The notes below the pieces were generated by a model. It had not been told where the DNA came from, ran no database searches, and worked only from the letters and a program-made list of their open reading frames with translations. Positions 1 to 64,000 of a stretch of 64,000 bases of DNA are shown piece after piece (within the stretch, counting starts at the first letter, position 1; every line of letters starts with the position of its first letter). The position numbers and the translations under genes were made by a program. The stretch is from a virus. The stretch lies in the IMG/VR virus record IMGVR_UViG_3300045988_151707, positions 32,001-96,000 of that record; one strand, written 5' to 3'.

Positions 1-78
1 CGTCTTCAAAAACAATTCTTGAGAATCCGTCCTGAATGCGTGTGTGCGCTTCCCATTGTCTTTCCAGCATGTATCCCA

Positions 79-459
79 TCACATTTCCTCCATTTGTTTC
101 TTGTACTCCTTATAAATAGATTCCAGCCCGCGAAGCTCTACTTCCGTGAAATCGAAGTTACGGAAATGCGCACGCAGCGCATGTTCGCCCATACCTCGTT
201 CTTTCATGAACTCGATAAATTCTCCCTTCTTTCTCACACCGGAAAAGAAGTCTTTCAGTTCCCCTTCGTAGTCAGGATCAAAATCTCTCAGGCATTTTTC
301 CACGCCTTCCGCCTCCCACCGGCGCACGCGGTTCAACCTGATCTTCTGGTACGCCGTGCTCATGCTCATTCCGTAATGTTCCACCAGGTAGCGGCTAAAT
401 CCCAGCCGCATGGGGCTCAACTTTTTTTCGGATAATGCTTCAATGATGCTCATTTTCAT
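79..459 (-). CDS. small early regulator candidate (HTH-like; Cro/antirepressor position)
   Basis: 126-aa ORF. Operator O1 and a -7-like box (TACTTTG) lie immediately upstream on its strand, divergent from the 4xHTH gene. Confidence 0.45.
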   Translation of the reverse strand: MKMSIIEALSEKKLSPMRLGFSRYLVEHYGMSMSTAYQKIRLNRVRRWEAEGVEKCLRDFDPDYEGELKDFFSGVRKKGEFIEFMKERGMGEHALRAHFRNFDFTEVELRGLESIYKEYKKQMEEM

Positions 460-531
460 ACTTCTGATATATATTGTCGTTTCTCGCTTTTGCGGTTTCG
501 GTCGTTTTTTGTTATTTTTACCCTACAAAGT

Positions 532-566
532 AACAATTTTAATTTGACAATCGCATTATAATTGTT
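532..566 (-). promoter_or_regulatory. operator O1 (AACAATTTTAA-N-ATAATTGTT inverted repeat), oriented toward the 79-459 gene; extra half-site AACAATTTTAAA at 575-586
   Basis: Its reverse complement matches O2 (32455-32488) in the first 18 nt (17/18) and the last 10 nt (10/10). It is followed directly by TACTTTG. Confidence 0.6.
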
Positions 567-596
567 ACGGAAATAACAATTTTAAACTGATTTTTT

Positions 597-1886
597 ATGT
601 ACTATTTCAATTCTTTCCTGTTCAATAATCTTCCCAAGCTCTTCGGTCTGAGCGAAAAAGGCGTGTCGGAGAAGGTGTACGGAAAATCATACATGTATAA
701 AAGAAAGGTTGATAATCAAGACAATATACTCGTGCATGACATCGTAATGGTGTGCAACACATTCCACATAAGCCTGTCAAACTTCATTATGTCGGCTCCT
801 CCTGAAAATTTACTCGGAAATCGCTTCAAATATGTCATACCGGATGAAGATTTTAAAGAGGTAAGATTCATACCCGAAAACTTGCGCTGGCTCTACGGTC
901 CGCAGGGACTTACCAAAATTCCTTCGCTTGCTGAATTTTCGCGTCAGAGCGGAATATCAGTCACCAGTATCGTAAGGTGGCAGAATCCGAAGATAGGAGG
1001 GTGTACGGTTAACTGGCTTATCGGAATATGCAACCGTTTCGGAATCGACATAGACGTGTTCATGGAAGACGAGAATGAGAAGCTTGAAAAGTACGCGGCC
1101 ACCGAGACGGAAATATCGCCGCGCGTGTGGCAGGAAATTTCGGAACTCAAAGAGGCTATAAGGCAATACCGGCAGGAACGAATCTCACTTCTGGATGAAA
1201 ACCGCAAGCTGAAAGCAAGAATCAAGGAAACGGAGCTTGTGGCAGAAGAAAGCACCGAATATACCTACGCAGACAGGAAAGTCAGGGAATGGAAGGCTAA
1301 CTGGGGACTGCTGGAGAACTTTCATATCGTCGTGGGAGTGTCCAGACGAAAAGTGATTCAGGATGCCGGCATGCAGAATTTCAGCGAACTCTTTATTGAA
1401 GGAAACATGCTGATTACCTCGCTGGTGAAACTTTGCAACAAATACCATATCAGCACAAGACACATATTCTATCGGGATAACGGCATTGTTCCGGAAGTAA
1501 ATGTGTACGACTATTACCGGTCGGACAACTGGAAGACGGTAGTTTTCCATCCGGAATATGTGAATGATTTTTTCGGGAAGGAGAGCGTGACGGGTATAAA
1601 CCGCTCGGAACTGCTGTCACGCATGGAAGTGGGCGAATGGAAACTTCGTGCATGGCGAAAAGAAAACAGCACCATGCGCATAAAAGACATGCTGGAGATA
1701 TGCAACCGGCTGGAAGTAAGTCCTTACTACCTTATTTCTGACCACAACCGGATGGACCTTTCCAGCGGGATGACCAGTGCGGAAATCCTGCTGGAAGAGA
1801 ACCGTATGCTCCGCCAGCAGGTTATCCGGTTGAAAGAAAAACTACAGAAGAAAAACGGAGAAGGATTCCTTCCGTTAGACGAATGA
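597..1886 (+). CDS. four-fold XRE-type HTH repeat protein with two coiled-coil segments; candidate master repressor
   Basis: Four recognition-helix-like modules: VMVCNTFHISLSNFI, LIGICNRFGIDIDVFM, LVKLCNKYHISTRHIF and MLEICNRLEVSPYYLI. They are arranged as (2 HTH + heptad-rich helix) x2. The gene sits next to operator O1. Confidence 0.5.
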   Translation: MYYFNSFLFNNLPKLFGLSEKGVSEKVYGKSYMYKRKVDNQDNILVHDIVMVCNTFHISLSNFIMSAPPENLLGNRFKYVIPDEDFKEVRFIPENLRWLYGPQGLTKIPSLAEFSRQSGISVTSIVRWQNPKIGGCTVNWLIGICNRFGIDIDVFMEDENEKLEKYAATETEISPRVWQEISELKEAIRQYRQERISLLDENRKLKARIKETELVAEESTEYTYADRKVREWKANWGLLENFHIVVGVSRRKVIQDAGMQNFSELFIEGNMLITSLVKLCNKYHISTRHIFYRDNGIVPEVNVYDYYRSDNWKTVVFHPEYVNDFFGKESVTGINRSELLSRMEVGEWKLRAWRKENSTMRIKDMLEICNRLEVSPYYLISDHNRMDLSSGMTSAEILLEENRMLRQQVIRLKEKLQKKNGEGFLPLDE

Positions 1887-2996
1887 GTTCATAGTACTTC
1901 CTGAGAATCCATACCGCACACTGAAATTCACGGACAGCATACCGGGTTTAGCGCGGTCATAAAGTTCGTTCGTCTCTTCGGGTATGATAGTGACGGGTAT
2001 GTATGTGCCGTTATCGTACATCCATGCCTTTCGCGTCACCACAAATTCCGTGAGCCACCACTCGGCCCACTCCCTGTTTACGAATCCGCTGCTCATGGAA
2101 AAAGTTCCTGAAGGTGCCTGTGCATAGCTGGCAGTGCGCGTGGTAGCACGGTAGGAAATGTCAGCAGGCAGCGTGTAGAGTTCACTCTGTATGTCATATT
2201 CCAGCGCATCTCTTGTAAAAGCGACTACGCTTTCCATCAGCCCGAATCCGTTAAGGAATATGAAGTGACGCATGAGCGGGTTTGTCTTTACCGCATAGCG
2301 CTTCTTCCCGGTTTCAAATCCGGTGTTCACTGTAAGCTCACCTTCTTTCAGGAGTAACGTACTTATGACAAGCGAATCGGGAACCAGCGCACCACGGGTA
2401 TAATCGGAATATTCTTTCGATTCTTCTCCCTGCACTACGCTGTAGGTAATGGTATCCGATCGGGTACTTACCGCAGGAATACACAGTATCCATCCCAATG
2501 GAACAATATCTCCCTCCGGTTTACGGCTCAAGATACGTCCCTCACCTAAAATCTCTGTGGTATCTACATTGGATGTAGTAAGGCGTTCAAACTCCGTGAG
2601 CCTTCCGGGTATGGCATTGTACTGCTCAGAAGTGGTTTCACCTTCTTCTATCTCTACCATCCCGTCAAGATACGATTCCTTGTAGGTAATGGTGTATCGT
2701 GCAGCATATATCATCTGTGAAAGGGTCTGCGTTCCGTTCACATCAAACGTCATCTTTCGTGACAGCGCAGTTTTTATGGTTTCTCCAATATTGAAAACGG
2801 CTATCCCGTCAGATCCTACCTCAAATGAGTAACTTTCTGAATAAGGGAACTCTTCAGATCCGGCAAATGCGGTGGCATTGACCGTAATCTTTATGCGGAG
2901 AAAAGTTTTTCCGCTCAGCGTGGTTTTTGCCTTAACCACTATGGGGTCGCCTGCAAATGCTATCTGTGGCGGCTGCTGTAATACCTGTATTGCCAT
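1875..2996 (-). CDS. tail/baseplate structural protein (assigned by position only)
   Basis: 373-aa ORF, the last gene of the tape-measure operon. No recognisable motif. Confidence 0.4.
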   Translation of the reverse strand: MAIQVLQQPPQIAFAGDPIVVKAKTTLSGKTFLRIKITVNATAFAGSEEFPYSESYSFEVGSDGIAVFNIGETIKTALSRKMTFDVNGTQTLSQMIYAARYTITYKESYLDGMVEIEEGETTSEQYNAIPGRLTEFERLTTSNVDTTEILGEGRILSRKPEGDIVPLGWILCIPAVSTRSDTITYSVVQGEESKEYSDYTRGALVPDSLVISTLLLKEGELTVNTGFETGKKRYAVKTNPLMRHFIFLNGFGLMESVVAFTRDALEYDIQSELYTLPADISYRATTRTASYAQAPSGTFSMSSGFVNREWAEWWLTEFVVTRKAWMYDNGTYIPVTIIPEETNELYDRAKPGMLSVNFSVRYGFSGSTMNSFV

Positions 2997-3010
2997 GTTT
3001 TATTTCTTCA

Positions 3011-5143
3011 TTAAATGGTATATAGTTCGATTGTCACCTCCGTAATCCCGCTACGGTCAATGCTGTAGGATAACTTATTGATGAATCCCACATAGTTACC
3101 TATCTGGTAGCGCTTGAGCATATCCAGTCCTGCAATCTGCGATATGGTCATTCTTACTGTCAGTATCACGGTCTTCCGGTTGTAAAGGAAGTAAAGATAC
3201 TCCGAAAGGAATTTTGACACCAGCCCACGGTCCTGGTATGCCTGAGAAGCGGGATACTTGTCTTTCCCGGCCACCAGCTTGAGCGAGAATCGTCCGGACT
3301 GGTCTACTCCACCCTGCTCAGTGCCGTTGTAATCAAAGAACCGTCCAAAGTTATCGCAGCTGTCGGCTGTAAAAGCACTGTTGGCTACCGTCTGCACCCA
3401 CGAATCGTTCCCCTCGCCGTCGTAGTTTTCGGTGTAGTCTATCCCTGATTCGCTACCGGGTCCTCGCATGATTCCAAGACAATAGCCGGCATCGTAAGTA
3501 CGCATAGGTGATTCTTCTGCCGATTCTGTGTCATAGTTTTCATCAGAAAGATAACTCAGCGTTATCTCATGCTTGTATCGAAGCATTTTTGAATAATCCA
3601 AGAATCCTGTTATAAATGGTATAAGGCTTTTTTCTACCTTTCTTTCCGACAAAAGTTCCTGATCGGCAAATACTGCGAGAATCTGTTCGCCCTGTTTGCC
3701 TGAAAATGCTTCCTCAACAACAGTTGATCCGTTAACGTCATTAATCATTACAGGAGAAAAATTAATGGATATTTCATCCTCATCTTCTTCTGTTGAAGTC
3801 CCACCAATTAAATAATCCCTAAATCCTCCGACTTCAAACAAAGAAGGATTACCACCCGTATTCTTATCTACTTTAATGCGATATGAGTTTCCAGTAAGTT
3901 TATCCTGATAGCATGTGGTGTCATTGGAAGCCTGACCCTGTTGAAGAATTTCCAAATAATTATTCTTTTCCTTCACATTAGAATAATTATCGTAATTGAA
4001 TGTGGTATCATCTTCCTGCCCGTATGTAAGACGTCTGGTCTTTTCTTTTGATTTTTTCAACTGCATTCCCACTATTTCCACATCAAGAATGGATATTTCA
4101 TTCGATTTCAAAATATCTTTTATATATATGACATCCATCGTATTTTTTGCACTGTCGTACAAGAATCTCACACCAAAAGCGTTCTGAAGATCATCTATCA
4201 AATCTTCCATTGATACATCAGGAATATTCTCATTTGTAGCATATACGTTTCTTGCTTTGTAAGAGAAATTCTGAGTTAGGAATGTCGCAATTGTTCTGTA
4301 TGAATTAAGGCCTGGAATTTTCTGATACTTTAAATCATAGTGAAGGGAGAATGAAGAGCCCATAAAGTTATTCATCATAATATCATTCCAAGAAACAGAA
4401 AACTCCTCACCTTTTGCTTCTGTATGACACTGAGTGCTAAAAAAGGCAAGTCTGCACATATCTTCCATGGTAGATAAATCATTCTTTTGAACTGCAATAT
4501 TCAGATACTTGAAAAAGCAGTCAAGAATATACATTACATAAAAGCATACTCCACTGTAAGGCCTTCTCGGCTCTAAAATATTATAATTGCCTGCGTCGTT
4601 TGGAGTACAAACACGCGCATTGCAGTAGGGTTTTATTGGATACGGGTCTGATTCATTGCTTTCCGTATAATTCATAATCCCATCTCCTAGGTATATAGTT
4701 ATAAACATATTATTGTTCTGATTCTGATACGTTACACCAGCAGACTCTACCCTATACCCCAGCTTTATCTCCCTGTCGAGCGGAATATCCCTTGCATTCA
4801 TTCCTTCTATACGGTCCATGAAATCACTGTTACCGGAAATGAATGTGACCGGAAGTGTATCTTCAAACTCCACTTCATCGTCTGTTTCTATCACACCACG
4901 GTATATCATTATGCCGTCCACCCAAAGCTCTGCGGTCATACGGTCAATGTCCTTCAGGTTAATGTCTCCCCAAGGATCGGCAATGTTCTTGAAAATTTCG
5001 CGGTTGGGTTCCAGCGGAATTTCGAAAGGGAACGAGAATGTTCCCTGGTCATTGAAAAGCGGGTTCGACTGCTCCAGTGTAATGGAAAAATCTTCCGACA
5101 GCTTTACCCACTGGCTGTTAATCTTTATCTGTAGTCCTTTCAT
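3011..5143 (-). CDS. large distal-tail / tail-tip structural protein (by position)
   Basis: 710-aa ORF starting 8 nt after the tape-measure stop. The central third (about 3540-4700) is visibly more AT-rich than its flanks. Confidence 0.45.
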   Translation of the reverse strand: MKGLQIKINSQWVKLSEDFSITLEQSNPLFNDQGTFSFPFEIPLEPNREIFKNIADPWGDINLKDIDRMTAELWVDGIMIYRGVIETDDEVEFEDTLPVTFISGNSDFMDRIEGMNARDIPLDREIKLGYRVESAGVTYQNQNNNMFITIYLGDGIMNYTESNESDPYPIKPYCNARVCTPNDAGNYNILEPRRPYSGVCFYVMYILDCFFKYLNIAVQKNDLSTMEDMCRLAFFSTQCHTEAKGEEFSVSWNDIMMNNFMGSSFSLHYDLKYQKIPGLNSYRTIATFLTQNFSYKARNVYATNENIPDVSMEDLIDDLQNAFGVRFLYDSAKNTMDVIYIKDILKSNEISILDVEIVGMQLKKSKEKTRRLTYGQEDDTTFNYDNYSNVKEKNNYLEILQQGQASNDTTCYQDKLTGNSYRIKVDKNTGGNPSLFEVGGFRDYLIGGTSTEEDEDEISINFSPVMINDVNGSTVVEEAFSGKQGEQILAVFADQELLSERKVEKSLIPFITGFLDYSKMLRYKHEITLSYLSDENYDTESAEESPMRTYDAGYCLGIMRGPGSESGIDYTENYDGEGNDSWVQTVANSAFTADSCDNFGRFFDYNGTEQGGVDQSGRFSLKLVAGKDKYPASQAYQDRGLVSKFLSEYLYFLYNRKTVILTVRMTISQIAGLDMLKRYQIGNYVGFINKLSYSIDRSGITEVTIELYTI

Positions 5144-5150
5144 CGTGTCA

Positions 5151-8100
5151 TTATTTTATCAGTCCGCGTTTGGTCATAAAATTGCTGGCTTTGTTCAACT
5201 GGTTTACCGCACCCTTGCTCCCGTATGGGTCTACAGCGGCTCTAATCGGCTTGCTCAGACGCTCGTTCAGTGTGGAAAGCGCTTCGGCCACACTCCCGAG
5301 CATTTGTGTCATCTGCTCGTTCTGCATGGTCATATCCGTAGCTCCGGATGCTACCTGTGTAATCTGTGCCGGCATGGAAGGATAGTTCCCGCTGGCAAAT
5401 GTAGGCATGGCGGCCGATTTGAGCTGCCCGTGCCGCGCAATGGTAAGAATACTGTCGTAGATGTGCGGATAGTTCAGAATAAGCTTCTGTGTAGTATCGC
5501 CGTCCACAATCATTTCAGGCTTCTTTTCAGAGAAAATACCGAAATGCGCACCTCCGCCGTACACGCCCGTCTTCAGTTCCTTCTGGTAGCGTGCGTTGTA
5601 TATCTGTCCGTCGTTCCCAAGTACCGGATAGTCACCCTCTGCGTAGGTAAGCATTCCGGCTGCTACACGGCCCTTGCTGCTGCTTACTCCGGTGGCAGCT
5701 GCCACATCCTGCTTTGCCTTGTTTAGCTTACCCATGGCAAGGCCCATCAGAGCGGAAAGTGCCGCACTGATAACTGCAATCAATGGGATACCCCACCATC
5801 CTAGGTCTCCGATTGTTTTTGCTGATCCCCTCGCAATACCAGAAGTTACATCTCCTGTAGTCTTTGCCCCTTCTACTGTCATATCCGTAATGGCCTGCGA
5901 CCCATGAATAGCTGTAACAGTAGCACTTGTAGCCGCTTCCTGTGTTACTTCCTGGTCTCCAAGAGTCTTCTTCATCAACAACTCGGTTATTTTTTGCATA
6001 ATCAAGTCTTTGGTGAGTTTCATCGCTGTTTGGAGTAACATTTTTGCAGCTTGCTTACGGTCGTCCACTTCGGCAAATGCAGCTTCTCCCATCTGCTCAC
6101 TGAAATCTACTACTGCATCGGTGTAGTTTTTCAATGTGCCCAACTTGCTTTCTGTTATTTCCAGTTCCTTGGAAGATTGTTCCTCCCTTGCGGCTATGTA
6201 GTTGTCGTAAGCCTCCTTTTGCGCCATGAGGAAAGATTCTTCTGCCTGCTGTTGCGTAGCGCCGGAAGCAATGGCCTGCTGTATCAGTTCTTTCTTACGG
6301 CTTTCAAACTGCTCATAATACTGCGCTGCCGCTTCCAATTTTATTCGCAGCGCTTCCAGTTCGGCATTGTCCGTGTCGGAAGTACCAAGGAAGGAACTTT
6401 GAGTAGATGCCAGTCCCAGATTACCGGCTGCACCCATCAGCTCACTCTGATCGTCAGCACCTTTTATCCGGTCCTCCCAAAGTTTCTGGTTTCCGCTGGT
6501 TTCCCACTGCACGTCTATCATTTCCTTTATGTCCTTTGCATACTTCTCGGCAGCGGCCTTGGAATCCTGATAGAAATCACGCAGCTTTTTCAGCATGAGC
6601 GACATCTGCTCCGGGCTCATGCTTTCGGCCCATACCGCGTCAATGTTGCTAAGATAAGTGCGCAACTCGTCTTCGTTCAGGCTGTAAGCATCTTCCGACA
6701 GAGAAACAAGGGCATTAATTCTTTCCTTCACTGCACTCTCGTCAATCACTCCGCTAAATCCCAGACTCATACGGAACTCTTTCTCCGCATCGGTATTCAG
6801 CAGACGAAGTTTGTCGAGCGACTCCTCAAACTGGTTGACAAGGCTTTCAAACGGGTTGTATTTAAGCAGCTCCTTCTCGATAGTCTGACGGTATTTCACT
6901 GCCATGTTCTGTACTTCGAGCAGGTCTTTTTCAAGGTTCTTACGTAAGCCGTCGGTCTGACGTTCGCCCAGCTTCTTAATCAATGCAGCGGTAGATTCCA
7001 GGTTCTTACCTTCCATCCCGTATAAATTCTGATTGAAGGTGTTCTCCTCGCCCAACAGCTTTTTACGAAGCTCCACACGTGCCAGCAGATGTTCTTCCTC
7101 GGTCGCGTCAATCTGACGGTTCATCTCCTCAGTAGTTATCTGTTCATCGAGATATGCCTGACGGATAGCCTGCTGACGGCGGAGGAAGTAAGCTTCGAGC
7201 GCAGACATGGCCGCACTGATTTCATCATTCATTTCCTTCTGCTCACCACGTGTGCCTGACTTACGTACTTTTAGCCAGTTACCGCTTGTGTCGCGTCCCC
7301 ATTTCTCAGCCAGCACCTTGGCCACATCCTGCTCCATCTTTTTCAGCGCCTCGTATTCTTCCTTAGCCGACTTGAATCCACGGGCAGCGAAGGTGTCTGC
7401 ATAGTCCTTGTCCTCATTAATGCTCTTCATCATGGCCTCCAGCTTTTTGTAGGTAGCTACCAGCTTGTCTACTCCGGCTGTTTCCAGCGATACCCCCTGC
7501 CCCCATACAGACTCCAGTCCGATGGCCTTAATACGTTTTTCCACCTGACTGATGTTATTCTGATACACACCAAGCTGACGGTTCTTTTCAGCAAGTTCGG
7601 CTGTTTCTGCCTTGGTGAGCTTCTCTCCTTTCTCACGCTTCGCGTTCAATTCGTCCACATCTTCACGAAGACGCTGTACGTAAGTAGTGGCCTGCTGCAG
7701 ATAGGTATTCAGTTCAGGCAGGTCGGACGAAGAAAGAATGCCCTGGTTGGACTTACGGAGGTCTTGCAACATAAGCTCTTCGGTCTTGCTCTCGGCAGCA
7801 CGCTGCGTACTTTCAAGGAAAGTCTGAGTCTGTCCGGCTTCCTTCCGGATGTTTTTCAGGATGTTCATCAGTTTTAAAGCGTCGGAACTGAATGGGAGCT
7901 GCTTTATGTTCTTGTCATATTTCTCCATAAAGCCATCCAGCGCGTCGTACAGATTACCTCCTTCCTCCACTACCTTATTCATCCCGTCCATGATACGGGC
8001 CATGGCATCGCCGGCGTTGGTCTCTCCGACGTTTTCCATTTTGTTCAGCGAAGCAATAATCTTCGACTGTAGTTCCTGAATCTGGTCGGTGTATTTGTCG

Positions 8101-11100
8101 GCAATGTTTTCCATCATCTTGTCGCGCATCTTCAGCGCCAGCGTTTCACGAAGGCGGGCATTAATCAGGCTGTAAATGTATTCCTGCTTCTCGGCATAGT
8201 TGTTTTCAGTGACCATAAATCCCAGATAGGCCCCATACTTGTCATTCAGCTGCTTAATCAGTGCCGCACGCTCTCCGTTCGATACATTTGCCTTGTCAAT
8301 CGCATATTTCAGGTTGGAAAGTTCAAATGTTTCCTTCTGTATGGCTGCTTCAAATTCCGACTGTGCCTTTGTTGCTTCGTCTACTGATTTCTTGAAATAA
8401 GTAACGGCAGAGGTCAGCGCAGTAAATCCTAATACAACCCATCCTAATGGATTTGACATCATAGCCTTTGAAAGCGACTGCCAGGCTATTTTGAATATGT
8501 TCACAGAGGCTGTGCCACTTTTCACCATCTTCGTAAACAGCACAATGTTTGCACTCGCTTTCTGCACAGCAGAAGACGTGGCAATCATCACTCCTACCAG
8601 CACCTGAAGAGCTACTGCGGTCAGACGGATTGAAGTCTCTCCGCGTTCAAACCGGTTGGGAATGCTCGAAATATAGCGAAGCACATCAGTTAGCCATTCC
8701 ACAAATCCGCTGTTGATAAACGATTCCTTGATGGCGTTCCCCATACGCTGCATGATGGCCATTGCGTTTTCGTTCTTGATGTTGTATTCATCCGTCACGC
8801 TGGTAGCCTCCTTAAACGCACGGGAAGAAGTGAATACCTGCGCCTTCAGCTCGTCTACGCCGGAAGAAAGGGTAACGAGCACCTGCTTGATACGCTTGCC
8901 ATCGCTACCGAGGTCTTTCATAATCGGAGCCAGCACATCCAGTCCGCCCATAGCATTCATTTTCTCGAATACAGCGATTACGGCCTGAATGGTTTTACCC
9001 TGTTCAATCAAGTTTTTCAAGTAATCATCGCTCAGTCCCACAGCCTGCGCCACCTCGGTGGTGTTACTGGTAAGTGTAGAGATAAAGGTGTTCAAAGCCG
9101 TACCACCCATTTCGGCGTGCTGACCAAGCGCGTCGAGTGTGCCGGCCAGCGCAATCAGGTCGGACATGGAAAGTCCTGCCGCTTCTCCGATAGCTCCGAT
9201 ACGGTTTACTACATCGACAATCGGACCGGCAGAAGCACGGCTGGTCTGAGATATTTCGTTGATAGCAGAACCGGTGGCGAGCAAGGCTTTTTCCACTCCG
9301 AGCTTCTGTGTCTCACCCAGAATGGCATTCACCTTCATCAGCTGACGTACCGCTTCAGCTCCTCCTAAATCTTCTCCCAATGCTACGAGCAACTGATTAC
9401 CTGCCTTCACGAATCCCAACACATCTTCTTTGGCAGAAATTCCTAACTTACCGGCTTCGTATGCCAGGTCGTGAAGTTCCTGCTGTGCGGTACGGGTGTC
9501 GATACTGTCAATTTCACGGCTTAGCTCGGCTACTGACTCAGTGGAAAGCCCGGTGGTCTTCTCGATGTCGGCCAGACTGTCGCTCAGCTGCAAGTTAGCC
9601 TGATACAACTGCTTGATACGTCCTACCACCTCATTGAATCCGGCATATACCAGCACATAACTTGTCAAACGCTTGATGGTAGCTACAATCTGGTTATCGT
9701 GTTCCTGCCAGCTTCGCTTCACTTCATTAATCTGCTCGTTTACCCGACGCAGATTCATTGAAGCTTCCATGTATTCGCGCGTGTCACGCTCAGCTTCCGA
9801 AAGTTCTTGCTGAAGCTGCGCCGCAGCCTTTTGCAAATCTTCCAGTGGAGCGGTTTTAAGTGTAAGAATCACTTTGTTAAGTTCTTCTGCACTTAATACG
9901 GAACTTTTCTGTTTCTTCTCAATCGTGCTCAGCGCATCTTCAATTTTTTTCAAGCCTTTTGTATCGCTTACTTCAAGCTTCTTTTTATACTCTTCGAGCG
10001 ATTTTTTCAGCTTCTCAAGGTCTTCGTATGTACCGTCGAACGTACCTTGACCAACCGTTTCAGCTTTATCAAGCGCATCTTCCAGTGAAGTAAATTCGGC
10101 AGATGATTGTTTCAGTTTCTCATTAAGTGAATTGATGGCCGATTCTACCTCCTTTACTCCCTTTGTGTCGCTTGTCTTTAGCTGCTGCTTGTATTGTTCA
10201 AGCAACTTGATGGCTTCTTTTGTCTGGGCTATTGTGCCATCGAATGTGCCGGTCTGTACTTTCCCTAGTGTGGTTTGAGCACGATTGGAAATGCGGTTCT
10301 GCTCTTCCTTGATAACCGCTTCCAAATTTTGCTGGTATTGCTGTAGTTTCTGTGAAGAAAGTTCTGCCCCATCCACCTGCTCCTGCCAGAACTTTTTCAG
10401 TTCAGCCAGTGAGGATGTGCTGGCATTCCCAATATTCTTCATGCGCTCTGCAATAGCCGCATTTTTACTTGTATTCTCAAAATCAGAAAGATACTTCTTA
10501 GCTCGCTCAATGTACTGATTATATATATCCCATTGCTTTGAACCAAGTTCTGTCGCATCACGAAGTTGGGTTGTTGCCTTAATTGCATCCTGAATCTCAG
10601 TAAGGCTACTTCCACTTAAATTACTGAATACACTGACTGCGCTTTTAGCCGAGCGTTTCTTCTCTTCATCCAAAACCTGTTTAAGCTTTGATTCGTATTC
10701 AGCAAGTTCCTGACTTCCACGCTGCGCACCGTTTACCTGCTCCTGCCAGTATTTTTTCAGCTCGGCCAGGGATGATTCACTGGCTTTCCCCAATTCTTTC
10801 ATCCTATCGGACATGGCAATCTGCTTTGTCAGGCTGTTGAAATCCGACAAATACTTCTGCGCACGCTGTATTTCATCATTGTAAATCTCCCACTCCTGTC
10901 CGCCAAGCTTCTGAACATCACGAAGCTTTGTTGTCACATTAATGGCTTCCTGGATTTCCGCGACACTGCTGCCATCCAGATTACCCATTACACGACCAGC
11001 CTTTGAACTGATACGACGTTGTTCCTCGTCCTCCACCTTTTTCAGCTGTTCACGGTAGGTCTGAATCTCTTTTGTATTTTTCTGAGTGGTAGAAATAAGT

Positions 11101-11615
11101 TCCTGCAATCGCTGTTTGGCCATGCCAAGCGACTTGTCGCTCACATTGCCTATGTCGCCTATTATGTCGGAAAACTCTACAAGGTTCCCTTTCCGGCGCT
11201 GTGCTTCATCGGCTATCTGTTTGATGTAATCGCGAACTGTATTAAGCGTTTGAAGGTCTTTCGGGTTTACCCCAAGCAACATCTGTTTCAAGCCATTCTG
11301 AGCGTTATTAAGATTACGTAGAGTCTGTCCGGAAATATCTGTAAGGTATTTCTGCACAGTATTAATATTCCGTTCAGATTCAGTTATTGACTTCTGAAGT
11401 TGTTTTTGCTGCTTTAAAGCATCTTCATATATCTTTTTATTCTTGTCGTAAGCAACCGTATCCACAGTAGCCTGCATGTTTTTCTGGGCTTCCTGTGCCT
11501 GTTTACCAAGCTTCTTCCATTCTTCACGCATCTGTTCAACCTGCTTACGGGCCTGTTCCGCTCCGCCTATAAGCACGTCGATTCTAGCCAGTCTGGTACC
11601 TAAACTATTTGCCAT
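5151..11615 (-). CDS. tail tape measure protein (2154 aa from ATG at 11615)
   Basis: Very long ORF, alpha-helical and coiled-coil rich, with internal tandem repeats of about 120 aa. It has a hydrophobic central segment and a Gly-rich C-terminal membrane-like segment. The ORF-track N-terminal extension (11616-11771) covers a promoter and hairpins and is rejected. Confidence 0.85.
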   Translation of the reverse strand: MANSLGTRLARIDVLIGGAEQARKQVEQMREEWKKLGKQAQEAQKNMQATVDTVAYDKNKKIYEDALKQQKQLQKSITESERNINTVQKYLTDISGQTLRNLNNAQNGLKQMLLGVNPKDLQTLNTVRDYIKQIADEAQRRKGNLVEFSDIIGDIGNVSDKSLGMAKQRLQELISTTQKNTKEIQTYREQLKKVEDEEQRRISSKAGRVMGNLDGSSVAEIQEAINVTTKLRDVQKLGGQEWEIYNDEIQRAQKYLSDFNSLTKQIAMSDRMKELGKASESSLAELKKYWQEQVNGAQRGSQELAEYESKLKQVLDEEKKRSAKSAVSVFSNLSGSSLTEIQDAIKATTQLRDATELGSKQWDIYNQYIERAKKYLSDFENTSKNAAIAERMKNIGNASTSSLAELKKFWQEQVDGAELSSQKLQQYQQNLEAVIKEEQNRISNRAQTTLGKVQTGTFDGTIAQTKEAIKLLEQYKQQLKTSDTKGVKEVESAINSLNEKLKQSSAEFTSLEDALDKAETVGQGTFDGTYEDLEKLKKSLEEYKKKLEVSDTKGLKKIEDALSTIEKKQKSSVLSAEELNKVILTLKTAPLEDLQKAAAQLQQELSEAERDTREYMEASMNLRRVNEQINEVKRSWQEHDNQIVATIKRLTSYVLVYAGFNEVVGRIKQLYQANLQLSDSLADIEKTTGLSTESVAELSREIDSIDTRTAQQELHDLAYEAGKLGISAKEDVLGFVKAGNQLLVALGEDLGGAEAVRQLMKVNAILGETQKLGVEKALLATGSAINEISQTSRASAGPIVDVVNRIGAIGEAAGLSMSDLIALAGTLDALGQHAEMGGTALNTFISTLTSNTTEVAQAVGLSDDYLKNLIEQGKTIQAVIAVFEKMNAMGGLDVLAPIMKDLGSDGKRIKQVLVTLSSGVDELKAQVFTSSRAFKEATSVTDEYNIKNENAMAIMQRMGNAIKESFINSGFVEWLTDVLRYISSIPNRFERGETSIRLTAVALQVLVGVMIATSSAVQKASANIVLFTKMVKSGTASVNIFKIAWQSLSKAMMSNPLGWVVLGFTALTSAVTYFKKSVDEATKAQSEFEAAIQKETFELSNLKYAIDKANVSNGERAALIKQLNDKYGAYLGFMVTENNYAEKQEYIYSLINARLRETLALKMRDKMMENIADKYTDQIQELQSKIIASLNKMENVGETNAGDAMARIMDGMNKVVEEGGNLYDALDGFMEKYDKNIKQLPFSSDALKLMNILKNIRKEAGQTQTFLESTQRAAESKTEELMLQDLRKSNQGILSSSDLPELNTYLQQATTYVQRLREDVDELNAKREKGEKLTKAETAELAEKNRQLGVYQNNISQVEKRIKAIGLESVWGQGVSLETAGVDKLVATYKKLEAMMKSINEDKDYADTFAARGFKSAKEEYEALKKMEQDVAKVLAEKWGRDTSGNWLKVRKSGTRGEQKEMNDEISAAMSALEAYFLRRQQAIRQAYLDEQITTEEMNRQIDATEEEHLLARVELRKKLLGEENTFNQNLYGMEGKNLESTAALIKKLGERQTDGLRKNLEKDLLEVQNMAVKYRQTIEKELLKYNPFESLVNQFEESLDKLRLLNTDAEKEFRMSLGFSGVIDESAVKERINALVSLSEDAYSLNEDELRTYLSNIDAVWAESMSPEQMSLMLKKLRDFYQDSKAAAEKYAKDIKEMIDVQWETSGNQKLWEDRIKGADDQSELMGAAGNLGLASTQSSFLGTSDTDNAELEALRIKLEAAAQYYEQFESRKKELIQQAIASGATQQQAEESFLMAQKEAYDNYIAAREEQSSKELEITESKLGTLKNYTDAVVDFSEQMGEAAFAEVDDRKQAAKMLLQTAMKLTKDLIMQKITELLMKKTLGDQEVTQEAATSATVTAIHGSQAITDMTVEGAKTTGDVTSGIARGSAKTIGDLGWWGIPLIAVISAALSALMGLAMGKLNKAKQDVAAATGVSSSKGRVAAGMLTYAEGDYPVLGNDGQIYNARYQKELKTGVYGGGAHFGIFSEKKPEMIVDGDTTQKLILNYPHIYDSILTIARHGQLKSAAMPTFASGNYPSMPAQITQVASGATDMTMQNEQMTQMLGSVAEALSTLNERLSKPIRAAVDPYGSKGAVNQLNKASNFMTKRGLIK

Positions 11616-11635
11616 GTCTTTGTGTTTGTTTCCCT

Positions 11636-11678
11636 CAAAGTTAGGCACCCGAAATGTGGAAATGAAGGACAAAAAAAC
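11636..11678 (-). promoter_or_regulatory. late promoter copy 1 (TTTTTTTGTCCTTC-N-TAACTTTG)
   Basis: Minus strand reads GTTTTTTTGTCCTTCA, with 26 nt between the TTTG and the TAACTTTG box. The leader AAACAAACACAAAGAC precedes the ATG. Confidence 0.7.
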
Positions 11679-11705
11679 GGTGTCCGTCAGTTCAACGGAC
11701 ACCGT
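11677..11705 (-). terminator. rho-independent terminator whose U-tract is the T-run of late promoter 1
   Basis: 11-bp stem ACGGTGTCCGT/ACGGACACCGT with a 7-nt loop. On the minus strand it is followed by TTTTTTT. Confidence 0.6.
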
Positions 11706-11720
11706 TTTAAAACTATTCGC

Positions 11721-11791
11721 CAGCAACCTCTCAAGTGGTTTGCGGCAAACCTCTCGAGCGATATGCAGCAAACCACTTGAGAGGTTTGCTG
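11721..11791. repeat. long inverted repeat (about 22-bp arms, about 24-nt loop containing a third partial copy)
   Basis: CAGCAACCTCTCAAGTGGTTTGC pairs with GCAAACCACTTGAGAGGTTTGCTG. The loop carries GCAAACCTCTCGAG. Confidence 0.6.
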
Positions 11792-11864
11792 CATTTGTTT
11801 TGACAGGCCCTACAGGCTATTGTGGAGGGGGTGGTAAGTGGCGAAAGGGAAGAATGTTCGTATA

Positions 11865-12374
11865 TTACAATAATCCATTAACCATCACTTCCGCATACAC
11901 CATCCCGAACGCTATCACCTCCGCCCAGAACAGCGGTTTGCACAACACGAAGCTATACCATAAATCGCCATTCCATACTTGTTTCAAGCGTACACCGACA
12001 TATAATGCCCACGCAATCCACACAAGCAGAAGACACGGACAGGTAAGTGCTATCCATATCTGACTGTTGAGCGCAGCTATCGTGGTAGCGACGATGTGTA
12101 CAGGCCGGTCCATCCCGGCTTTGAAATTGGGTGCCGCACCCACGAATAGTAACGCTCCGCACATCAGAAATGCGGTGAACTGATAATTTTCGGGGGTAGC
12201 AGATAGGAGGGTGGGCATGAGCAGTAGGGATGTTGCGGTCATGGTGAAGCCGAACCACAGCTTATGTTTCAACGAATAGTATGTGTCGCTGATGGAATAT
12301 GGTATTCCGTTGCGTTTCACCATCACCCCCACGTATGTGAGGATGACAGCTATTGATAAGAGTATGAGTATCAT
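11865..12374 (-). CDS. multi-pass membrane protein
   Basis: 169-aa ORF that is almost entirely hydrophobic helices. Its start overlaps the upstream stop (ATGA-type coupling). Confidence 0.55.
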   Translation of the reverse strand: MILILLSIAVILTYVGVMVKRNGIPYSISDTYYSLKHKLWFGFTMTATSLLLMPTLLSATPENYQFTAFLMCGALLFVGAAPNFKAGMDRPVHIVATTIAALNSQIWIALTCPCLLLVWIAWALYVGVRLKQVWNGDLWYSFVLCKPLFWAEVIAFGMVYAEVMVNGLL

Positions 12375-12895
12375 TTTGTGTTCAGATTAAGTTTTTCAGG
12401 ATATCCGGTTGTGTGGTCGTAGGCTTCCACTTCTTTCACGCTTTGCAGGGCTTCCACATTCGCCTTGTGTTGTGCCGTTACGTTGTAGCACTGCAGGGCG
12501 TACAGTTCGAGGGCGGAGAGCATCTGTATAGCTGTGTCGCACTCGATGGTGTAGCTTTTGTCTCCGAACCAGAGTGTAGTGGTGAGCATCGAGGCTGCCT
12601 TCTGTATCTGGGTGGAGTTCATCAGTCCTACGCGGGTGTTCTTGTCGAGCCAAACGGATTCGCCGTCGAGAGTGAAGCTGTTTACCGCGTCGCTCGTGTC
12701 GTAGCTTTCTATCTCGAATATCTTTGCGGCTTTTTCGGCTCCCAGTTCGTCGGTGGGCAGTTCGCTTACTTCTTTGAACATTTCCTCCATGTCGGAAGGA
12801 AGGCGGTTTGCACGCTTGAAATAGATGTTTGTTCCGATACGATTTATGTACAGACCTTCTGTACTGTAAATCTCTTTTTCTGTAAATTTTATCAT
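12371..12895 (-). CDS. hypothetical phage protein (possibly DUF4376-like)
   Basis: 174-aa ORF. The stretch FTLDGESVWLDKNTRVGL resembles tail-fibre-associated DUF4376 proteins from memory only. Confidence 0.4.
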   Translation of the reverse strand: MIKFTEKEIYSTEGLYINRIGTNIYFKRANRLPSDMEEMFKEVSELPTDELGAEKAAKIFEIESYDTSDAVNSFTLDGESVWLDKNTRVGLMNSTQIQKAASMLTTTLWFGDKSYTIECDTAIQMLSALELYALQCYNVTAQHKANVEALQSVKEVEAYDHTTGYPEKLNLNTK

Positions 12896-13266
12896 AATGT
12901 CACGATTGAGATTGATGGTTTGTTTTTCAGTGCTGACTGGATTTCTTCGTCTTCAATGATTGAGGCATAGTCTTTTGCCGGAAGTGTGAGTGGGATAACG
13001 GAGTTGCTGTCTGTATTCTCGATAAAGAACAGCAGTGCCTCGCGGCTTATGCCGGGTTCTTCGGTTATCGTTCCCCATTCCTGCACTATGCAGGTTTCGT
13101 ATTCGCGATTGATGAAGAAGTCTGCTCCTTCGGGTTTCTCTGTTTCGCAGTATGGCTTGTAGCCTTGTGCGATGATTTCTTCTTCAGCAAGTTTTCCGCC
13201 TACTTCCTGTCCTTTCTCTACTTCTTTGACGAGTAGCTGGTCATTTTCGATTTTTGCGTACTTCAT
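12892..13266 (-). CDS. hypothetical protein (start moved to ATG 13266)
   Basis: The internal Met removes the overlap with the RT 3' end. The protein is acidic and 124 aa long. Confidence 0.45.
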   Translation of the reverse strand: MKYAKIENDQLLVKEVEKGQEVGGKLAEEEIIAQGYKPYCETEKPEGADFFINREYETCIVQEWGTITEEPGISREALLFFIENTDSNSVIPLTLPAKDYASIIEDEEIQSALKNKPSISIVTL

Positions 13267-13303
13267 GTTATCAATGTTTTTAAATGTTGCTATCAGTTGT
13301 CCG

Positions 13304-14776
13304 TTATGCTCGCATATATGCAGGTTCGCGGAGCTGTAGGGGGAGCCTCCTTTTCGGATAGTACCTTTCCGGCGGTCTGAATATGGAAGCATAGTCGTTC
13401 AGGTTTAGATATGATGTCTTGTTTGGTTTGTATTTGCTTTTCAGCACACAGACGAAGCTGCCGTTCTTGTTGCGGAAATACAGCCATTCGGAAAATGTTT
13501 CCAAAGCTTTCTTTGCTATGCGCTTTTTGATGTTGAAGGATGCTGTTCCTTTCATCAGACCGAAATAGCTGTTTATGCTTTGCATGACGTGTACGGCGTT
13601 ATCGTACGACGGCATCCGGCTGTATTCTTCTATCGCTGTATGAAGGGCGTGTACTGTGCGGTTGGATATGTAGATACGGTTCAGCTTTACTACTTTTCCG
13701 CAGAACTTTACTCCGTGTGAGGCCGGCTGTATGTAGAATTTATCGGGATGGACTTTTAGTTTCAGCCGTCCGGTCGCTTTTATGAATACTTTCCGGGCAT
13801 GGATTATTTCGGCTGCTGTTTCTGCCACCACGCATATATCATCTACAAACCGTGTGTATCTCACTCCGGCTTTTATCATTTCCGCATCAGCTTCCGCCAT
13901 GACGAGGTTTGCGAGGAGTTGGGAATAGAAGTTTCCTATCGGGAGTCCTTTATCGGGTGGAAGTCCGAAAAGGCTTTTGTTGGGCGGAACTTTATCCCAC
14001 ATTTTTATATCGGAGCGTCGCTCGCAGTCTGTGGCCGGATTGTGCTGTATCAGGGTGTGAAGCAGGGAGAGTTTTTCTTCCTTATCGGGTTTATCGTAAT
14101 ACATATCGGCGTATTTCCGAAAGATGCGGTATGCTGTTTCCTTGTCTATCGACATAAAGAAGCCTGATATATCCATTGTGGCCACAAAGGCTTTCTTTGT
14201 GTAACCGTCCGTTACATCACGAATATTCCGCTGTATCTGCTCGATGGCTGTAGATGCGGAATGCCCGATACGGTTGCCGTGGCTTACATCACCATTGGCT
14301 TCGTGGACTTTCTCGCATATCTCGCCAAGCATCGGAGCGACGTAGTGGTGCACGATACGGTCGGTGTAGTTAGCTGCAAACACTTCTCTATATACAGGAT
14401 AGTCGAGGACAAAACAGATGCTTGTCTGTGGCTGGTAGCCGTTGTCTATTCTGTTTATCAATTCATAAATACGCGACAGGTTGAAATGAAACGATGCTGC
14501 TTCGAGCGATGCGTGCTTGTTTTTGTAACAGTCACTTTCGGCAGCTATCCAGGCGGGCACTTTTTCTGATAAATCGGAGGCCGGCACCACGCTATAGGTG
14601 TTGTTCGTGTTGTTGTTGTTCAAGTTGCCATTTCCCATGTTCACATACCAGGCGTTGTTGCCATTGTTGCGGACACAGCTCCAGACGTTGCCGCCCAGGA
14701 CTTCTGCCCTGTTAATCGAAATAGCTTGCTCACCGCAAGCACAGGGACCTTTATCATTAAACAGTTCTGCCGACAT
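13304..14776 (-). CDS. DGR reverse transcriptase (the ORF as drawn includes the TR in frame; a GTG at 14560 is an alternative start)
   Basis: Motifs seen: REVFAANYTDRIVHH (motif 1/2), LPIGNFYSQLLANL (the DGR-type IGxxxSQ signature) and FVDD (YxDD box). It lies directly downstream of the TR. Confidence 0.9.
   Translation of the reverse strand: MSAELFNDKGPCACGEQAISINRAEVLGGNVWSCVRNNGNNAWYVNMGNGNLNNNNTNNTYSVVPASDLSEKVPAWIAAESDCYKNKHASLEAASFHFNLSRIYELINRIDNGYQPQTSICFVLDYPVYREVFAANYTDRIVHHYVAPMLGEICEKVHEANGDVSHGNRIGHSASTAIEQIQRNIRDVTDGYTKKAFVATMDISGFFMSIDKETAYRIFRKYADMYYDKPDKEEKLSLLHTLIQHNPATDCERRSDIKMWDKVPPNKSLFGLPPDKGLPIGNFYSQLLANLVMAEADAEMIKAGVRYTRFVDDICVVAETAAEIIHARKVFIKATGRLKLKVHPDKFYIQPASHGVKFCGKVVKLNRIYISNRTVHALHTAIEEYSRMPSYDNAVHVMQSINSYFGLMKGTASFNIKKRIAKKALETFSEWLYFRNKNGSFVCVLKSKYKPNKTSYLNLNDYASIFRPPERYYPKRRLPLQLREPAYMRA
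14575..14701 (-). repeat. DGR template repeat (TR), 127 nt
   Basis: Gapless alignment to 15219-15345. All 15 mismatches are A in the TR on the coding strand. It translates as an Asn (AAY)-rich peptide. Confidence 0.92.
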
Positions 14777-14779
14777 AGT

Positions 14780-15133
14780 TCAAGACTTTTCGGATCTGAC
14801 ATTCTTTATCCTCGCAAGCGAAGATAAAATATTATCGCACAAAACGTCTATTACAGACGCTTTCTCTTTGCTGCATCCTCCAAGAGCCACTATCAAGTAT
14901 ATCCCGAACTGCAACTCGTATGTCAGTTCTGTAGCTCTTTTATAATAGTCCATTCCACGGACCTGGCGCATAGCGTAGATGAAGAGTAATGCGCCTTGCT
15001 TCAGCATAGGATCTATATATGTTCTGCTTATGACCTTATAAGCTTTGCTGTTGATTTCTATGAGACAATTATTCAGGCGTATCACATCCTGAATAATCGG
15101 TGCGTCCAAATGTTTCCTCCCGGATCTGTTCAT
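14780..15133 (-). CDS. avd: accessory variability determinant (Avd)-like helical protein
   Basis: 117-aa helix-rich ORF in the canonical position between target gene and TR. Its stop is 3 nt from the RT-ORF ATG. The call is positional rather than motif-based. Confidence 0.55.
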   Translation of the reverse strand: MNRSGRKHLDAPIIQDVIRLNNCLIEINSKAYKVISRTYIDPMLKQGALLFIYAMRQVRGMDYYKRATELTYELQFGIYLIVALGGCSKEKASVIDVLCDNILSSLARIKNVRSEKS

Positions 15134-15183
15134 TTCTATTGTCGCGTATTAAATGTTAATATATTTTAATGCAAAAGTTAATG

Positions 15184-15202
15184 AGCCGTGCTCCGCACGG
15201 CT
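15184..15202 (-). promoter_or_regulatory. GC-rich hairpin 3' of the VR (DGR target-recognition hairpin/cruciform candidate)
   Basis: AGCCGTGC-TCC-GCACGGCT, an 8-bp stem that ends 17 nt beyond the VR 3' end. Confidence 0.55.
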
Positions 15203-15210
15203 GAGATAAA

Positions 15211-16629
15211 TCAAAAAGCGGAGGCCGGCACCACGCTACAGGTGCCGTACGCGTTGCCGTAGTACAAGGTGCCATTACCCATGTGCACATACCAGGCGTA
15301 GTTGCCACTGTAGCGGACACAGCTCCAGACGTTGCCGCCCAGGACGCCAGGTATGCCCCATTTTTCATAACTGTTAAGATAGTTTATCAATCCTGAAATT
15401 ATGCTTTTGTTTGTCCAGTATGGATATAATTCTTTCTCTCCTGCCATATACTTCCCTTCAAGTGTTTTGATGTAATACACAGCATGAGAGTCCGCCATAT
15501 TCCATTCGTAATTTGTACTGGAATTTCCCGGTCTGCTTATGTATGGGGTAATGATATACCAATAACCGTCAACGGTTATGGCTTCCGCTCCTTTTGCGCC
15601 CGGAGAAAGAAGAGGTCGTTCGGCGGAGTTTACTCCGGTGTCGTTCATGTTTACACCGTTTGTTTTCTGCTGTTCGTACAGCCATTCAGCGTATTCAGGT
15701 TTAAAATAATATGCGTTGTTTACTGAATACTTATTATTTGTATTGTACATTGCTTTCAAACCTGTGTTCTGGCCGTTTACGAAGAAAAACATATCTTCAC
15801 CTAACTGAGCCTGTACGCCTGATGAATTTAGGATTTCCACATCGGTTATTGTGCCTTCTGCTTCAGAAGATGTTATGCCGCTACAGATGGCAAACCTGTG
15901 GCGAAGCCATTCATTCTGTACATACATGGATTCAAGACGTTCGGCGTAATTATCCGCTATCATAGCATTTACATTACCGCAATTCTTTTCCATTATCCAG
16001 CGTTGCTTGGTATTACCGCTATAAAGTTCAAGCTTGTCGTCTTCCGTTACGGTTACGCTCCAGTCGGCTGCGAAGTGACTTCCTGCAGCATGGGTGCCAA
16101 GGTTCTCATCTATGGTTCCATGATAGTCTGTTCCTTCTCCTGTTCCGGTTCTCTGATCGTATTCATAAACGGAATGCTGCATTGCGTTTGATGCTTTGCT
16201 TGTAGTACCGGACGTGGCGTAATATTCTCCCTGCCACGGCCAATACAATATCGTTCTTATCCCGTTGCACTCCAAAGAGAATCCTACCGGAGGAGCAATG
16301 AGTTCGTTGTCGAAGCCGTTGGCCACGCTGCGCTCGTTCCATTCTTTTACCGTGTAATGCTTCAGGTCTGCATCTACAATCTTGATATGGTCGTTTGTAG
16401 CTACGGCTTCCGTCTTGCCTTCTTTTGTTGTGATGGCAGTGGAGCGTACCGGCAGTATCAGCATTTGCGATTCAAAGGCGTATTCATCCCCTGTCGGAAT
16501 GGCTGCTATTTTAGCCGGATATTCGGAAAGGATTTCTCCTACATTTTCTACACCCTTTGCTTCAATGGCTGCCTTTATGGCGGCTTTGCTTTCTTTTAAC
16601 TTGTTTAGTTTGTCTGCTGTCGTTCCCAT
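15211..16629 (-). CDS. DGR target (variable) protein; tail-fibre/receptor-binding candidate with a C-terminal variable domain
   Basis: 472 aa. The last ~42 codons are the VR (VLGGNVWSCVRYSGNYAWYVHMGNGTLYYGNAYGTCSVVPASAF). The N-terminus is fibre-like (KLNKLKESKAAIKAAIEAKG). The gene is translationally coupled to the upstream coiled-coil gene. Confidence 0.85.
   Translation of the reverse strand: MGTTADKLNKLKESKAAIKAAIEAKGVENVGEILSEYPAKIAAIPTGDEYAFESQMLILPVRSTAITTKEGKTEAVATNDHIKIVDADLKHYTVKEWNERSVANGFDNELIAPPVGFSLECNGIRTILYWPWQGEYYATSGTTSKASNAMQHSVYEYDQRTGTGEGTDYHGTIDENLGTHAAGSHFAADWSVTVTEDDKLELYSGNTKQRWIMEKNCGNVNAMIADNYAERLESMYVQNEWLRHRFAICSGITSSEAEGTITDVEILNSSGVQAQLGEDMFFFVNGQNTGLKAMYNTNNKYSVNNAYYFKPEYAEWLYEQQKTNGVNMNDTGVNSAERPLLSPGAKGAEAITVDGYWYIITPYISRPGNSSTNYEWNMADSHAVYYIKTLEGKYMAGEKELYPYWTNKSIISGLINYLNSYEKWGIPGVLGGNVWSCVRYSGNYAWYVHMGNGTLYYGNAYGTCSVVPASAF
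15219..15345 (-). repeat. DGR variable repeat (VR), 127 nt
   Basis: 112/127 identical to the TR. Every difference falls at a TR adenine. The conserved 3' GC-rich end CGTGGTGCCGGCCTCCG is IMH-like. Confidence 0.92.
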
Positions 16630-16880
16630 TATATCACCTCCCCGTTTATTTCATCAAGTACTGTGTTTATATCTCCTATAGCATTGCTTAAATCCTGAGA
16701 GGTGGCGTACCCTTTCTGCGCAAGAGTTTCTTCTGTTACATATCCTTCAGGAACTTGCTTTAAAGAAGAATTTACTCCATCAACGAGTTCGTCTATCTTC
16801 TTCGTTATAGCGTTCATTTCATCAGACTGCAACACCTGCTCTCTGGTGAATGTTTTATTTAATTTCTGAATATCTGCCAT
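16629..16880 (-). CDS. small coiled-coil fibre-associated protein
   Basis: 83-aa helical ORF whose stop overlaps the start of the DGR target gene. Confidence 0.5.
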   Translation of the reverse strand: MADIQKLNKTFTREQVLQSDEMNAITKKIDELVDGVNSSLKQVPEGYVTEETLAQKGYATSQDLSNAIGDINTVLDEINGEVI

Positions 16881-17023
16881 GGCATATTATTTTAATTTGT
16901 TTACATCGAGCTTTCCTTTGTCGAGTACGAGGTATTTTTCTTCAGGAGGAGATATATGCTTTTTCTTCTTAATCTCACAGAATCTATACGTCAAAAGCTT
17001 AAACGTATTTAGCTTAATAGGTT

Positions 17024-17305
17024 TCATGATCCTGCCTCCCTTATGGTTGCTTTTGTAACTTTACTTGATACAACAATTTTAATATACTTAGGATAGACCG
17101 CATGACAAAAATCTGCATCTATTACGTCCCCCCACTTTAGTTCAATATATGAACGCCTATACTTTCCTTCATCACTTCCCCTTTGATAAATCTCCAATGT
17201 TCCTCCACTCTCCATTTCGATATGAAGATTATAGTCTGAGTTTACTTTTGTTTCTGATACAAATGATTTGCCTTCCTCATTAAATAATAATTCTCTCTGT
17301 TCCAT
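17024..17305 (-). CDS. hypothetical protein (start at ATG 17305)
   Basis: First ORF after late promoter 2. The ORF-track start at 17323 falls inside the -7 box. Confidence 0.5.
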   Translation of the reverse strand: MEQRELLFNEEGKSFVSETKVNSDYNLHIEMESGGTLEIYQRGSDEGKYRRSYIELKWGDVIDADFCHAVYPKYIKIVVSSKVTKATIREAGS

Positions 17306-17320
17306 GATATTTGTTTTTAG

Positions 17321-17363
17321 CAAAAATAAGTAACATACACAAAAATAAGAAGGACAAAAAAAC
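17321..17363 (-). promoter_or_regulatory. late promoter copy 2 (TTTTTTTGTCCTTC-N-TATTTTTG)
   Basis: Same invariant core and the same 26-nt spacing as the other five copies. Confidence 0.65.
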
Positions 17364-17533
17364 AGCTGTATATATATCGGATAAGACTACTTTTTTAAAA
17401 GGGAATCTAATTAAAATTGTCTCACATTTTATATTTTACACCGTTTTTCAGCACTTTTTCCATTTAATCAGAAATTGTGAAACTCAAACACAACCAAATC
17501 AATATTTTTGCAATAAACAAACTACTTATCATT

Positions 17534-18208
17534 ATGAAAAAAAACTTATTTTTTACATTGACTTTAATTTTAATTATGTGCTTGTTTACTTCTTGCGGAA
17601 GTACATATATGGCTGTTTACGATTTAGGTCTTTCTTCTGTTGAAAGCCCTTCATACTCAAAAGATCCATTTGGTAATTCGGAAATAGTAAAGATTTCTGA
17701 TGAAGTCCCTTCAAAAAATAAAAAGGCTCAGATTGTAAACAAATACAGATACACGGATAAATACATTGACATTGTGTGGTGGTACTCTACCACTCAGTTT
17801 GAATTTGAGCTGAAAAATGTTTCAGAAAAAACACTGAAAATAAATTGGGATGATGTAACCTTTATGGACTATACAGGTAATATAAGCCGGATTATGCACA
17901 AAGGAGTAAAATACATAGACAAAGATAAAAGTCAGGGAAGCATAAGCATACCCAAAAACGGAAAGCTAAACGATATTATAGTCCCTACGTCAAATGTATA
18001 TTTCAGTCAGGGGTTTGGCGTTTATGTTCCTTCTGAATGGAAACAAAAATCAATCATTCCATGTTTCTACAAGAGTAAGAAAGAAATGCAGAATGATATT
18101 GACAATAAAATTTGGATAGGTAAAAAAGTACAAATACTTTTCCCGATAGAGATTGAAGGAAAGAAAAATGACTACAATTTTGAGTTTACAGTTAACGGTA
18201 CATACTGA
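17534..18208 (+). CDS. lipoprotein encoded opposite to the late operons (moron; superinfection-exclusion candidate)
   Basis: Signal peptide and lipobox MKKNLFFTLTLILIMCLFTSC. It has its own TATTTTTG box at 17503-17510, its own terminator, and AT-rich composition. Confidence 0.7.
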   Translation: MKKNLFFTLTLILIMCLFTSCGSTYMAVYDLGLSSVESPSYSKDPFGNSEIVKISDEVPSKNKKAQIVNKYRYTDKYIDIVWWYSTTQFEFELKNVSEKTLKINWDDVTFMDYTGNISRIMHKGVKYIDKDKSQGSISIPKNGKLNDIIVPTSNVYFSQGFGVYVPSEWKQKSIIPCFYKSKKEMQNDIDNKIWIGKKVQILFPIEIEGKKNDYNFEFTVNGTY

Positions 18209-18220
18209 TAATAAAAAAAC

Positions 18221-18262
18221 AATGCAGCCGGGGAAGAAACGACAAAACCCGGCTGCATTTTC
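18221..18262. terminator. rho-independent terminator (12-bp stem)
   Basis: AATGCAGCCGGG ... CCCGGCTGCATT followed by TTTC, with an A-run upstream. Confidence 0.65.
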
Positions 18263-18415
18263 ATTCATATAGGGTGGAAAGACAAACTACATCATCTTTT
18301 TCTCATAATTATATCGCCCACCACATTTGCCAGCACATTAGAGCCAAATCCTCTTATCCCGTCAAGTTGAGCTACCATACGTATAAGGAGGTCCAGCTTT
18401 TCTTCTATGCGGCTG

Positions 18416-18964
18416 TTACATGGCTGCCGGCTCTCCGTACATGCGCTTCTTGAAGTAACGGCGCACCTGAAAGTTCATATCTTTGTCCTTAAGATAGGAA
18501 ACGGCCTTTTTGTAACATGAAAGAGCCATCTTTTCATTCGGTACTTCCGATGGCTTCTTGAAGCCCATATCCTCTGCAATACTGTAAGCCATGTCGCTGT
18601 AAATCATGTTTGCTGTAACACAGAGCGCATACGAATTGTAGAACGGTTTTTCTTCAGGAATACCTCCTAGCTGCTTCACCGCAGAAACAAATGTGTCGTG
18701 ACCCCAGTGGAATCCCTGAACACCGTCTTCATTTATCATTGTTTTCCCAATGTTTACGGCTTCACTTTCGTCCAGGTAATTATTCCACTCTGTTGCTTCG
18801 AGGTGCGCCAGCCAGTTTCTTGCCATCTCCGGATGCACCTTTGCCAACTCGCGGAACATGTATTTTTCGGCTTCCCCGAAAATCTTCATATTTTTCACAT
18901 CCTTGCTTTCTTTCATCAAGGCGTACAGATAATTGTATCTGTCTATCATTTGTTCGGTTGTCAT
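18416..18964 (-). CDS. hypothetical protein (start at ATG 18964)
   Basis: 182-aa ORF with no recognised motif. Confidence 0.5.
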   Translation of the reverse strand: MTTEQMIDRYNYLYALMKESKDVKNMKIFGEAEKYMFRELAKVHPEMARNWLAHLEATEWNNYLDESEAVNIGKTMINEDGVQGFHWGHDTFVSAVKQLGGIPEEKPFYNSYALCVTANMIYSDMAYSIAEDMGFKKPSEVPNEKMALSCYKKAVSYLKDKDMNFQVRRYFKKRMYGEPAAM

Positions 18965-19111
18965 GTCTATTTGTTTTAAATTAGTTTCTCCAAAACTTCC
19001 CGCCCTCGCGGACGGGAAGCCACTCAAACATTTTTCCTTTTCCTTCGCTTTTTTACGGGTTCATCGGCGGATGCCAGACTGAAAGCGCTAAACGCGGCTG
19101 CCTGAACTTCG

Positions 19112-19528
19112 TTAAGCGGGAAAGGTAGCAGTAATCGTGACCGGGACTGCAATCAGTGCGCCGCAAGCAGAGCAACCGCAACCGTTCTCATTGTAAGAGA
19201 ATACCTGCGGAACTAAAGCTGTAGCTACCACACTGGTAGGGGCTGTATTTGCCGCACCGATGAAGGTTACTGTAAACTGTTCGGTCCACTGAATAGTCTT
19301 TGCTGCACATCCGTTTTTCGGAGTGTAGGTCAGAGTTACAGCTGCGTTGATAAGCGCAATGTTCTGCGTGTTGTTGTTTGTGACGCTTGCTACACTGAAT
19401 ACGACGGTAGCAGTAGGTTGAACGCCGTTGTTCACGCAATAAGCCTGACGCAGTTTCTTAGTGATGTTTACCGTCAGTGGCTGAGCGGTAGCTGTCGGAA
19501 CTCCAGACAAAGTAATTGACTGAATCAT
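19112..19528 (-). CDS. hypothetical beta-rich structural-like protein with a Cys cluster (GCGCSACG)
   Basis: 138-aa ORF rich in T/V/A, preceded by an A/C-rich leader. Confidence 0.45.
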   Translation of the reverse strand: MIQSITLSGVPTATAQPLTVNITKKLRQAYCVNNGVQPTATVVFSVASVTNNNTQNIALINAAVTLTYTPKNGCAAKTIQWTEQFTVTFIGAANTAPTSVVATALVPQVFSYNENGCGCSACGALIAVPVTITATFPA

Positions 19529-19589
19529 AGTTGTGTTGTGTTTGTGTTATATATCTTTTACAGGACACCAGGCCGCCTGTATTCGGCAC

Positions 19590-20087
19590 TTATTTCTCTT
19601 CTTTTTCTCGTGTTTCATTCTTTGGTGCAGGCTGCGGTTGTGGGTGCGACGGCTGTGCGGGCTGCTGCGGAACCTTCACCACATATTCCTCGGGTTTCTG
19701 ATACGGAAGGTTGCAGTCCAGGTATTTCTTCAGTTCCACCAGGTCATCGCGGTCAAAAGTGAAGAATCCGTCGATAACAGATAGCTTCCCCTGCTGGATG
19801 GCAGAATCTACATAACCATGAGCCAGTTCCGGGATCATGTCGTCCGGAATGCGGGACACAAATCGTTCAAGGAACGGACGGATCATTTTTGTCCCTCCTA
19901 AAGATGCCAGCGAATTGATTTCATTGGAAATCTGCCATCCGGGGCCTGCGAGTCCGATTGACTTGAATAACTTCTCCACCGGAAGCATACCGGCAGAAAT
20001 ACCGTTGAGCGTATTGCCCATCATAACCGGAATGACCGGCTCACCCCATTTCAGGATGACAGCGGTCAGAATCTGTGCGTTTGTCAT
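19590..20087 (-). CDS. hypothetical protein with a Pro/Gln-rich C-terminal tail
   Basis: 165-aa ORF. Confidence 0.5.
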   Translation of the reverse strand: MTNAQILTAVILKWGEPVIPVMMGNTLNGISAGMLPVEKLFKSIGLAGPGWQISNEINSLASLGGTKMIRPFLERFVSRIPDDMIPELAHGYVDSAIQQGKLSVIDGFFTFDRDDLVELKKYLDCNLPYQKPEEYVVKVPQQPAQPSHPQPQPAPKNETREKEEK

Positions 20088-20176
20088 TGTGCTGCGTGTT
20101 TGAGTTTTTTCTACAGTGCTTGAAAATCAAAAGGAAGGGGAAGACCGGACGGTCCTCCCCCGGGGCCAGTTTGGGG

Positions 20177-20689
20177 TTACTGGGCAGACGGACATCCGCA
20201 GCATCCATCCTGACATACGTTGCTTGACGGAATGTATGTCTTAGTGATAGCCTGCAAAGCGGCGATGCTGTTCTGCATGCACTGCAGAGCAGCGGTGTTG
20301 GTACCGTTGTAAACGGCCTGCTGCATGTTGACAGCTGTCTGAGCGTCTTTGTTGGAACGAACTTCCACTGCAAGTTCCTTGATCTGACCCTGCAAGTCTT
20401 TGTAGGCTTCCACAATCTTCTGATCAGTGTACTTGTCAGCCTTCAGCAAAGCGATTTCTGAATCCTTTGCATTCAGTTGTTCCACCATGTTCAACTCATA
20501 ACGGCTTACGGGCATGTTGTCTGAGCATACGCCTTCTGCGTTCCATCCCCAGCCATTGCGACCCAGGATGTTACCACCGTTGATACCCAAAAATGATGCG
20601 ATGCCTGCTGCTGCACCCACAGTGTTGAAATTACCTTGTCCCTGGCCGGTTACGTTGTAACTCTGGCCATCCATACCTTTGATTGTCAT
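20177..20689 (-). CDS. hypothetical coiled-coil protein with C-terminal CQDGCCGC cluster (start at ATG 20689)
   Basis: The internal Met is preceded by the A/C-rich leader CACAACACAAACAAAAAACAGT. A palindromic GC hairpin terminator follows at about 20131-20160. Confidence 0.5.
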   Translation of the reverse strand: MTIKGMDGQSYNVTGQGQGNFNTVGAAAGIASFLGINGGNILGRNGWGWNAEGVCSDNMPVSRYELNMVEQLNAKDSEIALLKADKYTDQKIVEAYKDLQGQIKELAVEVRSNKDAQTAVNMQQAVYNGTNTAALQCMQNSIAALQAITKTYIPSSNVCQDGCCGCPSAQ

Positions 20690-20753
20690 ACTGTTTTTTG
20701 TTTGTGTTGTGCCGTGAACTATTTCCCGACATGACAAAGGTACGGACGAAGCA

Positions 20754-21059
20754 TTACTCTGGGAATGAGTTATTTCCTAACCTCTTCCTGATTCTTTCGC
20801 AACTTATTCTGAATATTTTCTGTGTGCTGAGACGCTGGTCGAAATTGGTATGAATCTGGTTGACGGCACGCTCCGTCTTTCCGATTCTTGCAGCGATATA
20901 CGACGGATTCAATCCGCTCTGAAAAAGGAAATGCACCAGCAGATAGCGTGCATCTACCGTCTCTGTGTCCTTCCTTCCGGAAAGAATCTGTGCGGACGGT
21001 ATTTCCGTTTCCTCCGATACCATGCGGAGGATGGTGTTAAAAATCTCACTCTTGCTCAT
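20754..21059 (-). CDS. DnaA-domain-IV-like HTH protein (candidate late-gene regulator)
   Basis: VDARYLLVHFLFQSGLNPSYIAARIGKTERAVNQIHTNF follows the DnaA C-terminal HTH pattern (R..a.yL....t..S...Ig......tV.h). Confidence 0.45.
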   Translation of the reverse strand: MSKSEIFNTILRMVSEETEIPSAQILSGRKDTETVDARYLLVHFLFQSGLNPSYIAARIGKTERAVNQIHTNFDQRLSTQKIFRISCERIRKRLGNNSFPE

Positions 21060-21126
21060 CGTTTCTTTGTTTATCTGGACACGTCTGCCCTGTGTTTTCT
21101 CTTGTGTTTAACGAAACAACCTGCCG

Positions 21127-21681
21127 CTACCATTGCAGCAGGTTGTAATTAAGCGTAACGCCCAGAAACGGTTCTGTCTTCCCTGAAAGCCCTATCCCGC
21201 ATCCGGCGCTCAGTCCTATCCCCCACCTCTTTTTTTTCGGTGCCGGTGCATTTACCACCCCCGTCTGTGTGCGGCGGTAAAACTCTGCCGACACCAGTTG
21301 CGGGCGGTACCCTGAAATGACTATCCGGTAGTCGTCCGTGCGGTATTCCTTCTCTGTGAGAGGAATAATCACGTCCACGTTGTCTTTCCCTGTAGAAAGC
21401 GAATCAGAAACAACCGTAACCGTATCCGCTATGCTGTCCGGGATGGAAGCTGGTCCGGACGGTTTCTGCGGACGATATACCGGAAGGCGTGCGGTGTCTG
21501 TTCCTGCGGGACGCTCTGACACGGGAGGAGCAACTGCCGTGTCGCGTATCGTATCTACCCTGACGGGAAGCCATACGGTATCACCCTGCCCAGACTGCGG
21601 CGACGCGCATCCACGGAAGAAAAGCGAAAAGAGGAGCGCGGCCGACAGCAAGCCTACCAGTATCCACGGGAGCTGTTTCAT
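21127..21681 (-). CDS. membrane-anchored lysis-cassette protein (spanin-like candidate)
   Basis: N-terminal TM/lipobox-like LFSLFFRGC, a Pro-rich linker and a C-terminal Gly-rich beta segment. It overlaps the amidase stop. Confidence 0.45.
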   Translation of the reverse strand: MKQLPWILVGLLSAALLFSLFFRGCASPQSGQGDTVWLPVRVDTIRDTAVAPPVSERPAGTDTARLPVYRPQKPSGPASIPDSIADTVTVVSDSLSTGKDNVDVIIPLTEKEYRTDDYRIVISGYRPQLVSAEFYRRTQTGVVNAPAPKKKRWGIGLSAGCGIGLSGKTEPFLGVTLNYNLLQW

Positions 21682-22250
21682 ACGCCAAGGTATTTACAGA
21701 TTCCCTGCACATGCAGCGTGACAATCTTCTGTCGGCCTTCATCCGACAGAAGGAAGTCCACATCTTCGCGATTGTCCTGGAAAAGGTTTTCCGTCAGCAC
21801 AGCCGGGCAAATGGTATGCTTCAGAATGCAGAAACCGCTTTCCTTGTCGCTGTCGCCGTCGGCGGTGTCCTTACGAATCTTCATTCCTTTCAGCACCTGC
21901 TCTGCACTCTGATACAGACATTCGGCCAGTTTGTCGGCCTTGGTCTGACCTACGCTGGTCCATGCCTCCCATCCGCGTGCGGTCATCCACTGCGTGCCGC
22001 TTCCGGCAGCGTTGCAATGGACGGATACCAGGATGCTGTCTTTCACCCGGTTGGCGCGTGCGCACCGTTCCTGAAGCGAAATGTCTTCCTCTTCCGGAAC
22101 GAGCAGCTGCGCGTCCAGCCCTTTCTTCTTTAGCGCATCTACCACGCGGCGTGCAATGTCGCGTGCATAGGCATATTCGCGCAACCGTCCGTCGGGCGAC
22201 TGCTTCCCTTTGGTGTCTGCACCATGACCGTTATCAATCCAGATTTTCAT
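21678..22250 (-). CDS. N-acetylmuramoyl-L-alanine amidase (Amidase_3-type endolysin)
   Basis: WIDNGHG...E, SVHCNA and PAVLTENLFQDN match the zinc amidase_3 motifs. Confidence 0.8.
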   Translation of the reverse strand: MKIWIDNGHGADTKGKQSPDGRLREYAYARDIARRVVDALKKKGLDAQLLVPEEEDISLQERCARANRVKDSILVSVHCNAAGSGTQWMTARGWEAWTSVGQTKADKLAECLYQSAEQVLKGMKIRKDTADGDSDKESGFCILKHTICPAVLTENLFQDNREDVDFLLSDEGRQKIVTLHVQGICKYLGV

Positions 22251-22286
22251 GTCGTGTCTAGTTTAGTTTTTGTGTTGTGACTGTGG

Positions 22287-22862
22287 TTATGCAGAAGCTA
22301 GAACCCCGGCCTTTTCAAGCTCGTCAATCAGCTTGTTCAGTACGGTATGTGCATCTGCCGAACCTGTAGCATCTGTTACATGGGCACCCTGTTTTACCAA
22401 ACCTGGTGTTCCTGATGCGGCATTTGTATAAGTTGTATCAGTCCAGTTTACTGTTACATAGGCTTTCCCGCTGCCATCTACTTTTACAGCATAATTCTTG
22501 CTGTTTTCAGAATAGCCGGTCTGGATTCCTCCCAAAGCAGAGTCGCTGGCTTTCGGGAGCACATAGCTTTCACCTCCGCCGCCACCACCGGCTGCTGCGG
22601 AATCCTTGATAACCAATGCCTTGACTTTTTTCACCTCCACATCGCTCAGAAGCCGTACCTTCATGCCGGCAGGTACATTGATTTCAATTACTGAATTTGT
22701 GAAATTCACCGTATCCATTGCGACGGGTTCCATGGTGTCAATAAACTGGTAGATTGAAAGCCTTCCGCTTTTCACACCCTGAATCTGCACCATTGTACGT
22801 CCTTCGGAAGTATATTCGGCCACATAGCCTTCAGCTCCCTTCTTAAAACTGATTTCGTCCAT
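22287..22862 (-). CDS. virion fibre/decoration-like protein
   Basis: Gly-run linker plus the C-terminal GLVKQGAHVTDATG...LNKLIDELEKAGVLA motif typical of phage head-fibre/fibre tips. Confidence 0.45.
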   Translation of the reverse strand: MDEISFKKGAEGYVAEYTSEGRTMVQIQGVKSGRLSIYQFIDTMEPVAMDTVNFTNSVIEINVPAGMKVRLLSDVEVKKVKALVIKDSAAAGGGGGGESYVLPKASDSALGGIQTGYSENSKNYAVKVDGSGKAYVTVNWTDTTYTNAASGTPGLVKQGAHVTDATGSADAHTVLNKLIDELEKAGVLASA

Positions 22863-22891
22863 TGTTTGTGTTGTGTTTTTGGTTTGTAACT

Positions 22892-23524
22892 CTATTTATA
22901 GGGATTCTCCCGGTATTCCGGAAGAATGAACTGTATGTTCACCGCTGCATCGTGCAGCACCTTATGGGCTTGTTCCTCACTTACCTCCATTTCGTCGGTA
23001 AACTCGCAGAAGATGTTTCCTACCCAGTCGGAAGCGCTGTTCAGCCTCTTTATGGCTACGCCGCGACAGCCATTGGTTATAAACAGGGATTTGGCCATCT
23101 TGTCCTTCACTTGAGAGTCTATATCCGTATAGCAGAGAAAAAGGTTTTCGGCCAGCCCTCTGCTGAATACTGCCATTTCGCTCATAGGGAGCCGCTGCAC
23201 GTTGTCCTTCATGCCCGACACCCCCTTGCGTTTCACTTCGAAATAGATGGAAAGGAAGGCTGCGTTACCCAGCGGGTGCGGCTGTACGATGTACACCCTG
23301 TCGGCCTTTGTCTCGTAGAGCACCTTCCACAGTTCGCCGAATACCTTTGCCGTGTTCTCGCTTCGCTTGAAGCTAAGACGTTCGGTTTCCTGCTTGTACC
23401 GTTCCAACTTCATATCGTTCATCTTGTCACGATACTTCTGCGTCATTTTGTTGTACTGAGTAAAAATCAAGGTACCCACGGAAACTACAGCTGCGCTTAT
23501 GGCCGTCACCATTTCTGCGTCCAT
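22892..23524 (-). CDS. N-terminally membrane-anchored protein of unknown function
   Basis: 210-aa ORF with one N-terminal TM helix and a cytoplasmic globular part. It lies in the lysis cassette. Confidence 0.45.
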   Translation of the reverse strand: MDAEMVTAISAAVVSVGTLIFTQYNKMTQKYRDKMNDMKLERYKQETERLSFKRSENTAKVFGELWKVLYETKADRVYIVQPHPLGNAAFLSIYFEVKRKGVSGMKDNVQRLPMSEMAVFSRGLAENLFLCYTDIDSQVKDKMAKSLFITNGCRGVAIKRLNSASDWVGNIFCEFTDEMEVSEEQAHKVLHDAAVNIQFILPEYRENPYK

Positions 23525-23548
23525 TCCGTGCCTCCTTCCGATTTCCCA

Positions 23549-23947
23549 TTATTCCATTTCAGGCGTATTTTTTTCAAAAAGAGCGGCAATAGCTTTTACC
23601 ACATCGTAGAAACCGCATCCACTAAGGCCGGCAGCCAGTCCGTAAATAAGCGTTCCCCACCATTGGTATCCTTCGAGCAGAGGAGTAAGCTGAAGCGCCC
23701 ATGCCAGCACGCAAACCACCATACCTACCGCCACGCTCACACCGATTTTTGCGAGCTTGCTTCCTGAAATGGCAGGAATTACTTTCAGGATTTGCGTCAC
23801 GATAGCCGAGATAAGTGCTACGATTCCGGTAAACGTGCCTAGGTCGATTACGAATCCGGCAGTAGAAGGTTCAGAGGTTACAACGCCCTGTGCGAAAACG
23901 GTCACTGCAGAGATCAGCATTGCAAACATTAAAATCATCTTTTTCAT
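23549..23947 (-). CDS. holin-like multi-TM protein
   Basis: 132 aa with 3-4 hydrophobic helices. It is the first gene after late promoter 3 and lies upstream of the amidase. Confidence 0.5.
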   Translation of the reverse strand: MKKMILMFAMLISAVTVFAQGVVTSEPSTAGFVIDLGTFTGIVALISAIVTQILKVIPAISGSKLAKIGVSVAVGMVVCVLAWALQLTPLLEGYQWWGTLIYGLAAGLSGCGFYDVVKAIAALFEKNTPEME

Positions 23948-23990
23948 TTTGTCGTCGTTTTTAGTTAAACATTTGGTTTTTGATGCAATA

Positions 23991-24033
23991 CAAAGTTACG
24001 AAGAGCACATTGGAGAATGAAGGACAAAAAAAC
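23991..24033 (-). promoter_or_regulatory. late promoter copy 3 (TTTTTTTGTCCTTC-N-TAACTTTG)
   Basis: Invariant core and 26-nt spacing. A degenerate second core (TTTTTGTCCTCC) lies 21 nt upstream. Confidence 0.65.
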
Positions 24034-24060
24034 GACGGTTTCTCGGAGGACAAAAACAAA

Positions 24061-24086
24061 AAAGGAGACAATCGCTTGTCTCCTTT
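24061..24086. terminator. bidirectional rho-independent terminator
   Basis: AAAGGAGACA-ATCGCT-TGTCTCCTTT flanked by A- and T-runs. Confidence 0.6.
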
Positions 24087-24383
24087 CTGTGTGTGTTGAT
24101 AAAACTCTCATCGAAGAAGGGAATCCCTGTTTTCCCTATCACGCCGCTAAATTACAAAAAATATTTATATCCGAATAAAACGGATATGTTTTTTTGACAA
24201 TTGAATGCTTATTTGCACTTTAAAACAATAAAAAGGGGAATATACCTCTCTTGGAAATATCCCCCTTTATGCATCTAATAATTCATTAAGAATTATAGCT
24301 GCAAATATAGCTTTTTATTATGATTGACATCTTGTTTATGCTTAATTTTTAATATATTTATAGTGTATCTAATAATAATCATT

Positions 24384-25528
24384 ATGAATAAAATTAAGTA
24401 TGAGCTTGTAACGCATCGTGTACACGGAGGAATGCTAGCTGTTTTTGTGAAATGTTCACAGTATGGTTCTGTAATAGAACTAGATACTAATGTCAGAGTG
24501 TTTAATGACGAATGGAGCAAAGAATTCGGACTTATTTCTAAAAATCCAAATGCCGCTAATCTTAACCTGCTAATCAGAAAACTTGTGTATAACCTGGAAG
24601 AGATTGAACTAACTTATTCTGGAGAAATTACATTGTCTAAATTGCATGACATCTATTCAAAACGTGGAGCTTCTGCAGACTGGTATGTAATGTGGGAAAA
24701 ATCCATGAATGAAAGAGGGTTAAAACCTCGTACTATAGAAATACATGAAAATGTTTTGAAGACTATAAAAAAATTCAGAGATTCTTGTCCTGTCACATCA
24801 TTGACAGAGGATTTCTTCCGCGGATTCATGGGATTTTTAATTAATTCCGGACTTAAATATTCAACCGTATGTAAGGAAATGCATGTTGTTAAGGCATATT
24901 ATAATATCGCACGTAAATTGTATGGGAATAAGGTTCCATCGGATGCATTCGCTTTTTACCATGATCCAAAAGACCTGAACAATACTTATAAACTGAAGTC
25001 GTTAAGTGATGATGATATACGTAAGATTGAGAATTATGTAGCATCTGGGACGTTATCAGAAAGTAAAAAGCTAACTATCAATCAATTCTTATTCATGAGC
25101 TATTCTGGAACTAGGATAAGTGATTTTGCTTCTCTCAACGAAAAAAACTTCAAGTTGGAAGATGGTCGGATTTGGCTTGAATATAATTCCGTAAAAACAA
25201 ATACACATGTCAGAATACCTCTTTTTGCTCTGTTTGATGGAAGAGGTGAGCAAATATATAGCCAGTATCAGAATAGACTTTCAGAGTTTTTTATGTGGGG
25301 AACAATTGCAGGTTCAATTCAAGGTTGTCTTCCGCTCTTAAAGGAAGTGGCCTTAACAAGCATGTAACCGCTCACGTTGCAAGACATACTTGCGCAAGCA
25401 GATTAATTAATAGGAATGTTCCTATAACTACAATACAGCAAGTAATCGGTCATAGACAAATAAAGACTACGATGATATATGCAAAGATTGACGACAATTC
25501 GTTTGTAAGACAATTGAAAGGATTATAA
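24384..25528 (+). pseudogene. tyrosine recombinase (integrase/invertase family) split by a -1 frame change in a T6 run
   Basis: Two ORFs, 24384-25367 and 25295-25528. The second carries HVARHTCAS (HxxR) and GHRQIKTTMIY (catalytic Tyr). Adding one T to the T-run at 25287-25292 fuses them. Confidence 0.75.
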
Positions 25529-25551
25529 AAAGCCTCTTTACGAGGCTTTTT
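25527..25551 (+). terminator. rho-independent terminator after the recombinase gene
   Basis: AAAGCCTC-TTTAC-GAGGCTTT followed by TTT. Confidence 0.65.
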
Positions 25552-25555
25552 ACAA

Positions 25556-25572
25556 GTTCTGGCGGAACTGAT
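25556..25572 (+). repeat. proposed inversion crossover site L (GTTCTGGCGGAACTGAT)
   Basis: 14/17 match to the minus-strand sequence at 26052-26068. It is in the same codon phase (V-L-A-E/G-L) as the expressed fibre gene. Confidence 0.55.
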
Positions 25573-25825
25573 GGGTGGATTTATAAGGAGAAGCCCAGTT
25601 TCAGAATCTTTCGACTCCTGTATAAATCAGGGCGTTTATAATATCAATAAGACCACTTATCCATCCGCAGTAAACTATCCTCCAAGTATTGTCTATGGGC
25701 TTCTATTTGTATTCAGTTCATCGAATGGATGGGTTTCACAATTATCTCATAATTTGGAAAATAATACAATACACACAAGAATAAGAAATGAAAATGGTAT
25801 TTGGAATGAGTGGAAACAGTTATAA
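25556..25825 (+). other. promoterless alternative tail-fibre tip cassette (silent copy)
   Basis: The reading frame is open from the crossover core. It ends in a knob-like tip (GVYN...YGLL...Q...R...NGIWNEWKQL) paralogous to the expressed tip. It converges on the fibre gene and overlaps it by 6 nt. Confidence 0.55.
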
Positions 25826-26404
25826 TTCTTTCCATTCAGTCCATTCTCCATTACTTATTTTTGCCCTTTGATAAGTCGTTCCAGTAAATATCTCTACTAG
25901 TATCTGAAATGCACTTTGATCAGATTTCGCAGAAAGCAGAAAACCAAAATATCCATTTGTGTTTGTTGAGCCATTCTCTGCATAATAATATCCATCTTCA
26001 ATGTTGTTCGCGTCAACCACTTTGCGTCCACGATAGGCGAAGGGGAATTGTATTAGTCCCGCCAGGACTGATGAAAACTGTTCTTTGCCAATATATATAG
26101 GATTCCCATTAGAGTCAATTCCTCTTATAAAAGGAATATCTTCTGAAGGCTCATTCAATTTCTCTGATTTTGAAATTTCTCTAGATGCATCTCCTATACT
26201 GATTATTCCAGTTTCCATATCGCTCGGATTTGAAACTATAAAATTTTTAGGAGAATTTATTTGTAAAAATGATGACATTAATTCAGAGATTACTTTTTTC
26301 ATGGAATCTTTTGACATCTTTTGTACATCCCCATTACTCTTTACACCAAGAAAATAATCAAAATCTTCAACGGATGTAACGTCTGATAATTTTTTATCTG
26401 CCAT
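25820..26404 (-). CDS. tail fibre protein with a knob-like C-terminal tip (expressed orientation)
   Basis: 194 aa. The C-terminus GYYY...GFLL...QIL...R...NGEWTEWKEL fits the pyocin-knob/fibre-tip pattern. The crossover core lies at codons 113-118. Confidence 0.6.
   Translation of the reverse strand: MADKKLSDVTSVEDFDYFLGVKSNGDVQKMSKDSMKKVISELMSSFLQINSPKNFIVSNPSDMETGIISIGDASREISKSEKLNEPSEDIPFIRGIDSNGNPIYIGKEQFSSVLAGLIQFPFAYRGRKVVDANNIEDGYYYAENGSTNTNGYFGFLLSAKSDQSAFQILVEIFTGTTYQRAKISNGEWTEWKEL
26052..26068 (-). repeat. proposed inversion crossover site R (GTCCTGGCGGGACTAAT on the minus strand)
   Basis: Inverted partner of 25556-25572, inside the fibre gene at the constant/variable junction. 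Confidence 0.55.
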
Positions 26405-26447
26405 AATTATATGTTTTAATCGTTTGTGTTTTGTTATATAATACTCA

Positions 26448-26951
26448 TTAAACAGTTTCCTTATTATCCGGAAGAACCGGTCTGTAATAAATTACTTTTT
26501 CAGATTCATCAGGAGAAAGTGAAAGAAGCATAGGATTCTGGTCTGGCATAGTATCCTCTGATAAAGTATGTGGAGTCACTACCTCAAGAAGCACATCATC
26601 AAAATTAAACTTAAAACCAGAAGGAGCTTCTGTGCCGATTACCTCATTAAAACTTGGATATAAACGCTTTAGTTCCAATGCCTGATTGTTTGTAAGGCTA
26701 ATGTTATTAATATCTGATGATACTTTTCCCAATAAAGATACGAGCTTGTTAAGAAAATTATAATCCAGATTATCCGGATAGAACAGATTTCCTTCTTCAA
26801 TCATAGAATCTTTTTCTGATTCTGGTATTTCTTTCCACAATGCCGCTTCTTCCATGGATGAAACAATCATTGATTTTTCAAAACGTCTTTCACTAATTGG
26901 AACTTCCTCACTCTGAGTAAGAAGACATCCGTTACTTGCTTGTAGTATCAT
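26448..26951 (-). CDS. hypothetical fibre-module protein
   Basis: AT-rich ORF. Start taken at the second Met (MILQASNG). Confidence 0.45.
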   Translation of the reverse strand: MILQASNGCLLTQSEEVPISERRFEKSMIVSSMEEAALWKEIPESEKDSMIEEGNLFYPDNLDYNFLNKLVSLLGKVSSDINNISLTNNQALELKRLYPSFNEVIGTEAPSGFKFNFDDVLLEVVTPHTLSEDTMPDQNPMLLSLSPDESEKVIYYRPVLPDNKETV

Positions 26952-27219
26952 TTTTCCTTGCTTTTTCAATCATGTTGTCAATAGCATCAATAAAACGTGG
27001 GTTCCCGAACCTGGAATATTCCTTAATCAGTTCCACTTCTTTCTCATCATATTCTTCTTCACCATCTGAATTGTATATCTTACGGCACAATTCAAGCGAA
27101 GCAACTCCCCTGCCCGATGCGTAGATAGCATCGGCAAACATTTCTCTTACATCTTCCACTGCTTCCGTGACGCGTGAAAGACCGTTGAAAACGTGTAATT
27201 CCTTAAAATTCAGTTTCAT
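26932..27219 (-). CDS. hypothetical small protein
   Basis: 95-aa ORF immediately after the 1019-aa gene. Confidence 0.45.
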   Translation of the reverse strand: MKLNFKELHVFNGLSRVTEAVEDVREMFADAIYASGRGVASLELCRKIYNSDGEEEYDEKEVELIKEYSRFGNPRFIDAIDNMIEKARKNDTTSK

Positions 27220-27221
27220 TA

Positions 27222-30200
27222 TTATCCTATTTTATAACAAATTCCATTTTTAAAATAAAGGGTTTTTGAATACCCGTTTGGGGGCACATATTCTGCGGTA
27301 CCTGTAAATCCAGTAACTGAATTACCTCCTTCTGTCATTGATATTTGAGTAGGATTTATAATCATACTAGAATCTCCCATCTTTAATCTTATATCTCCGT
27401 TTGTTATCTGAGTGCTCTTGTCACCGCTGTTCATTCTTATGTCAAACGGGTATAGGTAAAGCGTTTCCCCTTCAATATTTTTCAATGATATTGCAGCTGA
27501 TTCATATCCTGAATTGTCGTAGAAAAACCAGCTAGAAAGCACATTCCCTGTACTTGAAACTAAAGCCATTTGTCTTGAATCAGGGTCTAATATAATTCTG
27601 TTTCCATCTGAATTAGTAACAACACCTCCAGTGAAAGTACCTGTAGCAGATTTCAACTCACCGGAAAAAGATCCGCTCGTAGCTACGACTTCACCTTGTA
27701 TATGTGCTTTTGTAGCATACATCTCACCAGATTCCGTCACACGGAAGGGAGCAGAAGCACGGTTCTCGTAAGTGCTTCCTGCAAAAATACGCACAAGGCT
27801 GCCTGAATTGCTTCCTGTCATACCTGCAGTAACAGTACCATCATCTTTCTGTATAAGCAGGTCGTTTCCCTGAAACAACTGTATTTTTGCATTCTTGGCT
27901 ATAATCAGTGATGTAAAAATAGAACCTACATTCGCGCCAAACCTTTTCCAAAATTCAGTGTTTGCGTATGTAATGCTGCTGCTCGATACATGCGTTTTCA
28001 AACACTGGTATGCGTCCCATCCGGTTTCAACAGCATTGTTTCTTACCAATACTACATCTATATAACGAACAGGAAGGCTTCCGTCTTTCACATCGCTGTC
28101 ATTACGGTATTCCGTGTTCAATGCCCATTCAGAATCGCGGATTACACATCCCTGAAGACCGTCTGCCCCTTTCTCGCCAAGCTGTGCAAATACAGCAGGA
28201 GTAGAGAATAACCCCCATTCTCCATCTGTTGATTTCCTTCTTTTAGAGACCCATTCGTATGGATAAGAAACAGAAATACCTGAAGGTGAGCGTGTCCATC
28301 CACTTGGTATGTAATCATCTATCTGTGCTGTTGTTGGAGTTGAAGGGGTTGAATTTATTGTTGTTCGTGTGTAAATTTCTTCAGTATAAGGTCCGTCTTC
28401 GCCTTTTTGAGCAATTATTTCGTATTCTAAAGAGTTTTGTTCTCCCGTTAGTATATATCCTCCATCTTCAAATATAAATCTATTCCCATCATTATCTGTC
28501 CAACACCATAAAGGAGGATTGTTAGTTGCATTTTTTGCAGAAAATGAAGAACCACACATTGTTACAACACCCATTTCAGGAACTTCCATGCCAGACTCCC
28601 ACCTTCCAATATAAGTTAACCCAGCTCCATCTTCACCCTTATCTACTTGTAGAAGCCAATCAGCATTTTCCTTGGAAGGTTCTGTATCTGTCCCGTCTTC
28701 TGCTACGCATAGCCACAATATACCATCATGGCTTACACGGTCATAAAATTCATATTTTGTGCCACTTTCCCATTGACCTCTGTCATTTGCCACAAGAACC
28801 GGCGTTCCATCTGGTCTTACTTGATTTATTGTACCAGTAAAATACACAGAATTAAGGTACATGGAGTAACCAGACATGTTCAGCCCGAATATGTTCAAAT
28901 TCGTCAGGTCGCCATACTGCATGGCAATATTCCCAACCGTAAATTCCCAGTCATTCTGTTTCCAGAGAAGTCGGGTATATGATCGTGTTTCGTATGCGGA
29001 GCTTTGTCTTGCTTCATCAGTAAAGTTTCCGTAGCATGAAAAACTCATCTGTGGCTGTGGATGAATAGTATATCCGGGACGAAGTGCATAACGGAATGTC
29101 TCATTATTATCTCCCGACACCTCCGTCACGCGAAAATAGGTGGTTGCAAATCCGGAAAATTTGAAGTTACCTTTGCTGTCGTCAGAATCCTCGGTAGCAT
29201 CCCTTTCATCGCCAAAATGGAAGATACCAAGTGCAATGTCATCCTTAGATACCGCACCAAACTCTCCTTTTTCCAGCTTTAGTGTACAAGTTCCAGTTGT
29301 AAGCTGATTACCTTCCGAATCCGTATCAGGTGTGCATGACAGAATAATTCCAGCACCAGGTACACGCCATTTAATCCCCAGGAAAATCTCTACACGGTTG
29401 TACCGGAGTTCAGGAACCTCCAGAAATTCCCACAAGCGAAGTCCGCGCATTTCTCCGTATCCTTTTTTATCTATCTTTGCGCCAAAACCGGTTAAACCTT
29501 CGGCAAAACCTTTCTCTCCCACCACAATTCCTGCCATCATCGTAAGCAAGAATTTTGTGGAGTCTTCACGGTCTTTATTGATAAGGTATTGTCTGAGAAG
29601 GTCTAAATATTTTCCAGTAAGCAACTTGGTTGTGGGCACGGATTCGTCGCTTTGAAGGAATTCTCCCTCATCTCCCTGGCGTGCCACATCAGAAATCTGC
29701 TTGTCGTTGATAACCAGCTTGCCGATAATGGAAAGCGTGCCTTGAACTATGTAGGAAGTGAAGCGTTTCAGCGGACGGATAAGGTCATCGGCTGTCACTT
29801 CAAACAGTTCTTTCCATCCGGCTGTATCCTGCGTTTGTCCTTCAGGAGTAGAAAGCTTACCGTAGTCCAGTGTAATTTCACGGTCGAGGGTGGCAGCTTC
29901 CAGACTGTCGGTGGCGGTAATGCTTCCGATACGTATGTAATAGAAATCTTCGCTGGGATTCTCTCCGCCGATGCTTCCGTCAGTAGCATAGTCGTTCACG
30001 GAAAACAGCACCATGGCATCGTCAGAACCACGTTCCAGACGGGCATAGATGTAGTGTGCCTCCGTGCGGTTCAGACGGGTGTTGTATCCCGTCAGCGTCC
30101 AGCTTCGGTATTCTCCGTTGGGCAGATAATCTATGCCGTAGCTTTTCTGCGGAGCCACCATGATGGTACAGCCCGGAACCACCCCCACCTGAATCAGGTT

Positions 30201-30281
30201 GGGGTTTTCCAGTGCATTTTCTATCATGGACACGCCCTGGTAAGAAATTCGGTATGCGTTACTCTGGTAATCGGTTATCAT
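27222..30281 (-). CDS. large tail fibre/spike-like structural protein (1019 aa)
   Basis: Size, beta-rich G/T/S composition and position in the fibre operon. Composition shifts from GC-richer (5' part, about 29000-30281) to AT-richer (3' part). Confidence 0.55.
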   Translation of the reverse strand: MITDYQSNAYRISYQGVSMIENALENPNLIQVGVVPGCTIMVAPQKSYGIDYLPNGEYRSWTLTGYNTRLNRTEAHYIYARLERGSDDAMVLFSVNDYATDGSIGGENPSEDFYYIRIGSITATDSLEAATLDREITLDYGKLSTPEGQTQDTAGWKELFEVTADDLIRPLKRFTSYIVQGTLSIIGKLVINDKQISDVARQGDEGEFLQSDESVPTTKLLTGKYLDLLRQYLINKDREDSTKFLLTMMAGIVVGEKGFAEGLTGFGAKIDKKGYGEMRGLRLWEFLEVPELRYNRVEIFLGIKWRVPGAGIILSCTPDTDSEGNQLTTGTCTLKLEKGEFGAVSKDDIALGIFHFGDERDATEDSDDSKGNFKFSGFATTYFRVTEVSGDNNETFRYALRPGYTIHPQPQMSFSCYGNFTDEARQSSAYETRSYTRLLWKQNDWEFTVGNIAMQYGDLTNLNIFGLNMSGYSMYLNSVYFTGTINQVRPDGTPVLVANDRGQWESGTKYEFYDRVSHDGILWLCVAEDGTDTEPSKENADWLLQVDKGEDGAGLTYIGRWESGMEVPEMGVVTMCGSSFSAKNATNNPPLWCWTDNDGNRFIFEDGGYILTGEQNSLEYEIIAQKGEDGPYTEEIYTRTTINSTPSTPTTAQIDDYIPSGWTRSPSGISVSYPYEWVSKRRKSTDGEWGLFSTPAVFAQLGEKGADGLQGCVIRDSEWALNTEYRNDSDVKDGSLPVRYIDVVLVRNNAVETGWDAYQCLKTHVSSSSITYANTEFWKRFGANVGSIFTSLIIAKNAKIQLFQGNDLLIQKDDGTVTAGMTGSNSGSLVRIFAGSTYENRASAPFRVTESGEMYATKAHIQGEVVATSGSFSGELKSATGTFTGGVVTNSDGNRIILDPDSRQMALVSSTGNVLSSWFFYDNSGYESAAISLKNIEGETLYLYPFDIRMNSGDKSTQITNGDIRLKMGDSSMIINPTQISMTEGGNSVTGFTGTAEYVPPNGYSKTLYFKNGICYKIG

Positions 30282-31279
30282 TTCCCTTTTCTGTATTTCT
30301 GATTCATTTTCTCAATTTCCTTGGCTTCCTTGGCCATGGCATTCATAATTCCCAGGATGCGGACCGCCTCGCTGTCGTACACTGCGTCGTAGTCACTGAA
30401 TCCCTGATACTTCATGATGTTGTTAATCATTTCCACCTCTATCTTGATGGGGTTCTGCCGTCCGTTCTTTTTCCCGTTAGGCGTGAACAGCTCCGGATAC
30501 ATGCGTGCGTAGGCTTCCTGCACGCTCTGAAAATACTGCACCATGACGGGGAACATGCGGGCTTCTACCATGCTAAACCAGCGGGCGTTTTTCTGTATCT
30601 GTCCGGAGTTGAACGACCACACGCGGCGCTTACACTTGCGCAGGTAGCGCCCTTCGCGTATCTCTCCCGTCTCGCGCACGGATTCGTTGAACAGCGTGGC
30701 CAAAAACCGGCAGCGTGCCTGCTTCATGCGGCGCAACTGCATCCGGATGGCGGCATGGGTCGATTTTCGCCTTACAAGCGTCTGTAGAACCTTCTGTGCG
30801 TCCCAGTACATGATAAGCAGATTCTGTGCGGACTGGTACTGCGCAAAGCTGACATCGGACATCACATCTTTCGGTGCTTTCAGACGAAGGGTCCCCATAC
30901 GAAGCCGGATAATTCCGTATGGAGTGACGGTGCGTGCAAAAGGATTGTCCAGAAAACCGAGCTTCTGGTCTATCCACTGGTCCACCTGCCATGCCCGCAT
31001 GGGAATGCGCTCAAACAGGTGTCGAATCCCTTTGCGCCGGAAGAGAAACACCGTCTCACCATTTTCATCGGTCACGGTGCGCCGCACGATTTTCAGTCCG
31101 AGAAAAAGCATGAAGCACTTCAGCTTGAAAAGTCGGTCGGCACGTTCCTCGTCGCCTGCCGCAGCCATAGCCTCCTTACGCTTGTAAAGTCTGTTCACCT
31201 CTTCCAGTTCTTCGGTCGACAGCCAGTTCCAGCTGTCGGGAAGTTCCGGAAGATGTATCTGGTAGTTTGTCGTATCCAT
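30278..31279 (-). CDS. hypothetical late protein
   Basis: 333-aa ORF, the first gene after late promoter 4. It overlaps the next gene by 4 nt. Confidence 0.5.
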   Translation of the reverse strand: MDTTNYQIHLPELPDSWNWLSTEELEEVNRLYKRKEAMAAAGDEERADRLFKLKCFMLFLGLKIVRRTVTDENGETVFLFRRKGIRHLFERIPMRAWQVDQWIDQKLGFLDNPFARTVTPYGIIRLRMGTLRLKAPKDVMSDVSFAQYQSAQNLLIMYWDAQKVLQTLVRRKSTHAAIRMQLRRMKQARCRFLATLFNESVRETGEIREGRYLRKCKRRVWSFNSGQIQKNARWFSMVEARMFPVMVQYFQSVQEAYARMYPELFTPNGKKNGRQNPIKIEVEMINNIMKYQGFSDYDAVYDSEAVRILGIMNAMAKEAKEIEKMNQKYRKGK

Positions 31280-31298
31280 TTGTCGTTTCTTTATACTC

Positions 31299-31340
31299 CA
31301 AAGTTAGGTATATGACAACTGGGGATGAAGGACAAAAAAT
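31299..31340 (-). promoter_or_regulatory. late promoter copy 4 (TTTTTTGTCCTTC-N-TAACTTTG)
   Basis: Invariant core and 26-nt spacing. The core abuts the stop codon of the upstream gene. Confidence 0.65.
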
Positions 31341-32365
31341 CAGTGCCGGGTAAAGGCTTGCGGACGCATGACGAAGATGGCGTTGTCCTGGTTGTCGTAA
31401 TCGAATATGGGCTGTTTGTCCGGTCCGGTTATTTCAGTGAGCGGCGGCACATACAGCGGAGAATCCTTGATAAACTCTCCGAAAGAATCCTGATGGTTGG
31501 AAATAAATTTGCGTGCCTTTGTCATGGAATAAGCTGCCTCGTTTTCGCTGTACTTTCGCTGTTTTTCCGGACGGCGCGACTCGATGTAGAGTGCCAGCGC
31601 CATGCGCAGACAGTCCACCGCCTTCTGCCACACCGCATTTATGGCATCCTTGTCTTCGCCCGTGAAAAGGTCAGACTTTAGCGAGCGCGTGCACCATTTC
31701 ACCAGCGCATCGGTCAGCTCCTCCCCTATCTCCGGCTCTATGTAGGCGCTCTGGCAATAGCGGATGTCAGGCAACATGGCGATGAACTTCTCCCGGCTTT
31801 CGTTAATATCCAGAAAACGGTTCATCTCGATGGCGGTAGTAAACAGCAAGTCGCCCTGAAGGTAGAAGTAACGGCTTTCGCGCCACAAATCGGCAAACAC
31901 GGGGGCCTGACTGCACGCATCCTCTTCCAGGAATACCAGCAGACGGTCTACTCCGCGACGTCCCTTGAAATACGCATCGCGTTCAAACCGGCTCACGGAT
32001 TTCTCGTCGGCCTTGTCGTACCCGTCGGTGTACACCTGATTCAGTCCACCTCCGTCGTTCAGACTCACCGTGAGAATGCCGGTGCTGTTGGCCAGCGACA
32101 AGTAGACCACCGGAAGCTGACAGGCACGTATCAGACGGATTTCGGGTGTAAGGTTTTCTTTTTCCACGTAGGCCGCCGTCACTCCGCCATACTCTTCCAT
32201 GGCCTTATCGTATTCTTCGCATACCTTTTCGTAGAGTTTCCGCCCAAGTATCGGCACAAGAATGTTCTCTTCTGTCTCTTCCATGATTGTGAGAAGTGAC
32301 TGGTCGCCGCTGTACACGCTGGTGGGCACGTATGCCCTGATTTCTTCGGTTTTCGTTACTAGCAT
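31340..32365 (-). CDS. head-tail connector/adaptor-like protein (start at ATG 32365)
   Basis: The N-terminal pattern LLTIMEETEENILVPILGRKLYEKV resembles gp6-type connector proteins (weak). The ORF-track start lies inside the -7 box. Confidence 0.4.
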   Translation of the reverse strand: MLVTKTEEIRAYVPTSVYSGDQSLLTIMEETEENILVPILGRKLYEKVCEEYDKAMEEYGGVTAAYVEKENLTPEIRLIRACQLPVVYLSLANSTGILTVSLNDGGGLNQVYTDGYDKADEKSVSRFERDAYFKGRRGVDRLLVFLEEDACSQAPVFADLWRESRYFYLQGDLLFTTAIEMNRFLDINESREKFIAMLPDIRYCQSAYIEPEIGEELTDALVKWCTRSLKSDLFTGEDKDAINAVWQKAVDCLRMALALYIESRRPEKQRKYSENEAAYSMTKARKFISNHQDSFGEFIKDSPLYVPPLTEITGPDKQPIFDYDNQDNAIFVMRPQAFTRH

Positions 32366-32383
32366 AGTCTTTGTGTTTTTCTT

Positions 32384-32425
32384 CAAAGTTAGCGGTCTGA
32401 TTCGGTAGTTTGAAGGACAAAAAAC
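32384..32425 (-). promoter_or_regulatory. late promoter copy 5 (TTTTTTGTCCTTC-N-TAACTTTG)
   Basis: Invariant core, 26-nt spacing, and the leader AAGAAAAACACAAAGACT before the ATG. Confidence 0.65.
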
Positions 32426-32454
32426 GAAAAATTGGAGGTTTTATGAAATTTAGA

Positions 32455-32488
32455 AACAATTTTAATGCGATTTCGGTTTAAAATTGTT
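32455..32488 (+). promoter_or_regulatory. operator O2 overlapping the early promoter of the plus-strand block
   Basis: AACAATTTTAATGCGATTTCGGTTTAAAATTGTT, followed at once by TATTTTTG (32488-32495). 33/34 identical to the reverse complement of O3. Confidence 0.65.
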
Positions 32489-32519
32489 ATTTTTGCGGTA
32501 GGTAAAATGTAATAAAACG

Positions 32520-33002
32520 ATGAACATGAAATCTAAAAAAGTTATGAAAAAGACTTACGTGCTCATGCTTTCGCAATCTTTCCCGACCAAACATCCCCGG
32601 TCTGGGAGCCCTACCGGATTCCGTGAGAAATTCCTTTCCGGAGAAAAACGCCACACCATCCGGACCAACTTCCCGCTTTGGGAAAAACGCATACACGAGG
32701 TGCAGCAAGGTGAAGCGGTTATCTCCGTCCGTCAGTGGGAAGGCCGTCCGTATTTCAGCAGGCAAATAACAATAGGCTGTCTGACCGCAGAATCCGGAAC
32801 AGGTATTCAGAAACTTACCTTCCAGCTGGATCGCGACGGATGTGCCTCTTTCAATTTCTTTGACATCGACGGTAAATATCCGGAACTGAAAGAACTTGCG
32901 GCCAACGATGGTCTGTCGGTAGACGACTGGAAAGAGTGGTTCCGGGGTTATGACTTCAGTCAGCCGATGGCAGTAATTCAATTCGGTAAATTCAGGTATT
33001 AA
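32520..33002 (+). CDS. early-block protein (possible ASCH/PUA-like fold)
   Basis: 160-aa ORF. The pattern HTIR...W...G...V.QW.GRPY is reminiscent of ASCH domains (weak). Confidence 0.4.
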   Translation: MNMKSKKVMKKTYVLMLSQSFPTKHPRSGSPTGFREKFLSGEKRHTIRTNFPLWEKRIHEVQQGEAVISVRQWEGRPYFSRQITIGCLTAESGTGIQKLTFQLDRDGCASFNFFDIDGKYPELKELAANDGLSVDDWKEWFRGYDFSQPMAVIQFGKFRY

Positions 33003-33175
33003 TGATGAAAGAGTATTTTATTGCTACTGCAATTTTTGTAGGTCTTGTGGCTTTCGTTATGGCAATGAGCTATTTCTCCGGTTTGGATTACGACATTCTT
33101 TTTATAGAATTTATGCTTACATACCTAGTGATTAATAAATTATCTGAAATACAAAACGATAAAAAAGAAGAATAA
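33002..33175 (+). CDS. small membrane protein (57 aa, below the ORF-track cutoff)
   Basis: ATG overlaps the upstream stop. Contains the hydrophobic helix FIATAIFVGLVAFVMAM. Confidence 0.35.
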   Translation: MMKEYFIATAIFVGLVAFVMAMSYFSGLDYDILFIEFMLTYLVINKLSEIQNDKKEE

Positions 33176-33176
33176 T

Positions 33177-33377
33177 ATGGCAGCGTATGACGTAAACGGG
33201 CGGTGCGAAGACTGCACATTTGCTGACGCATTTGGAAGAAGTTGCCAGCATGGGATGCTATTCCCTGTCATGGTACTAATTGCGTTTGGAGATGTATATC
33301 AGTGTCCGAACTTTCAGAAAAAGAATGCTGAACAGCTTCAGGAACAAATTCGATTAAAGAACAAAGAAAATAAATAG
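33177..33377 (+). CDS. small Cys-rich protein
   Basis: 66 aa, with CEDCTF...CQHG...CPNF. Confidence 0.5.
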   Translation: MAAYDVNGRCEDCTFADAFGRSCQHGMLFPVMVLIAFGDVYQCPNFQKKNAEQLQEQIRLKNKENK

Positions 33378-33380
33378 GAT

Positions 33381-33632
33381 ATGGATTTTAAGAAATTAAA
33401 ATTACTCACAGAACTGATTGATGGATATGAATGGCAAATGGGCCATGGTCTTGCGGTATGGATAGAATATTCTAATTGCACGACTGTTTTTGATAAGATA
33501 TTGGAAATAGATACTGAACTATTCCCTAATTGTTTAGCAGAAAGAACAGGTATTTACATTGATCATTTTGAAGATATACTGAGCTTGTATACCAACGATA
33601 TTGAGAAGTTGTTCCCTAAAGACGAAGATTGA
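33381..33632 (+). CDS. hypothetical early protein
   Basis: 83-aa ORF, tightly packed with its neighbours. Confidence 0.5.
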   Translation: MDFKKLKLLTELIDGYEWQMGHGLAVWIEYSNCTTVFDKILEIDTELFPNCLAERTGIYIDHFEDILSLYTNDIEKLFPKDED

Positions 33633-33635
33633 AAT

Positions 33636-33845
33636 ATGGCGAAGAAAGAATTTAAAGTTGGAGAAACATTCCAGTGCGGGCTGGTAAAGCTGAGAGTAGT
33701 TAAATCCGAAAAGGCTGGAACATGTACAGGATGCGACCTACTTGGGCTAGAATATTGCACAGCTGTTCAAGAATTTATCGGAAGTTGTTACCGTGGTGAT
33801 AGAGAAGATAAAACCGATGTAATCTTTGTAAAAGTGGAGGAATAA
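33636..33845 (+). CDS. small Cys-containing protein
   Basis: 69 aa, with CTGCD...C...C. Confidence 0.5.
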   Translation: MAKKEFKVGETFQCGLVKLRVVKSEKAGTCTGCDLLGLEYCTAVQEFIGSCYRGDREDKTDVIFVKVEE

Positions 33846-33848
33846 AAT

Positions 33849-34370
33849 ATGGATTTCAAATCACAAATAGCAACCACACGCGACCAGTCGAAAATACTTC
33901 TTTCGCTGGGCCTGAAACCGGAAACGGCCGACATGGTGTATCACCACACCAACAGCCGGGTAAAATCATTGGAATGGGAACTTCAGACAAAACCTCCCAC
34001 ATTGAGAGGGAAGTATTGGACACCGGAAAGAATCGCAAAACTGGAAAGCCCTTTCCATAAGCACCCGGACGGAACCCTGATGACCGGAGAGGAAATTTTC
34101 GACGCTCTCTGGGGAAAAGATGTTCCTGCATGGAGTCTTGACCGGCTTCTGGAAATTATGCCTAAGTCAATCACTCAAAGTAACCGCCAAAATGCTGATT
34201 TTGCAATGAATAGTGACGGTACCTTCTGGTTTATTTCATACGAAGAACTTGGATATGATATGAAGCACCAGGAAATGAACATTGGTTCTTTTGACACCGC
34301 TATTTGCATGATTAGATGGCTTATACATAATAATCACCTGAACCCGGAATACTTAAAAGACAAACCATGA
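33849..34370 (+). CDS. hypothetical early protein, paralogous to 35700-36146
   Basis: Shared N-terminal (L..LG....A....Y) motif and shared AWSLDRLLEIMP / FTLDDVLSLLP motif. Confidence 0.5.
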   Translation: MDFKSQIATTRDQSKILLSLGLKPETADMVYHHTNSRVKSLEWELQTKPPTLRGKYWTPERIAKLESPFHKHPDGTLMTGEEIFDALWGKDVPAWSLDRLLEIMPKSITQSNRQNADFAMNSDGTFWFISYEELGYDMKHQEMNIGSFDTAICMIRWLIHNNHLNPEYLKDKP

Positions 34371-34705
34371 AAAGAGAGGATATAGAAAAGAAATACAATG
34401 AACTTGTAAAGTCTATCGAAACAAAGATAATGTACGATGGGCGTGGAACGGTGGACAGATATACCTGCGATACGTGCGGACATATCATATACACCACGTA
34501 TAGGGACAAAGGTGTAACCCCATTCACAATAAGATGCACACGATGTGGAGGTACAAAGTATCATGACAAAACTTATGATAAAAAAACTGTCCCTGGTTAT
34601 GTGAATGTAATGGATTGGTATCGCCCTACATTAGAGCAAACATTAAAAATGCCTGACAGAGTGATTGAACATATTCTTAACGGAGGACTTGTTTTGGAGG
34701 ATTGA
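34367..34705 (+). CDS. zinc-ribbon protein
   Basis: CDTCGH ... CTRCGG. Confidence 0.55.
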   Translation: MKREDIEKKYNELVKSIETKIMYDGRGTVDRYTCDTCGHIIYTTYRDKGVTPFTIRCTRCGGTKYHDKTYDKKTVPGYVNVMDWYRPTLEQTLKMPDRVIEHILNGGLVLED

Positions 34706-35358
34706 TTATGAAAACAATAGAAATATACGAAACAAATGATGGTAGCCGATTCGACAAAAAAGAAGGAGCTATTAAATATGAAGGACTTTGCGATAAATGC
34801 AATTCGATAAATCTAAAACTCGGAATATTAGGACGTGACTTAGAATCAAATGAGTATATACAGCATGATCCGGAAGTCATAAAAAACACATTTAAAGAGT
34901 TTATGGGTATTGTAGCAGATTCAATACCTGATTATTCCAACATGGCTATTGAATGTGGTAACGGGGAAAGACACATGAGTCATATATATCGAGTCATCTC
35001 TGATTATAACATTAAATGCCTTAGCTATTTAATGTTTAGATTTTACTGTATCGACTTTAAAAATGGGAAAGAGTTTCAGCAACCTTACTTCACTTCACAT
35101 CAAGAAAAAGTGACAGTCAGAGTGAAATTAGACAACTGCGAAAACTTCTCCCCCACCTGCGCAACATGCAACAGTTATAACGACGGGAAATGTACCAATT
35201 TCGGGAAGGAAGGAAAAGCGGAAGATTCCTGCAAATACTATCAGTCGGACGTGATTGAATATACCTGCCAGCAGTGCGGACGTAAATACGAAATCATAGA
35301 CTCTGATGCAGGTGATCGTGAGAAGTTTTGCTGCAAAGCATGTGAAAACGGATATTAA
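34702..35358 (+). CDS. Cys-rich protein with a C-terminal multi-CxxC cluster
   Basis: CATCNSYNDGKC, CQQCG and CCKAC. Confidence 0.55.
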   Translation: MIMKTIEIYETNDGSRFDKKEGAIKYEGLCDKCNSINLKLGILGRDLESNEYIQHDPEVIKNTFKEFMGIVADSIPDYSNMAIECGNGERHMSHIYRVISDYNIKCLSYLMFRFYCIDFKNGKEFQQPYFTSHQEKVTVRVKLDNCENFSPTCATCNSYNDGKCTNFGKEGKAEDSCKYYQSDVIEYTCQQCGRKYEIIDSDAGDREKFCCKACENGY

Positions 35359-35374
35359 TCAAAACTAAGTAACC

Positions 35375-35725
35375 ATGGAAATAGAAATTACACCTGAAGA
35401 AATGCTGGAGCGCTTCAAGCTCTACGGAGAAATTTATCTGCTTCTGGCTCCCGTCTGTGAATATGATGACATGGACGATTTCAGAATAGAAAGTTATGAG
35501 ATTATCGACGAGCTGGATTTAGAAGATGAAATATTTTTCCAGGCAGATGGCGTGGAAGTCAGATTTAAAGGCGTGGAATTTAAAGAAGATATGCTGTACA
35601 TCCTATATACAAACGAAGATGAATGCGAAGAATATTTACATCCCGTCATCCACCTGGAAACAGAGTCCATCCGAAAAGTGAAATCAATTCTCGAACAATA
35701 TGTCAAAGCAATCAGCCATGAGTAA
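35375..35725 (+). CDS. strongly acidic protein (DNA-mimic/anti-restriction candidate)
   Basis: By my count about 33 D/E against 10 K/R in 116 aa. Confidence 0.4.
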   Translation: MEIEITPEEMLERFKLYGEIYLLLAPVCEYDDMDDFRIESYEIIDELDLEDEIFFQADGVEVRFKGVEFKEDMLYILYTNEDECEEYLHPVIHLETESIRKVKSILEQYVKAISHE

Positions 35726-36146
35726 ACAGGTATTGGATGTTGAGCAAATGATGCATCTTAAAGAGTTGGGTGTTGATACAAGCAAAGCGAGCGCTAAAGA
35801 ATATATTATCTCCGAGACTGAAAATTATTGTGGATATTCGAGAAATATTGTTGTTATTGACGGATATATCGAAAACTTCATAGAACAAAGGAAGGCTTTT
35901 ACCTTAGATGATGTTTTGAGTCTGCTACCAGATTGTATAGATAAAGAAGAAGCCAAGCTCAATGTTGGTAAAAAATCTGTATCATACGAAAAAATGGTAG
36001 GTTATAGTTATGATGGTGACTTGATTTTATTTCATAATGATATTCTTTTAGAAGCTGCATACGAAATGCTTTGCTGGTGCGCAGAAAACGGATATCTAAA
36101 CCATAGACAGTATGATGAACAAACATCAAAAGAAGCTGATAGATGA
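35700..36146 (+). CDS. hypothetical early protein, paralog of 33849-34370
   Basis: See the paralog motifs above. The start is ambiguous (35700 or 35718). Confidence 0.5.
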   Translation: MSKQSAMSKQVLDVEQMMHLKELGVDTSKASAKEYIISETENYCGYSRNIVVIDGYIENFIEQRKAFTLDDVLSLLPDCIDKEEAKLNVGKKSVSYEKMVGYSYDGDLILFHNDILLEAAYEMLCWCAENGYLNHRQYDEQTSKEADR

Positions 36147-36465
36147 AGTAGAAGCAATTATCGGCCATGAGGTAGAAGCCACCAGAAGACTAAAAGAGCT
36201 GGATAAACACATAGAAATGATGAAAAACATGCGGTACATAAAACTTAATCATAGAATTGATTACAGCGATATCACTCTGACTGGGAATGGTAGGAATGGA
36301 CTATGCTTAAACATTGATGTTGACGACCGGATTTACGAACGTATAATTGATGCATACGTCCAAGAATTTTATGAACAAGTCAGAACCGTTGCCAAGCTCT
36401 TATCATATTTAAGAAACAAAGAACTATTAAAAGAACTTATTTATGACTCCCGAAGAATACCTTGA
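36112..36465 (+). CDS. hypothetical early protein
   Basis: 117-aa ORF overlapping both neighbours. Confidence 0.45.
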   Translation: MMNKHQKKLIDEVEAIIGHEVEATRRLKELDKHIEMMKNMRYIKLNHRIDYSDITLTGNGRNGLCLNIDVDDRIYERIIDAYVQEFYEQVRTVAKLLSYLRNKELLKELIYDSRRIP

Positions 36466-36718
36466 CAAGAAGAAAGCGGAGCAATTCAATGGAAGAGAAT
36501 CCTACTACACCGTCTCACTGGACGATGCAGTGAAAGCCGTTGAAATGGCCCGCAGTGAAAACAAACCTGCTGACAACATACCGGTATCAGCGCTATACGG
36601 ATGGATTTGCCCGAAATGCGGACGTGTCTACTCCCCTACCGTACCCACATGTATGAGATGCATAAACTTTGAAATAGGCCGTACAACATGCGCGGAACAG
36701 TCGGAACGTATGAAATAA
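36443..36718 (+). CDS. zinc-ribbon protein
   Basis: CPKCG...CMRC. Confidence 0.5.
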   Translation: MTPEEYLDKKKAEQFNGRESYYTVSLDDAVKAVEMARSENKPADNIPVSALYGWICPKCGRVYSPTVPTCMRCINFEIGRTTCAEQSERMK

Positions 36719-36740
36719 CAAACCATTAAACAACATTTCT

Positions 36741-37256
36741 ATGGAATTTAAACATCAGAAAGACCTCGGTCCTGACGCCATTCAGAAATGGTGTGAGGAA
36801 CTGGACCGGAAACCCAAAAGAGAATTAACACCGGAAGAAGGAAAAACTTTGTTTATGTGTATGATAAACGAACCCCATTACAGAACAGACAAAAATTTTG
36901 AATCCTTGCTAGGTAAATGGAACGGAGTCGCCATCCTTCACGACCGGATAAAAGAAAACCACACCTACACTATTGAGAACGCAGTCCTGCTTTTCCTCGG
37001 ATCTGTGATTGACCGACCGGGAATAGCTGTCCAATATGCAAACTTCATGCAGTACAAATGCTGGCAGTACCATATCAAGCATGTAGATATGAAATCCTTC
37101 ACCAGACGTATTTTACCGGCAGGACTTCTCACCGAAGATGCCTTATATGAAATGTGGAACAAACAAAAGTATATCAGTGAAAAAGAAAGAGGACTTCTCA
37201 ACATGCTGGATAATGCTTATTTCATGCAGTCAATCAGAGAAATAGAAGAAAAATAG
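36741..37256 (+). CDS. hypothetical early protein
   Basis: 171-aa ORF. Confidence 0.5.
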   Translation: MEFKHQKDLGPDAIQKWCEELDRKPKRELTPEEGKTLFMCMINEPHYRTDKNFESLLGKWNGVAILHDRIKENHTYTIENAVLLFLGSVIDRPGIAVQYANFMQYKCWQYHIKHVDMKSFTRRILPAGLLTEDALYEMWNKQKYISEKERGLLNMLDNAYFMQSIREIEEK

Positions 37257-37260
37257 CCCT

Positions 37261-37866
37261 ATGACCGCAAACGATTATTCAATAGAAAAATATCTGTCTG
37301 AATACCTGAAGCCGCTGGAAGAGAAAGGAATTATTACAGACTTGCGGGTTATTCCATGCAGATGCCGCATCATGTTCAGACTGAATGAACCCTCACGAGA
37401 AAACTCAATGAAAGTCATTATCGAAACAGAGGCGGATGAAGACCATATCACATTTTTCAAGTCCGATGTGTCGGTGGAGGAAACATTTAGATCACCTGAA
37501 CGAATGTTTATTTATCAAAGACTCATGGATGCAAATAAAACCCTTAATGATGAACTAAACAAGAAGTCAGTAAACACCGATTTATACATTACGAAATACC
37601 TGAAGCCGCTGGAAGAAATCGGAATTATCCAAAACATTCAAATAGAGAATAATGGGAACGTCTGGTTCTACATGAAAGCGAAAATAAAAGGCATGACTGT
37701 TTCTGGTCGTATTATTCCAGGTACAGAGTTTGATCTAGTCACTCTTCAGACGAATAGTTGTCGAACTGTATGTAAGATATTCTCATTTGTAAAAAATGAA
37801 TCCTATACAAATGATTTGAAAGTATGCCTAGTAAATTTAATGGATAATCTTGATGAATTACTTTAA
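37261..37866 (+). CDS. internally duplicated protein
   Basis: KYLSEYLKPLEEKGIITDL and KYLKPLEEIGIIQNI each begin one half of the protein. Confidence 0.5.
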   Translation: MTANDYSIEKYLSEYLKPLEEKGIITDLRVIPCRCRIMFRLNEPSRENSMKVIIETEADEDHITFFKSDVSVEETFRSPERMFIYQRLMDANKTLNDELNKKSVNTDLYITKYLKPLEEIGIIQNIQIENNGNVWFYMKAKIKGMTVSGRIIPGTEFDLVTLQTNSCRTVCKIFSFVKNESYTNDLKVCLVNLMDNLDELL

Positions 37867-37878
37867 ATCAATCAAATA

Positions 37879-38289
37879 ATGGAATCAAAATCAGAAGGTG
37901 CAAAAAGACTGGAAGAAGAAGTTCTTTTCATAAAGCAAGAAATGGAAACCGAGCTCGCTCCATACAGAATGAAACTCCTGGAGATACATAACGAAATGAA
38001 CAGGATCTCGCAACCATACGAGAAAAGAATCAAGCAGAAAGAACAGGAATATCTCGATAAATTCCTTGTAGACTGTAACGGGAACATCATTCACACGGGA
38101 GACGTTCTTATAAACAACGTAACCAGTGATTCATTTAAAGTGGTAAACCGGTTCCAGCAAAAGCTGATTCATTACCTCGGTAATCCTCGTGTGGTAGTAG
38201 TAAAACTGAATAAGAAAGGAGAGGCCGGGAAGAAAGAATTTTCTATTTTCCCGAATGAGCTACAAACCTATTATACTCTCAAAAAATAA
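37879..38289 (+). CDS. hypothetical early protein
   Basis: 136-aa ORF with a helical N-terminus. Confidence 0.5.
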   Translation: MESKSEGAKRLEEEVLFIKQEMETELAPYRMKLLEIHNEMNRISQPYEKRIKQKEQEYLDKFLVDCNGNIIHTGDVLINNVTSDSFKVVNRFQQKLIHYLGNPRVVVVKLNKKGEAGKKEFSIFPNELQTYYTLKK

Positions 38290-38294
38290 GTAGT

Positions 38295-38597
38295 ATGGAC
38301 AATAAAGTCAAACCCAGAATAAGCGCAGTCATTACCGACTGTCTGAAGTGTCCGCACTCAAAAAGGTACGACTCTTCTCAAGGCTCAACCGGTTCAGTGC
38401 TTGTATGCAAAGAAAAAGAACAAATAATCATTAGTGATGATTATATTTATCACACAGATAAGATAAATATGAGTAACTTTATCCTGGAATGGTGCCCGCT
38501 GGATTGCTACACCGGAGAGAATGAAATTTACGGGCTTAAAGAAAAAAACCTACGTGATTCACAATGTGAAGTACCTATGGTGAGATATAATAACTAG
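38295..38597 (+). CDS. four-Cys protein, paralog A
   Basis: ISAVITDCLKCP...VLVC...EWCPLDCY. Confidence 0.5.
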   Translation: MDNKVKPRISAVITDCLKCPHSKRYDSSQGSTGSVLVCKEKEQIIISDDYIYHTDKINMSNFILEWCPLDCYTGENEIYGLKEKNLRDSQCEVPMVRYNN

Positions 38598-38602
38598 AAC
38601 CT

Positions 38603-38854
38603 ATGGCAGAAAAAAAGAAAATCAGCACAATTGTTTCGCATTGCGAAGAATGCGTTTTCCACCGGAAATACAACCAGGAAGGCGCTAGTTTTGGATATAT
38701 CATTCTATGTTCACCCACAAATAGGGTGGTAAAGCGGAATGACGTAAATAAAATTATTGATGCACCAATAGAAATCCCAGACTGGTGTCCGCTAGATGAC
38801 TATCAGGGGGATAATAAAACCTATGAAATTTTAGATACAGAACAAAACGAATAA
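38603..38854 (+). CDS. four-Cys protein, paralog B
   Basis: ISTIVSHCEECV...IILC...DWCPLDDY. Tandem duplicate of the preceding gene. Confidence 0.5.
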   Translation: MAEKKKISTIVSHCEECVFHRKYNQEGASFGYIILCSPTNRVVKRNDVNKIIDAPIEIPDWCPLDDYQGDNKTYEILDTEQNE

Positions 38855-38857
38855 ACC

Positions 38858-39340
38858 ATGAAAAAAGAATTTACCGAGGACCAGCTTGTATATATACGAG
38901 ACGTTTTCGCTCATGAATGTGACAGATATATTGATTCAGGCGAAAGGGATATGGCGCATGAAGCACTGGATATTGTAAACGTAGTACAGTCAAAATACGA
39001 CTGTGACGAATACGCCGACCTGGAATCCTTTATGCTGGATGAAAGCTGGACTTATGGCTACATAGAAAAACGTGAATTGGAAGAAAGTGAAGAAGAAGCT
39101 GTCAGACTGATGATTCAATTTTCCAAATCTTCGGAACAGGACCCATCGGAAGAACTGAAAGAAGCGGTAAATGAGCATTTGTATTTAAACGATGCAAATC
39201 GAGGAAAAACGAAGCTGGATGTAGTAATGAATAGAAAAGTAAAGATAAACAGACTCATTATTCTTTGCATAAATTCATGCGAGGAAAGCGAATTGATAAG
39301 ACTTGATGACATAGCAGACTTGCTGGCCGAAAACATTTAA
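38858..39340 (+). CDS. acidic hypothetical protein
   Basis: 160-aa ORF rich in D/E. Confidence 0.5.
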   Translation: MKKEFTEDQLVYIRDVFAHECDRYIDSGERDMAHEALDIVNVVQSKYDCDEYADLESFMLDESWTYGYIEKRELEESEEEAVRLMIQFSKSSEQDPSEELKEAVNEHLYLNDANRGKTKLDVVMNRKVKINRLIILCINSCEESELIRLDDIADLLAENI

Positions 39341-39352
39341 AACGAATAAACC

Positions 39353-40105
39353 ATGGAAGAAAGAAAAATAAACTTTAAAAAGAACGATGATAATACTCCA
39401 GTTCTTGATCCGGACGGAATGCTTTACGAAAAGCTGACAGAGAAACAGAAGAAAATAAACGAAAGAATCTCTTTATTGCTTTACATGCTAAAAGAAGGGA
39501 GCCTGAAAGAGGGTACAAAAGAAGCATTGCTTGAATTGTTTCATAAGAATGCAATAGACATCCTGAACGAACTTGGATATGAAGACAGCCTGAATAAAAA
39601 GTACAATGAATACATCCAGGAAATACGCTCACTCAACCATGAGAACCGGGAACTAAGAAAACAGCTTGGCATGAAGGTATCGAACGAGGATGCAAGGGAA
39701 AGGTTGAAACTTATCACTGAATCCTTTGGTGAATGGTGGCACAACGAAGGAACCGGGAATATAGATGATATTATTTTCGACCGGTACAAAATGACAGCCA
39801 CATTGAGAGGGAGTATATTCCCTTCCAGTCGCGAAAAGGAAATAAAAAATCAGGTGGAAATGTTGAAGAAAAAAGGATTCGATGTATCGTCTGTCACAAA
39901 CTACGGGCACCACCTTACAGCCTCTGAAAAAAACTTCAATATTCTGAAAGAACTTTTCAAAAGCGCTTTCCCGCATTCGGACATTGACGAAATAAATACA
40001 GCCACCTATCTGGGAGGTGAAAGCAGAGAAGAATATGTGTACGTTATTACAAAGATCATCGTTAATTTCAATAACCTTGACGACATTAAAATCACAGAGC
40101 CATGA
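39353..40105 (+). CDS. hypothetical coiled-coil protein
   Basis: 250-aa ORF. Confidence 0.5.
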   Translation: MEERKINFKKNDDNTPVLDPDGMLYEKLTEKQKKINERISLLLYMLKEGSLKEGTKEALLELFHKNAIDILNELGYEDSLNKKYNEYIQEIRSLNHENRELRKQLGMKVSNEDARERLKLITESFGEWWHNEGTGNIDDIIFDRYKMTATLRGSIFPSSREKEIKNQVEMLKKKGFDVSSVTNYGHHLTASEKNFNILKELFKSAFPHSDIDEINTATYLGGESREEYVYVITKIIVNFNNLDDIKITEP

Positions 40106-40521
40106 CCGAACTGAATACTGAAAATGTGGACCGAATTTTCGCCGACTGCATGTTTCGCAGCCACGAAGAATACGAAGAATGTAAGAAAGAAGGACTTCAT
40201 TTTTTTGTGCGTTCTATTCAGAATACCAATGTAAATGTAGGATTCCATACGGAACGTATCGAAAAGCACCGGCAGGAAATCAGAGAAATGTTGTTGCAAT
40301 TACCTGACGGATTCTTTAAAGATAAAGGTGGCGGAGCTTCTTTCCTGCAAGCTGCTTGCGCAAAAGATGGAGAATTATGGACAGGATTCCATACAGAAGT
40401 AGAAAAGCTTTGCCTGCTTGGACTCGCTTCAAAACAGATGCGGATGCTTACACCAGACGCGGAGATATGCCCAATGCTACCAGGCGGAATGCCCTATCTG
40501 CGTGTGGAAATAGAACAGTAA
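40102..40521 (+). CDS. hypothetical early protein
   Basis: 139-aa ORF with an ATGA overlap with the upstream gene. Confidence 0.5.
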   Translation: MTELNTENVDRIFADCMFRSHEEYEECKKEGLHFFVRSIQNTNVNVGFHTERIEKHRQEIREMLLQLPDGFFKDKGGGASFLQAACAKDGELWTGFHTEVEKLCLLGLASKQMRMLTPDAEICPMLPGGMPYLRVEIEQ

Positions 40522-40560
40522 TTTTATACATTCATTTATACATAAAAATACAAACAGATT

Positions 40561-40875
40561 ATGAAAGATAAAATCTTAAAAGCAATCAACTTTATTTTCC
40601 CTATTTTCGTATGTGCTCAAATAGCCTTTTCTGTTTTTTCATATTTTAACGGGACTGAAACAAGGGACTTGTTGTACAATTTTTTCATCTCTATTATATT
40701 GATGCTTTCTTTCATCATTGCACAGATAGCCAAGACATGCACCCAGTTCCTGATGATAAAGCGGATTGAACACAGATTGATTATCAATCTTTTAAACGCC
40801 ATTCAAGGGAACACGAGCCATGAAAAACAGCCGGAAAATAAAGATTCAAAAAGCAAAGATGAAGAAAAATCGTAG
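40561..40875 (+). CDS. small membrane protein
   Basis: Two hydrophobic helices and a charged tail. Last gene of the block. Confidence 0.5.
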   Translation: MKDKILKAINFIFPIFVCAQIAFSVFSYFNGTETRDLLYNFFISIILMLSFIIAQIAKTCTQFLMIKRIEHRLIINLLNAIQGNTSHEKQPENKDSKSKDEEKS

Positions 40876-40887
40876 TTACGCCAGTTT

Positions 40888-40964
40888 AGTGGCGTAGTAT
40901 CGCCACCAAAAAATCTATTAAGCGCGACTGAAGTGGCGTAGTATCGCCACTAAAAAATCTATTA
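40888..40964. repeat. two tandem 33-bp repeats, each containing a GTGGCG/CGCCAC hairpin
   Basis: AGTGGCGTAGTATCGCCAC(C/T)AAAAAATCTATTA at 40888-40920 and 40932-40964 (32/33 identical). Confidence 0.7.
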
Positions 40965-40988
40965 ATAAACACTTTAGCCAAGATCAAC

Positions 40989-41027
40989 AAAAATCCCGAC
41001 AAATCAGAAGTTTTGCCGGGATTTTTT
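40989..41027. terminator. bidirectional terminator between the plus block and the portal gene
   Basis: AAAATCCCGACAAA ... TTTTGCCGGGATTTT stem with flanking A/T runs. Confidence 0.6.
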
Positions 41028-41066
41028 CTGTGAATAAAACCAAAAAAAGAAGAAGAAAAATGTATG

Positions 41067-42800
41067 TTATAGCGTGGATTCTGTCTCTTCTGTGCCTGTT
41101 GCGCTGCGGTCGAGCGTGGTAAATGTCTGCTGACGGATGACTATTTCTCCATGCTTGTCCCATTTATTGAATGTATAGATATTCTTCAGGAACCGCAGAT
41201 AAATGCGCTGCCGGGTAGAAAGCTGGTTTTGCTTGAGCAACTGCAATTCGCGCTGGTAAGTTCCCCCACTGCTACCGCTTTTACCGGGAACCGCACCAAT
41301 AAGGGCCGGATGCACACCGATGGCAAAGAATATAATGCTGGATATTTCCTCCAACTCGTTTTTCAATTCTATTGAGTTTGCTACCTGCGGCACATCCACA
41401 ATCTCGACCGCATGCTGCATCGTCTTCCCGTCAGGGCCTACAAACGAGTCCAGACAAATAGTTTTCCCGTTGTTCTCACGGCGTTGAAGGAACTCATTCA
41501 CCTTCTTATAGATACTGTCACGTACAGCTTGTTTCGCTTCGGTAGTATCCGCTCCCATTTCATCGAACATCGCACGAAGGTATTCGTTGTTGATGAAAAT
41601 CATTTTACCCCACATGGTCGCATTCTGGCGGGCCATGTGCTTATCAGCCATCAGAGTCGTGGCATAATCGAAGGTCATCGACGGGAAGATACTCCACCAG
41701 GCCGGCTGAGGGTAATAAGGTTTCAGCATAGACGCATAGTAGCTGGGACAGCAGAACCAGGTGGTACGTTTCTTTGGAGGACGGTTCTTACTCTTTTCCA
41801 CCTGACGGCGAAGCTCCGTAAGCATATTTTCAGGCATCAGTGTGGGATAAGCCACCACATCCTTTCTTTCCAGCTTTGGCGTGGCATCCTTTCGCCACTT
41901 CTCCGCATAATACACGTAGTTTATGCGCATCCGTTCGTCCATTTCCTCCATACGGCAGCACACCGCCGGAATGTTTCCTAACTTGACGATTTTCGGGTCC
42001 CACTCTTCGTCCTTCCGTCCGATGCTTAGCCCGATAGTCGGGAAATAAATGTCCATGTGCGCGTCGTCTGTCATGCACTTCAGGTAGTGAAGTTCCAGAT
42101 TGTTATTTTCGCAGAACTTGTCCCATTCCTTGTCGGTCTCTTCCCAGGTGCGATAATCTTCACGAAGCTGCTTCAGCTCGTATTCAGGTGTTCCAACCTG
42201 TGCGGAATCTTTCTTCTCCTCTCCGGAGATGGCCTGCGACCAGGTGATTGTACCTCCCCCACCCTGCTCTTCGCCGCTTTCTGCTTTCTGCTGGTCAATC
42301 TGTGCCTGAATCTCCATGATGCGGTTGCGAATCAGTAGTCCGGCATCCTTGAAGGGAATCAGTTCAGTCTTTACCGTACCGTTTACGTAGCGTGACCAGC
42401 GGTACATAAGCTGCGGCCCGAGCCCTACGGCCAGGTCAATAATATATTTGATGGCGGCCGCCGTGTATGGAAGACTGCCTACCAGCTTGTAGATGGTATT
42501 CGGCAGCATGTTGCCAGGTCCCCATGGAATGTAACCAAGACCGGGTGTCCCGGCATTGCTGACCGGCACCGGGTTTGACTGCCGGCTGTCGAAAATATCA
42601 AACGTGCCCTGAATGGGCAGCCCGCCGATAGCCCCTCCCCCTTTCATCATTTCCGAGGAAGATACAGACGGGATTTCCGACACGAGGGCCGTGCCGATAC
42701 ACTGGTATCCACGGTCTAAGAGTGAAGTCACTTTTCCTCTGAACTCCTTTATTCCCGGGTTGGACTTCTTACGGTTTGTATTTTTTGTGTTTGTCGCCAT
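41067..42800 (-). CDS. portal protein (probable)
   Basis: 577 aa, second gene of a late operon. The C-terminal pattern AIGVHPALIGAVPGKSGSSGGTYQRELQLL...R is like portal stem/clip regions. Judged by eye only. Confidence 0.55.
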   Translation of the reverse strand: MATNTKNTNRKKSNPGIKEFRGKVTSLLDRGYQCIGTALVSEIPSVSSSEMMKGGGAIGGLPIQGTFDIFDSRQSNPVPVSNAGTPGLGYIPWGPGNMLPNTIYKLVGSLPYTAAAIKYIIDLAVGLGPQLMYRWSRYVNGTVKTELIPFKDAGLLIRNRIMEIQAQIDQQKAESGEEQGGGGTITWSQAISGEEKKDSAQVGTPEYELKQLREDYRTWEETDKEWDKFCENNNLELHYLKCMTDDAHMDIYFPTIGLSIGRKDEEWDPKIVKLGNIPAVCCRMEEMDERMRINYVYYAEKWRKDATPKLERKDVVAYPTLMPENMLTELRRQVEKSKNRPPKKRTTWFCCPSYYASMLKPYYPQPAWWSIFPSMTFDYATTLMADKHMARQNATMWGKMIFINNEYLRAMFDEMGADTTEAKQAVRDSIYKKVNEFLQRRENNGKTICLDSFVGPDGKTMQHAVEIVDVPQVANSIELKNELEEISSIIFFAIGVHPALIGAVPGKSGSSGGTYQRELQLLKQNQLSTRQRIYLRFLKNIYTFNKWDKHGEIVIRQQTFTTLDRSATGTEETESTL

Positions 42801-42804
42801 ATAA

Positions 42805-43068
42805 CTACTTAACCAATATCTTTGTGTCGTTAATCTGCAGAATAAGTACGTCGTACACGTAACGGAAATCTCCGTTTGGCATTACCAGTTTACGGTATCC
42901 CTTTTCTCGGTTGTACGAAACGGCACGCTGCACGTTGTAACATTCGCTTATCGTTCCGTCCTTACACACAAAACGTATGTCGAACGGCTTGTTTTTCCCG
43001 TCCGGAGTGCGGGCGTTCATCAGCTTGTACGCCTCCGTCCAGAGCAGACGTTTGGTCGGTTTCTTCAT
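42805..43068 (-). CDS. small basic protein (start at ATG 43068)
   Basis: First ORF after late promoter 6. The ORF-track TTG start lies in the -7 box. Confidence 0.45.
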   Translation of the reverse strand: MKKPTKRLLWTEAYKLMNARTPDGKNKPFDIRFVCKDGTISECYNVQRAVSYNREKGYRKLVMPNGDFRYVYDVLILQINDTKILVK

Positions 43069-43086
43069 CTTTCGTTTGTTTTGGTA

Positions 43087-43129
43087 CAAAGATATACAAG
43101 GTTAATATGGTAATGAAGGACAAAAAAAC
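43087..43129 (-). promoter_or_regulatory. late promoter copy 6 (TTTTTTTGTCCTTC-N-TATCTTTG)
   Basis: Invariant core and 26-nt spacing. Confidence 0.65.
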
Positions 43130-43494
43130 GCACCTCCCTTCACAGGGAAGCGCGGTAAACATAACACTGATAATGATTGTATCAAACAACATTACTTTGT
43201 GCGATTATCCTTCCATCTTCCTTCACAGGAAAATAGGACTTTGTGTAAGCTTAATTCTGTCAAAATAAAGAATAAAGTGCACACCACCGTGTGCAATAAC
43301 ATGGTTACTATTTTTCTCATGATGATGCAAATATATCCTATTTCTCTGAATATCAAAAAGAAAAAGGATGAAGAACCACTGTTCCCCATCCAGGTGTAAT
43401 AAAACAAAGAACATTTTCATGCTCAATTCTTTGCAAATATAATGTTTTTACCGCACATAAGCAAACTTTGAAACTAATTGATTATCTGATTTAT

Positions 43495-43895
43495 AATAAA
43501 TACTTTTATTCAAACATACTTTTATTCTTTTATATAAAAATACTTTTACTCTTTTATTATTTCATACTTTTATATTTTCATTCAGTTGTATTAAAACATT
43601 ATTATTCTTTTGCATATCTGTATATTTGAATGTAAATACTTTTACTCTTTCATACTTTTATACTTTTATGTTTTTATACTTTTACTCAATTATTCTTTTA
43701 TACGTTCATACTTCTATGATTTTGTACTAAAATATCTTTCCATCACCCATTTTGTATTTTCACACAAAAGTATGTTTATATAAAAATACTTTTGTGTTTT
43801 TACGTTTCTATGCTTTTATTCATTTATACTATTATTATTTTATGTATCCGCACAAAAATGCTTTTATATTTTTATTCAAAAATACTTTTATGCGT
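43495..43895. repeat. centromere-like array of short TACTTTTA(T/C) repeats upstream of parA
   Basis: At least nine exact TACTTTTA copies plus variants (TGCTTTTAT, TACTTCTAT, TACTTTTGT) in a very AT-rich 400 bp. Confidence 0.6.
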
Positions 43896-44002
43896 TTGCA
43901 CATTTGAATATTTACATTTTTGCATAAAAATATTTCTGTATTTATGGAGGAAATGAAAAAAAACGACTATCTTTGCAGTGTAATAAAACAAAAACATTTG
44001 AT

Positions 44003-44785
44003 ATGGCAATTACAATTTCTTCATTCAACTTTAAGGGTGGAGTAGGGAAGACCACTACCACCGTCAATCTGGCAAAAGCCTTACATTCTCTTGGTAAACG
44101 TGTGCTGGTAATAGATGCCGACGCACAGGGTAACGCATCTAAAATGATGGGATTCCGTCTGGCCACGGAAAAGGATGGTAAAACCCTTTACGAAGCCATG
44201 TCTGGAAATGCCAGCATCATGGAATGTGTGTTCTGTGAAAATGAAAACGAAGAAAGCTTCGACTTCATTCCTTCACGCCCGAACTTATACCAGTGCGAAC
44301 AGGAACTGGTTAGCCGTACCGGACGCGAATACATCCTTCGCATGATGCTGAACAATCTGGAAGACCATTATGATTTTATCCTGATTGACTGCCCTCCGAA
44401 CTACGGACTGGTTTCTATCAATGCAATGGTGGCTTCTGACTACCTGCTGATTCCTATCAACTGCGAAGTATTTGCCCTTGACGGAATGGGCCTGATTACC
44501 GCAAAATATGAGGAAATCAAAAAGCTGGTGAACCCGAAACTTGAAATTCTGGGTTACATCATGTCACGCTACGACAAGCGTCTGTCGCTTCACCGTCAGG
44601 CATACGAACAGATGAATCAGAATTTCCCTGGGAAGGTGTTCAATACCACCATCCGCACGAACATTCAGCTGGCCGAATCGCCTGCGCAGCGCATGAACGT
44701 GTTCGATTTTGCGCCCAACTGCACGGGAGCTGCCGACTACATGGAGCTGGCCAAAGAGATTCTATCACGATTAGATAACCGGTAA
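44003..44785 (+). CDS. parA: ParA-family partition ATPase
   Basis: Deviant Walker A FNFKGGVGKTTT. A TATCTTTG box at 43968-43975 places the start at ATG 44003. Confidence 0.85.
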   Translation: MAITISSFNFKGGVGKTTTTVNLAKALHSLGKRVLVIDADAQGNASKMMGFRLATEKDGKTLYEAMSGNASIMECVFCENENEESFDFIPSRPNLYQCEQELVSRTGREYILRMMLNNLEDHYDFILIDCPPNYGLVSINAMVASDYLLIPINCEVFALDGMGLITAKYEEIKKLVNPKLEILGYIMSRYDKRLSLHRQAYEQMNQNFPGKVFNTTIRTNIQLAESPAQRMNVFDFAPNCTGAADYMELAKEILSRLDNR

Positions 44786-44796
44786 AACCCACGATT

Positions 44797-45297
44797 ATGG
44801 CTAAACAACGATTCAACCTGAATGAAACAATGCTCGATGCCCGGCAGGGCATTGAGGAAGCACGCGCCAACGCGGAGAAGGCAGGGGAGGAGAGTGCTGT
44901 GACTCAGGAAAAGGCAGAAGAAAAGACGGAAGAATCTCCTGCTACCTTCACTGCTGAAAACTCATGCGTTGAAGCAAATAACCAGAAAGAGGAAAACATC
45001 TGTCCGGAACAAGAGGCTGCGCCCGATAAAGAATCCGTTAAAAGTGAATCACCCGCAGTAGAACGGAAAATAAACGGCATACGAAAAAGAATTAGAAAAG
45101 ATGAAAAAGAGGGACGCATCATGCGGAATGTCTATCTGGAAGAAGACATGCTCGAGAAGCTGGAAGACATTAAGAAAAGCATGAACAAAGGCCGTAACAA
45201 GGAAAAGAAAGATACCTTGGTGTTTGTCATCGACTTGCTGAACGTAGCCGCGCAGGAGTTCATTGACAAATACTACAAAGACATCGTGGGGAAATAA
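44797..45297 (+). CDS. partition adaptor (ParB/ParG-like centromere-binding partner, by position)
   Basis: 166-aa ORF 12 nt after parA, with an acidic N-half and a basic helical C-half. Confidence 0.45.
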   Translation: MAKQRFNLNETMLDARQGIEEARANAEKAGEESAVTQEKAEEKTEESPATFTAENSCVEANNQKEENICPEQEAAPDKESVKSESPAVERKINGIRKRIRKDEKEGRIMRNVYLEEDMLEKLEDIKKSMNKGRNKEKKDTLVFVIDLLNVAAQEFIDKYYKDIVGK

Positions 45298-45318
45298 TTC
45301 CGCACAATTCATACACCG

Positions 45319-45359
45319 AAAGGGCAGGGGAGCACACGCTTCTCTGCCCTTCGCTTTTT
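45319..45359. terminator. rho-independent terminator after the par operon
   Basis: AAGGGCAG ... CTGCCCTT stem followed by GCTTTTT. Confidence 0.6.
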
Positions 45360-45367
45360 GAATGATG

Positions 45368-46240
45368 TCACATTTCTATCTCGATGGCCGGATTCCATTC
45401 GTCCGGATCAGAAAAAGTGATTCCCGTATTTCCACTGAACAGACGGCAGATGGCGTTTGTGCACCGGTTCCTCAGAAGCGGAACGCCGGAAGCCTGTGCA
45501 CCGTAAAGCATTTTCCCGTCGGCTCCCAGAGCCTCTATTTTCAGCGTCACGTCAAATTCTTCCGACTCGGTAGGAGTGAAGGTAAACACGGAGAAATAAA
45601 GCCCGCTACGGCCCGCATACTCGTCGCCTATCTCCCAGGTAATCGCATAGTCGGATGCGGAATCTGCGTCACCGTTACCGGTAGTCACATCCAGCGTGCG
45701 AAGATGACCGCCTACCGTCATTCGTACCGATTTCACCGAGGCTGGAAACGCATCTTTCACGGTAATCATGGCACGGCTTACTACGCGCTTCATTTGCAGT
45801 TCCTGACTCGAAGCCATATTCTCGTCCACTTGAAGAGAAAAGTCCTGCCAGAAAGTCTCTGTTACTTTCTCAGGAGTATATTTCATGCCTTCCATACTTC
45901 CTCCGGTACTGCTGTGAGCCAGGAAGTACACATGATGCGCTCCATACTTCATGTTCAGTGTAAGGGGAGAAGGAAGCGAAACGGTGTCCGCCTGCATCTG
46001 CTCGCCGTCCATGTAATCCCAATAGGAGAGGGTAGTGGCCAGCTCGGCCAGCGTGCCGGCACGTGAATTATTCCACTGGTTGATGTCTCCCTGTCCGATT
46101 TCCATAAACACCGGAAGGAAAGACACCCTGCACGTTTTCTCACTCGTCTGCCCTATATCCGTCGGACGGACGATGTTTTCCTTGCTGCAAGACGCCATAA
46201 TCAGGATAGCAGCCATGCAAATGCTTTTCGACAAATTCAT
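45368..46240 (-). CDS. lipoprotein, possibly fimbrillin (Mfa2/FimB)-like (start at ATG 46240)
   Basis: Lipobox MNLSKSICMAAILIMASC. The beta-rich body with the KRVVSRAMITV pattern is reminiscent of Bacteroidales fimbrial subunits (weak). Confidence 0.4.
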   Translation of the reverse strand: MNLSKSICMAAILIMASCSKENIVRPTDIGQTSEKTCRVSFLPVFMEIGQGDINQWNNSRAGTLAELATTLSYWDYMDGEQMQADTVSLPSPLTLNMKYGAHHVYFLAHSSTGGSMEGMKYTPEKVTETFWQDFSLQVDENMASSQELQMKRVVSRAMITVKDAFPASVKSVRMTVGGHLRTLDVTTGNGDADSASDYAITWEIGDEYAGRSGLYFSVFTFTPTESEEFDVTLKIEALGADGKMLYGAQASGVPLLRNRCTNAICRLFSGNTGITFSDPDEWNPAIEIEM

Positions 46241-46320
46241 GTTGTTTAGTTTTAAGTTTATACCATAATTAACGCACGTCCGGAGTTTCGTTTCCGGTTT
46301 TGATGGATTTTTATTGTAAA

Positions 46321-46760
46321 GTTCGGAAAGTTTGCACATTTATATAGTTCGGAATCTTTGCACCTTTACACGAAATAATTTCCCTTACTGACGGAATCTT
46401 TTCACCTATTGACGGAATCATTGCACCTACATGCTTTTAAAAACCTAATAATCAATGATTTTCAGAATTTATATAATTATCTATATGTTATAATATAAAG
46501 AAACGATAGTTTCTTAAATAAGGGATAAAAGAAAAAATATATCGGTCTGCTTTTATTAATGATATTATGATATAAGATATATAGTAAAGCGTAATTTGCT
46601 ATAAAACAAATAGTTATATTAATAAAGGTGCAAACTTTCCGTTTTTAGGGGTAAACTTTCCGTCAATATGTACTAAGTTTCCGTGTGTATGGGTAAAGAT
46701 TCCGTCATATAGGGGAAAATTTCCGAACATATATAGATTAAAGGTGCAAACTTTCCGAAC
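46321..46760. repeat. iteron-type replication origin: 4 leftward and 6 rightward iterons flanking an AT-rich spacer
   Basis: Consensus GGTGCAAA(C/G)TTTCCG(N)(A)C. Right set at 46627, 46648, 46671, 46691, 46712 and 46743 (about 21-22-bp phasing). Left set, inverted, at 46321, 46347, 46389 and 46410. Confidence 0.75.
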
Positions 46761-46772
46761 TATTTTCATTCA

Positions 46773-46827
46773 ATATTTTCCGTTTTTGGAAAATATTGTC
46801 ATTTTATTTTCCGTTTTTGGAAAATAT
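46773..46827. promoter_or_regulatory. two copies of the TATTTTCCGTTTTTGGAAAATAT palindromic operator upstream of the XRE/rep operon
   Basis: Copies at 46773-46796 and 46805-46827, followed by a TATATTTG box at 46831-46838. Confidence 0.55.
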
Positions 46828-46855
46828 ATCTATATTTGTGCCAAATAACGAACCA

Positions 46856-47110
46856 ATGAAGATTTATTTAGAAGAAAGATTAAAAGAGTCAGGTATAAGC
46901 AAGGATGAACTGGCAAAGAGACTGGGTATTTCCAATTCAAGTCTGACAAAGAAATTAAACGGTCCGTCACGTACTAACCTGCAATTTCTGGAAAGTGTGG
47001 CCGATGCGTTGGGAATATCTGTTTTCTCTCTTATTGATGATGAAAAATACGTGAAGGTAGGTACATTCCAGTCCGATGGGAATACTTACGAAATACGAAA
47101 AATAAACTGA
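46856..47110 (+). CDS. XRE-family HTH regulator
   Basis: LKESGISKDELAKRLGISNSSLTKKLNG...LQFLESVADALGISVFSL fits the HTH_3 pattern. Start moved to ATG 46856, downstream of the -7 box. Confidence 0.7.
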   Translation: MKIYLEERLKESGISKDELAKRLGISNSSLTKKLNGPSRTNLQFLESVADALGISVFSLIDDEKYVKVGTFQSDGNTYEIRKIN

Positions 47111-47116
47111 TAGCCT

Positions 47117-48580
47117 ATGCGACGGAAGAAAAGCACCACCGAATCAAGCAACTCACTGATTAAAGAGCTTAGCTCAGTAGAGTTTATTAAACAACCCTAT
47201 CTGTATGCCATGGTAGGGGCAGATTTTTCACTCTACCAGCGAAGTATTATGATAGAAATCATGAAGTCCATGCAAGACCGCTTCAATGAATTTCTGAAAA
47301 ACAGACGTGCAGACGGACAAATGTCACTTTTCCCTGATGATCTGGACGACAATCAGATTCTCACATTCCGAATCAGCGCTTCCTCTCTTGGAGTAAGTCC
47401 TCGTGACTATATGTATCTTAGTGAGGCATGCGATAATCTGATGAAGATGAACTGTTCTTTTTACAGATATGATGAAGTGGGAAGACCTATTCGTACATAC
47501 GCACATCTGTTTTCTACGATTGAAATGCCGATGATTCCGGTTTCAGGCTCGAAAGAAAAAGAAAGGAGGATGAACTACGTGGAAGCGCGTATGGATGCAA
47601 AGGTCTTGAAAGAACTGTGCGATTTAGGTAACGGGAAAGGTTATCTTGACCACATTTACCGAATAGCCCGTATCTGCAAACGCAAACGTACACCAAGCAT
47701 TTATATTTATCTTTCCAGATGGAAAGACTTCCCAAAGAAATCGGTGGAATATGTGGAGCTCAAGAAATTCCTGGGAGTGATAACATTGGAAAATGTGGAG
47801 GTGAACGGGGTAGTTACTAAGACTTACGAAAAAGACCGATACCCGAAATTCAGTAAATTTTGTAAGGAAGTGATGGACCCGATACGTGAAGACCTCGACC
47901 GTATGGCCAGCGAAAATCAGGTGGACTTTACTTTTGATTATGAACCTGTATATAAGGGTTCAACGAAGAGAGGAAACCCTGACGAGATATTATTTAAAAT
48001 CAAGCTGAGTGAACTTGGGGAGGAAATGTCGCGTAAACGAAGACAGCAAAAACTTCCCGCAGATATTTGGGACTTGCTTCGCTCTGAATATAAACTGACG
48101 GAAACAGATGTGCGTATGCTGACCGATATGCTTCCTGACGAACTGATGAACGATTTCCGGGCCGAAGTGCTGGCACTTCGTGACCGAATGAACCGGTATA
48201 AGGTAAACAATCCGAAAAGTTATGTGGTGACTTCACTCAAGAATTTTATTATCCAGCACACTCCGGAGGCAAAAGAAACAAAAGAAGATAATAGGGTAGA
48301 GGAGAAGAAAACCGTCAAGCATAAAACAATAAGCGAAGAAGATAAAAGCCGATGGATGGCATTTATGGAACTTCTTCAAGGTTCTGTAAGTCCGGTTGAA
48401 TTTAGCACCTGGCTGTCGTCGCTTGAATTTGTTTCGCTTAATGGTGAGGAAGTGACACTATCTGTACCGGCTGCATACGTAGCGACTTATATTGACGAAA
48501 AGCTGAGTGCACCATTTAAACAAGCGCTTAATGCAGTGTATGGCGAAGATGTAAAACTACTTTATGAAGTAAGAAAATAA
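47117..48580 (+). CDS. rep: plasmid-type replication initiator (Rep_3-like N-terminal region) with a DnaA-domain-I-like C-terminus
   Basis: The FIKQPYLYAMVGADFSLYQRSIMIEIM pattern is typical of iteron Rep proteins. The C-terminus WMAFMELLQGSVSPVEFSTWLSSLEFVSLNGEEVTLSVPAAYVATYI matches the DnaA N-terminal domain pattern. Iterons lie upstream. Confidence 0.7.
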   Translation: MRRKKSTTESSNSLIKELSSVEFIKQPYLYAMVGADFSLYQRSIMIEIMKSMQDRFNEFLKNRRADGQMSLFPDDLDDNQILTFRISASSLGVSPRDYMYLSEACDNLMKMNCSFYRYDEVGRPIRTYAHLFSTIEMPMIPVSGSKEKERRMNYVEARMDAKVLKELCDLGNGKGYLDHIYRIARICKRKRTPSIYIYLSRWKDFPKKSVEYVELKKFLGVITLENVEVNGVVTKTYEKDRYPKFSKFCKEVMDPIREDLDRMASENQVDFTFDYEPVYKGSTKRGNPDEILFKIKLSELGEEMSRKRRQQKLPADIWDLLRSEYKLTETDVRMLTDMLPDELMNDFRAEVLALRDRMNRYKVNNPKSYVVTSLKNFIIQHTPEAKETKEDNRVEEKKTVKHKTISEEDKSRWMAFMELLQGSVSPVEFSTWLSSLEFVSLNGEEVTLSVPAAYVATYIDEKLSAPFKQALNAVYGEDVKLLYEVRK

Positions 48581-48585
48581 CGAAT

Positions 48586-48623
48586 AAATCCCGGAACGGA
48601 AAGCACCGTCCCGGGATTTTATT
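48586..48623. terminator. bidirectional terminator
   Basis: AAATCCCGG ... CCGGGATTT stem followed by a T-rich tract (TTATTTT). Confidence 0.65.
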
Positions 48624-48624
48624 T

Positions 48625-49128
48625 TCACTCCACATAGTCCTTCGTGTCGACGCAAAGCTCTACTTTTTGTACATCGGTCAGTTCAAGAAAAACTGCATAC
48701 CAGTTGTTCAGGAAAGGGCCGTAGGTAGAATAGTGAAGCTCCTCCGTTTCAAGGTTTATGTTCCGGAAAATCTTCCGTTTCTCCTGCTGCTCACGTAGCC
48801 AGGCAAGAAACTTCTGCATGTGCATCTTCGCTTCTTGAATGGCTTCGTATGACTGCTGCTTGTCGGTCGGCTTCATATTATCCGTTTTAACGAGGAAATA
48901 AATCACGTGCATAGGTTTGTCCATACCGCCTTTAATCGTCCCGTCCTGGGCAAATTCGTAGCCCACACAAGGCGATTTCACGTCGGGCAGCTTGCTCATG
49001 AACGAGGGAATAGCTACAATGTTGTCGAAAAGGAAAAACCGTTTGTTCTTTCCGGTTTCTCCGGGCGTATGAAGCATGGGCTTGTACTTTGTGGCCCATT
49101 CTTCGATGATTTCTTTTAATTCTGTCAT
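48625..49128 (-). CDS. hypothetical protein
   Basis: 167-aa ORF. Confidence 0.5.
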   Translation of the reverse strand: MTELKEIIEEWATKYKPMLHTPGETGKNKRFFLFDNIVAIPSFMSKLPDVKSPCVGYEFAQDGTIKGGMDKPMHVIYFLVKTDNMKPTDKQQSYEAIQEAKMHMQKFLAWLREQQEKRKIFRNINLETEELHYSTYGPFLNNWYAVFLELTDVQKVELCVDTKDYVE

Positions 49129-49130
49129 AA

Positions 49131-49421
49131 TTAAAATTTTGTTGGTTTTCTTAATTCTTTATCAAATGCCATTATAAATCCGATAAAAGTAAAAGACAGT
49201 AATGAAAGCCATATTCCCAGTTTACCTAATTCAGCATAAAGTAGCATGACTATCATGGCTGCTGTGATAATCCCTCCCAGAAGATTAGTCAGTTCCGATT
49301 CTTTTTGGAACATGAGGAAGACACCTAGCAGAAGGACAGCCAGTTCTATTCTTATCTGCTGGAGAAAATACATACCTACCAGCAAGAACGTGTTCGACAA
49401 TATTCTGATTATCGTTTTCAT
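49131..49421 (-). CDS. small three-TM membrane protein
   Basis: 96 aa, hydrophobic throughout. Confidence 0.5.
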   Translation of the reverse strand: MKTIIRILSNTFLLVGMYFLQQIRIELAVLLLGVFLMFQKESELTNLLGGIITAAMIVMLLYAELGKLGIWLSLLSFTFIGFIMAFDKELRKPTKF

Positions 49422-49954
49422 TTCATCCGGAATTTATAATCACTTCTTTTAAACTCGTCCTGGAAAGAAACCAGTACGCCGTTTTCGATGAAGTCCTGAT
49501 AATAGGAAGACACGAGCACTTGCAGTCGCTTTAGTTGATAACGCACTTCCATGGCGATTACAGGTCGTGACTGACGGTCTCCTTCTTCCTTCCATTTTTT
49601 ATACAATTTCTTGTAATGGGCAAATTCGTCTCTATCCACATCTTCAATGGGCTGTCCGGCACCGACACCCATATCTACGAAATACAGGTAATAGTTGAAG
49701 AAGAAGGAAATCTTCTTTGTGTCACCTCCGGCACCGTTGAATATCTTGGCATACATGCGCCGGTAAGCCTGTCCGGTACTCCGCTTGGCGGCCGGTGTAT
49801 TTCGGTACCCGATGTACGGGCCGGGGTATCCTCCCGGCCATACATGCTGTGTCTCGAAGTTGGTCTGAAGCTGCCGGATCATGTTGTTTGCCCAGCGCGT
49901 CAAGTCCAGGAACTCATCCTTTACCGCCTGACTGATGGTTTTCTGTTCTGACAT
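49418..49954 (-). CDS. hypothetical protein, possibly HK97-gp10-like tail-completion fold
   Basis: TGQAYRRMYAKI...YYLYFVDMGVGAG resembles the gp10 family Y..fvE.G pattern (weak). Confidence 0.35.
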   Translation of the reverse strand: MSEQKTISQAVKDEFLDLTRWANNMIRQLQTNFETQHVWPGGYPGPYIGYRNTPAAKRSTGQAYRRMYAKIFNGAGGDTKKISFFFNYYLYFVDMGVGAGQPIEDVDRDEFAHYKKLYKKWKEEGDRQSRPVIAMEVRYQLKRLQVLVSSYYQDFIENGVLVSFQDEFKRSDYKFRMK

Positions 49955-49957
49955 GGC

Positions 49958-50119
49958 TTATACATAGTTTAATGGATTTTCAAAAATATCTTTTATCATT
50001 TCCTGTTTGCATCCTTTGAACCATTTGAAAGGTTCTTTGCAGTAACTGATACCGATTGTTCCGGTTGTAGCATAGAACGAAACTTTGGCGTAACCGTTTT
50101 TATTTGATTTCTTTTTCAT
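49958..50119 (-). CDS. small basic protein (53 aa, below the ORF-track cutoff)
   Basis: MKKKSNKNGYAKVSFYATTGTIGISYCKEPFKWFKGCKQEM... fills an otherwise empty 200-bp gap. Confidence 0.3.
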   Translation of the reverse strand: MKKKSNKNGYAKVSFYATTGTIGISYCKEPFKWFKGCKQEMIKDIFENPLNYV

Positions 50120-50126
50120 ACATTCA

Positions 50127-50152
50127 TACTTTTATGTTTTTATGTAAAAGTA
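50127..50152. repeat. isolated inverted pair of the centromere motif (TACTTTTA ... TAAAAGTA)
   Basis: 17 nt (TACTTTTATGTTTTTAT) identical to 43661-43677 in the parA-upstream array. Confidence 0.5.
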
Positions 50153-50157
50153 GTTTT

Positions 50158-50781
50158 CTAAATTACTCCCTTTTCTTTTAGTTTTTTGTTCACTTCTTCA
50201 TACACAGAGTAAAACATATATTTTTTCCCTCCGCACCTGGTACCTCTTCTTAAAGAAGCAAATAACGCTGACAGTCCAACTCCGTTCTTTCTCGCACATT
50301 CAGCTACCGAATAATACACTTCTCCTGTTTCTAATGCAATTACTTTTTTGCAGATTCCAGGAGGTGATTTGCGGTGTGGGCCAAAATTACTATCAGGGTT
50401 GTTTATAAGCCTTAAACAGTTTTCTCTCGAAAGCTGTCTTCGTCTTTCCTGACGTTCTTTTGACCATTTATGGAAACCATTGTTTAATTTATGTCCCTTA
50501 CGGAAATGGCCTGTTCCTATTTCATGGTTAGGATCAGGAGTAAACTTCAGTTCATCCATTCTCTGCTCCTCATATATTTTCCTGAAGTCTTCTTCATAAT
50601 ACCATCTGAATCCTTTACATGCAGTTCCTCTCCGACAACTGAAACTAATGGAATGCCGACTTACACCGGATTTTATTGCTGCGTCTCTGATAAAGTCAAA
50701 ATATCCGGCAACTGTACCGTCTGGATTTACCGCAACTACCGGGTGATTGCTTCCTATTTTATATTGACTGTTCGATGGCAT
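50158..50781 (-). CDS. NUMOD1-like repeat DNA-binding protein (homing-endonuclease-like, no nuclease motif seen)
   Basis: Two modules, YFDFIRDAAIKSGVSRHSISFSCRRGTACKGFRWYY and YYSVAECARKNGVGLSALFASLRRGTRCGGKKYMFY. Confidence 0.5.
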   Translation of the reverse strand: MPSNSQYKIGSNHPVVAVNPDGTVAGYFDFIRDAAIKSGVSRHSISFSCRRGTACKGFRWYYEEDFRKIYEEQRMDELKFTPDPNHEIGTGHFRKGHKLNNGFHKWSKERQERRRQLSRENCLRLINNPDSNFGPHRKSPPGICKKVIALETGEVYYSVAECARKNGVGLSALFASLRRGTRCGGKKYMFYSVYEEVNKKLKEKGVI

Positions 50782-50793
50782 ATTTTTGTCATA

Positions 50794-50827
50794 ATGTTTA
50801 ATTTGACAAATTTGTCAAATTAAACAT
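50794..50827. promoter_or_regulatory. perfect 34-bp palindrome (ATGTTTAATTTGACAAA|TTTGTCAAATTAAACAT)
   Basis: 17+17 perfect inverted repeat, 13 nt upstream of the 50781 start codon. Confidence 0.6.
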
Positions 50828-50873
50828 AATTCAGTTTATATCAAATCTGTAAACATGAATACCAATATGCGTA

Positions 50874-51830
50874 TCATTCCTTGTCACTGATTAATGCGTT
50901 TCCGCAGGTGATTCTATCGGAGTCTTCTTCTTTTGACGGGACAAATACGATGACATCCCATCCTTCTTCAAGTAACGGCTGCTCGAACTTGCGGTACACA
51001 TTGTAATCGGAATATCCGGTTACTTCAAAACCGTTTTCTATGGCCGAGCTGGTTTCATGAATCGGCGTAATTTTTACGATAAACTTCTTTTTGTCAAACA
51101 GCGCAGAAAGTTCCTTCGCATCAAGAATGGTCTGTGCCGTAACAGGGAAATTCAGGGTGTATTTCCTTCCTTTCGGCATAGGAAGTTCTTTGGCCAATGC
51201 GGAAATTTCCTGAAGCGAAAGGCTCTTTCCGTCAAACAATTCGTTTCGCTGTGCTTCGTCGGTAGAATTGATGGAAAACTGCAGTCCGGCTTCTCCGTGG
51301 TAGAACTCGTTCTTGATGTCGCACCAGGTAAGAATAAAATCTTTCAGCCGTTTGTTGGCTCTTGGCAGCATGGTCGATACAACCGGATGAACGGTGTCTG
51401 CCATTAGTCCGCATCTCTTTACGAGACTTTTCAGCTGCAGAGTAAAGGAAGGCACGTTTTCATTCCAGGTAGGCTCTCCCATCCGGGCGAAATGTACGTT
51501 GAATCTTTCTGTGTGGAATACATATTCATTTTCAATGATGGTTCTAATCTGATAGGCCAGTTCTTCCAGCGAAGCGTTACCATGGAATCCGAAACGGGGT
51601 ACGTCGCAGAACTTACATTTCATCGGGCATCCTTTCTGCGTAGAGATGGTTGCCACCCATTTCTTGCTCAAGTCAACTTCTGTGTTGGCCACACCGTTTA
51701 TTTCTTTGGTCAGGCCCAAGAAATCGGCCTTGATATTGTTTTCTTTTCCGTAGTCTCCCACGGTAAGAAATTCCAGCTTCTTTTCTGTATCAACATAAAT
51801 CTTTCCTGTGTGTGTCTTGATTGTTTTCAT
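50874..51830 (-). CDS. radical SAM enzyme of the RlmN/Cfr methyltransferase type
   Basis: Motifs: TQKGCPMKCKFC (CxxxCxxC), GFHGNASLEELAYQI, ARMGEPTWNENV, LQFSINSTDEAQRNEL and C-terminal DRITCGNAL (like AACGQL). Collinear with E. coli RlmN as I remember it. Confidence 0.65.
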   Translation of the reverse strand: MKTIKTHTGKIYVDTEKKLEFLTVGDYGKENNIKADFLGLTKEINGVANTEVDLSKKWVATISTQKGCPMKCKFCDVPRFGFHGNASLEELAYQIRTIIENEYVFHTERFNVHFARMGEPTWNENVPSFTLQLKSLVKRCGLMADTVHPVVSTMLPRANKRLKDFILTWCDIKNEFYHGEAGLQFSINSTDEAQRNELFDGKSLSLQEISALAKELPMPKGRKYTLNFPVTAQTILDAKELSALFDKKKFIVKITPIHETSSAIENGFEVTGYSDYNVYRKFEQPLLEEGWDVIVFVPSKEEDSDRITCGNALISDKE

Positions 51831-51878
51831 TTTTCTTCTTTTTGGGGTTTTGGTTTGGTTTATTTGTAAAATTTGAAA

Positions 51879-53594
51879 TCAAAAAATAGATAATTGCGCA
51901 TCTTCGCACGAATTATCGACAAACATTTTCTTGAAGATGTAATAAAGAACATCCACCACAATGCTGTTGCCGGCCATTTTGTATTGCTGCGTCTTGCTGA
52001 TTCCTGACTTCTGAATATTATCAATATCTTTTTCGGAAACCCCCATAAGGCGGAAGCATTCGCGAGGTGTGAGTTTACGGATTCGGTAATTTGCAAAGTA
52101 TTCAATTATTTTAGGTTGTAAATTACCTCCTGACATGGTGTTAATATTTGGACTTATACCTATCGGGTTGTACACTCTACCTCTTTGAGGGTTCTTAAAA
52201 CCTTTCTCATCAGCCAAATTACCTACTTGAATAATTTTAGATTCTACTACGAAATTATTATCCTGCCATCGGCTTGACGTTATAGCCGAACAATTATCTA
52301 ATATTGCACCTTTATTAAATCCGCGCGGAGATTGAAAGATTTTTGCTTCTATTCCCTCATAAAGACATGGAGGCTCTCCGCCTGCTGTCAACGTAGGAGA
52401 AACTTTGCCGTTATCTTGTACCCTACCTCTTCTCGTTAAGCTTTCAGGATAAGAAGCATCGAATACCCCACCTGGCGGGATTTCTATATATCCTTTTTTA
52501 GTTGCTTGTTTTATAATTAGTGCTTGATTTATAGGTTCTGAAATAAAACTTAAACAAGAAGAATCCACAGTCGTCTTAATTGTTCCACATATATCAGATA
52601 CTGTTTGATTATAAGCATCAAGAAATTGAACTTCATGACCACTGATTTTTCCACTATCAACCAATGATTGTACTCTTTTATTCCCATATTTTTTTTCTTT
52701 TGAGCTAAAACCTGTTGGCACTGATTCCAAAATTCTTGGACCTTCACCTTTGTTTGTTGTCAAAGTAGGGCACAAGCCGTTTGAATCGAACACGTTTCCA
52801 TTCATTCCGTGACCTGAAGGGTTTGTGTTTCCTACTACATAAACGTAATTATCGCAATCCCTTGAACCAGCATTAGTCAAAATACTCGATGCAATCACAT
52901 CACCCATTGTAGGCTCAAACTTAAATCCGTTCCCTTTAGCCTTGTTCTTCTCGTTTCTTGCAAGAAATGTCTTTACAATCTTCTCGCTCAAATAAAAACT
53001 TTCATCCACATCTTTTTCAAGAACATCTTTCAGCCTTTTCTCCAGAGTGAAAGGTTTCGGAAAATGAAACGAAGCCTCGCCCAATATCGACACCATAAAG
53101 ACACGTTCCCTGTTTTGCGGTACTCCGAAGTCCTTTGCATTGAGAACTTTCGTATAATTGCTGTAGCCCTGTCCTTCAAGAAATCTGAGCCATTCTTTCA
53201 GGTACGGGGTAAACTTCTTCGATACGAGGTTCTTCACGTTCTCCATAAGCAGATACTTCGGACGTTTCGCCTCTATAGCCTTACGGCATTCCCAAAGCAG
53301 GCTGCTTCGTGTACCGCTACCCTCTGCAAGCCCTTTCTGCTGTCCGGCTGTGCTTATATCGGTACAAGGAAATGAGTATGTCAGAAAATCGAAGTCAGGA
53401 ACACTGCTCCAGTCTATCTTTGATATGTCGCCATAATTAGGAGTGTCTCCATGTACGGCCATATATGCCTGAATGGCGTACTTGTCAATTTCACTTATTC
53501 CAACAACCTCAAAGTCTATTCCCAGTCTGCTTAAAGCCATAGACTGCGAACCATATCCTGCAAATGCTTCAAAGACTCGTATTTTATTCTTCAT
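51879..53594 (-). CDS. DNA (cytosine-5)-methyltransferase with an unusually long target-recognition region
   Basis: Motifs: I FEAFAGYGS, IV SFPCTDIS, VI ENVKNL, VIII QNRERVF, IX/X TPRECFRLMG and GNSIVV. About 300 aa lie between VIII and IX. Confidence 0.9.
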   Translation of the reverse strand: MKNKIRVFEAFAGYGSQSMALSRLGIDFEVVGISEIDKYAIQAYMAVHGDTPNYGDISKIDWSSVPDFDFLTYSFPCTDISTAGQQKGLAEGSGTRSSLLWECRKAIEAKRPKYLLMENVKNLVSKKFTPYLKEWLRFLEGQGYSNYTKVLNAKDFGVPQNRERVFMVSILGEASFHFPKPFTLEKRLKDVLEKDVDESFYLSEKIVKTFLARNEKNKAKGNGFKFEPTMGDVIASSILTNAGSRDCDNYVYVVGNTNPSGHGMNGNVFDSNGLCPTLTTNKGEGPRILESVPTGFSSKEKKYGNKRVQSLVDSGKISGHEVQFLDAYNQTVSDICGTIKTTVDSSCLSFISEPINQALIIKQATKKGYIEIPPGGVFDASYPESLTRRGRVQDNGKVSPTLTAGGEPPCLYEGIEAKIFQSPRGFNKGAILDNCSAITSSRWQDNNFVVESKIIQVGNLADEKGFKNPQRGRVYNPIGISPNINTMSGGNLQPKIIEYFANYRIRKLTPRECFRLMGVSEKDIDNIQKSGISKTQQYKMAGNSIVVDVLYYIFKKMFVDNSCEDAQLSIF

Positions 53595-53609
53595 CCTTAT
53601 TGTGTTTGG

Positions 53610-54260
53610 TTATTTGTATAACTTAAAATGTGAGTGTGTACCCTTCGGACGCACATTTCGGTTAAACTTTGTATGGTACTTCTTACCGTCATTTCGGGGT
53701 ACGTGACGGTTCTGACCGACAATACTGAAATAGAACGGCACATGGCGTGAGGTGTGGCGGTTTCGGTTGGCTATCTCATGCTGGCTCTCAATCCTATCCC
53801 AATTGCTTCCGTTTACATTGCAGGGACTTTGTACTAGAATGAGTTGTCTGAGATGTTCCACAGCATCTGAGTTCAAAGTCATTTCTCCGCAATTATCCAT
53901 TCCACGAGAGTAACTTGTTGGGGATTCTTCCACTATATTTTTGAGAGGATACATTCTAATTACAGCTTCAGAAGCTGTAAATGCTGCATCTCGCAAAAGC
54001 TTTGCAGACTTCCTAAACTCGTTTATTGCATCAACAAATCTCTCGTAAAATATTTGCTTATTGATAAGCTCTATAATAGCTTCCTTTATTTTTTCTTCCG
54101 GAAGTTTACTGTAAATAGAAATAGTATGAATTGCTTTCAAAACTTCGGCTTCATCAAGTTCTGGATGTTTCTCTTCCTTATAGGTGAGCATACCTTCCTT
54201 ATACTTTCCTCCTAATCTTTCACGAAGTTTGTCAAATAATTCTTTATCACTGTTCCACAT
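53610..54260 (-). CDS. hypothetical protein with a basic His-rich C-terminus
   Basis: ORF 53610-54326. Start probably at MWNSDKE (54260). Confidence 0.45.
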   Translation of the reverse strand: MWNSDKELFDKLRERLGGKYKEGMLTYKEEKHPELDEAEVLKAIHTISIYSKLPEEKIKEAIIELINKQIFYERFVDAINEFRKSAKLLRDAAFTASEAVIRMYPLKNIVEESPTSYSRGMDNCGEMTLNSDAVEHLRQLILVQSPCNVNGSNWDRIESQHEIANRNRHTSRHVPFYFSIVGQNRHVPRNDGKKYHTKFNRNVRPKGTHSHFKLYK

Positions 54261-54975
54261 AGGCTCCGATTTTAAGCGATTTCTCCATTTCATCCTGAAG
54301 CTTATCAAGTAGGCCACATTCTCCATGGCAGAAGAAACGGAACTCCTTCTGCTGCTTTTCGCAGAAGAATTTCACTTGATCTATCTCTTTGTGATACGGG
54401 CAAAGCAGACGAATTTTTTGCAAGGCTACATCTACTGCAATCATGGCTCCCATCTTGTATCCCTTCCGGAATGGCTTATGAAGATCCTTTACTTCACGAC
54501 GGGCCTGTGCGCATTCTGTCTTTGCCTTTACCATGTGGTGATAGAATTTGTCGGCCAGTCCCAGACCTTCTTCTCTGATTTTTTCTTTGTGCAGTCTTGG
54601 AGCTTTCTTGATAACTTCCGGACGCGAGCGGTGCATGTAAATCAGACCGGCAAACGATGGTACTTCGTCGGGAGAAATCATTCCTTCCGGCACAGCATAG
54701 TAGAAATAGTTCGGTTTGTTAGATGTATCTTCGTCGGCCATGAAATTAAACTTCTGCAATTTATGCTTCTGGTCGTTATGGAAGTCGGCACGCGAAATCT
54801 TGATTTCTATCTCGTACCAGTAACCGGAGTTCGTGAGGATCAACACATCGCTCTCCCACCCGAACACGTACATGTTGCGCAGAAAGAACTTTGGTGAGCT
54901 CATGAAGCTGCGAAGCCCGTCCTGTATGCTTGTTTCCGTATATTCAAATCTTTCCAGCTTTCCCATATTACCCAC
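54247..54975 (-). CDS. PD-(D/E)xK nuclease-fold protein (MmcB-like)
   Basis: GWESDVLILTNSGYWYEIEIKISRADF gives a D...E-x-K arrangement. Confidence 0.5.
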   Translation of the reverse strand: MGNMGKLERFEYTETSIQDGLRSFMSSPKFFLRNMYVFGWESDVLILTNSGYWYEIEIKISRADFHNDQKHKLQKFNFMADEDTSNKPNYFYYAVPEGMISPDEVPSFAGLIYMHRSRPEVIKKAPRLHKEKIREEGLGLADKFYHHMVKAKTECAQARREVKDLHKPFRKGYKMGAMIAVDVALQKIRLLCPYHKEIDQVKFFCEKQQKEFRFFCHGECGLLDKLQDEMEKSLKIGAYVEQ

Positions 54976-55243
54976 CTATTTCACCTTTCAAGCGCTTAAT
55001 GGCAAGGTTTCTTGCCTTAATGGTTTCTTCCTGCTCTCGGACTTTTGTTTTGAGCGATGAAACCCGGCGTTGCAATTTCTCCACCGTGGGCGTGTTATTC
55101 CGCTCATAGTTTAGCTCTGCCTGAAGCTTTTCCACCTTCTTCTCCAGTTCCGCCGTGCGTGCCTGTTCGCGCCGGTAGTCCCGGCAGAGGTACTTAAAAA
55201 GTATCTCTACCGGAATGTCCAGTGCCTTATTCCACTTTTCCAT
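54968..55243 (-). CDS. small coiled-coil protein
   Basis: 91 aa with heptad-rich sequence. Confidence 0.5.
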   Translation of the reverse strand: MEKWNKALDIPVEILFKYLCRDYRREQARTAELEKKVEKLQAELNYERNNTPTVEKLQRRVSSLKTKVREQEETIKARNLAIKRLKGEIGG

Positions 55244-55958
55244 CGTCTTCCTTCTTTTTGATGTACCAGTCGAACTCTTCCAGCGGCTTGTCTACCACAG
55301 AAATGTAGTCTCCATCACGTTTCAGAACGCCTTTGTTGATAAGTTGCCGAATAAGCTTCAGACCGCTTCCGTAACCGTAATGAATATTCAGCACGTTTAT
55401 CGGGTCAGTATTGATACATTTTTTTCCGCCCTTTTCTGTGATTCCTAAGTTGTGGCATACACGAGCGGCCGCAGACAATTTCTCATAGTCGTATTCCTCG
55501 AACTCAGGCTGTACTTCAGCTTCGGCCTGATACGGATATACGTCCATGATGGCGGTCTCTGCGATGGATGCAATGACATAATCGGCCATCGTACCTTTCA
55601 TTCCTTCGTCCAGCTTCTTCACCGCATCTCGAAGGTCGGCAGCCTGTACCAGAATGTTGGTGGCTGTCTTCTTTTCTGCACCGCTTTTCTCGTCGATGGT
55701 GATAAAGTACAGCTTGCATTTGTACCACTTGTCGGCAGCTTCCTCGTCGGACGGGAATATCTCGCTGTAGTTGGCCCGCTTGATGTCGATCACTGTGAAC
55801 TCTCCTGTAATAAACGGCGTGACTTCTTCAATGAGACGTGCTTCGGCTTCGGTGAAACTCAGGGCATCTACCAGATAGGGCTCTGTCACTTTCTTGTTCA
55901 TCCCGTTTTCCGCTACCTTTTCGTAGCGGATTTTTCCTTCAAACCATGTGTGCATCAT
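55227..55958 (-). CDS. DUF4494-like protein
   Basis: The N-terminus HTWFEGKIRYEKVAENGMNKKVTEPYLVDALSFTEAEARLIEEVTPFITGEFTVIDIKRA matches the Bacteroidales DUF4494 family as I remember it. Confidence 0.55.
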   Translation of the reverse strand: MMHTWFEGKIRYEKVAENGMNKKVTEPYLVDALSFTEAEARLIEEVTPFITGEFTVIDIKRANYSEIFPSDEEAADKWYKCKLYFITIDEKSGAEKKTATNILVQAADLRDAVKKLDEGMKGTMADYVIASIAETAIMDVYPYQAEAEVQPEFEEYDYEKLSAAARVCHNLGITEKGGKKCINTDPINVLNIHYGYGSGLKLIRQLINKGVLKRDGDYISVVDKPLEEFDWYIKKKEDDGKVE

Positions 55959-56185
55959 AATTTGTCCTCCATTATTTTTTCGCGTTGTGCAATCATGGCA
56001 TCGGCAAAATCATAGGCCATCTTAGCCAACCATTCCTCGTCGTATGCTATCACTGATTTATATTCCAAACCAAATAATTTTTTAATCTTATTTTTAAAAG
56101 TCATGTATTCTGATACATTTTTCTGCATCAATACCTTCATCGCTTCCATAGCGATGTGGTCTCTACTGATATTACTTTCTGCCAT
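55955..56185 (-). CDS. hypothetical small protein
   Basis: 76-aa ORF. Confidence 0.45.
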   Translation of the reverse strand: MAESNISRDHIAMEAMKVLMQKNVSEYMTFKNKIKKLFGLEYKSVIAYDEEWLAKMAYDFADAMIAQREKIMEDKL

Positions 56186-56200
56186 AGTTATTTTATTGAA

Positions 56201-56731
56201 TTAGATAATAATTGTCATTATTGCGTAAGTAGCTAAATCGAGAAAAGCATTTTCCACTTTTTCTGATTGTGATTCTGCTTCTTCTTTATCCAGCAAAAAA
56301 TATATTTCTTTAATCTTTGATTTCAGAATTATTCCAGCTATCGGTGTACCTCGTAGAGCAATCATACGATAAAACTGAACATTAGCCTGATATATTTCTC
56401 TTTTACATCTTTCTTCTATCTCTTTTTCTACAATCATCTTTTCATGATGATATTTTTTGTAAAAAAACAGCAGGAAGTATATGGAGTGATTGTAAATTTT
56501 AATCATAGAGGCACCAATATCACCATCTTCCTCAAAAGAATTACATTCTTCATAAAGAAACTTCAGGAAGTTTGGCATACCAGGGTGAACTACTTCCTTC
56601 GGGAATCTTATTTCATCGGATTCCATCTTTTTTTTAAAAGATATTTCCCATGAATTATCGGAACATTCCCATACTCCACAAAAAGGATTCTGGTAACTTG
56701 TATGACCTTGATAAACAAAACCTTTTCCCAT
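56201..56731 (-). CDS. divergent DUF1599-like protein
   Basis: The C-terminal FLDLATYAIMTIII parallels the DUF1599 C-terminal helix of the next gene. Confidence 0.4.
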   Translation of the reverse strand: MGKGFVYQGHTSYQNPFCGVWECSDNSWEISFKKKMESDEIRFPKEVVHPGMPNFLKFLYEECNSFEEDGDIGASMIKIYNHSIYFLLFFYKKYHHEKMIVEKEIEERCKREIYQANVQFYRMIALRGTPIAGIILKSKIKEIYFLLDKEEAESQSEKVENAFLDLATYAIMTIII

Positions 56732-56734
56732 ATT

Positions 56735-57805
56735 TTACTTTTGTTTCCTGATCCAAATAATTGTCATCACGCAGTAGTTGGCCAGGTCCAGATAAGTATC
56801 TTCCAGCCTTTCGTCCTTCACCTGCCCTTCACCATTATTTTTAATCAGGGAATTTATTCTTCGAATTTTGTCACCGATTCGGATTTTGGCTACCAGGAGT
56901 CCGTCTTCGTCCATTGACTTTTCAAAGGCGTTTCCATAGTCGGCGTTCTTTTTTCGGTAAGTGTAAAGCTGTTCTTGACTGATTTCGGCCATAGAAAGCG
57001 TAACTTCCGCATAGTGTTGATATGCAGCACGGGCTATGCTTGTAATATGAAGCAAGCCTTCTATCCGGTCTGAATAGGTAATATCATCCTTGAAACATGG
57101 CTTGAACAAATTTCCTATTCTGATATGATAAAGATTAGGATCTCCACCTGCCATTTTATCGTAAGGTACCAGCTCGTGCAGCACCTCTTCAAACTTCTCA
57201 ACCATTTCATCCATAGTTTCTTCTACAGGATTCTCCGGTTGTTTCTCTCCTTCTTCGTTATCATCAGGTATATTTACCGGTTCAGGCAGTTCTTCCAAAA
57301 AATCTTCCGGAACGTCGACTATGTTCCGACCCCACTGACCTACCTCATACCAGAATACAGGTTCACCATCTTTACGAATTTGTCTTGTTCCAAGCACTTT
57401 GTAGATTGCAACCTGAGCATTTGAGATATGTTTTAAATCAAATTCCCCCATCTGATACGTCAGGGTCTCATTTGCCAATTTAAGCGAGTCGCAGTCTTTC
57501 AGCTTTACTACCTGCCCGACACTGAATTTTGATACGTTAATTTTACCTTCCATATATGTTGCTATTTTAGTTCCTGATGGCTGTTCTTTGCTTATGATCT
57601 TTCTGAAATCAAGCTGTGGAACTTTAGTTCTATCTCGGATGTTTAAAATATCCTGTTCTTTTTTCTCAATTAATGGCCAGAAACCTCCGAATAGCTCCAT
57701 CATATTTCCCGCACCCGATTCCATATCAAGGAAATCGCATAGTATACTTTTATTTATTTTAAGCGGATTTATTTGTTTTTTATTCCTTTTTTTCTTCTTT
57801 TCCAT
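56735..57805 (-). CDS. protein with a C-terminal DUF1599 domain (nucleotide-modification-associated, MazG-like helical domain)
   Basis: KKNADYGNAFEKSMDEDGLLVAKIRIGDKIRRINSLIKN...RLEDTYLDLANYCVMTIIW fits the DUF1599 pattern (DYG.AW...l.d.i.iK..Ri..l......E...d...Dl.NY.i.al). Start taken at MEKKKK. Confidence 0.55.
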   Translation of the reverse strand: MEKKKKRNKKQINPLKINKSILCDFLDMESGAGNMMELFGGFWPLIEKKEQDILNIRDRTKVPQLDFRKIISKEQPSGTKIATYMEGKINVSKFSVGQVVKLKDCDSLKLANETLTYQMGEFDLKHISNAQVAIYKVLGTRQIRKDGEPVFWYEVGQWGRNIVDVPEDFLEELPEPVNIPDDNEEGEKQPENPVEETMDEMVEKFEEVLHELVPYDKMAGGDPNLYHIRIGNLFKPCFKDDITYSDRIEGLLHITSIARAAYQHYAEVTLSMAEISQEQLYTYRKKNADYGNAFEKSMDEDGLLVAKIRIGDKIRRINSLIKNNGEGQVKDERLEDTYLDLANYCVMTIIWIRKQK

Positions 57806-59495
57806 CTTCTTCTGATTTATCGTTGTTATCGTTATATACTTTCTCCATTTCGCGGAAAAGGCGTTTATAAACCTCCGGGAGTGTGCCTTTCTCTTTTGTC
57901 TCACGTAAAGAAGCAAACAGCACGTAACGGGGGTCTGCACCCAGCATCTTACCCACGTCCATTACCAACGGACCGACGGCTTTCTCTGCATTGGGATAGC
58001 GTGCAATGTCGCCCATGGCCTCCAGTTCCAGCAATCGGTTGATACCTACACCGGTCATGGACGCAAACTTTTCGCGGGTATAACCGTGCATCTCATACAT
58101 GGCACGCACGCCCTGACCGAGGTTGAGTTCGTAGCGGCATCCGTCTTTCAGTGCAAGCTGACTCACTTTGACCGTTTTCAGCATACGGAGTGTACGCGCC
58201 ATTACGTCGGCATCCGCACGCGCTATGTATTCTGCCATAGCCTTCTTTGTGCCAAACACGTTGTACAGATAGCGTAGGGTAAGCATACTCAGTGTGCCGT
58301 GATTGCGGTAGACTTCCTGACGAAGCTTTCTGAGAGTAATGGATTCGTTTGTTTCAGGTACTGTGCGGATATGGTCTTCCAGACAGAGGTGACGGAACTT
58401 GTCAATCACGCTTTCGCCTTCTGCCTTTGCATCGGGCAGCATTTCCATGACATCGTACACCTCATATTCTTCCGATTCAGGAAGAGGGAGCGAAGCGATT
58501 TCATTCAGCAGCATACGCACGTTGTTCTTAGTTCCCATGCGTGCCATCAGTGTGCGGTAGTCCTGAAAGCAGAGCCCGTCTCCGGCCATCTTCATGCGCA
58601 GACTGGCGATGACGTATTCTATAAACTCTACCTGTAGCGAAACGATTCCGCTCTCCACCAGTTTCAGCAGGTCGTCTTTCACCAGCTCCATCTGGAACTG
58701 TGCAGTCAAGGTGCGCACATCCGTTCCCTCCTTATCGGGTATTTCAATGTTTCCCACCATCTCACGCAGCATATCTTTCACCGCAGCCATCATCTTTTCG
58801 TTGTGCTGGCTTTTCTGCCGGTTCACCTTCCCTACTCCGTTGAGCAGTCCGTCCACCTTCCGGCACATGCAGTCGTAGAACTCGATTCCAGTGGTACACA
58901 TCATGGCCACCATCTCCATGTTCGATACAAGGTCGCTCTGGCGCACGTTGCACTTGTCGAGCGCATTCTTGGTCGCAAAATAAATGAGGTTTATTTTTTC
59001 TCCGTAGGTCTTCCAGAAGATGTTCTGAAGCTTCTGTGTCAGTGTGCCGCCCCCCCTAATAAAACTTCCGGACAGCCCGGGGTGGATGGTTTCTGTAAAG
59101 GTACGCACCTGCATGGCATCGTGCGCATTGCATCGCTTCATAAGGTCACTAGACAGATTTACCAGTTCGTTGGCCCTGCGCTTCATGTTGTGGCGCGTCA
59201 GTCCGCGTTCCTTCAGGCAGGAAACCACTTCGTAGATGTATTTCTGAGTGATATTGGTCATCATGATTTCCACCATGAGCAGGTGGGCGTTCAAAATGTC
59301 GGCACTGGCCATTCGCTGCTGTGCAGTGTATCGGTCAAACCGGTTTCGTGTGACGGGAATCATGGATTTCGGACGGCTGATAGAAGCCGCAAGCCCTGTT
59401 TCAGAGCTTTTCCCCTTCATGGGTAAAATGGTGGAGGGAGCCTGCAAGAAAGGATTGTTTCCCAGATTCCCTGCCGGGTTTGTAAATTCGTTCAT
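57780..59495 (-). CDS. large hypothetical protein with a C-terminal XRE-like HTH
   Basis: 571 aa, with YTREKFASMTGVGINRLLELE near the C-terminus. No NTPase motif seen. Confidence 0.45.
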   Translation of the reverse strand: MNEFTNPAGNLGNNPFLQAPSTILPMKGKSSETGLAASISRPKSMIPVTRNRFDRYTAQQRMASADILNAHLLMVEIMMTNITQKYIYEVVSCLKERGLTRHNMKRRANELVNLSSDLMKRCNAHDAMQVRTFTETIHPGLSGSFIRGGGTLTQKLQNIFWKTYGEKINLIYFATKNALDKCNVRQSDLVSNMEMVAMMCTTGIEFYDCMCRKVDGLLNGVGKVNRQKSQHNEKMMAAVKDMLREMVGNIEIPDKEGTDVRTLTAQFQMELVKDDLLKLVESGIVSLQVEFIEYVIASLRMKMAGDGLCFQDYRTLMARMGTKNNVRMLLNEIASLPLPESEEYEVYDVMEMLPDAKAEGESVIDKFRHLCLEDHIRTVPETNESITLRKLRQEVYRNHGTLSMLTLRYLYNVFGTKKAMAEYIARADADVMARTLRMLKTVKVSQLALKDGCRYELNLGQGVRAMYEMHGYTREKFASMTGVGINRLLELEAMGDIARYPNAEKAVGPLVMDVGKMLGADPRYVLFASLRETKEKGTLPEVYKRLFREMEKVYNDNNDKSEEDGKEEKKE

Positions 59496-59521
59496 ATCGC
59501 TAAATGATTAATCTGTTCGTA

Positions 59522-60016
59522 TTAAAAAGGAAGATCATCCTTTTCGTCAGTCATATTAAGCGTTCCCTGCGTAGGCTGCTGTGGGGCCGCTTGTGCCGGC
59601 TGAGCGGGTGAAGGAACAGAAGCCGGTGCAGGCTGGCTGCCGAAATCGTCGGGCGAAGTAGGAAGCGGAGCAGACGATGATTCTGCCTTCCGCCCTAGCA
59701 GACGAAAATCGCGTGCCCATATTTCGGACACATAGCGTTTTTCTCCGGTTCCTTCTGCCTCGTAGCTTCGTGTGCGGAACTCTCCTTCCACATACACCTG
59801 CGAACCTTTGCGGGCAAGCTGGCTGATTATTTCGGCCAGATTGTCCCAGGCCACAATGGGAATCCATTCCGTATATTCCTTTGTCTCTCCATTTTCCTTG
59901 TTTTTCACTTTACGGCTGCAGGCGATGGAGAAACTTGCTACCTTATGCCCGCTTTCCAGCACTTTATAATCGGGGTCTTTCCCCAGATTACCGATGAATG
60001 TACATTTGTTAATCAT
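59522..60016 (-). CDS. ssb: single-stranded DNA-binding protein
   Basis: OB-fold N-terminus NKCTFIGNLGKDPDYK...W..IVAWDNLAE, a Pro/Gln/Ala-rich linker and the acidic tip DDLPF. Confidence 0.9.
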   Translation of the reverse strand: MINKCTFIGNLGKDPDYKVLESGHKVASFSIACSRKVKNKENGETKEYTEWIPIVAWDNLAEIISQLARKGSQVYVEGEFRTRSYEAEGTGEKRYVSEIWARDFRLLGRKAESSSAPLPTSPDDFGSQPAPASVPSPAQPAQAAPQQPTQGTLNMTDEKDDLPF

Positions 60017-60026
60017 ATCGTTTCTT

Positions 60027-60875
60027 TTAATCTTTAAACTCTAATTTCTGTTGCATCACTTCGTCTGCATAAAATTCTTTGAAAGACTTCTTGCTTATCC
60101 ACCATTTCAGGGCCATATCAGGATCTTGCAAAAGCGGTTTGTCCTTCCATTTGTTTTCGATCAACCATTCAATTGTTTTCCTCCAGTTTTTACCTACGTG
60201 CGGGAAATCTTTCATTTCTCGCACATTCTGTTTGTAGTTCGACATGGGACACATGATACATCCTATCCGTTTATACCCCTTGTCATACAACGAGCAATAT
60301 TGAATGTGCATTCGTTTCAAGTAGTCCCATACATCCTTTTCAGTCCAGTAAAGGATAGGAGAAACCAGAATTTTGTCTTTTCCTCCGACGCATGTCACCA
60401 TCTTTTCCTGATGTTCACTCCACTGATCAAATGTTCCGGAGAATTTACGGTCTCCCGTTTCAATTTCATTTCTTTTCTTCCGGTTCGTACTCTCCGATTT
60501 GCGTATTCCAATCAGGGTAACTTTCCCTGCGCCTGACATTTCCTTAAACTCTTCGCAGCACCATCTCACAAGCCGGGTCGGAAGACATCCTTTCTTCTTT
60601 GCCATATCATATATGCTCATTTTTGGTTTTATCAGTTCCACATCGGGATAGTTCTTTTTTGCGAAACGTATAACTTCAGGTGGGTCCACGCTTGTAAGGT
60701 TCATGTGAGCCTTGAATTTTACCCCCCCCTGTACGGCAAGGTGATAGAGGACCTGAGAGTCTTTCCCACCAGAAAACGCCAGATAAAATCCGTTCTCAGG
60801 GTCCATTCTCAGTGCCATCTCTTCACTTTTGCGAAGAAGGTTAATGGAGTATTCTATTTTTTCATCTAGTGTCAT
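60027..60875 (-). CDS. PAPS-reductase/PP-loop ATPase family protein (phage type with C-terminal Cys motif)
   Basis: PP-loop AFSGGKDS, RWCCEEFK and GCIMCPMS. Confidence 0.8.
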   Translation of the reverse strand: MTLDEKIEYSINLLRKSEEMALRMDPENGFYLAFSGGKDSQVLYHLAVQGGVKFKAHMNLTSVDPPEVIRFAKKNYPDVELIKPKMSIYDMAKKKGCLPTRLVRWCCEEFKEMSGAGKVTLIGIRKSESTNRKKRNEIETGDRKFSGTFDQWSEHQEKMVTCVGGKDKILVSPILYWTEKDVWDYLKRMHIQYCSLYDKGYKRIGCIMCPMSNYKQNVREMKDFPHVGKNWRKTIEWLIENKWKDKPLLQDPDMALKWWISKKSFKEFYADEVMQQKLEFKD

Positions 60876-60962
60876 TTCTTTTAAGATTTAGTCCCGCGCG
60901 GGGGAGTCGAACCCCTGAAATGTGAATTTGTCAAAACTTTTAAACTAAACATTATGGAAAAC

Positions 60963-60976
60963 GTGCGCCGACGCAC
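60963..60976 (-). terminator. short terminator hairpin (GUGCG-UCGG-CGCAC + GUUUU)
   Basis: On the minus strand, 30 nt after the stop of 61007-61345. Confidence 0.45.
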
Positions 60977-61006
60977 TTCACGCGGGAGCCATTTTATTCA
61001 ACTTGG

Positions 61007-61345
61007 CTATTTAGAACTAATTACTTTTTCTTCACCAGGATTTCCCTGAAACCATATCTGAATACCCAGAAATTTCGCCACCCTGAACTCGATTCTTGCT
61101 CCACGGCTTGACTTCCAGTTCTGCTGCAGGTAGATGTGACCGCAACGGGAAAGCAGCAGAATGTCCCACACCATGTGCATCCAGTACGGGCGCGATGGTT
61201 TCAGTCCGAGAATGATAGGATTTACGGGAGTGAAACCCATCGCGGAAATCTCCTGATCTGCATTCTCAAAGTTCTTGTATGCATACAGGTAGGAAAGACC
61301 GCCTATTTTACCGGAGTTATAGCATTTTATGTTTTTCTTTGCCAT
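61007..61345 (-). CDS. DUF4406-like (nucleoside 2-deoxyribosyltransferase-fold) protein
   Basis: YNSGKIGG...NF..A......GF.PVNP...W..YM......L..C..IYL...W..S.GA..E...A pattern. Confidence 0.55.
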   Translation of the reverse strand: MAKKNIKCYNSGKIGGLSYLYAYKNFENADQEISAMGFTPVNPIILGLKPSRPYWMHMVWDILLLSRCGHIYLQQNWKSSRGARIEFRVAKFLGIQIWFQGNPGEEKVISSK

Positions 61346-61444
61346 GTATTTCAGGTTTTACAAAGGGCTCCGCACGGATGCGGAACCCTGAATTTACAAA
61401 TACCTTTTATCACCCAACATGTCATTGTATGACATGGCAAATGT

Positions 61445-61478
61445 AACAATTTTCAACCGAAATCGCATTAAAATTGTT
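61445..61478 (-). promoter_or_regulatory. operator O3 overlapping an early promoter reading toward 61345
   Basis: The reverse complement AACAATTTTAATGCGATTTCGGTTGAAAATTGTT is followed by TACATTTG. 33/34 identical to O2. Confidence 0.65.
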
Positions 61479-61486
61479 GCTAAATT

Positions 61487-61729
61487 TCATAAAACCTCCG
61501 ATTTTATATGGATTCTTGCTGATGTAACAGATGCAATACGCTGAATAAGTGATAGATAAATGCCATCTTTGTCTTTTATGGTAAAAACGACGCTTCGTTC
61601 TACTCCTTTTTTGGCATTCCGGATAGATATTTCGGGCTCTTTACCTGCTTCAATCCACTCCATGAGTGCAGCTGCTGTGTACGACTGTTCGAAGCATAGA
61701 ACGTAGGTCCGGTTGGCGAGTGTGAGCAT
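61487..61729 (-). CDS. hypothetical small protein
   Basis: 80-aa ORF. Confidence 0.45.
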   Translation of the reverse strand: MLTLANRTYVLCFEQSYTAAALMEWIEAGKEPEISIRNAKKGVERSVVFTIKDKDGIYLSLIQRIASVTSARIHIKSEVL

Positions 61730-61739
61730 AGAGTAAGGT

Positions 61740-62177
61740 TTACCAGTTCAATAATGAAAAACGTCTGGAATGTTTGGGATGCAGCATTTCCATTTTCCGC
61801 AGTCGTTCGTCGTCAATCACCACATTCGGCACATCGCACGAGTCGCAGGATGGTTTCATCACACGCACAATACCGAGCGCGACGGCCATCACCAGCAGGC
61901 GCTCGGCTGAATCGAGCGTGGCCCCTTCGTATCGGCTTCCGTTACCGCGTGCCAGAATCCATGGAGCGCCTTCCGGACGATTGCTGTAACGCATCACGCG
62001 AGGAAGTCCCTTCACAGCCGAAAGCACAAACATATATTTTTCTTCCAGCCGGCTACGGCAAAAGGTATGCGCACCTTCCGTAAGTCCCGGAACGGTTACG
62101 GTTTCTCCGCAACGCTCGTTTGTGCGGTAGGTGGCATACTGGTATATGTGGTTTATTGTGTCGGTGGTGACGTTCAT
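61740..62177 (-). CDS. hypothetical protein
   Basis: 145-aa ORF overlapping the methyltransferase stop. Confidence 0.5.
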   Translation of the reverse strand: MNVTTDTINHIYQYATYRTNERCGETVTVPGLTEGAHTFCRSRLEEKYMFVLSAVKGLPRVMRYSNRPEGAPWILARGNGSRYEGATLDSAERLLVMAVALGIVRVMKPSCDSCDVPNVVIDDERLRKMEMLHPKHSRRFSLLNW

Positions 62178-62839
62178 GGCTTAAATAAATCTCCTTGTAT
62201 TAGTTTACCGTTTGCGGTATTAATCTCATTCATGCACTCCTCACGGAATCTATTTTCTTGCGCATCGAAATAATCTTTGTCTATTTCTGTGGCATAGAAA
62301 TCAAATCCCATTTTGTAAGCAGCTATTCTGCTACTTCCGCTTCCAAGGTGAGTGTCCAGAATCTTATCACCTGGCTTAGCAAAAGTACGTAAAAGATAAG
62401 CATACAGGTCGATTGGCTTTTGCGTGGGATGAAATTTACCCTTGTCTGCTTTACCTCCCTTATTTGATATGCTTATATGCTTTGCTGGTTTATTAAACGA
62501 TGTCCATGCAAATTCGCATTGAGAGAAGTTTTCCCAAACTTGTTTTTTGTCCCAACATACAAAACATCTTGTTGGAGGAAGAGGAAAGTAATTACCTCCC
62601 CAAATAATCTGATTCTGGCTTACGCGAAACAATTCATCAAAGTATTCCTTTGTAGGACGGATGTCCCATCGCTGGATATTTCCCCTGTTTAGACACCTGT
62701 TTTTAAGTTTACCTCTTCCATGGGTACTTTTTTTGTCTAATCCGTATGGAGGGTCCACGATGGCCAGTTCAAAAAACTTGTCGGGTATGGAGCGCATGTA
62801 TTCCATGCAGTCCATGTTATATGTTTCGCTTATTGGCAT
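62174..62839 (-). CDS. beta-class DNA N6-adenine (or N4-cytosine) methyltransferase
   Basis: Motif IV IVDPPYG at the N-terminus and motif I LDTHLGSGSS near the C-terminus. Confidence 0.85.
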   Translation of the reverse strand: MPISETYNMDCMEYMRSIPDKFFELAIVDPPYGLDKKSTHGRGKLKNRCLNRGNIQRWDIRPTKEYFDELFRVSQNQIIWGGNYFPLPPTRCFVCWDKKQVWENFSQCEFAWTSFNKPAKHISISNKGGKADKGKFHPTQKPIDLYAYLLRTFAKPGDKILDTHLGSGSSRIAAYKMGFDFYATEIDKDYFDAQENRFREECMNEINTANGKLIQGDLFKP

Positions 62840-62843
62840 ACCA

Positions 62844-63428
62844 CTATCTTACTACAAGATTATTCTTTTCAACCAGATGCACACAGTTTATTTGAGCCAG
62901 GCAGTCGGCCAGCGGAGTGTGTCTGTCCGCCACCTTCGGAGGAAGAAGACCTGCATTATCCAGAGCATCCATATACGGACGCACATCGCGCACTTTCCGG
63001 AAGTTCCACGGAAGCACTTCTTCGTCGCATCTGTACACGTTCAAGTTATACCATGAATACATGGAACGAAGCATAGCCACGTCGAAATCCAGCTGAAGAC
63101 ACCATAACGTGAAGTCGTTCCCTTCGTCCGTAGCAGCTATAAACTGCATGAAATCCTCCAGGAAATCCTCCAGTGGTGTTTCTGCTCCTTCCACAAATTC
63201 GCGTCGTGCTTCGTCCGACTGCATCATCCACCATTTAAGTGTGGATGCTTCTACCTTAAAACTGTATCGGATAGAATCGGTAAGGTCTATTTTCCAAACC
63301 TTCTGTCGTCCGGTTTCACCCGTTTGCGGGTCAAACTCTACGGCAGCCACCGAACGGACCACGCTTCCAGGTGTCCTTCCCAGCGTTTCCGTATCTATCA
63401 TTACATGCTTGAATTTCTTCTCTCCCAT
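62844..63428 (-). CDS. DEDD-family 3'-5' exonuclease
   Basis: VMIDTETLG (ExoI), a central acidic motif and C-terminal H..LADCLAQ. Confidence 0.65.
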   Translation of the reverse strand: MGEKKFKHVMIDTETLGRTPGSVVRSVAAVEFDPQTGETGRQKVWKIDLTDSIRYSFKVEASTLKWWMMQSDEARREFVEGAETPLEDFLEDFMQFIAATDEGNDFTLWCLQLDFDVAMLRSMYSWYNLNVYRCDEEVLPWNFRKVRDVRPYMDALDNAGLLPPKVADRHTPLADCLAQINCVHLVEKNNLVVR

Positions 63429-63434
63429 AATCTT

Positions 63435-63719
63435 TCATTTATGTTGAATCAGTCCGTCTTTACCCACACGGCGTTTCTGGTCTTCCGTAGCTTTTTCTTT
63501 CGGAAATCTTCCGTGCCATTTTCCTGGAATATATCTTGCGTGATTTCCGGTTTCGTCAAACTCTATTTTACAGCATTCCGAACAAAGCGGTTTCCATTTG
63601 TACGGCAGAAGACTTTCGTCCCATTCTGCATCTGGCGCAAGTCTTGTCACAATGCTCCAGTATTCCGAAGTGGCGGTGTTGTCCACGCACCCGCATTTTG
63701 CACAAATAAAACATCCCAT
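63435..63719 (-). CDS. small zinc-binding protein
   Basis: CAKCGC ... CSECC. Confidence 0.5.
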   Translation of the reverse strand: MGCFICAKCGCVDNTATSEYWSIVTRLAPDAEWDESLLPYKWKPLCSECCKIEFDETGNHARYIPGKWHGRFPKEKATEDQKRRVGKDGLIQHK

Positions 63720-63720
63720 G

Positions 63721-63855
63721 TCAATCCTCCATCATTTGTTTTATCATTTTCAATAGTTCTTTAAATGCAGAAACAGTTATTCCTATTGCAAAAAGAATAC
63801 TCCATCCAAAAGCTACACTTAACATAGCAACCAGAAAAATATTAAACGGATTCAT
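63721..63855 (-). CDS. small single-TM protein (44 aa from ATG 63855)
   Basis: MNPFNIFLVAMLSVAFGWSILFAIGITV. The upstream part of the ORF-track ORF overlaps another reading frame. Confidence 0.4.
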   Translation of the reverse strand: MNPFNIFLVAMLSVAFGWSILFAIGITVSAFKELLKMIKQMMED

Positions 63856-64000
63856 TATTTCTTTTGTATATAGGTTTTTCACGAAGCACATCCAGCGCCA
63901 TGTCGGCCTTTCGCACCATGGCCAGCGTTTCCGACGCATAGAGGTCGCCGGCAGCCATGCGTGCCAGAAGTATCTCGCGGTATTCCGCACGCGAAACTAC
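63842..64000 (-). CDS. 3' end of a gene that starts beyond the window
   Basis: Open frame from the window edge (...AEYREILLARMAAGDLYASETLAMVRKADMALDVLREKPIYKRNNESV stop). Its stop overlaps the next ATG. Confidence 0.4.
   Translation of the reverse strand, partial: VVSRAEYREILLARMAAGDLYASETLAMVRKADMALDVLREKPIYKRNNESV

What the first reader, a model, noticed from the sequence alone, without database searches (positions are those of the whole stretch)
43495..48580. Plasmid maintenance module inside a tailed-phage genome (phage-plasmid lifestyle)
A full plasmid-type module lies between phage operons:
- an AT-rich array of short repeats;
- a ParA with the deviant Walker A KGGVGKT, plus a small partner;
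- an iteron origin;
- an XRE regulator and a Rep initiator.

The only recombinase in the window looks dedicated to the fibre switch and is frameshifted. No att-like duplication or host flank is visible anywhere in 64 kb. This argues for extrachromosomal, P1/N15-style lysogeny, which is poorly documented in Bacteroidota.
Basis: partly seen in the sequence, partly recalled or inferred. Interest (0 to 1): 0.7.

Follow-up and report, generated by a model that had tools for sequence, protein, structure and literature searches.

The report
Plasmid replication-partition module in gut phage
A roughly 110-kb tailed phage of gut Bacteroidales, with no working integrase, carries a complete plasmid-style replication and segregation cassette, so it most likely persists in its host as a low-copy circular plasmid; this lifestyle has been shown in this phylum only for crAssphage, which uses different machinery.

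Summary
At 43.5-48.6 kb lie these parts:
- an array of 8-bp phased ATACTTTT repeats;
- a small Soj-like ParA (KGGVGKT);
- a 166-aa partner;
- 11 iterons of 21 nt in two inverted arrays around a 190-bp AT-rich spacer;
- two 23-nt operator repeats;
- an XRE gene;
- a 487-aa Rep related to Bacteroidota plasmid initiators, with DnaA domain I fused at its C-terminus.

Relatives with diverged Rep carry different iterons. Relatives with diverged ParA carry different upstream repeats. Rep and par alleles reassort among near-identical phages.

The window is 100% identical, over the 11,157 nt compared, to a 109,934-bp metagenome scaffold. That scaffold's two ends lie 48 bp apart inside the repeat array. 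A second 106.6-kb contig closes at a different place.

I tiled the whole genome and found no integrase or protelomerase. The only recombinase is frameshifted and sits beside an invertible fibre-tip segment. The genome also has an antirepressor, a separate primase-like replication protein and variable cargo.

Plasmid-state lysogeny of the circular P1 type, not the linear N15 type, is the best reading (about 0.7). It is inferred, not shown: no isolate, plasmid record or species-representative genome carries the element.

The parts
43499..43890 (+). Centromere-like array of about 17 ATACTTTT units on an 8-bp register (13 in one phase at 43499-43716, 4 in a second phase), upstream of parA.
   Evidence: Relatives with the same ParA allele keep the array. 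Relatives with ParA at 77% or 42% identity have different upstream repeats.
43968..43975 (+). Bacteroidota-type -7 promoter box TATCTTTG, 28 nt upstream of the parA ATG.
   Evidence: That this is the promoter is inferred from the TAnnTTTG consensus (own knowledge).
44003..44785 (+). ParA: a small Soj-like (type Ib) partition ATPase with the deviant Walker A motif KGGVGKT.
   Evidence: Called as 260 aa in the independent contigs.
44797..45297 (+). ParA partner and putative centromere-binding adaptor. It has a conserved basic N-terminal peptide (aa 1-30), a variable acidic linker and a C-terminal strand-helix-helix pattern (aa 105-164).
   Evidence: The ribbon-helix-helix fold is not confirmed.
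45368..46240 (-). Lipoprotein gene (290 aa; signal peptide ending in a lipobox Cys, ...LIMASC|SKE). It is embedded between par and ori in all variants and evolves fast.
   Evidence: No family hit.
46324..46430 (-). Left iteron array: 5 copies with a 21-nt register, in the complementary orientation.
46431..46622 (.). AT-rich spacer (GC 23-24%) between the two iteron arrays; probable DNA-unwinding element.
   Evidence: No DnaA box TTWTNCACA lies here.
46627..46757 (+). Right iteron array: 6 copies of GGTGCAAACTTTCCG-like 21-nt units.
46774..46827 (+). Two perfect 23-nt repeats, TATTTTCCGTTTTTGGAAAATAT, each with an internal palindrome, 31 nt apart, abutting the -7 box TATATTTG at 46831. Putative operator of the xre-rep operon.
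   Evidence: A related pair is present in L146.
46857..47110 (+). XRE-family helix-turn-helix regulator (84 aa), 6 nt upstream of rep.
47117..48580 (+). Rep initiator (487 aa): a winged-helix Rep region (aa ~23-381) and DnaA domain I (aa 411-471).
24324..25528 (+). Context: the only recombinase in the genome, a tyrosine recombinase split by a frameshift near 25281.
25547..26077 (.). Context: a putative invertible segment bounded by 26-nt inverted repeats, holding alternative fibre-tip coding ends.

Best explanation
The element is a temperate, long-tailed phage of about 110 kb from gut Bacteroidales. Its prophage is most likely kept as a low-copy circular plasmid rather than integrated. The proposed mechanism follows; each step is marked as shown or inferred.

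**Replication.**
- Shown: the Rep is a plasmid-type initiator, and its iterons co-vary with the Rep allele.
- Inferred: Rep binds the 11 iterons of 21 nt that flank a 190-bp AT-rich stretch and melts it.
- Inferred: the fused DnaA domain I recruits the host replicative helicase. This would fit the absence of a DnaA box.
- Inferred: the small XRE protein and/or Rep shuts off the xre-rep promoter through the two 23-nt operator repeats.

**Segregation.**
- Shown: the operon layout, the phased array and its co-variation with the par allele.
- Inferred: the 166-aa partner binds the ATACTTTT array upstream of parA.
- Inferred: its conserved basic N-terminal peptide stimulates the Soj-like ParA ATPase, which separates sister copies over the nucleoid. 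This is type Ib logic.

**Lytic growth.** Inferred: it uses a separate replication set (a 1099-aa primase-like protein, SSB and others) and a terminase.

**Allele exchange.** Rep and par cassettes are swapped among near-identical phages. This is what plasmid incompatibility would select for.
For: **Rep**
- Residues 23-381 match 'replication initiation protein' or 'RepB family' genes on 38 Bacteroidota plasmids. Best E-values are 3e-22 and 8e-21.
- Distant homologues carry Pfam Rep3_C.
- The AF2 model matches RctB domains 2-3 (E 3e-4) and RepE54 (E about 1e-2).
- The C-terminus is DnaA domain I: Pfam 33.2 bits against a 24.6 cut-off, PDB 4tps at 1e-9, and Foldseek TM 0.82.

**Iterons differ with the Rep allele**
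- Window: GGTGCAAACTTTCCG, 21-nt register.
- Rep at 80% identity: GGTACAAAGATTCCG.
- Rep at 51% identity: GGTGAAAAACTACCGAACTT, 22-nt register.
- Rep at about 26% identity, on the same phage backbone: AGTGAACTACATGTCCACTAAA.

**Rep retention.** Lineages that lack the window-type Rep carry the alternative allele.

**Par**
- ParA is Soj-like.
- The repeat array is phased and enriched.
- Other par alleles have other arrays and can sit in inverted orientation.

**No integration route**
- Scaffold_145 closes on itself with a 48-bp gap.
- Contig 158337 closes at a different place.
- The Rep position in 14 near-full-length contigs varies from 3.5 to 87 kb.
- No integrase appears in the tiled genome.
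- The recombinase carries the same frameshift in at least 3 contigs.

**Temperate hallmarks and cargo**
- A KilA-N/ANT antirepressor.
- A primase-like protein and SSB encoded elsewhere.
- Variable cargo, including RteC/Schlafen islands, IS200/605 and ArdA.
Against: - There is no direct evidence of a plasmid state.
- The element is absent from PLSDB.
- It is absent from 185,579 species-representative genomes, in two pattern-based scans of limited sensitivity.
- The only NCBI copies are a metagenome and a MAG.
- A circular assembly is also expected for a phage with terminally redundant or circularly permuted virion DNA.
- The partner's DNA-binding fold could not be confirmed.
- One relative has an intact recombinase allele, though it is only 58% identical at the nucleotide level.
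- In one low-coverage contig, phage homology stops at window 61788 and bacterial-looking genes follow.
- A 237-kb contig carries part of the backbone.
- The last two items are unresolved.
Confidence: 0.7

Rival explanations
1. The phage is virulent or only pseudolysogenic. Rep plus iterons would be its ordinary infection-cycle origin, as with lambda O and its ori iterons. ParA and its partner would organise replicating or carrier-state genomes rather than provide stable inheritance.
For: - Initiator-plus-iteron origins occur in phages that are not plasmids (own knowledge).
- No DNA polymerase was recognised, so host machinery must be recruited in any case.
- No isolate lysogen or plasmid record was found.
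Against: - The full par operon, with a co-varying centromere-like array, is kept in every lineage examined.
- A separate primase-like replication protein and SSB are present.
- An antirepressor and XRE regulators are present.
- The Rep's relatives are plasmid initiators, with no match in 50,697 phage records.
Confidence: 0.15
2. The phage is integrative. Integration would use the tyrosine recombinase, which is intact in some relatives, or an IS/TnpB route. The plasmid cassette would be a recently captured passenger.
For: - An intact 379-aa recombinase allele exists in L054.
- A phage-to-bacterial-gene junction exists in L057.
- A 237-kb contig carries part of the backbone.
- IS605 and IS607 elements are present in relatives.
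Against: - The recombinase is a pseudogene in the window lineage, yet that lineage is widespread. The exact Rep protein occurs in 94 collection blocks.
- Two contigs close into circles with no host DNA.
- The L057 junction lies inside a gene, and the contig has only about 5x coverage.
- The flank of the 237-kb contig encodes more tail-fibre-like proteins, not host genes.
- Nothing was found in species-representative genomes.
Confidence: 0.1
3. The element is a large plasmid carrying a defective prophage. It would no longer make virions.
For: It has plasmid replication and partition genes, plus cargo typical of Bacteroides mobile elements: RteC, a TraG fragment, ArdA and LPD29.
Against: - The structural and lysis genes are uninterrupted: tape measure, TerL, head protease, a probable capsid protein and an amidase.
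- The diversity-generating retroelement (DGR) is active: 16 of 16 mismatches are at adenines of the template.
- Many near-identical genomes are catalogued as viral contigs.
Confidence: 0.05

Closest known systems
Escherichia phage P1 (circular phage-plasmid)
   Same: - A circular plasmid prophage with an iteron-binding Rep origin.
- A ParA-type partition operon with an adjacent centromere.
- A separate lytic replicon.
- An invertible tail-fibre segment.
(P1 features are from own knowledge.)
   Different: - There is no sequence relationship.
- P1 uses type Ia ParA/ParB with parS downstream. Here a small Soj-like ParA has a 166-aa partner and upstream 8-bp repeats.
- P1 RepA lacks a DnaA domain.
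- P1's fibre switch uses a serine invertase. Here the recombinase is a tyrosine type and is frameshifted.
- The host phylum differs.
Carjivirus communis (prototypic crAssphage), reported as a linear phage-plasmid (PMC10983915)
   Same: A phage of gut Bacteroidales that lacks an integrase and carries plasmid-type replication genes.
   Different: crAssphage is a Crassvirales member (PMC11652158), is reported as linear and uses a RepL-type replicase (PMC10983915, PMC11652158). The present element has a 2206-aa tape measure protein (a long tail), a circular map, a Rep_3-like iteron replicon and a par operon.
Rep_3/RepB-family iteron initiators of Bacteroidota plasmids (for example Segatella copri NZ_CP085934.1 and Prevotella nigrescens NZ_CP082843.1)
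   Same: Homologous over residues 23-381 at 23-29% identity. Iterons lie next to the gene.
   Different: The plasmid matches stop before residue 381, so the C-terminal DnaA domain I is not covered. Pfam Rep_3 itself does not score.
Type Ib partition systems with ribbon-helix-helix adaptors (TP228 ParF/ParG/parH; pSM19035 delta/omega)
   Same: - A small ParA.
- A small partner with a flexible N-terminus.
- A centromere made of many very short phased repeats upstream of the operon.
(Features of the known systems are from own knowledge.)
   Different: - ParA is closer to chromosomal Soj than to ParF.
- The partner has no detectable similarity to ParG or omega, and its fold is unconfirmed.
Integrase-less branch of 'Quimbyviridae' with a RepA-like protein (Benler et al. 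2021, PMC8008677)
   Same: Bacteroidetes gut phages with DGRs and antirepressors, no integrase and a winged-helix Rep. Episomal replication was proposed from sequence.
   Different: - Those genomes have a median length of 75 kb.
- The RepA-like gene sits beside a DnaB helicase.
- That branch lost its primase.
- No partition system or iteron origin was described.
Relatedness to the present phage was not tested.
Mycobacteriophages carrying parABS in place of an integrase (own knowledge: Dedrick et al. 2016)
   Same: Temperate phages whose prophage is held extrachromosomally by a par cassette. Par specificity diversifies through incompatibility.
   Different: Those use ParB/parS and belong to a different host phylum. 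No dedicated Rep-iteron cassette has been described for them.

Membership tests
Phage-plasmid | Complete phage structural, packaging and lysis genes | tested here: met
   Tape measure, TerL, head protease, amidase, and fibre genes plus a DGR.
Phage-plasmid | Plasmid-type replication initiator with a cognate origin | tested here: met
Phage-plasmid | No functional integrase in the complete genome | tested here: met
   Tiling of about 110 kb with precomputed and fresh Pfam scans. The only recombinase is frameshifted. ORFs under about 170 aa outside the window were not all scanned.
Phage-plasmid | Physical maintenance as an extrachromosomal replicon in growing host cells | not testable with these tools
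   There is only assembly-level circular closure. No isolate or plasmid record was found.
Rep_3 / RepB iteron initiators | Sequence membership (Pfam PF01051 Rep_3 or PF21205 Rep3_C) | tested here: inconclusive
   The window protein has no Rep_3 hit. Rep3_C appears only on homologues at 26-40% identity. tblastn reaches annotated plasmid Reps at E-values down to 3e-22.
Rep_3 / RepB iteron initiators | Tandem winged-helix fold | tested here: inconclusive
   The AF2 model has pLDDT 70. Foldseek gives RctB domains 2-3 at E 3e-4 and RepE54 at E about 1e-2, but TM scores are low, 0.17-0.34.
Rep_3 / RepB iteron initiators | Directly repeated iterons of about 20 bp next to an AT-rich region, specific to the Rep | tested here: met
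Type Ib ParA partition system | Deviant Walker A motif, and a small ParA without an N-terminal DNA-binding domain | tested here: met
   KGGVGKT motif; 260 aa aligned end to end with Soj 1wcv.
Type Ib ParA partition system | Small centromere-binding partner (ribbon-helix-helix) encoded downstream | tested here: inconclusive
   The ORF is present and conserved. The predicted pattern of coil, helix, helix fits, but nothing confirms the fold.
Type Ib ParA partition system | Repeat centromere upstream of the operon | tested here: met
   Phased, enriched and co-varying arrays. Binding itself is untested.
N15-type linear plasmid prophage | Protelomerase and hairpin telomere site | tested here: not met
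   No such domain was found in any large ORF (and the precomputed Pfam lists). Two contigs close as circles.
DnaA domain I | Pfam DnaA_N score above the gathering cut-off, and the fold | tested here: met
   33.2 bits against a 24.6 cut-off; PDB 4tps at 1e-9; Foldseek TM 0.82 and rmsd 1.6.

The most novel reading that the evidence does not exclude
This would be a globally common circular plasmid-prophage family of gut Bacteroidales. As far as the searched literature shows, it would be the first in the phylum with a full iteron-Rep plus ParA system. Its initiator would bypass host DnaA by carrying DnaA's own helicase-recruiting domain I. That architecture is shared by hundreds of unannotated protein clusters. 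Its rep and par cassettes would be swapped between near-identical phages under incompatibility selection.
Probability: 0.4. Interest if true: 0.75.

Novelty: new member of a known kind. Interest (0 to 1): 0.6.

Why it matters
- Most gut phage genomes appear to be host-associated, yet many lack recognisable lysogeny genes (PMC11463441). Surveys admit that phage-plasmids of Bacteroides are probably under-detected (PMC7969092).
- This element gives a concrete and widespread example with defined, clonable parts: an origin, an initiator, a centromere-like array and a partition ATPase. The exact Rep protein occurs in 94 collection blocks, and a neighbouring protein in 329.
- It could therefore explain long-term persistence without integration.
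- It could supply a new replicon and stability cassette for Bacteroidales genetics.
- It offers a natural system for studying incompatibility-driven cassette exchange.
- The Rep-DnaA domain I fusion raises a testable idea about DnaA-independent helicase recruitment.

Tried and rejected
- **No close nucleotide relatives.** Megablast of the module against GenBank phages and PLSDB plasmids found nothing.
- **Rep protein against phage records.** No match.
- **Species-representative genomes.** Two scans of 185,579 genomes, with the Rep protein and with a capsid-protein alignment, found nothing. Only 2-6 peptide patterns were used, so sensitivity is limited.
- **Capsid protein against PLSDB.** No match.
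- **Partner protein.** Pfam, PHROGs, NCBIfam, a PDB profile search and Foldseek on a low-confidence model gave nothing usable. The ribbon-helix-helix assignment therefore stays an inference.
- **Rfam and tRNA scans of the window.** Both empty.
- **DnaA boxes in the origin.** None.
- **NCBI-sourced Rep homologues.** They come from a metagenome and a MAG, not from isolates.
- **N15-style linear prophage.** Rejected: no protelomerase was found, and the map is circular.
- **Frameshift as an assembly error.** Rejected: the same 327-aa truncated product appears in three independent contigs.
- **Left unresolved.** These are the L057 junction at window 61788 and the 237-kb contig.

Full report
**Observation.**
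- Upstream of a 260-aa ParA (44003-44785; FKGGVGKTT; Pfam AAA_31 2e-54; PHROG ParA-like 6e-68) lies a stretch of 15-24% GC.
- In that stretch, 19 of the window's 44 near-matches to ATACTTTTA fall within 430 bp. None of 100 shuffles reached 44.
- The copies sit on a strict 8-bp register: 13 in one phase and 4 in a second.
- ParA aligns end to end with Soj-type ATPases (8ray 5e-47, 1wcv 3e-42), so it is the small type with no N-terminal DNA-binding domain.
- A 166-aa ORF follows at 44797-45297, with no family match.
- The origin has five 21-nt iterons (46324-46430), a 190-bp spacer of 23-24% GC, and six iterons in the opposite orientation (46627-46757).
- It also has two perfect 23-nt repeats, TATTTTCCGTTTTTGGAAAATAT, abutting a Bacteroidota-type -7 box.
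- An 84-aa XRE gene follows (46857-47110), then a 487-aa Rep (47117-48580).

**What the Rep is.**
- Pfam recognises only a C-terminal DnaA_N domain, at 33.2 bits against a cut-off of 24.6.
- tblastn against PLSDB links residues 23-381 to genes annotated 'replication initiation protein' or 'RepB family plasmid replication initiator' on 38 plasmids. All are Bacteroidota: Bacteroides, Phocaeicola, Segatella, Prevotella, Butyricimonas and Mucilaginibacter. Best E-values are 3e-22 and 8e-21.
- No match was found in 50,697 phage records.
- Homologues at 26-40% identity carry Pfam Rep3_C together with DnaA_N.
- An AlphaFold model (pLDDT 70) matches DnaA domain I (4tps, TM 0.82), RctB domains 2-3 (E 3e-4) and RepE54 (E about 1e-2).
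- A profile search of PDB sequences gives DnaA domain I at 1e-9.
- The architecture is not rare. 246 clusters at 50% identity match at E of 1e-30 or better, most of them over the full length.

**Evidence that proteins and sites work together.**
- The origin layout is conserved, but the iteron sequence changes with the Rep allele:
  - Rep at 80% identity: GGTACAAAGATTCCG;
  - Rep at 51% identity: a 22-nt GGTGAAAAACTACCGAACTT unit;
  - Rep at about 26% identity, on an otherwise identical phage backbone (L012): a 22-nt AGTGAACTACATGTCCACTAAA unit in direct arrays only.
- Contigs that lacked the window-type Rep carry this alternative allele, including a lineage whose probable capsid protein is only 64% identical.
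- The same holds for par. Contigs with the same ParA allele keep the ATACTTTT array whatever their Rep allele (L047, L012, L050).
- Contigs with ParA at 77% or 42% identity have the operon inverted and different upstream repeats, GATATAAAAATGTT-like and CTGTATAGC.
- The partner family has only 22 members in 5.8 billion proteins, all from this phage group.
- The partner has an invariant basic N-terminal 30 residues, a variable acidic linker and a conserved C-terminus.
- The AF2 model places two helices (116-130 and 135-164) after a coil in that C-terminus. This fits a ribbon-helix-helix dimer, but no search confirmed it.

**Genome context.**
- The window is 100% identical over 11,157 nt to ENA scaffold_145 of ERZ28657847, which is 109,934 bp long.
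- That scaffold ends at window coordinate 43533 and begins at 43582. It is therefore a closed circle broken inside the repeat array.
- IMG/VR contig 158337 (106,645 bp) also closes on itself, at a different point.
- The Rep start lies anywhere from 3.5 to 87 kb along 14 near-full-length contigs.
- I tiled the 46 kb outside the window and found:
  - a 1099-aa primase-like protein and a sigma/GerE-like protein;
  - a head protease, a probable capsid protein and TerL, which is 22-30% identical to terminases of Porphyromonas, Flavobacterium and Polaribacter phages;
  - a KilA-N/ANT antirepressor and a HIRAN-domain protein;
  - ArdA, LPD29 and an IS200/605 element;
  - SSB and methyltransferases.
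- No integrase, large serine recombinase or protelomerase appeared.
- The single recombinase (24324-25528) is frameshifted. The same truncated 327-aa product occurs in three independent contigs, while one relative has an intact but only 58%-identical allele.
- The recombinase abuts a segment bounded by 26-nt inverted repeats (25547-25572 and 26052-26077). That segment holds an 84-aa ORF and the C-terminus of a 194-aa ORF, and both end in the motif NG.W.EWK.L. This is the layout of an invertible fibre-tip switch.
- Relatives carry variable cargo, for example an island with RteC, Schlafen/AlbA_2, a GHKL ATPase and a TraG fragment.

**Interpretation.** The best reading is a temperate phage held as a low-copy circular plasmid.
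- Rep-iteron theta-type initiation would provide vertical replication.
- A type Ib-like ParA system would provide segregation.
- A distinct set of replication genes would serve lytic growth.
- The reassortment of rep and par specificities among near-identical phages is what incompatibility between co-resident plasmid prophages would favour.
- The lack of a DnaA box in the origin, together with the fused DnaA domain I, suggests direct helicase recruitment. This is inference.

**Limits.** All of this is genomic inference.
- Circular assemblies also arise from terminally redundant virion DNA.
- No isolate, plasmid record or species-representative genome carries the element. The NCBI copies are a metagenome and a MAG.
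- Two observations remain open:
  - a contig at about 5x coverage in which phage homology stops inside a gene at window 61788 and bacterial-looking oxidoreductase genes follow;
  - a 237-kb contig carrying part of the backbone next to further tail-fibre-like genes.

**Comparison with what is known.**
- In function, the closest model is P1: an iteron Rep, a par operon, a separate lytic replicon and an invertible fibre segment. There is no sequence relationship, and the partition type differs.
- N15-style linear maintenance is not supported.
- In Bacteroidota, crAssphage has been reported as a linear phage-plasmid with RepL (PMC10983915, PMC11652158).
- Benler et al. proposed episomal replication for an integrase-less 'Quimbyviridae' branch with a RepA-like protein (PMC8008677).
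- A gut survey found phage-plasmid-like viral clusters mostly among Firmicutes and Actinobacteria, plus crAssphage (10.1101/2025.02.07.636470).
- I found no description of a Bacteroidales phage with a complete iteron-Rep plus ParA cassette in the searchable library.

**Verdict.** The element is a new member of a known kind. Interest is 0.6.

Noticed in passing
window 13304-16629 (minus strand): An active diversity-generating retroelement. The reverse transcriptase is at 13304-14776. The template repeat is at 14571-14701 and the variable repeat at 15215-15345, at the 3' end of a 472-aa gene. All 16 mismatches fall on adenines of the template.
   Followed up: yes
window 24324-26404: A putative invertible fibre-tip switch. 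26-nt inverted repeats at 25547-25572 and 26052-26077 bracket an 84-aa ORF and the C-terminus of a 194-aa ORF, which share the end motif NG.W.EWK.L. The adjacent tyrosine recombinase is frameshifted in this lineage and replaced by a 58%-identical intact allele in L054. I did not compare the segment's orientation across contigs.
   Followed up: partly
window 11663, 17348, 24018, 31326, 32411, 43114 (+ strand coordinates): Six copies of TGAAGGACAAAAAA against 0.06 expected. At three sites (24018, 31326, 32411) the minus strand reads TTTTTTGTCCTTCA-N19-TAACTTTG; the other three were not checked for the -7 box. Where checked, the copies lie just upstream of minus-strand gene starts. This may be a phage-specific promoter element. 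A sigma/GerE-like protein is encoded just outside the window.
   Followed up: partly
window 47117-48580, residues 405-487: The Rep-type initiator fused to DnaA domain I is a widespread, essentially unannotated architecture. 246 clusters at 50% identity match at E of 1e-30 or better, and most are about 480-520 aa and align over the full length. Shorter relatives lack the C-terminal domain. The origin has no DnaA box.
   Followed up: partly
window 45368-46240 (minus strand): A lipoprotein gene is fixed between par and ori in all variants. Its family is limited to this phage group and diverges fast, at 43-97% identity. It may be a lysogenic-conversion or superinfection-exclusion surface protein, but that is speculation.
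   Followed up: partly
L057 4546-14152 (junction at window 61788): In a 25-kb contig at about 5x coverage, phage homology ends inside a 145-aa gene. At least 9.6 kb of AraC, aldo-keto reductase, FMN reductase, flavodoxin and transporter genes follow. None of the other loci match this stretch. It could be cargo, a chimeric assembly or a junction.
   Followed up: partly
L150 (ENA ERZ27263586 k141_25230, 237,151 bp): A contig more than twice the genome length carries the identical 429-aa HTH protein and neighbouring tail genes, next to different tail-fibre-like ORFs. Two similar places in the collection were not shown; the index lists contigs of 0.2-1 Mb in three blocks. Its nature is unknown: a concatemer, a larger relative or a mixed assembly.
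   Followed up: partly
L086 14554-20013: One relative carries an island inside the phage genome with RteC, a Schlafen/AlbA_2-HATPase_c_4-Fic-like protein, a GHKL ATPase and a TraG/TraD fragment. These genes are typical of Bacteroides conjugative elements or defence systems.
   Followed up: no
L055 1-8283 (just beyond the window's right end): This stretch holds ArdA anti-restriction, LPD29, DUF4121 and BRCT-domain genes, followed further along by an IS200/IS605 element (Y1 transposase plus TnpB). Other relatives have IS607-type insertions (resolvase plus TnpB) at other sites.
   Followed up: no

What the first reader, a model, noticed from the sequence alone, without database searches (positions are those of the whole stretch)
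50874..51830. Phage-borne RlmN/Cfr-like radical SAM methyltransferase apparently lacking the resolving cysteine
**Collinearity**
- The 318-aa protein is collinear with RlmN/Cfr through the cluster motif (GCPMKCKFC), MGEP, the STxxP and SINS(T) segments, and the C-terminal methyl-carrier cysteine (ITCGNAL against AACGQL).

**Differences from RlmN**
- It lacks the N-terminal accessory domain.
- In my by-memory alignment, LCVSSQVGC aligns with ATISTQKGC. That places a Thr where RlmN has Cys118, the residue that resolves the covalent enzyme-substrate intermediate.

**Context and possible roles**
- It lies directly upstream of a giant C5-methyltransferase, within an early operon.
- It could methylate adenine C2/C8 in DNA, in a host tRNA or rRNA (Cfr-like resistance chemistry), or act by covalent trapping.
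Basis: partly seen in the sequence, partly recalled or inferred. Interest (0 to 1): 0.7.

Follow-up and report, generated by a model that had tools for sequence, protein, structure and literature searches.

The report
Phage RlmN-like enzyme tied to NAD salvage
A gut phage carries a stripped-down relative of the ribosome-methylating enzyme RlmN that lacks one catalytic cysteine, and its close bacterial relatives sit inside NAD vitamin-salvage operons, so it probably acts on an NAD-related small molecule and not on the ribosome or DNA.

Summary
A 318-aa ORF (50874-51830, minus strand) has the C68x3C72x2C75 cluster motif. Its sequence profile and predicted fold match RlmN/Cfr. It keeps the C-terminal methyl-carrier cysteine (Cys309). 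It has Thr61 where RlmN has the resolving Cys118, and it lacks RlmN's N-terminal domain.

The proposed functions are not supported. The protein scores far below the RlmN/Cfr family cut-offs. It belongs to a large uncharacterised family (phrog_24834). Pairing with the C5-methyltransferase is not conserved, even in the same phage group.

Orthologues 66-72% identical lie inside NAD salvage operons (PncA, PncB, NadE, NMNAT-like, CinA, NrtR, NAD kinase). More distant relatives sit beside phage NAD-rebuilding genes. Others are fused or adjacent to isochorismatase-type hydrolases and a flavoprotein, or fused to a transporter S-component plus MTA/SAH nucleosidase.

My best reading is a single-cysteine RlmN-fold radical SAM enzyme that acts on an NAD-pathway small molecule, carried by gut phages as an auxiliary gene. 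The reaction itself is unknown. A queuine-lyase lead was tested and rejected.

The parts
50874..51830 (-). 318-aa radical SAM protein of the RlmN/Cfr fold (family phrog_24834), the subject of the finding
   Evidence: ORF. PHROG hit E 4.8e-106 over the full length. Family profile against RlmN/Cfr in PDB, E 1e-19. AlphaFold2 model pLDDT 93.2. The nine best Foldseek PDB matches are RlmN or RlmN-type chains (E 1e-9 to 4e-8, TM 0.57-0.64).
51606..51629 (-). Codons for C68-P-M-K-C72-K-F-C75, the CX3CX2C motif that binds the [4Fe-4S] cluster which cleaves SAM
   Evidence: Sequence. The three Cys are present in 117-119 of 120 family representatives. Aligned to RlmN C125/C129/C132.
51648..51650 (-). 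Codon for Thr61, the position of the resolving Cys118 of RlmN
   Evidence: HMMER alignments. Family column is T52/I21/M11/N9, with Cys in only 4 of 120.
51471..51482 (-). Codons for M117-G-E-P120, the GEP motif shared with RlmN/Cfr ('mGEP'). In RlmN this motif contacts SAM (established knowledge).
   Evidence: Aligned to RlmN 'mGmGEP'. G118, E119 and P120 are invariant or nearly invariant in the family.
50904..50906 (-). Codon for Cys309 in the C-terminal TCGN loop, counterpart of the methyl-carrying Cys355 of RlmN
   Evidence: Profile alignment places the family's CGQ on RlmN's 'aaCGQL'. Cys is present in 101 of 120 representatives.
51666..51830 (-). Residues 1-55, a beta-rich N-terminal segment specific to this subfamily. 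It takes the place of RlmN's helical N-terminal domain and is shared with the bacterial orthologues and the transporter fusions.
   Evidence: Model strands at 2-5, 9-14 and 19-25. Conserved in the QueT-like fusion proteins at 43-48% identity over the full length. More distant relatives match only from about residue 50.

Best explanation
**What it is**
The gene encodes a stand-alone radical SAM enzyme. It descends from the RlmN/Cfr (class A methyltransferase) fold but belongs to a separate, uncharacterised family.

**Shown**
- It has the SAM-cleaving CX3CX2C cluster site.
- It has the RlmN-type core.
- It has one conserved C-terminal cysteine, Cys309, at the position of RlmN's methyl carrier.
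- It has no second (resolving) cysteine.
- It has no RlmN-type N-terminal domain.

**Inferred from gene context**
- The family acts on a small molecule of the NAD (pyridine nucleotide) pathway, not on rRNA, tRNA or DNA.
- The phage copy is a single-gene auxiliary metabolic function that supports or protects the NAD supply of the infected gut bacterium.

**Most likely mechanism (inferred)**
1. The reduced cluster cleaves SAM to a 5'-deoxyadenosyl radical.
2. Cys309, on its flexible C-terminal loop, acts either as an RlmN-style methyl carrier or as a hydrogen-atom or thiyl relay. This functionalises an electron-poor ring carbon of an adenine- or pyridine-containing NAD-pathway metabolite.
3. Release of the product cannot use RlmN's intramolecular Cys118-Cys355 disulfide. 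It must be done differently, for example by an external thiol or a partner protein.

The exact substrate and product are not known.
For: **Fold and motifs**.

**NAD context, in lineages that differ in their other genes**
- L011 (rSAM 72% identical to the window protein) has eight contiguous same-strand genes: isochorismatase/PncA, PncB, NadE, rSAM, NMNAT-like, CinA/PncC, NrtR, NAD kinase.
- L012 and L066 carry a similar set plus a NUDIX gene.
- Six Alphaproteobacteria MAG loci carry PncB, PncA-like, rSAM, NadE, DUF5662, NrtR; L033 lacks the NadE hit.
- L053: rSAM, NMNAT-like, NrtR, then, two ORFs on, an ADP-ribosylglycohydrolase.
- L065 has an NMNAT-like gene adjacent.
- IMG/VR contig L108: NAMPT-like, NadE, a 98-aa ORF, rSAM.
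- Phage-like contig L097 (46-47% identity): NAPRTase, rSAM, PTH2, NUDIX, NAD kinase, Prs, then RNA ligase after a 63-aa ORF.
- Vibrio phage 496E54-1: ribose-phosphate diphosphokinase, nicotinate-PRTase-family gene, rSAM. This gene pair is the one described for phage NARP1 (abstracts listed).
- L100: an NMNAT-like gene overlaps the rSAM stop codon.
- A SIR2 gene lies next to P0164.

**Distant clade (13 loci from bacteria and archaea)**
- The TrxR-like flavoprotein gene lies directly upstream of the rSAM in all 13 loci; an isochorismatase-type Cys-hydrolase was found in 10 (upstream in 9, fused to the rSAM in L069). The flavoprotein lacks the CxxC motif.
- The parts are fused in P0200, P0239, P0245 and P0237.

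**Pointers to a small-molecule substrate**
- Firmicutes fusions join a QueT-like ECF S-component, the rSAM domain and a bona fide MTA/SAH nucleosidase (228 bits against a cut-off of 169).
- The family is acidic, with median pI 5.9.
Against: - All functional evidence comes from gene neighbourhood and fusion. No chemistry was tested.
- The window itself holds no NAD gene.
- Only 1 of 80 close viral loci has NAD genes within 10 kb. The phage copies are orphans, so their role is extrapolated from 66-72% identical bacterial orthologues.
- Every canonical NAD salvage step in those operons already has an enzyme, so no obvious gap exists for this protein to fill.
- The S-component's best Pfam match is QueT, a queuosine-precursor transporter (37-40 bits against a cut-off of 33.7). 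That points to 7-deazapurines and not to niacin.
- Isochorismatases of the distant clade are generic Cys-hydrolases, not clear nicotinamidases.
- Several distant phage homologues sit among tRNA genes.
- Four phage relatives keep both RlmN cysteines and match RlmN far better. An RNA substrate therefore remains possible for parts of the wider group.
Confidence: 0.45

Rival explanations
1. It is an RNA adenine C2/C8 methyltransferase, a minimal RlmN/Cfr. It acts on host or phage tRNA or on 23S rRNA, and a residue or thiol other than Cys118 resolves the covalent intermediate.
For: - The closest solved structures and sequences are all RlmN/Cfr.
- The methyl-carrier Cys is conserved.
- Distant phage homologues lie within or next to tRNA gene clusters in Stenotrophomonas and Pectobacterium phages.
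- Some phage relatives keep both cysteines and match RlmN at E 1e-18.
Against: - It has no N-terminal domain and no Cys118.
- It scores far below the family cut-offs.
- The window holds no tRNA genes.
- Close homologues are fused to a membrane transporter S-component or embedded in NAD operons.
- The protein is acidic.
- From established knowledge, C118A RlmN stalls as a covalent RNA adduct. PDB entries 5hr6 and 4pl1 are that variant.
Confidence: 0.2
2. It works on a 7-deazapurine (queuosine precursor). It would be a non-orthologous queuine lyase or a related enzyme feeding preQ1 to tRNA or to phage DNA modification.
For: - Fusions to a QueT-family S-component plus a nucleosidase mirror the C. 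difficile queK-qrtT-queL operon (PMC11477304).
- FolE lies within 5 kb in Aeromonas phage Ahp1, and a QueE-like gene lies within 5 kb in Vibrio phage D479.
- A missing QueL substitute has been suggested for streptococci (PMC12632869).
Against: - The real queuine lyase (PDB 6p78) is a different radical SAM subgroup. It ranks 21 in Foldseek (TM 0.41) and is not hit by the family profile at E<=1.
- No preQ1 riboswitch was found in the window or upstream of the fusion genes.
- No TGT/DpdA appeared among the window ORFs scanned.
- The nucleosidase domain is an ordinary MTA/SAH nucleosidase.
Confidence: 0.08
3. It is a DNA base-modifying enzyme that works with the phage's DNA methyltransferases and other modification genes of the early operon.
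For: - In the window it lies between a C5-methyltransferase and an HNH-like gene.
- The same operon has two DUF1599 'nucleotide modification associated' proteins, a PAPS-reductase-like protein and an N6/N4 methyltransferase.
- N6 or C5 DNA methyltransferases are recurrent immediate neighbours in several phage backgrounds.
Against: - The methyltransferase partner changes or disappears within the same phage group.
- The other recurrent neighbours (HNH/NUMOD4, YopX, repressor genes) mark a general accessory region.
- Orthologues 66-72% identical are chromosomal genes in NAD operons with no DNA-modification genes.
Confidence: 0.07
4. It is a single-turnover or trapping protein. Without a resolving cysteine, it becomes covalently linked to its target and inactivates a host RNA.
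For: From established knowledge, loss of Cys118 in RlmN gives exactly this covalent adduct. Thr61 occupies that position.
Against: - The single-cysteine state is the norm for a large family found in bacteria, archaea and phages.
- That family includes housekeeping-type operons and fusions to an MTA/SAH nucleosidase that removes SAM by-products. This argues for multiple turnovers.
Confidence: 0.03

Closest known systems
RlmN (E. coli; PDB 3rf9, 3rfa, 5hr6) and Cfr (PDB 9p0p): class A radical SAM methyltransferases for adenine C2/C8 of A2503 in 23S rRNA; RlmN also modifies A37 of tRNA
   Same: - Same core fold. The nine best Foldseek matches are RlmN or RlmN-type chains (E 1e-9 to 4e-8, TM 0.57-0.64).
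- The family profile aligns over the whole core at E 1e-19.
- Shared features: the CX3CX2C motif, the GEP motif, and the C-terminal CG(Q/N) cysteine at the methyl-carrier position.
   Different: - No N-terminal domain.
- Thr61 in place of the resolving Cys118.
- 14-17% identity in structural alignment.
- Scores 35.6 bits against the 290-bit cut-off of TIGR00048, and 25-27 bits against 530-550 for the Cfr models.
- Acidic protein.
- Gene context is NAD salvage, transporter or hydrolase fusions and phage accessory regions, not the ribosome.
Two-cysteine minimal RlmN-like proteins of phages: Vibrio phage 496E54-1, Salmonella phage Arash, Stenotrophomonas phages BUCTxx99 and ANB28, Aeromonas phage Ahp1
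   Same: - Same size (about 310 aa).
- No N-terminal RlmN domain.
- Same family by tblastn (25-31% identity).
- The Vibrio copy lies next to NAD-rebuilding genes.
   Different: - They keep 'TVMC(V/I)STQ', with Cys at the Cys118 position, and 'GGGCGQLW'.
- They match RlmN/Cfr at E 1e-18 as single sequences over their full length. The window protein matches only 75 residues at E about 5e-4.
QueL queuine lyase (PDB 6p78, Clostridium spiroforme; C. difficile CD1684)
   Same: It is a radical SAM enzyme of gut bacteria that acts on a salvaged small molecule. Its operon partners, a transporter S-component and a nucleosidase, resemble the domains fused to this family in Firmicutes.
   Different: It is not homologous beyond the general radical SAM barrel: Foldseek rank 21, E 1e-3, TM 0.41, and no profile hit. 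It is 230 aa long and has no RlmN-type C-terminal cysteine loop.
Phage NAD+ reconstitution pathways NARP1, NARP2 and NARP3
   Same: These are phage-borne genes that maintain NAD+. Family members lie directly beside NARP1-type genes (Prs-like plus NAPRTase-family) in Vibrio phages, and beside NAPRTase, NAD kinase and Prs in L097.
   Different: None of the described pathways includes a radical SAM enzyme. Those papers hold no occurrence of the term. The window phage carries none of the NARP genes.

Membership tests
RlmN/Cfr (class A radical SAM methyltransferases; TIGR00048, NF000424, TIGR04432) | Whole-protein score above the curated family cut-off | tested here: not met
   35.6 bits against 290 (TIGR00048), 26.6 against 530 (NF000424) and 25.1 against 550 (TIGR04432). 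Only residues 52-132 match.
RlmN/Cfr (class A radical SAM methyltransferases) | CX3CX2C motif for the SAM-cleaving [4Fe-4S] cluster | tested here: met
   C68, C72 and C75 align to RlmN C125, C129 and C132. They are present in 117-119 of 120 family representatives.
RlmN/Cfr (class A radical SAM methyltransferases) | Methyl-carrier cysteine in the C-terminal loop (RlmN Cys355, Cfr Cys338) | tested here: met
   Cys309 in TCGN. The family's CGQ aligns with RlmN's 'aaCGQL'. Cys is present in 101 of 120 representatives. Whether it is methylated cannot be tested here.
RlmN/Cfr (class A radical SAM methyltransferases) | Resolving cysteine seven residues before the first cluster cysteine (RlmN Cys118, Cfr Cys105) | tested here: not met
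   Thr61 occupies that position. Cys occurs in only 4 of 120 representatives. No other non-cluster Cys is conserved in the family apart from Cys309.
RlmN/Cfr (class A radical SAM methyltransferases) | N-terminal accessory domain preceding the radical SAM core | tested here: not met
   Query residue 59 aligns with RlmN residue 116. The family profile starts at RlmN residues 84-100. Residues 1-55 are a beta-rich segment in the model.
RlmN/Cfr (class A radical SAM methyltransferases) | Methylation of adenine C2 or C8 in 23S rRNA A2503 or tRNA A37 | not testable with these tools
   This needs enzymology or nucleoside mass spectrometry.
Radical SAM superfamily (Pfam PF04055) | Pfam gathering score; partial TIM-barrel fold with a cluster loop | tested here: inconclusive
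   26.6 bits, just under the 29.5-bit gathering score. The motif is present, and the fold matches radical SAM structures throughout the Foldseek list. By fold and motif it is a member.
phrog_24834 (phage protein family of unknown function) | Full-length profile match | tested here: met
   E 4.8e-106, residues 2-317 against profile positions 5-325 of 336.
QueL queuine lyase | Homology to the solved enzyme (PDB 6p78) | tested here: not met
   The family profile against PDB sequences gives no 6p78 hit at E<=1. Foldseek places it at rank 21, E 9.6e-4, TM 0.41.
QueL queuine lyase | Operon with a queuosine hydrolase and a Q-precursor transporter under a preQ1 riboswitch | tested here: not met
   QueT-like fusions exist. 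No preQ1 riboswitch was found at Rfam gathering scores in the window or in 7 fusion loci. No motif was seen by eye upstream of the fusion genes.
Phage NAD+ reconstitution pathways (NARP1, NARP2, NARP3) | Presence of the pathway's defining gene pair (Adps+Namat, Nampt+Nmnat, or PnuC+NadR) | tested here: not met
   tblastn of 26 NAD-pathway reference proteins finds nothing in the window. Only related loci carry such genes.

The most novel reading that the evidence does not exclude
This family carries out radical chemistry on the NAD pool that has not been described. One example would be C-methylation of the adenine or pyridine ring of NAD or a precursor by a one-cysteine variant of the RlmN mechanism. 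Another would be conversion of an unrecognised gut pyridine compound into a usable NAD precursor. Hundreds of gut phages would then carry it as a one-gene way to keep or protect NAD during infection, for instance against NAD-depleting defence systems.
Probability: 0.15. Interest if true: 0.9.

Novelty: new variant of a known kind. Interest (0 to 1): 0.62.

Why it matters
Class A radical SAM methyltransferases are known only as RlmN and Cfr. Both are RNA enzymes, and their two-cysteine mechanism is a textbook case.

This is a large, conserved relative with three unusual properties:
- It lacks the resolving cysteine.
- It sits inside NAD salvage operons of gut bacteria.
- It has spread at 69-100% identity through hundreds of gut phage genomes.

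That combination implies one of two things. Either there is a new way of completing the RlmN reaction, or the fold has a different reaction on a small molecule.

It also points to an unrecognised step in NAD metabolism. NAD supply is known to be contested between phages and bacterial defences. The hypothesis can be tested directly with one recombinant protein and a short list of substrates.

In practical terms, database labels such as '23S rRNA (adenine2503-C2)-methyltransferase' on these proteins are probably wrong. They should not be read as antibiotic-resistance (Cfr-like) genes in phages.

Tried and rejected
1. **Queuine lyase (QueL).** This lead came from the QueT fusions. It was rejected when the solved QueL (6p78) proved to be an unrelated radical SAM subgroup. 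No preQ1 riboswitch was found either. I could not obtain the C. difficile QueL sequence or the 2019 PNAS paper.
2. **Coupling to the C5-methyltransferase.** Rejected because the neighbour is not conserved.
3. **tRNA link in the window.** The window has no tRNA genes.
4. **TGT/DpdA or other 7-deazaguanine genes in the window.** None appeared among the 30 window ORFs scanned with Pfam. Smaller ORFs were not scanned.
5. **NAD genes in the window.** None were found by tblastn.
6. **Literature.** Searches for a phage RlmN-like enzyme, or for a radical SAM enzyme in NAD salvage, found nothing relevant.
7. **Similarity to GenBank phages.** No nucleotide match for 46000-60000.
8. **First attempt to scan genomes with a 13-sequence alignment.** It failed for lack of a conserved stretch. 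A 4-sequence alignment worked.
9. **SPFH/band-7 neighbours.** Seen in three distant phage lineages. Not pursued and not found near close relatives.
10. Columns were shifted by one residue. This was corrected, and only figures are used.
Full report
**Observation**

The stated coordinates hold a 318-aa ORF on the minus strand, 50874-51830. The plus-strand translation is broken by stops. The protein has:
- GC68PMKC72KFC75
- RMGEP (117-120)
- STMLP
- SINST
- a C-terminal RITC309GNAL

A phmmer search against PDB sequences finds only RlmN with any significance (E about 5e-4), and only over residues 59-134. That alignment puts 'ATISTQKGC' on RlmN 'LCVSSQVGC', so Thr61 lies opposite Cys118.

Pfam gives only the generic Radical_SAM model, just under threshold (26.6 against 29.5 bits). 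NCBIfam's best hit is TIGR00048 RlmN at 35.6 bits against a cut-off of 290, and the Cfr models score 25-27 bits against 530-550. PHROGs gives a full-length match to phrog_24834, a family of unknown function (E 4.8e-106).

**Relationship to RlmN/Cfr**

- An exhaustive HMMER search of 1.84 billion representatives found 715 proteins at E<=1e-3. I aligned 34 diverse full-length members (A1).
- The profile of that alignment matches RlmN and Cfr in PDB at E 1e-19 to 2.5e-18 over the whole core (profile 23-298 = RlmN 100-362). The family's C-terminal CG(Q/N) falls on RlmN's 'aaCGQL'.
- The AlphaFold2 model is confident (pLDDT 93.2, pTM 0.92).
- Its nine best PDB matches are all RlmN or RlmN-type chains (E 1e-9 to 4e-8, TM 0.57-0.64, 14-17% identity). 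Next come generic radical SAM enzymes such as LipA and BioB, at E 5e-5 or weaker.
- Only 58 residues precede the position aligned with RlmN residue 116. RlmN's N-terminal domain therefore has no counterpart.

Column counts over 120 representatives below 80% identity:
- The cluster cysteines are present in 117-119.
- Cys309 is present in 101.
- The Cys118 column reads T52, I21, M11, N9, and Cys in only 4.
- No other non-cluster cysteine is conserved across the family.

**The wider group is heterogeneous**

- The four representatives with Cys at the Cys118 column are phage proteins: Vibrio 496E54-1, Salmonella Arash, Stenotrophomonas BUCTxx99 and Aeromonas Ahp1.
- They read 'TVMC(V/I)STQ' and end in 'GGGCGQLW' (BUCTxx99 reads 'TVICCSTQ').
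- The Vibrio protein, as a single sequence, matches RlmN/Cfr at E 1e-18 to 1e-16 over its full length. These are much closer to true RlmN.
- Other phage relatives are short and lack the C-terminal cysteine: Vibrio D479, Moorella MTATph1, Pectobacterium Wc4, Yersinia P778 and Kehishuvirus tikkala.
- The window protein belongs to the one-cysteine majority.

**The neighbouring methyltransferase**

- Both genes are on the minus strand, so the rSAM gene lies downstream of the 571-aa C5-methyltransferase at 51879-53594 (PF00145, with a ~260-aa variable insert).
- IMG/VR locus L120 is 100% identical to the window protein. It also shares the window's downstream genes, so it is presumably the same phage.
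- Twelve further loci of the same phage group carry rSAM proteins 95-97% identical. In them the upstream slot holds a methyltransferase only 25-29% identical to the window's, or none at all.
- Across 79 genome loci and the other viral loci, the rSAM gene (65-86% identical) sits among genes unrelated to the window's neighbours.
- Bacteroides phage Versailles (53% identical) has no adjacent methyltransferase.
- The recurrent, diverse phage neighbours are N6 and C5 DNA methyltransferases, HNH/NUMOD4 endonucleases, YopX and repressor-type genes. That is the accessory region of temperate phages.
- I conclude that the adjacency reflects location in a cargo region, not a shared pathway.

**A lead that failed: queuine lyase**

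- Some representatives are fusions of a QueT-family ECF S-component, this rSAM domain and a PNP_UDP_1 domain: P0128 and P0133, with P0132 lacking the last domain.
- The rSAM domains are 43-48% identical to the window protein over its full length.
- This architecture resembles the C. difficile queK-qrtT-queL operon for queuine salvage (PMC11130926, PMC11477304).
- However, the solved queuine lyase (PDB 6p78) ranks only 21 in the fold search (TM 0.41) and is not hit by the family profile.
- No preQ1 riboswitch is present.
- The C-terminal domain is an ordinary MTA/SAH nucleosidase (228 bits against a cut-off of 169). From established knowledge, that enzyme removes the SAH and 5'-deoxyadenosine that inhibit radical SAM enzymes.
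- The family is not QueL.
- The fusions still show that close relatives are tethered to a small-molecule importer, which is hard to reconcile with an RNA or DNA substrate.

**What the contexts do show: NAD**

I clustered the neighbours of all fetched loci and annotated them.

*Bacterial operons*
- L011 (rSAM 72% identical to the window protein) has eight contiguous same-strand genes. In order they are isochorismatase/PncA, PncB, NadE, rSAM, NMNAT-like cytidylyltransferase-family protein, CinA/PncC, NrtR and NAD kinase.
- L012 and L066 carry a similar set plus a NUDIX gene.
- Six Alphaproteobacteria MAG loci carry PncB, PncA-like, rSAM, NadE, DUF5662, NrtR; L033 lacks the NadE hit.
- L053 has rSAM, NMNAT-like, NrtR and, two ORFs further on, an ADP-ribosylglycohydrolase.
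- L065 has an adjacent NMNAT-like gene.

*Viral and phage-like contigs*
- Viral contig L108 has NAMPT-like, NadE, a small ORF, then rSAM.
- Phage-like contig L097 has NAPRTase, rSAM, PTH2, NUDIX, NAD kinase, Prs, then RNA ligase after a 63-aa ORF.
- In Vibrio phage 496E54-1 the two-cysteine relative directly follows a ribose-phosphate diphosphokinase and a nicotinate-PRTase-family gene. That is the gene pair described for the phage NAD+ reconstitution pathway NARP1 (abstracts listed).

*The distant clade*
- This clade (30-35% identical) comprises 13 loci from Elusimicrobia, Chloroflexota, Zixibacteria, Thermoplasmata, a Heimdallarchaeon and others.
- The TrxR-like flavoprotein gene lies directly upstream of the rSAM in all 13 loci. 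An isochorismatase-type Cys-hydrolase was found in 10 of them: upstream of the flavoprotein in 9, fused to the rSAM in L069.
- The parts are fused in P0200, P0239, P0245 and P0237.
- The flavoprotein lacks the CxxC redox disulfide. It looks like an electron donor and not a disulfide reductase.

*Overall*
- 32 of 184 sequences searched (183 loci plus the window) have at least one NAD-related gene near the rSAM gene. They fall into roughly ten unrelated backgrounds.

**Limits**

- The window has no NAD gene.
- Only one of the 80 close viral loci does.
- The operons already contain every canonical salvage enzyme, so the step performed by this protein is not obvious.
- The S-component's best match is QueT.
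- The distant clade's hydrolases are generic.
- Some distant phage homologues sit among tRNA genes.
- No paper in the library describes a radical SAM enzyme in NAD salvage or in NARP1, NARP2 or NARP3.

**Mechanism**

*Shown*
- A SAM-cleaving cluster site.
- The RlmN core.
- One conserved cysteine at the methyl-carrier position.
- No resolving cysteine.

*From established knowledge of RlmN/Cfr*
- Cys355 is methylated by one SAM.
- A 5'-deoxyadenosyl radical from a second SAM abstracts a hydrogen from that methyl group.
- The resulting methylene radical adds to adenine C2.
- Cys118 releases the adduct. C118A enzymes stay cross-linked to RNA, and PDB entries 4pl1 and 5hr6 are that variant.

*Inferred*
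- This family cannot use that release step.
- One possibility is that Cys309 carries a methyl group and the adduct is resolved in trans, by a small thiol or a partner.
- The other is that Cys309 serves as a hydrogen-atom or thiyl relay in a different radical reaction.
- In either case the substrate would be an electron-poor ring carbon of an NAD-pathway metabolite.
- The acidic pI (6.05; family median 5.9) is weak supporting evidence against a large RNA substrate.

**Verdict**

- The protein should not be filed as RlmN or Cfr, because two defining features were tested and not met.
- It is a new variant of a known kind. It has a specific, testable and so far undescribed link to NAD metabolism, and a wide distribution in gut phages.

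Noticed in passing
window 13304-16629 (minus strand): A complete diversity-generating retroelement. The reverse transcriptase ORF is 13304-14776 (RVT_1). A 131-nt template repeat lies at 14571-14701 and a variable repeat at 15215-15345. All 16 mismatches fall on adenines of the template. The variable repeat is at the C-terminal end of the 472-aa ORF 15211-16629.
   Followed up: yes
window 51879-53594 (minus strand): This 571-aa C5 cytosine methyltransferase has its Pfam match split into residues 6-229 and a C-terminal piece around 493-561. About 260 residues of unmatched variable region lie between them, possibly several target-recognition domains. Relatives of the phage carry an unrelated methyltransferase in this slot.
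   Followed up: partly
window 50794-50827: A 34-nt perfect palindrome (ATGTTTAATTTGACAAATTTGTCAAATTAAACAT) lies in the 92-nt gap between the rSAM gene and the next gene (HNH-like, 50158-50781). It could be an operator or an RNA hairpin. It was reported by the terminator scan.
   Followed up: no
window 56201-57940 and 60027-60875 (minus strand): Two adjacent proteins carry DUF1599 ('nucleotide modification associated domain 1'), one of 176 aa and one of 401 aa. The 176-aa protein is assigned only by a weak match (E 2.5e-4) to phrog_1485, the family of the 401-aa protein. A PAPS-reductase-domain protein is in the same early operon, together with DUF4494, SSB, an N6/N4 methyltransferase and an Rv2179c-like exonuclease. 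This may be a DNA-modification module unrelated to the rSAM gene.
   Followed up: partly
window 48586-48619 (minus strand): A strong terminator-like hairpin (14 pairs, 8 G-C) lies right after the 167-aa ORF 48625-49128. It probably ends the long minus-strand operon that contains the rSAM gene. That operon converges on the DnaA_N-containing gene at 47117-48580 on the plus strand.
   Followed up: no
loci L069-L081 (for example L075 4293-6840, L079 4354-6843): A tight gene cassette occurs in environmental bacteria and archaea, including a Heimdallarchaeon chromosome. It consists of an isochorismatase-type Cys-hydrolase, a TrxR-like flavoprotein without CxxC, and the RlmN-like rSAM. The flavoprotein gene lies directly upstream of the rSAM in all 13 loci, and the hydrolase was found in 10. 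In some proteins the parts are fused.
   Followed up: partly
loci L002-L009 and L058 (for example L003 5212-7659): Firmicutes MAGs carry three-domain proteins of 815-937 aa. The domains are a QueT-like ECF S-component, the RlmN-like rSAM and an MTA/SAH nucleosidase. A membrane importer is thus joined to a radical SAM enzyme and to the enzyme that clears its by-products.
   Followed up: partly
L087 5407-7741; L090 4881-9839; L082 1-6864: SPFH/band-7 (prohibitin-like) genes lie within a few kb of distant family members in three settings: a crAss-like phage (Kehishuvirus tikkala), Stenotrophomonas phages and a 108-kb phage-like contig. In Stenotrophomonas phage BUCTxx99 the rSAM gene itself is labelled 'prohibitin family protein', probably an annotation error.
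   Followed up: no
P0002, P0046, P0063 and others; L085 5881-6840: Public annotations call family members '23S rRNA (adenine2503-C2)-methyltransferase' or 'ribosomal RNA large subunit methyltransferase N'. The scores and the missing features found here do not justify those names.
   Followed up: yes
loci L010-L060: The same protein, at 65-83% identity, appears in MAGs assigned to very different phyla: Alphaproteobacteria, Clostridia, Bacilli, Bacteroides, Akkermansia, Treponema, Methanobrevibacter and Woesearchaeota. This suggests frequent horizontal transfer, phage contigs binned into MAGs, or both.
   Followed up: partly
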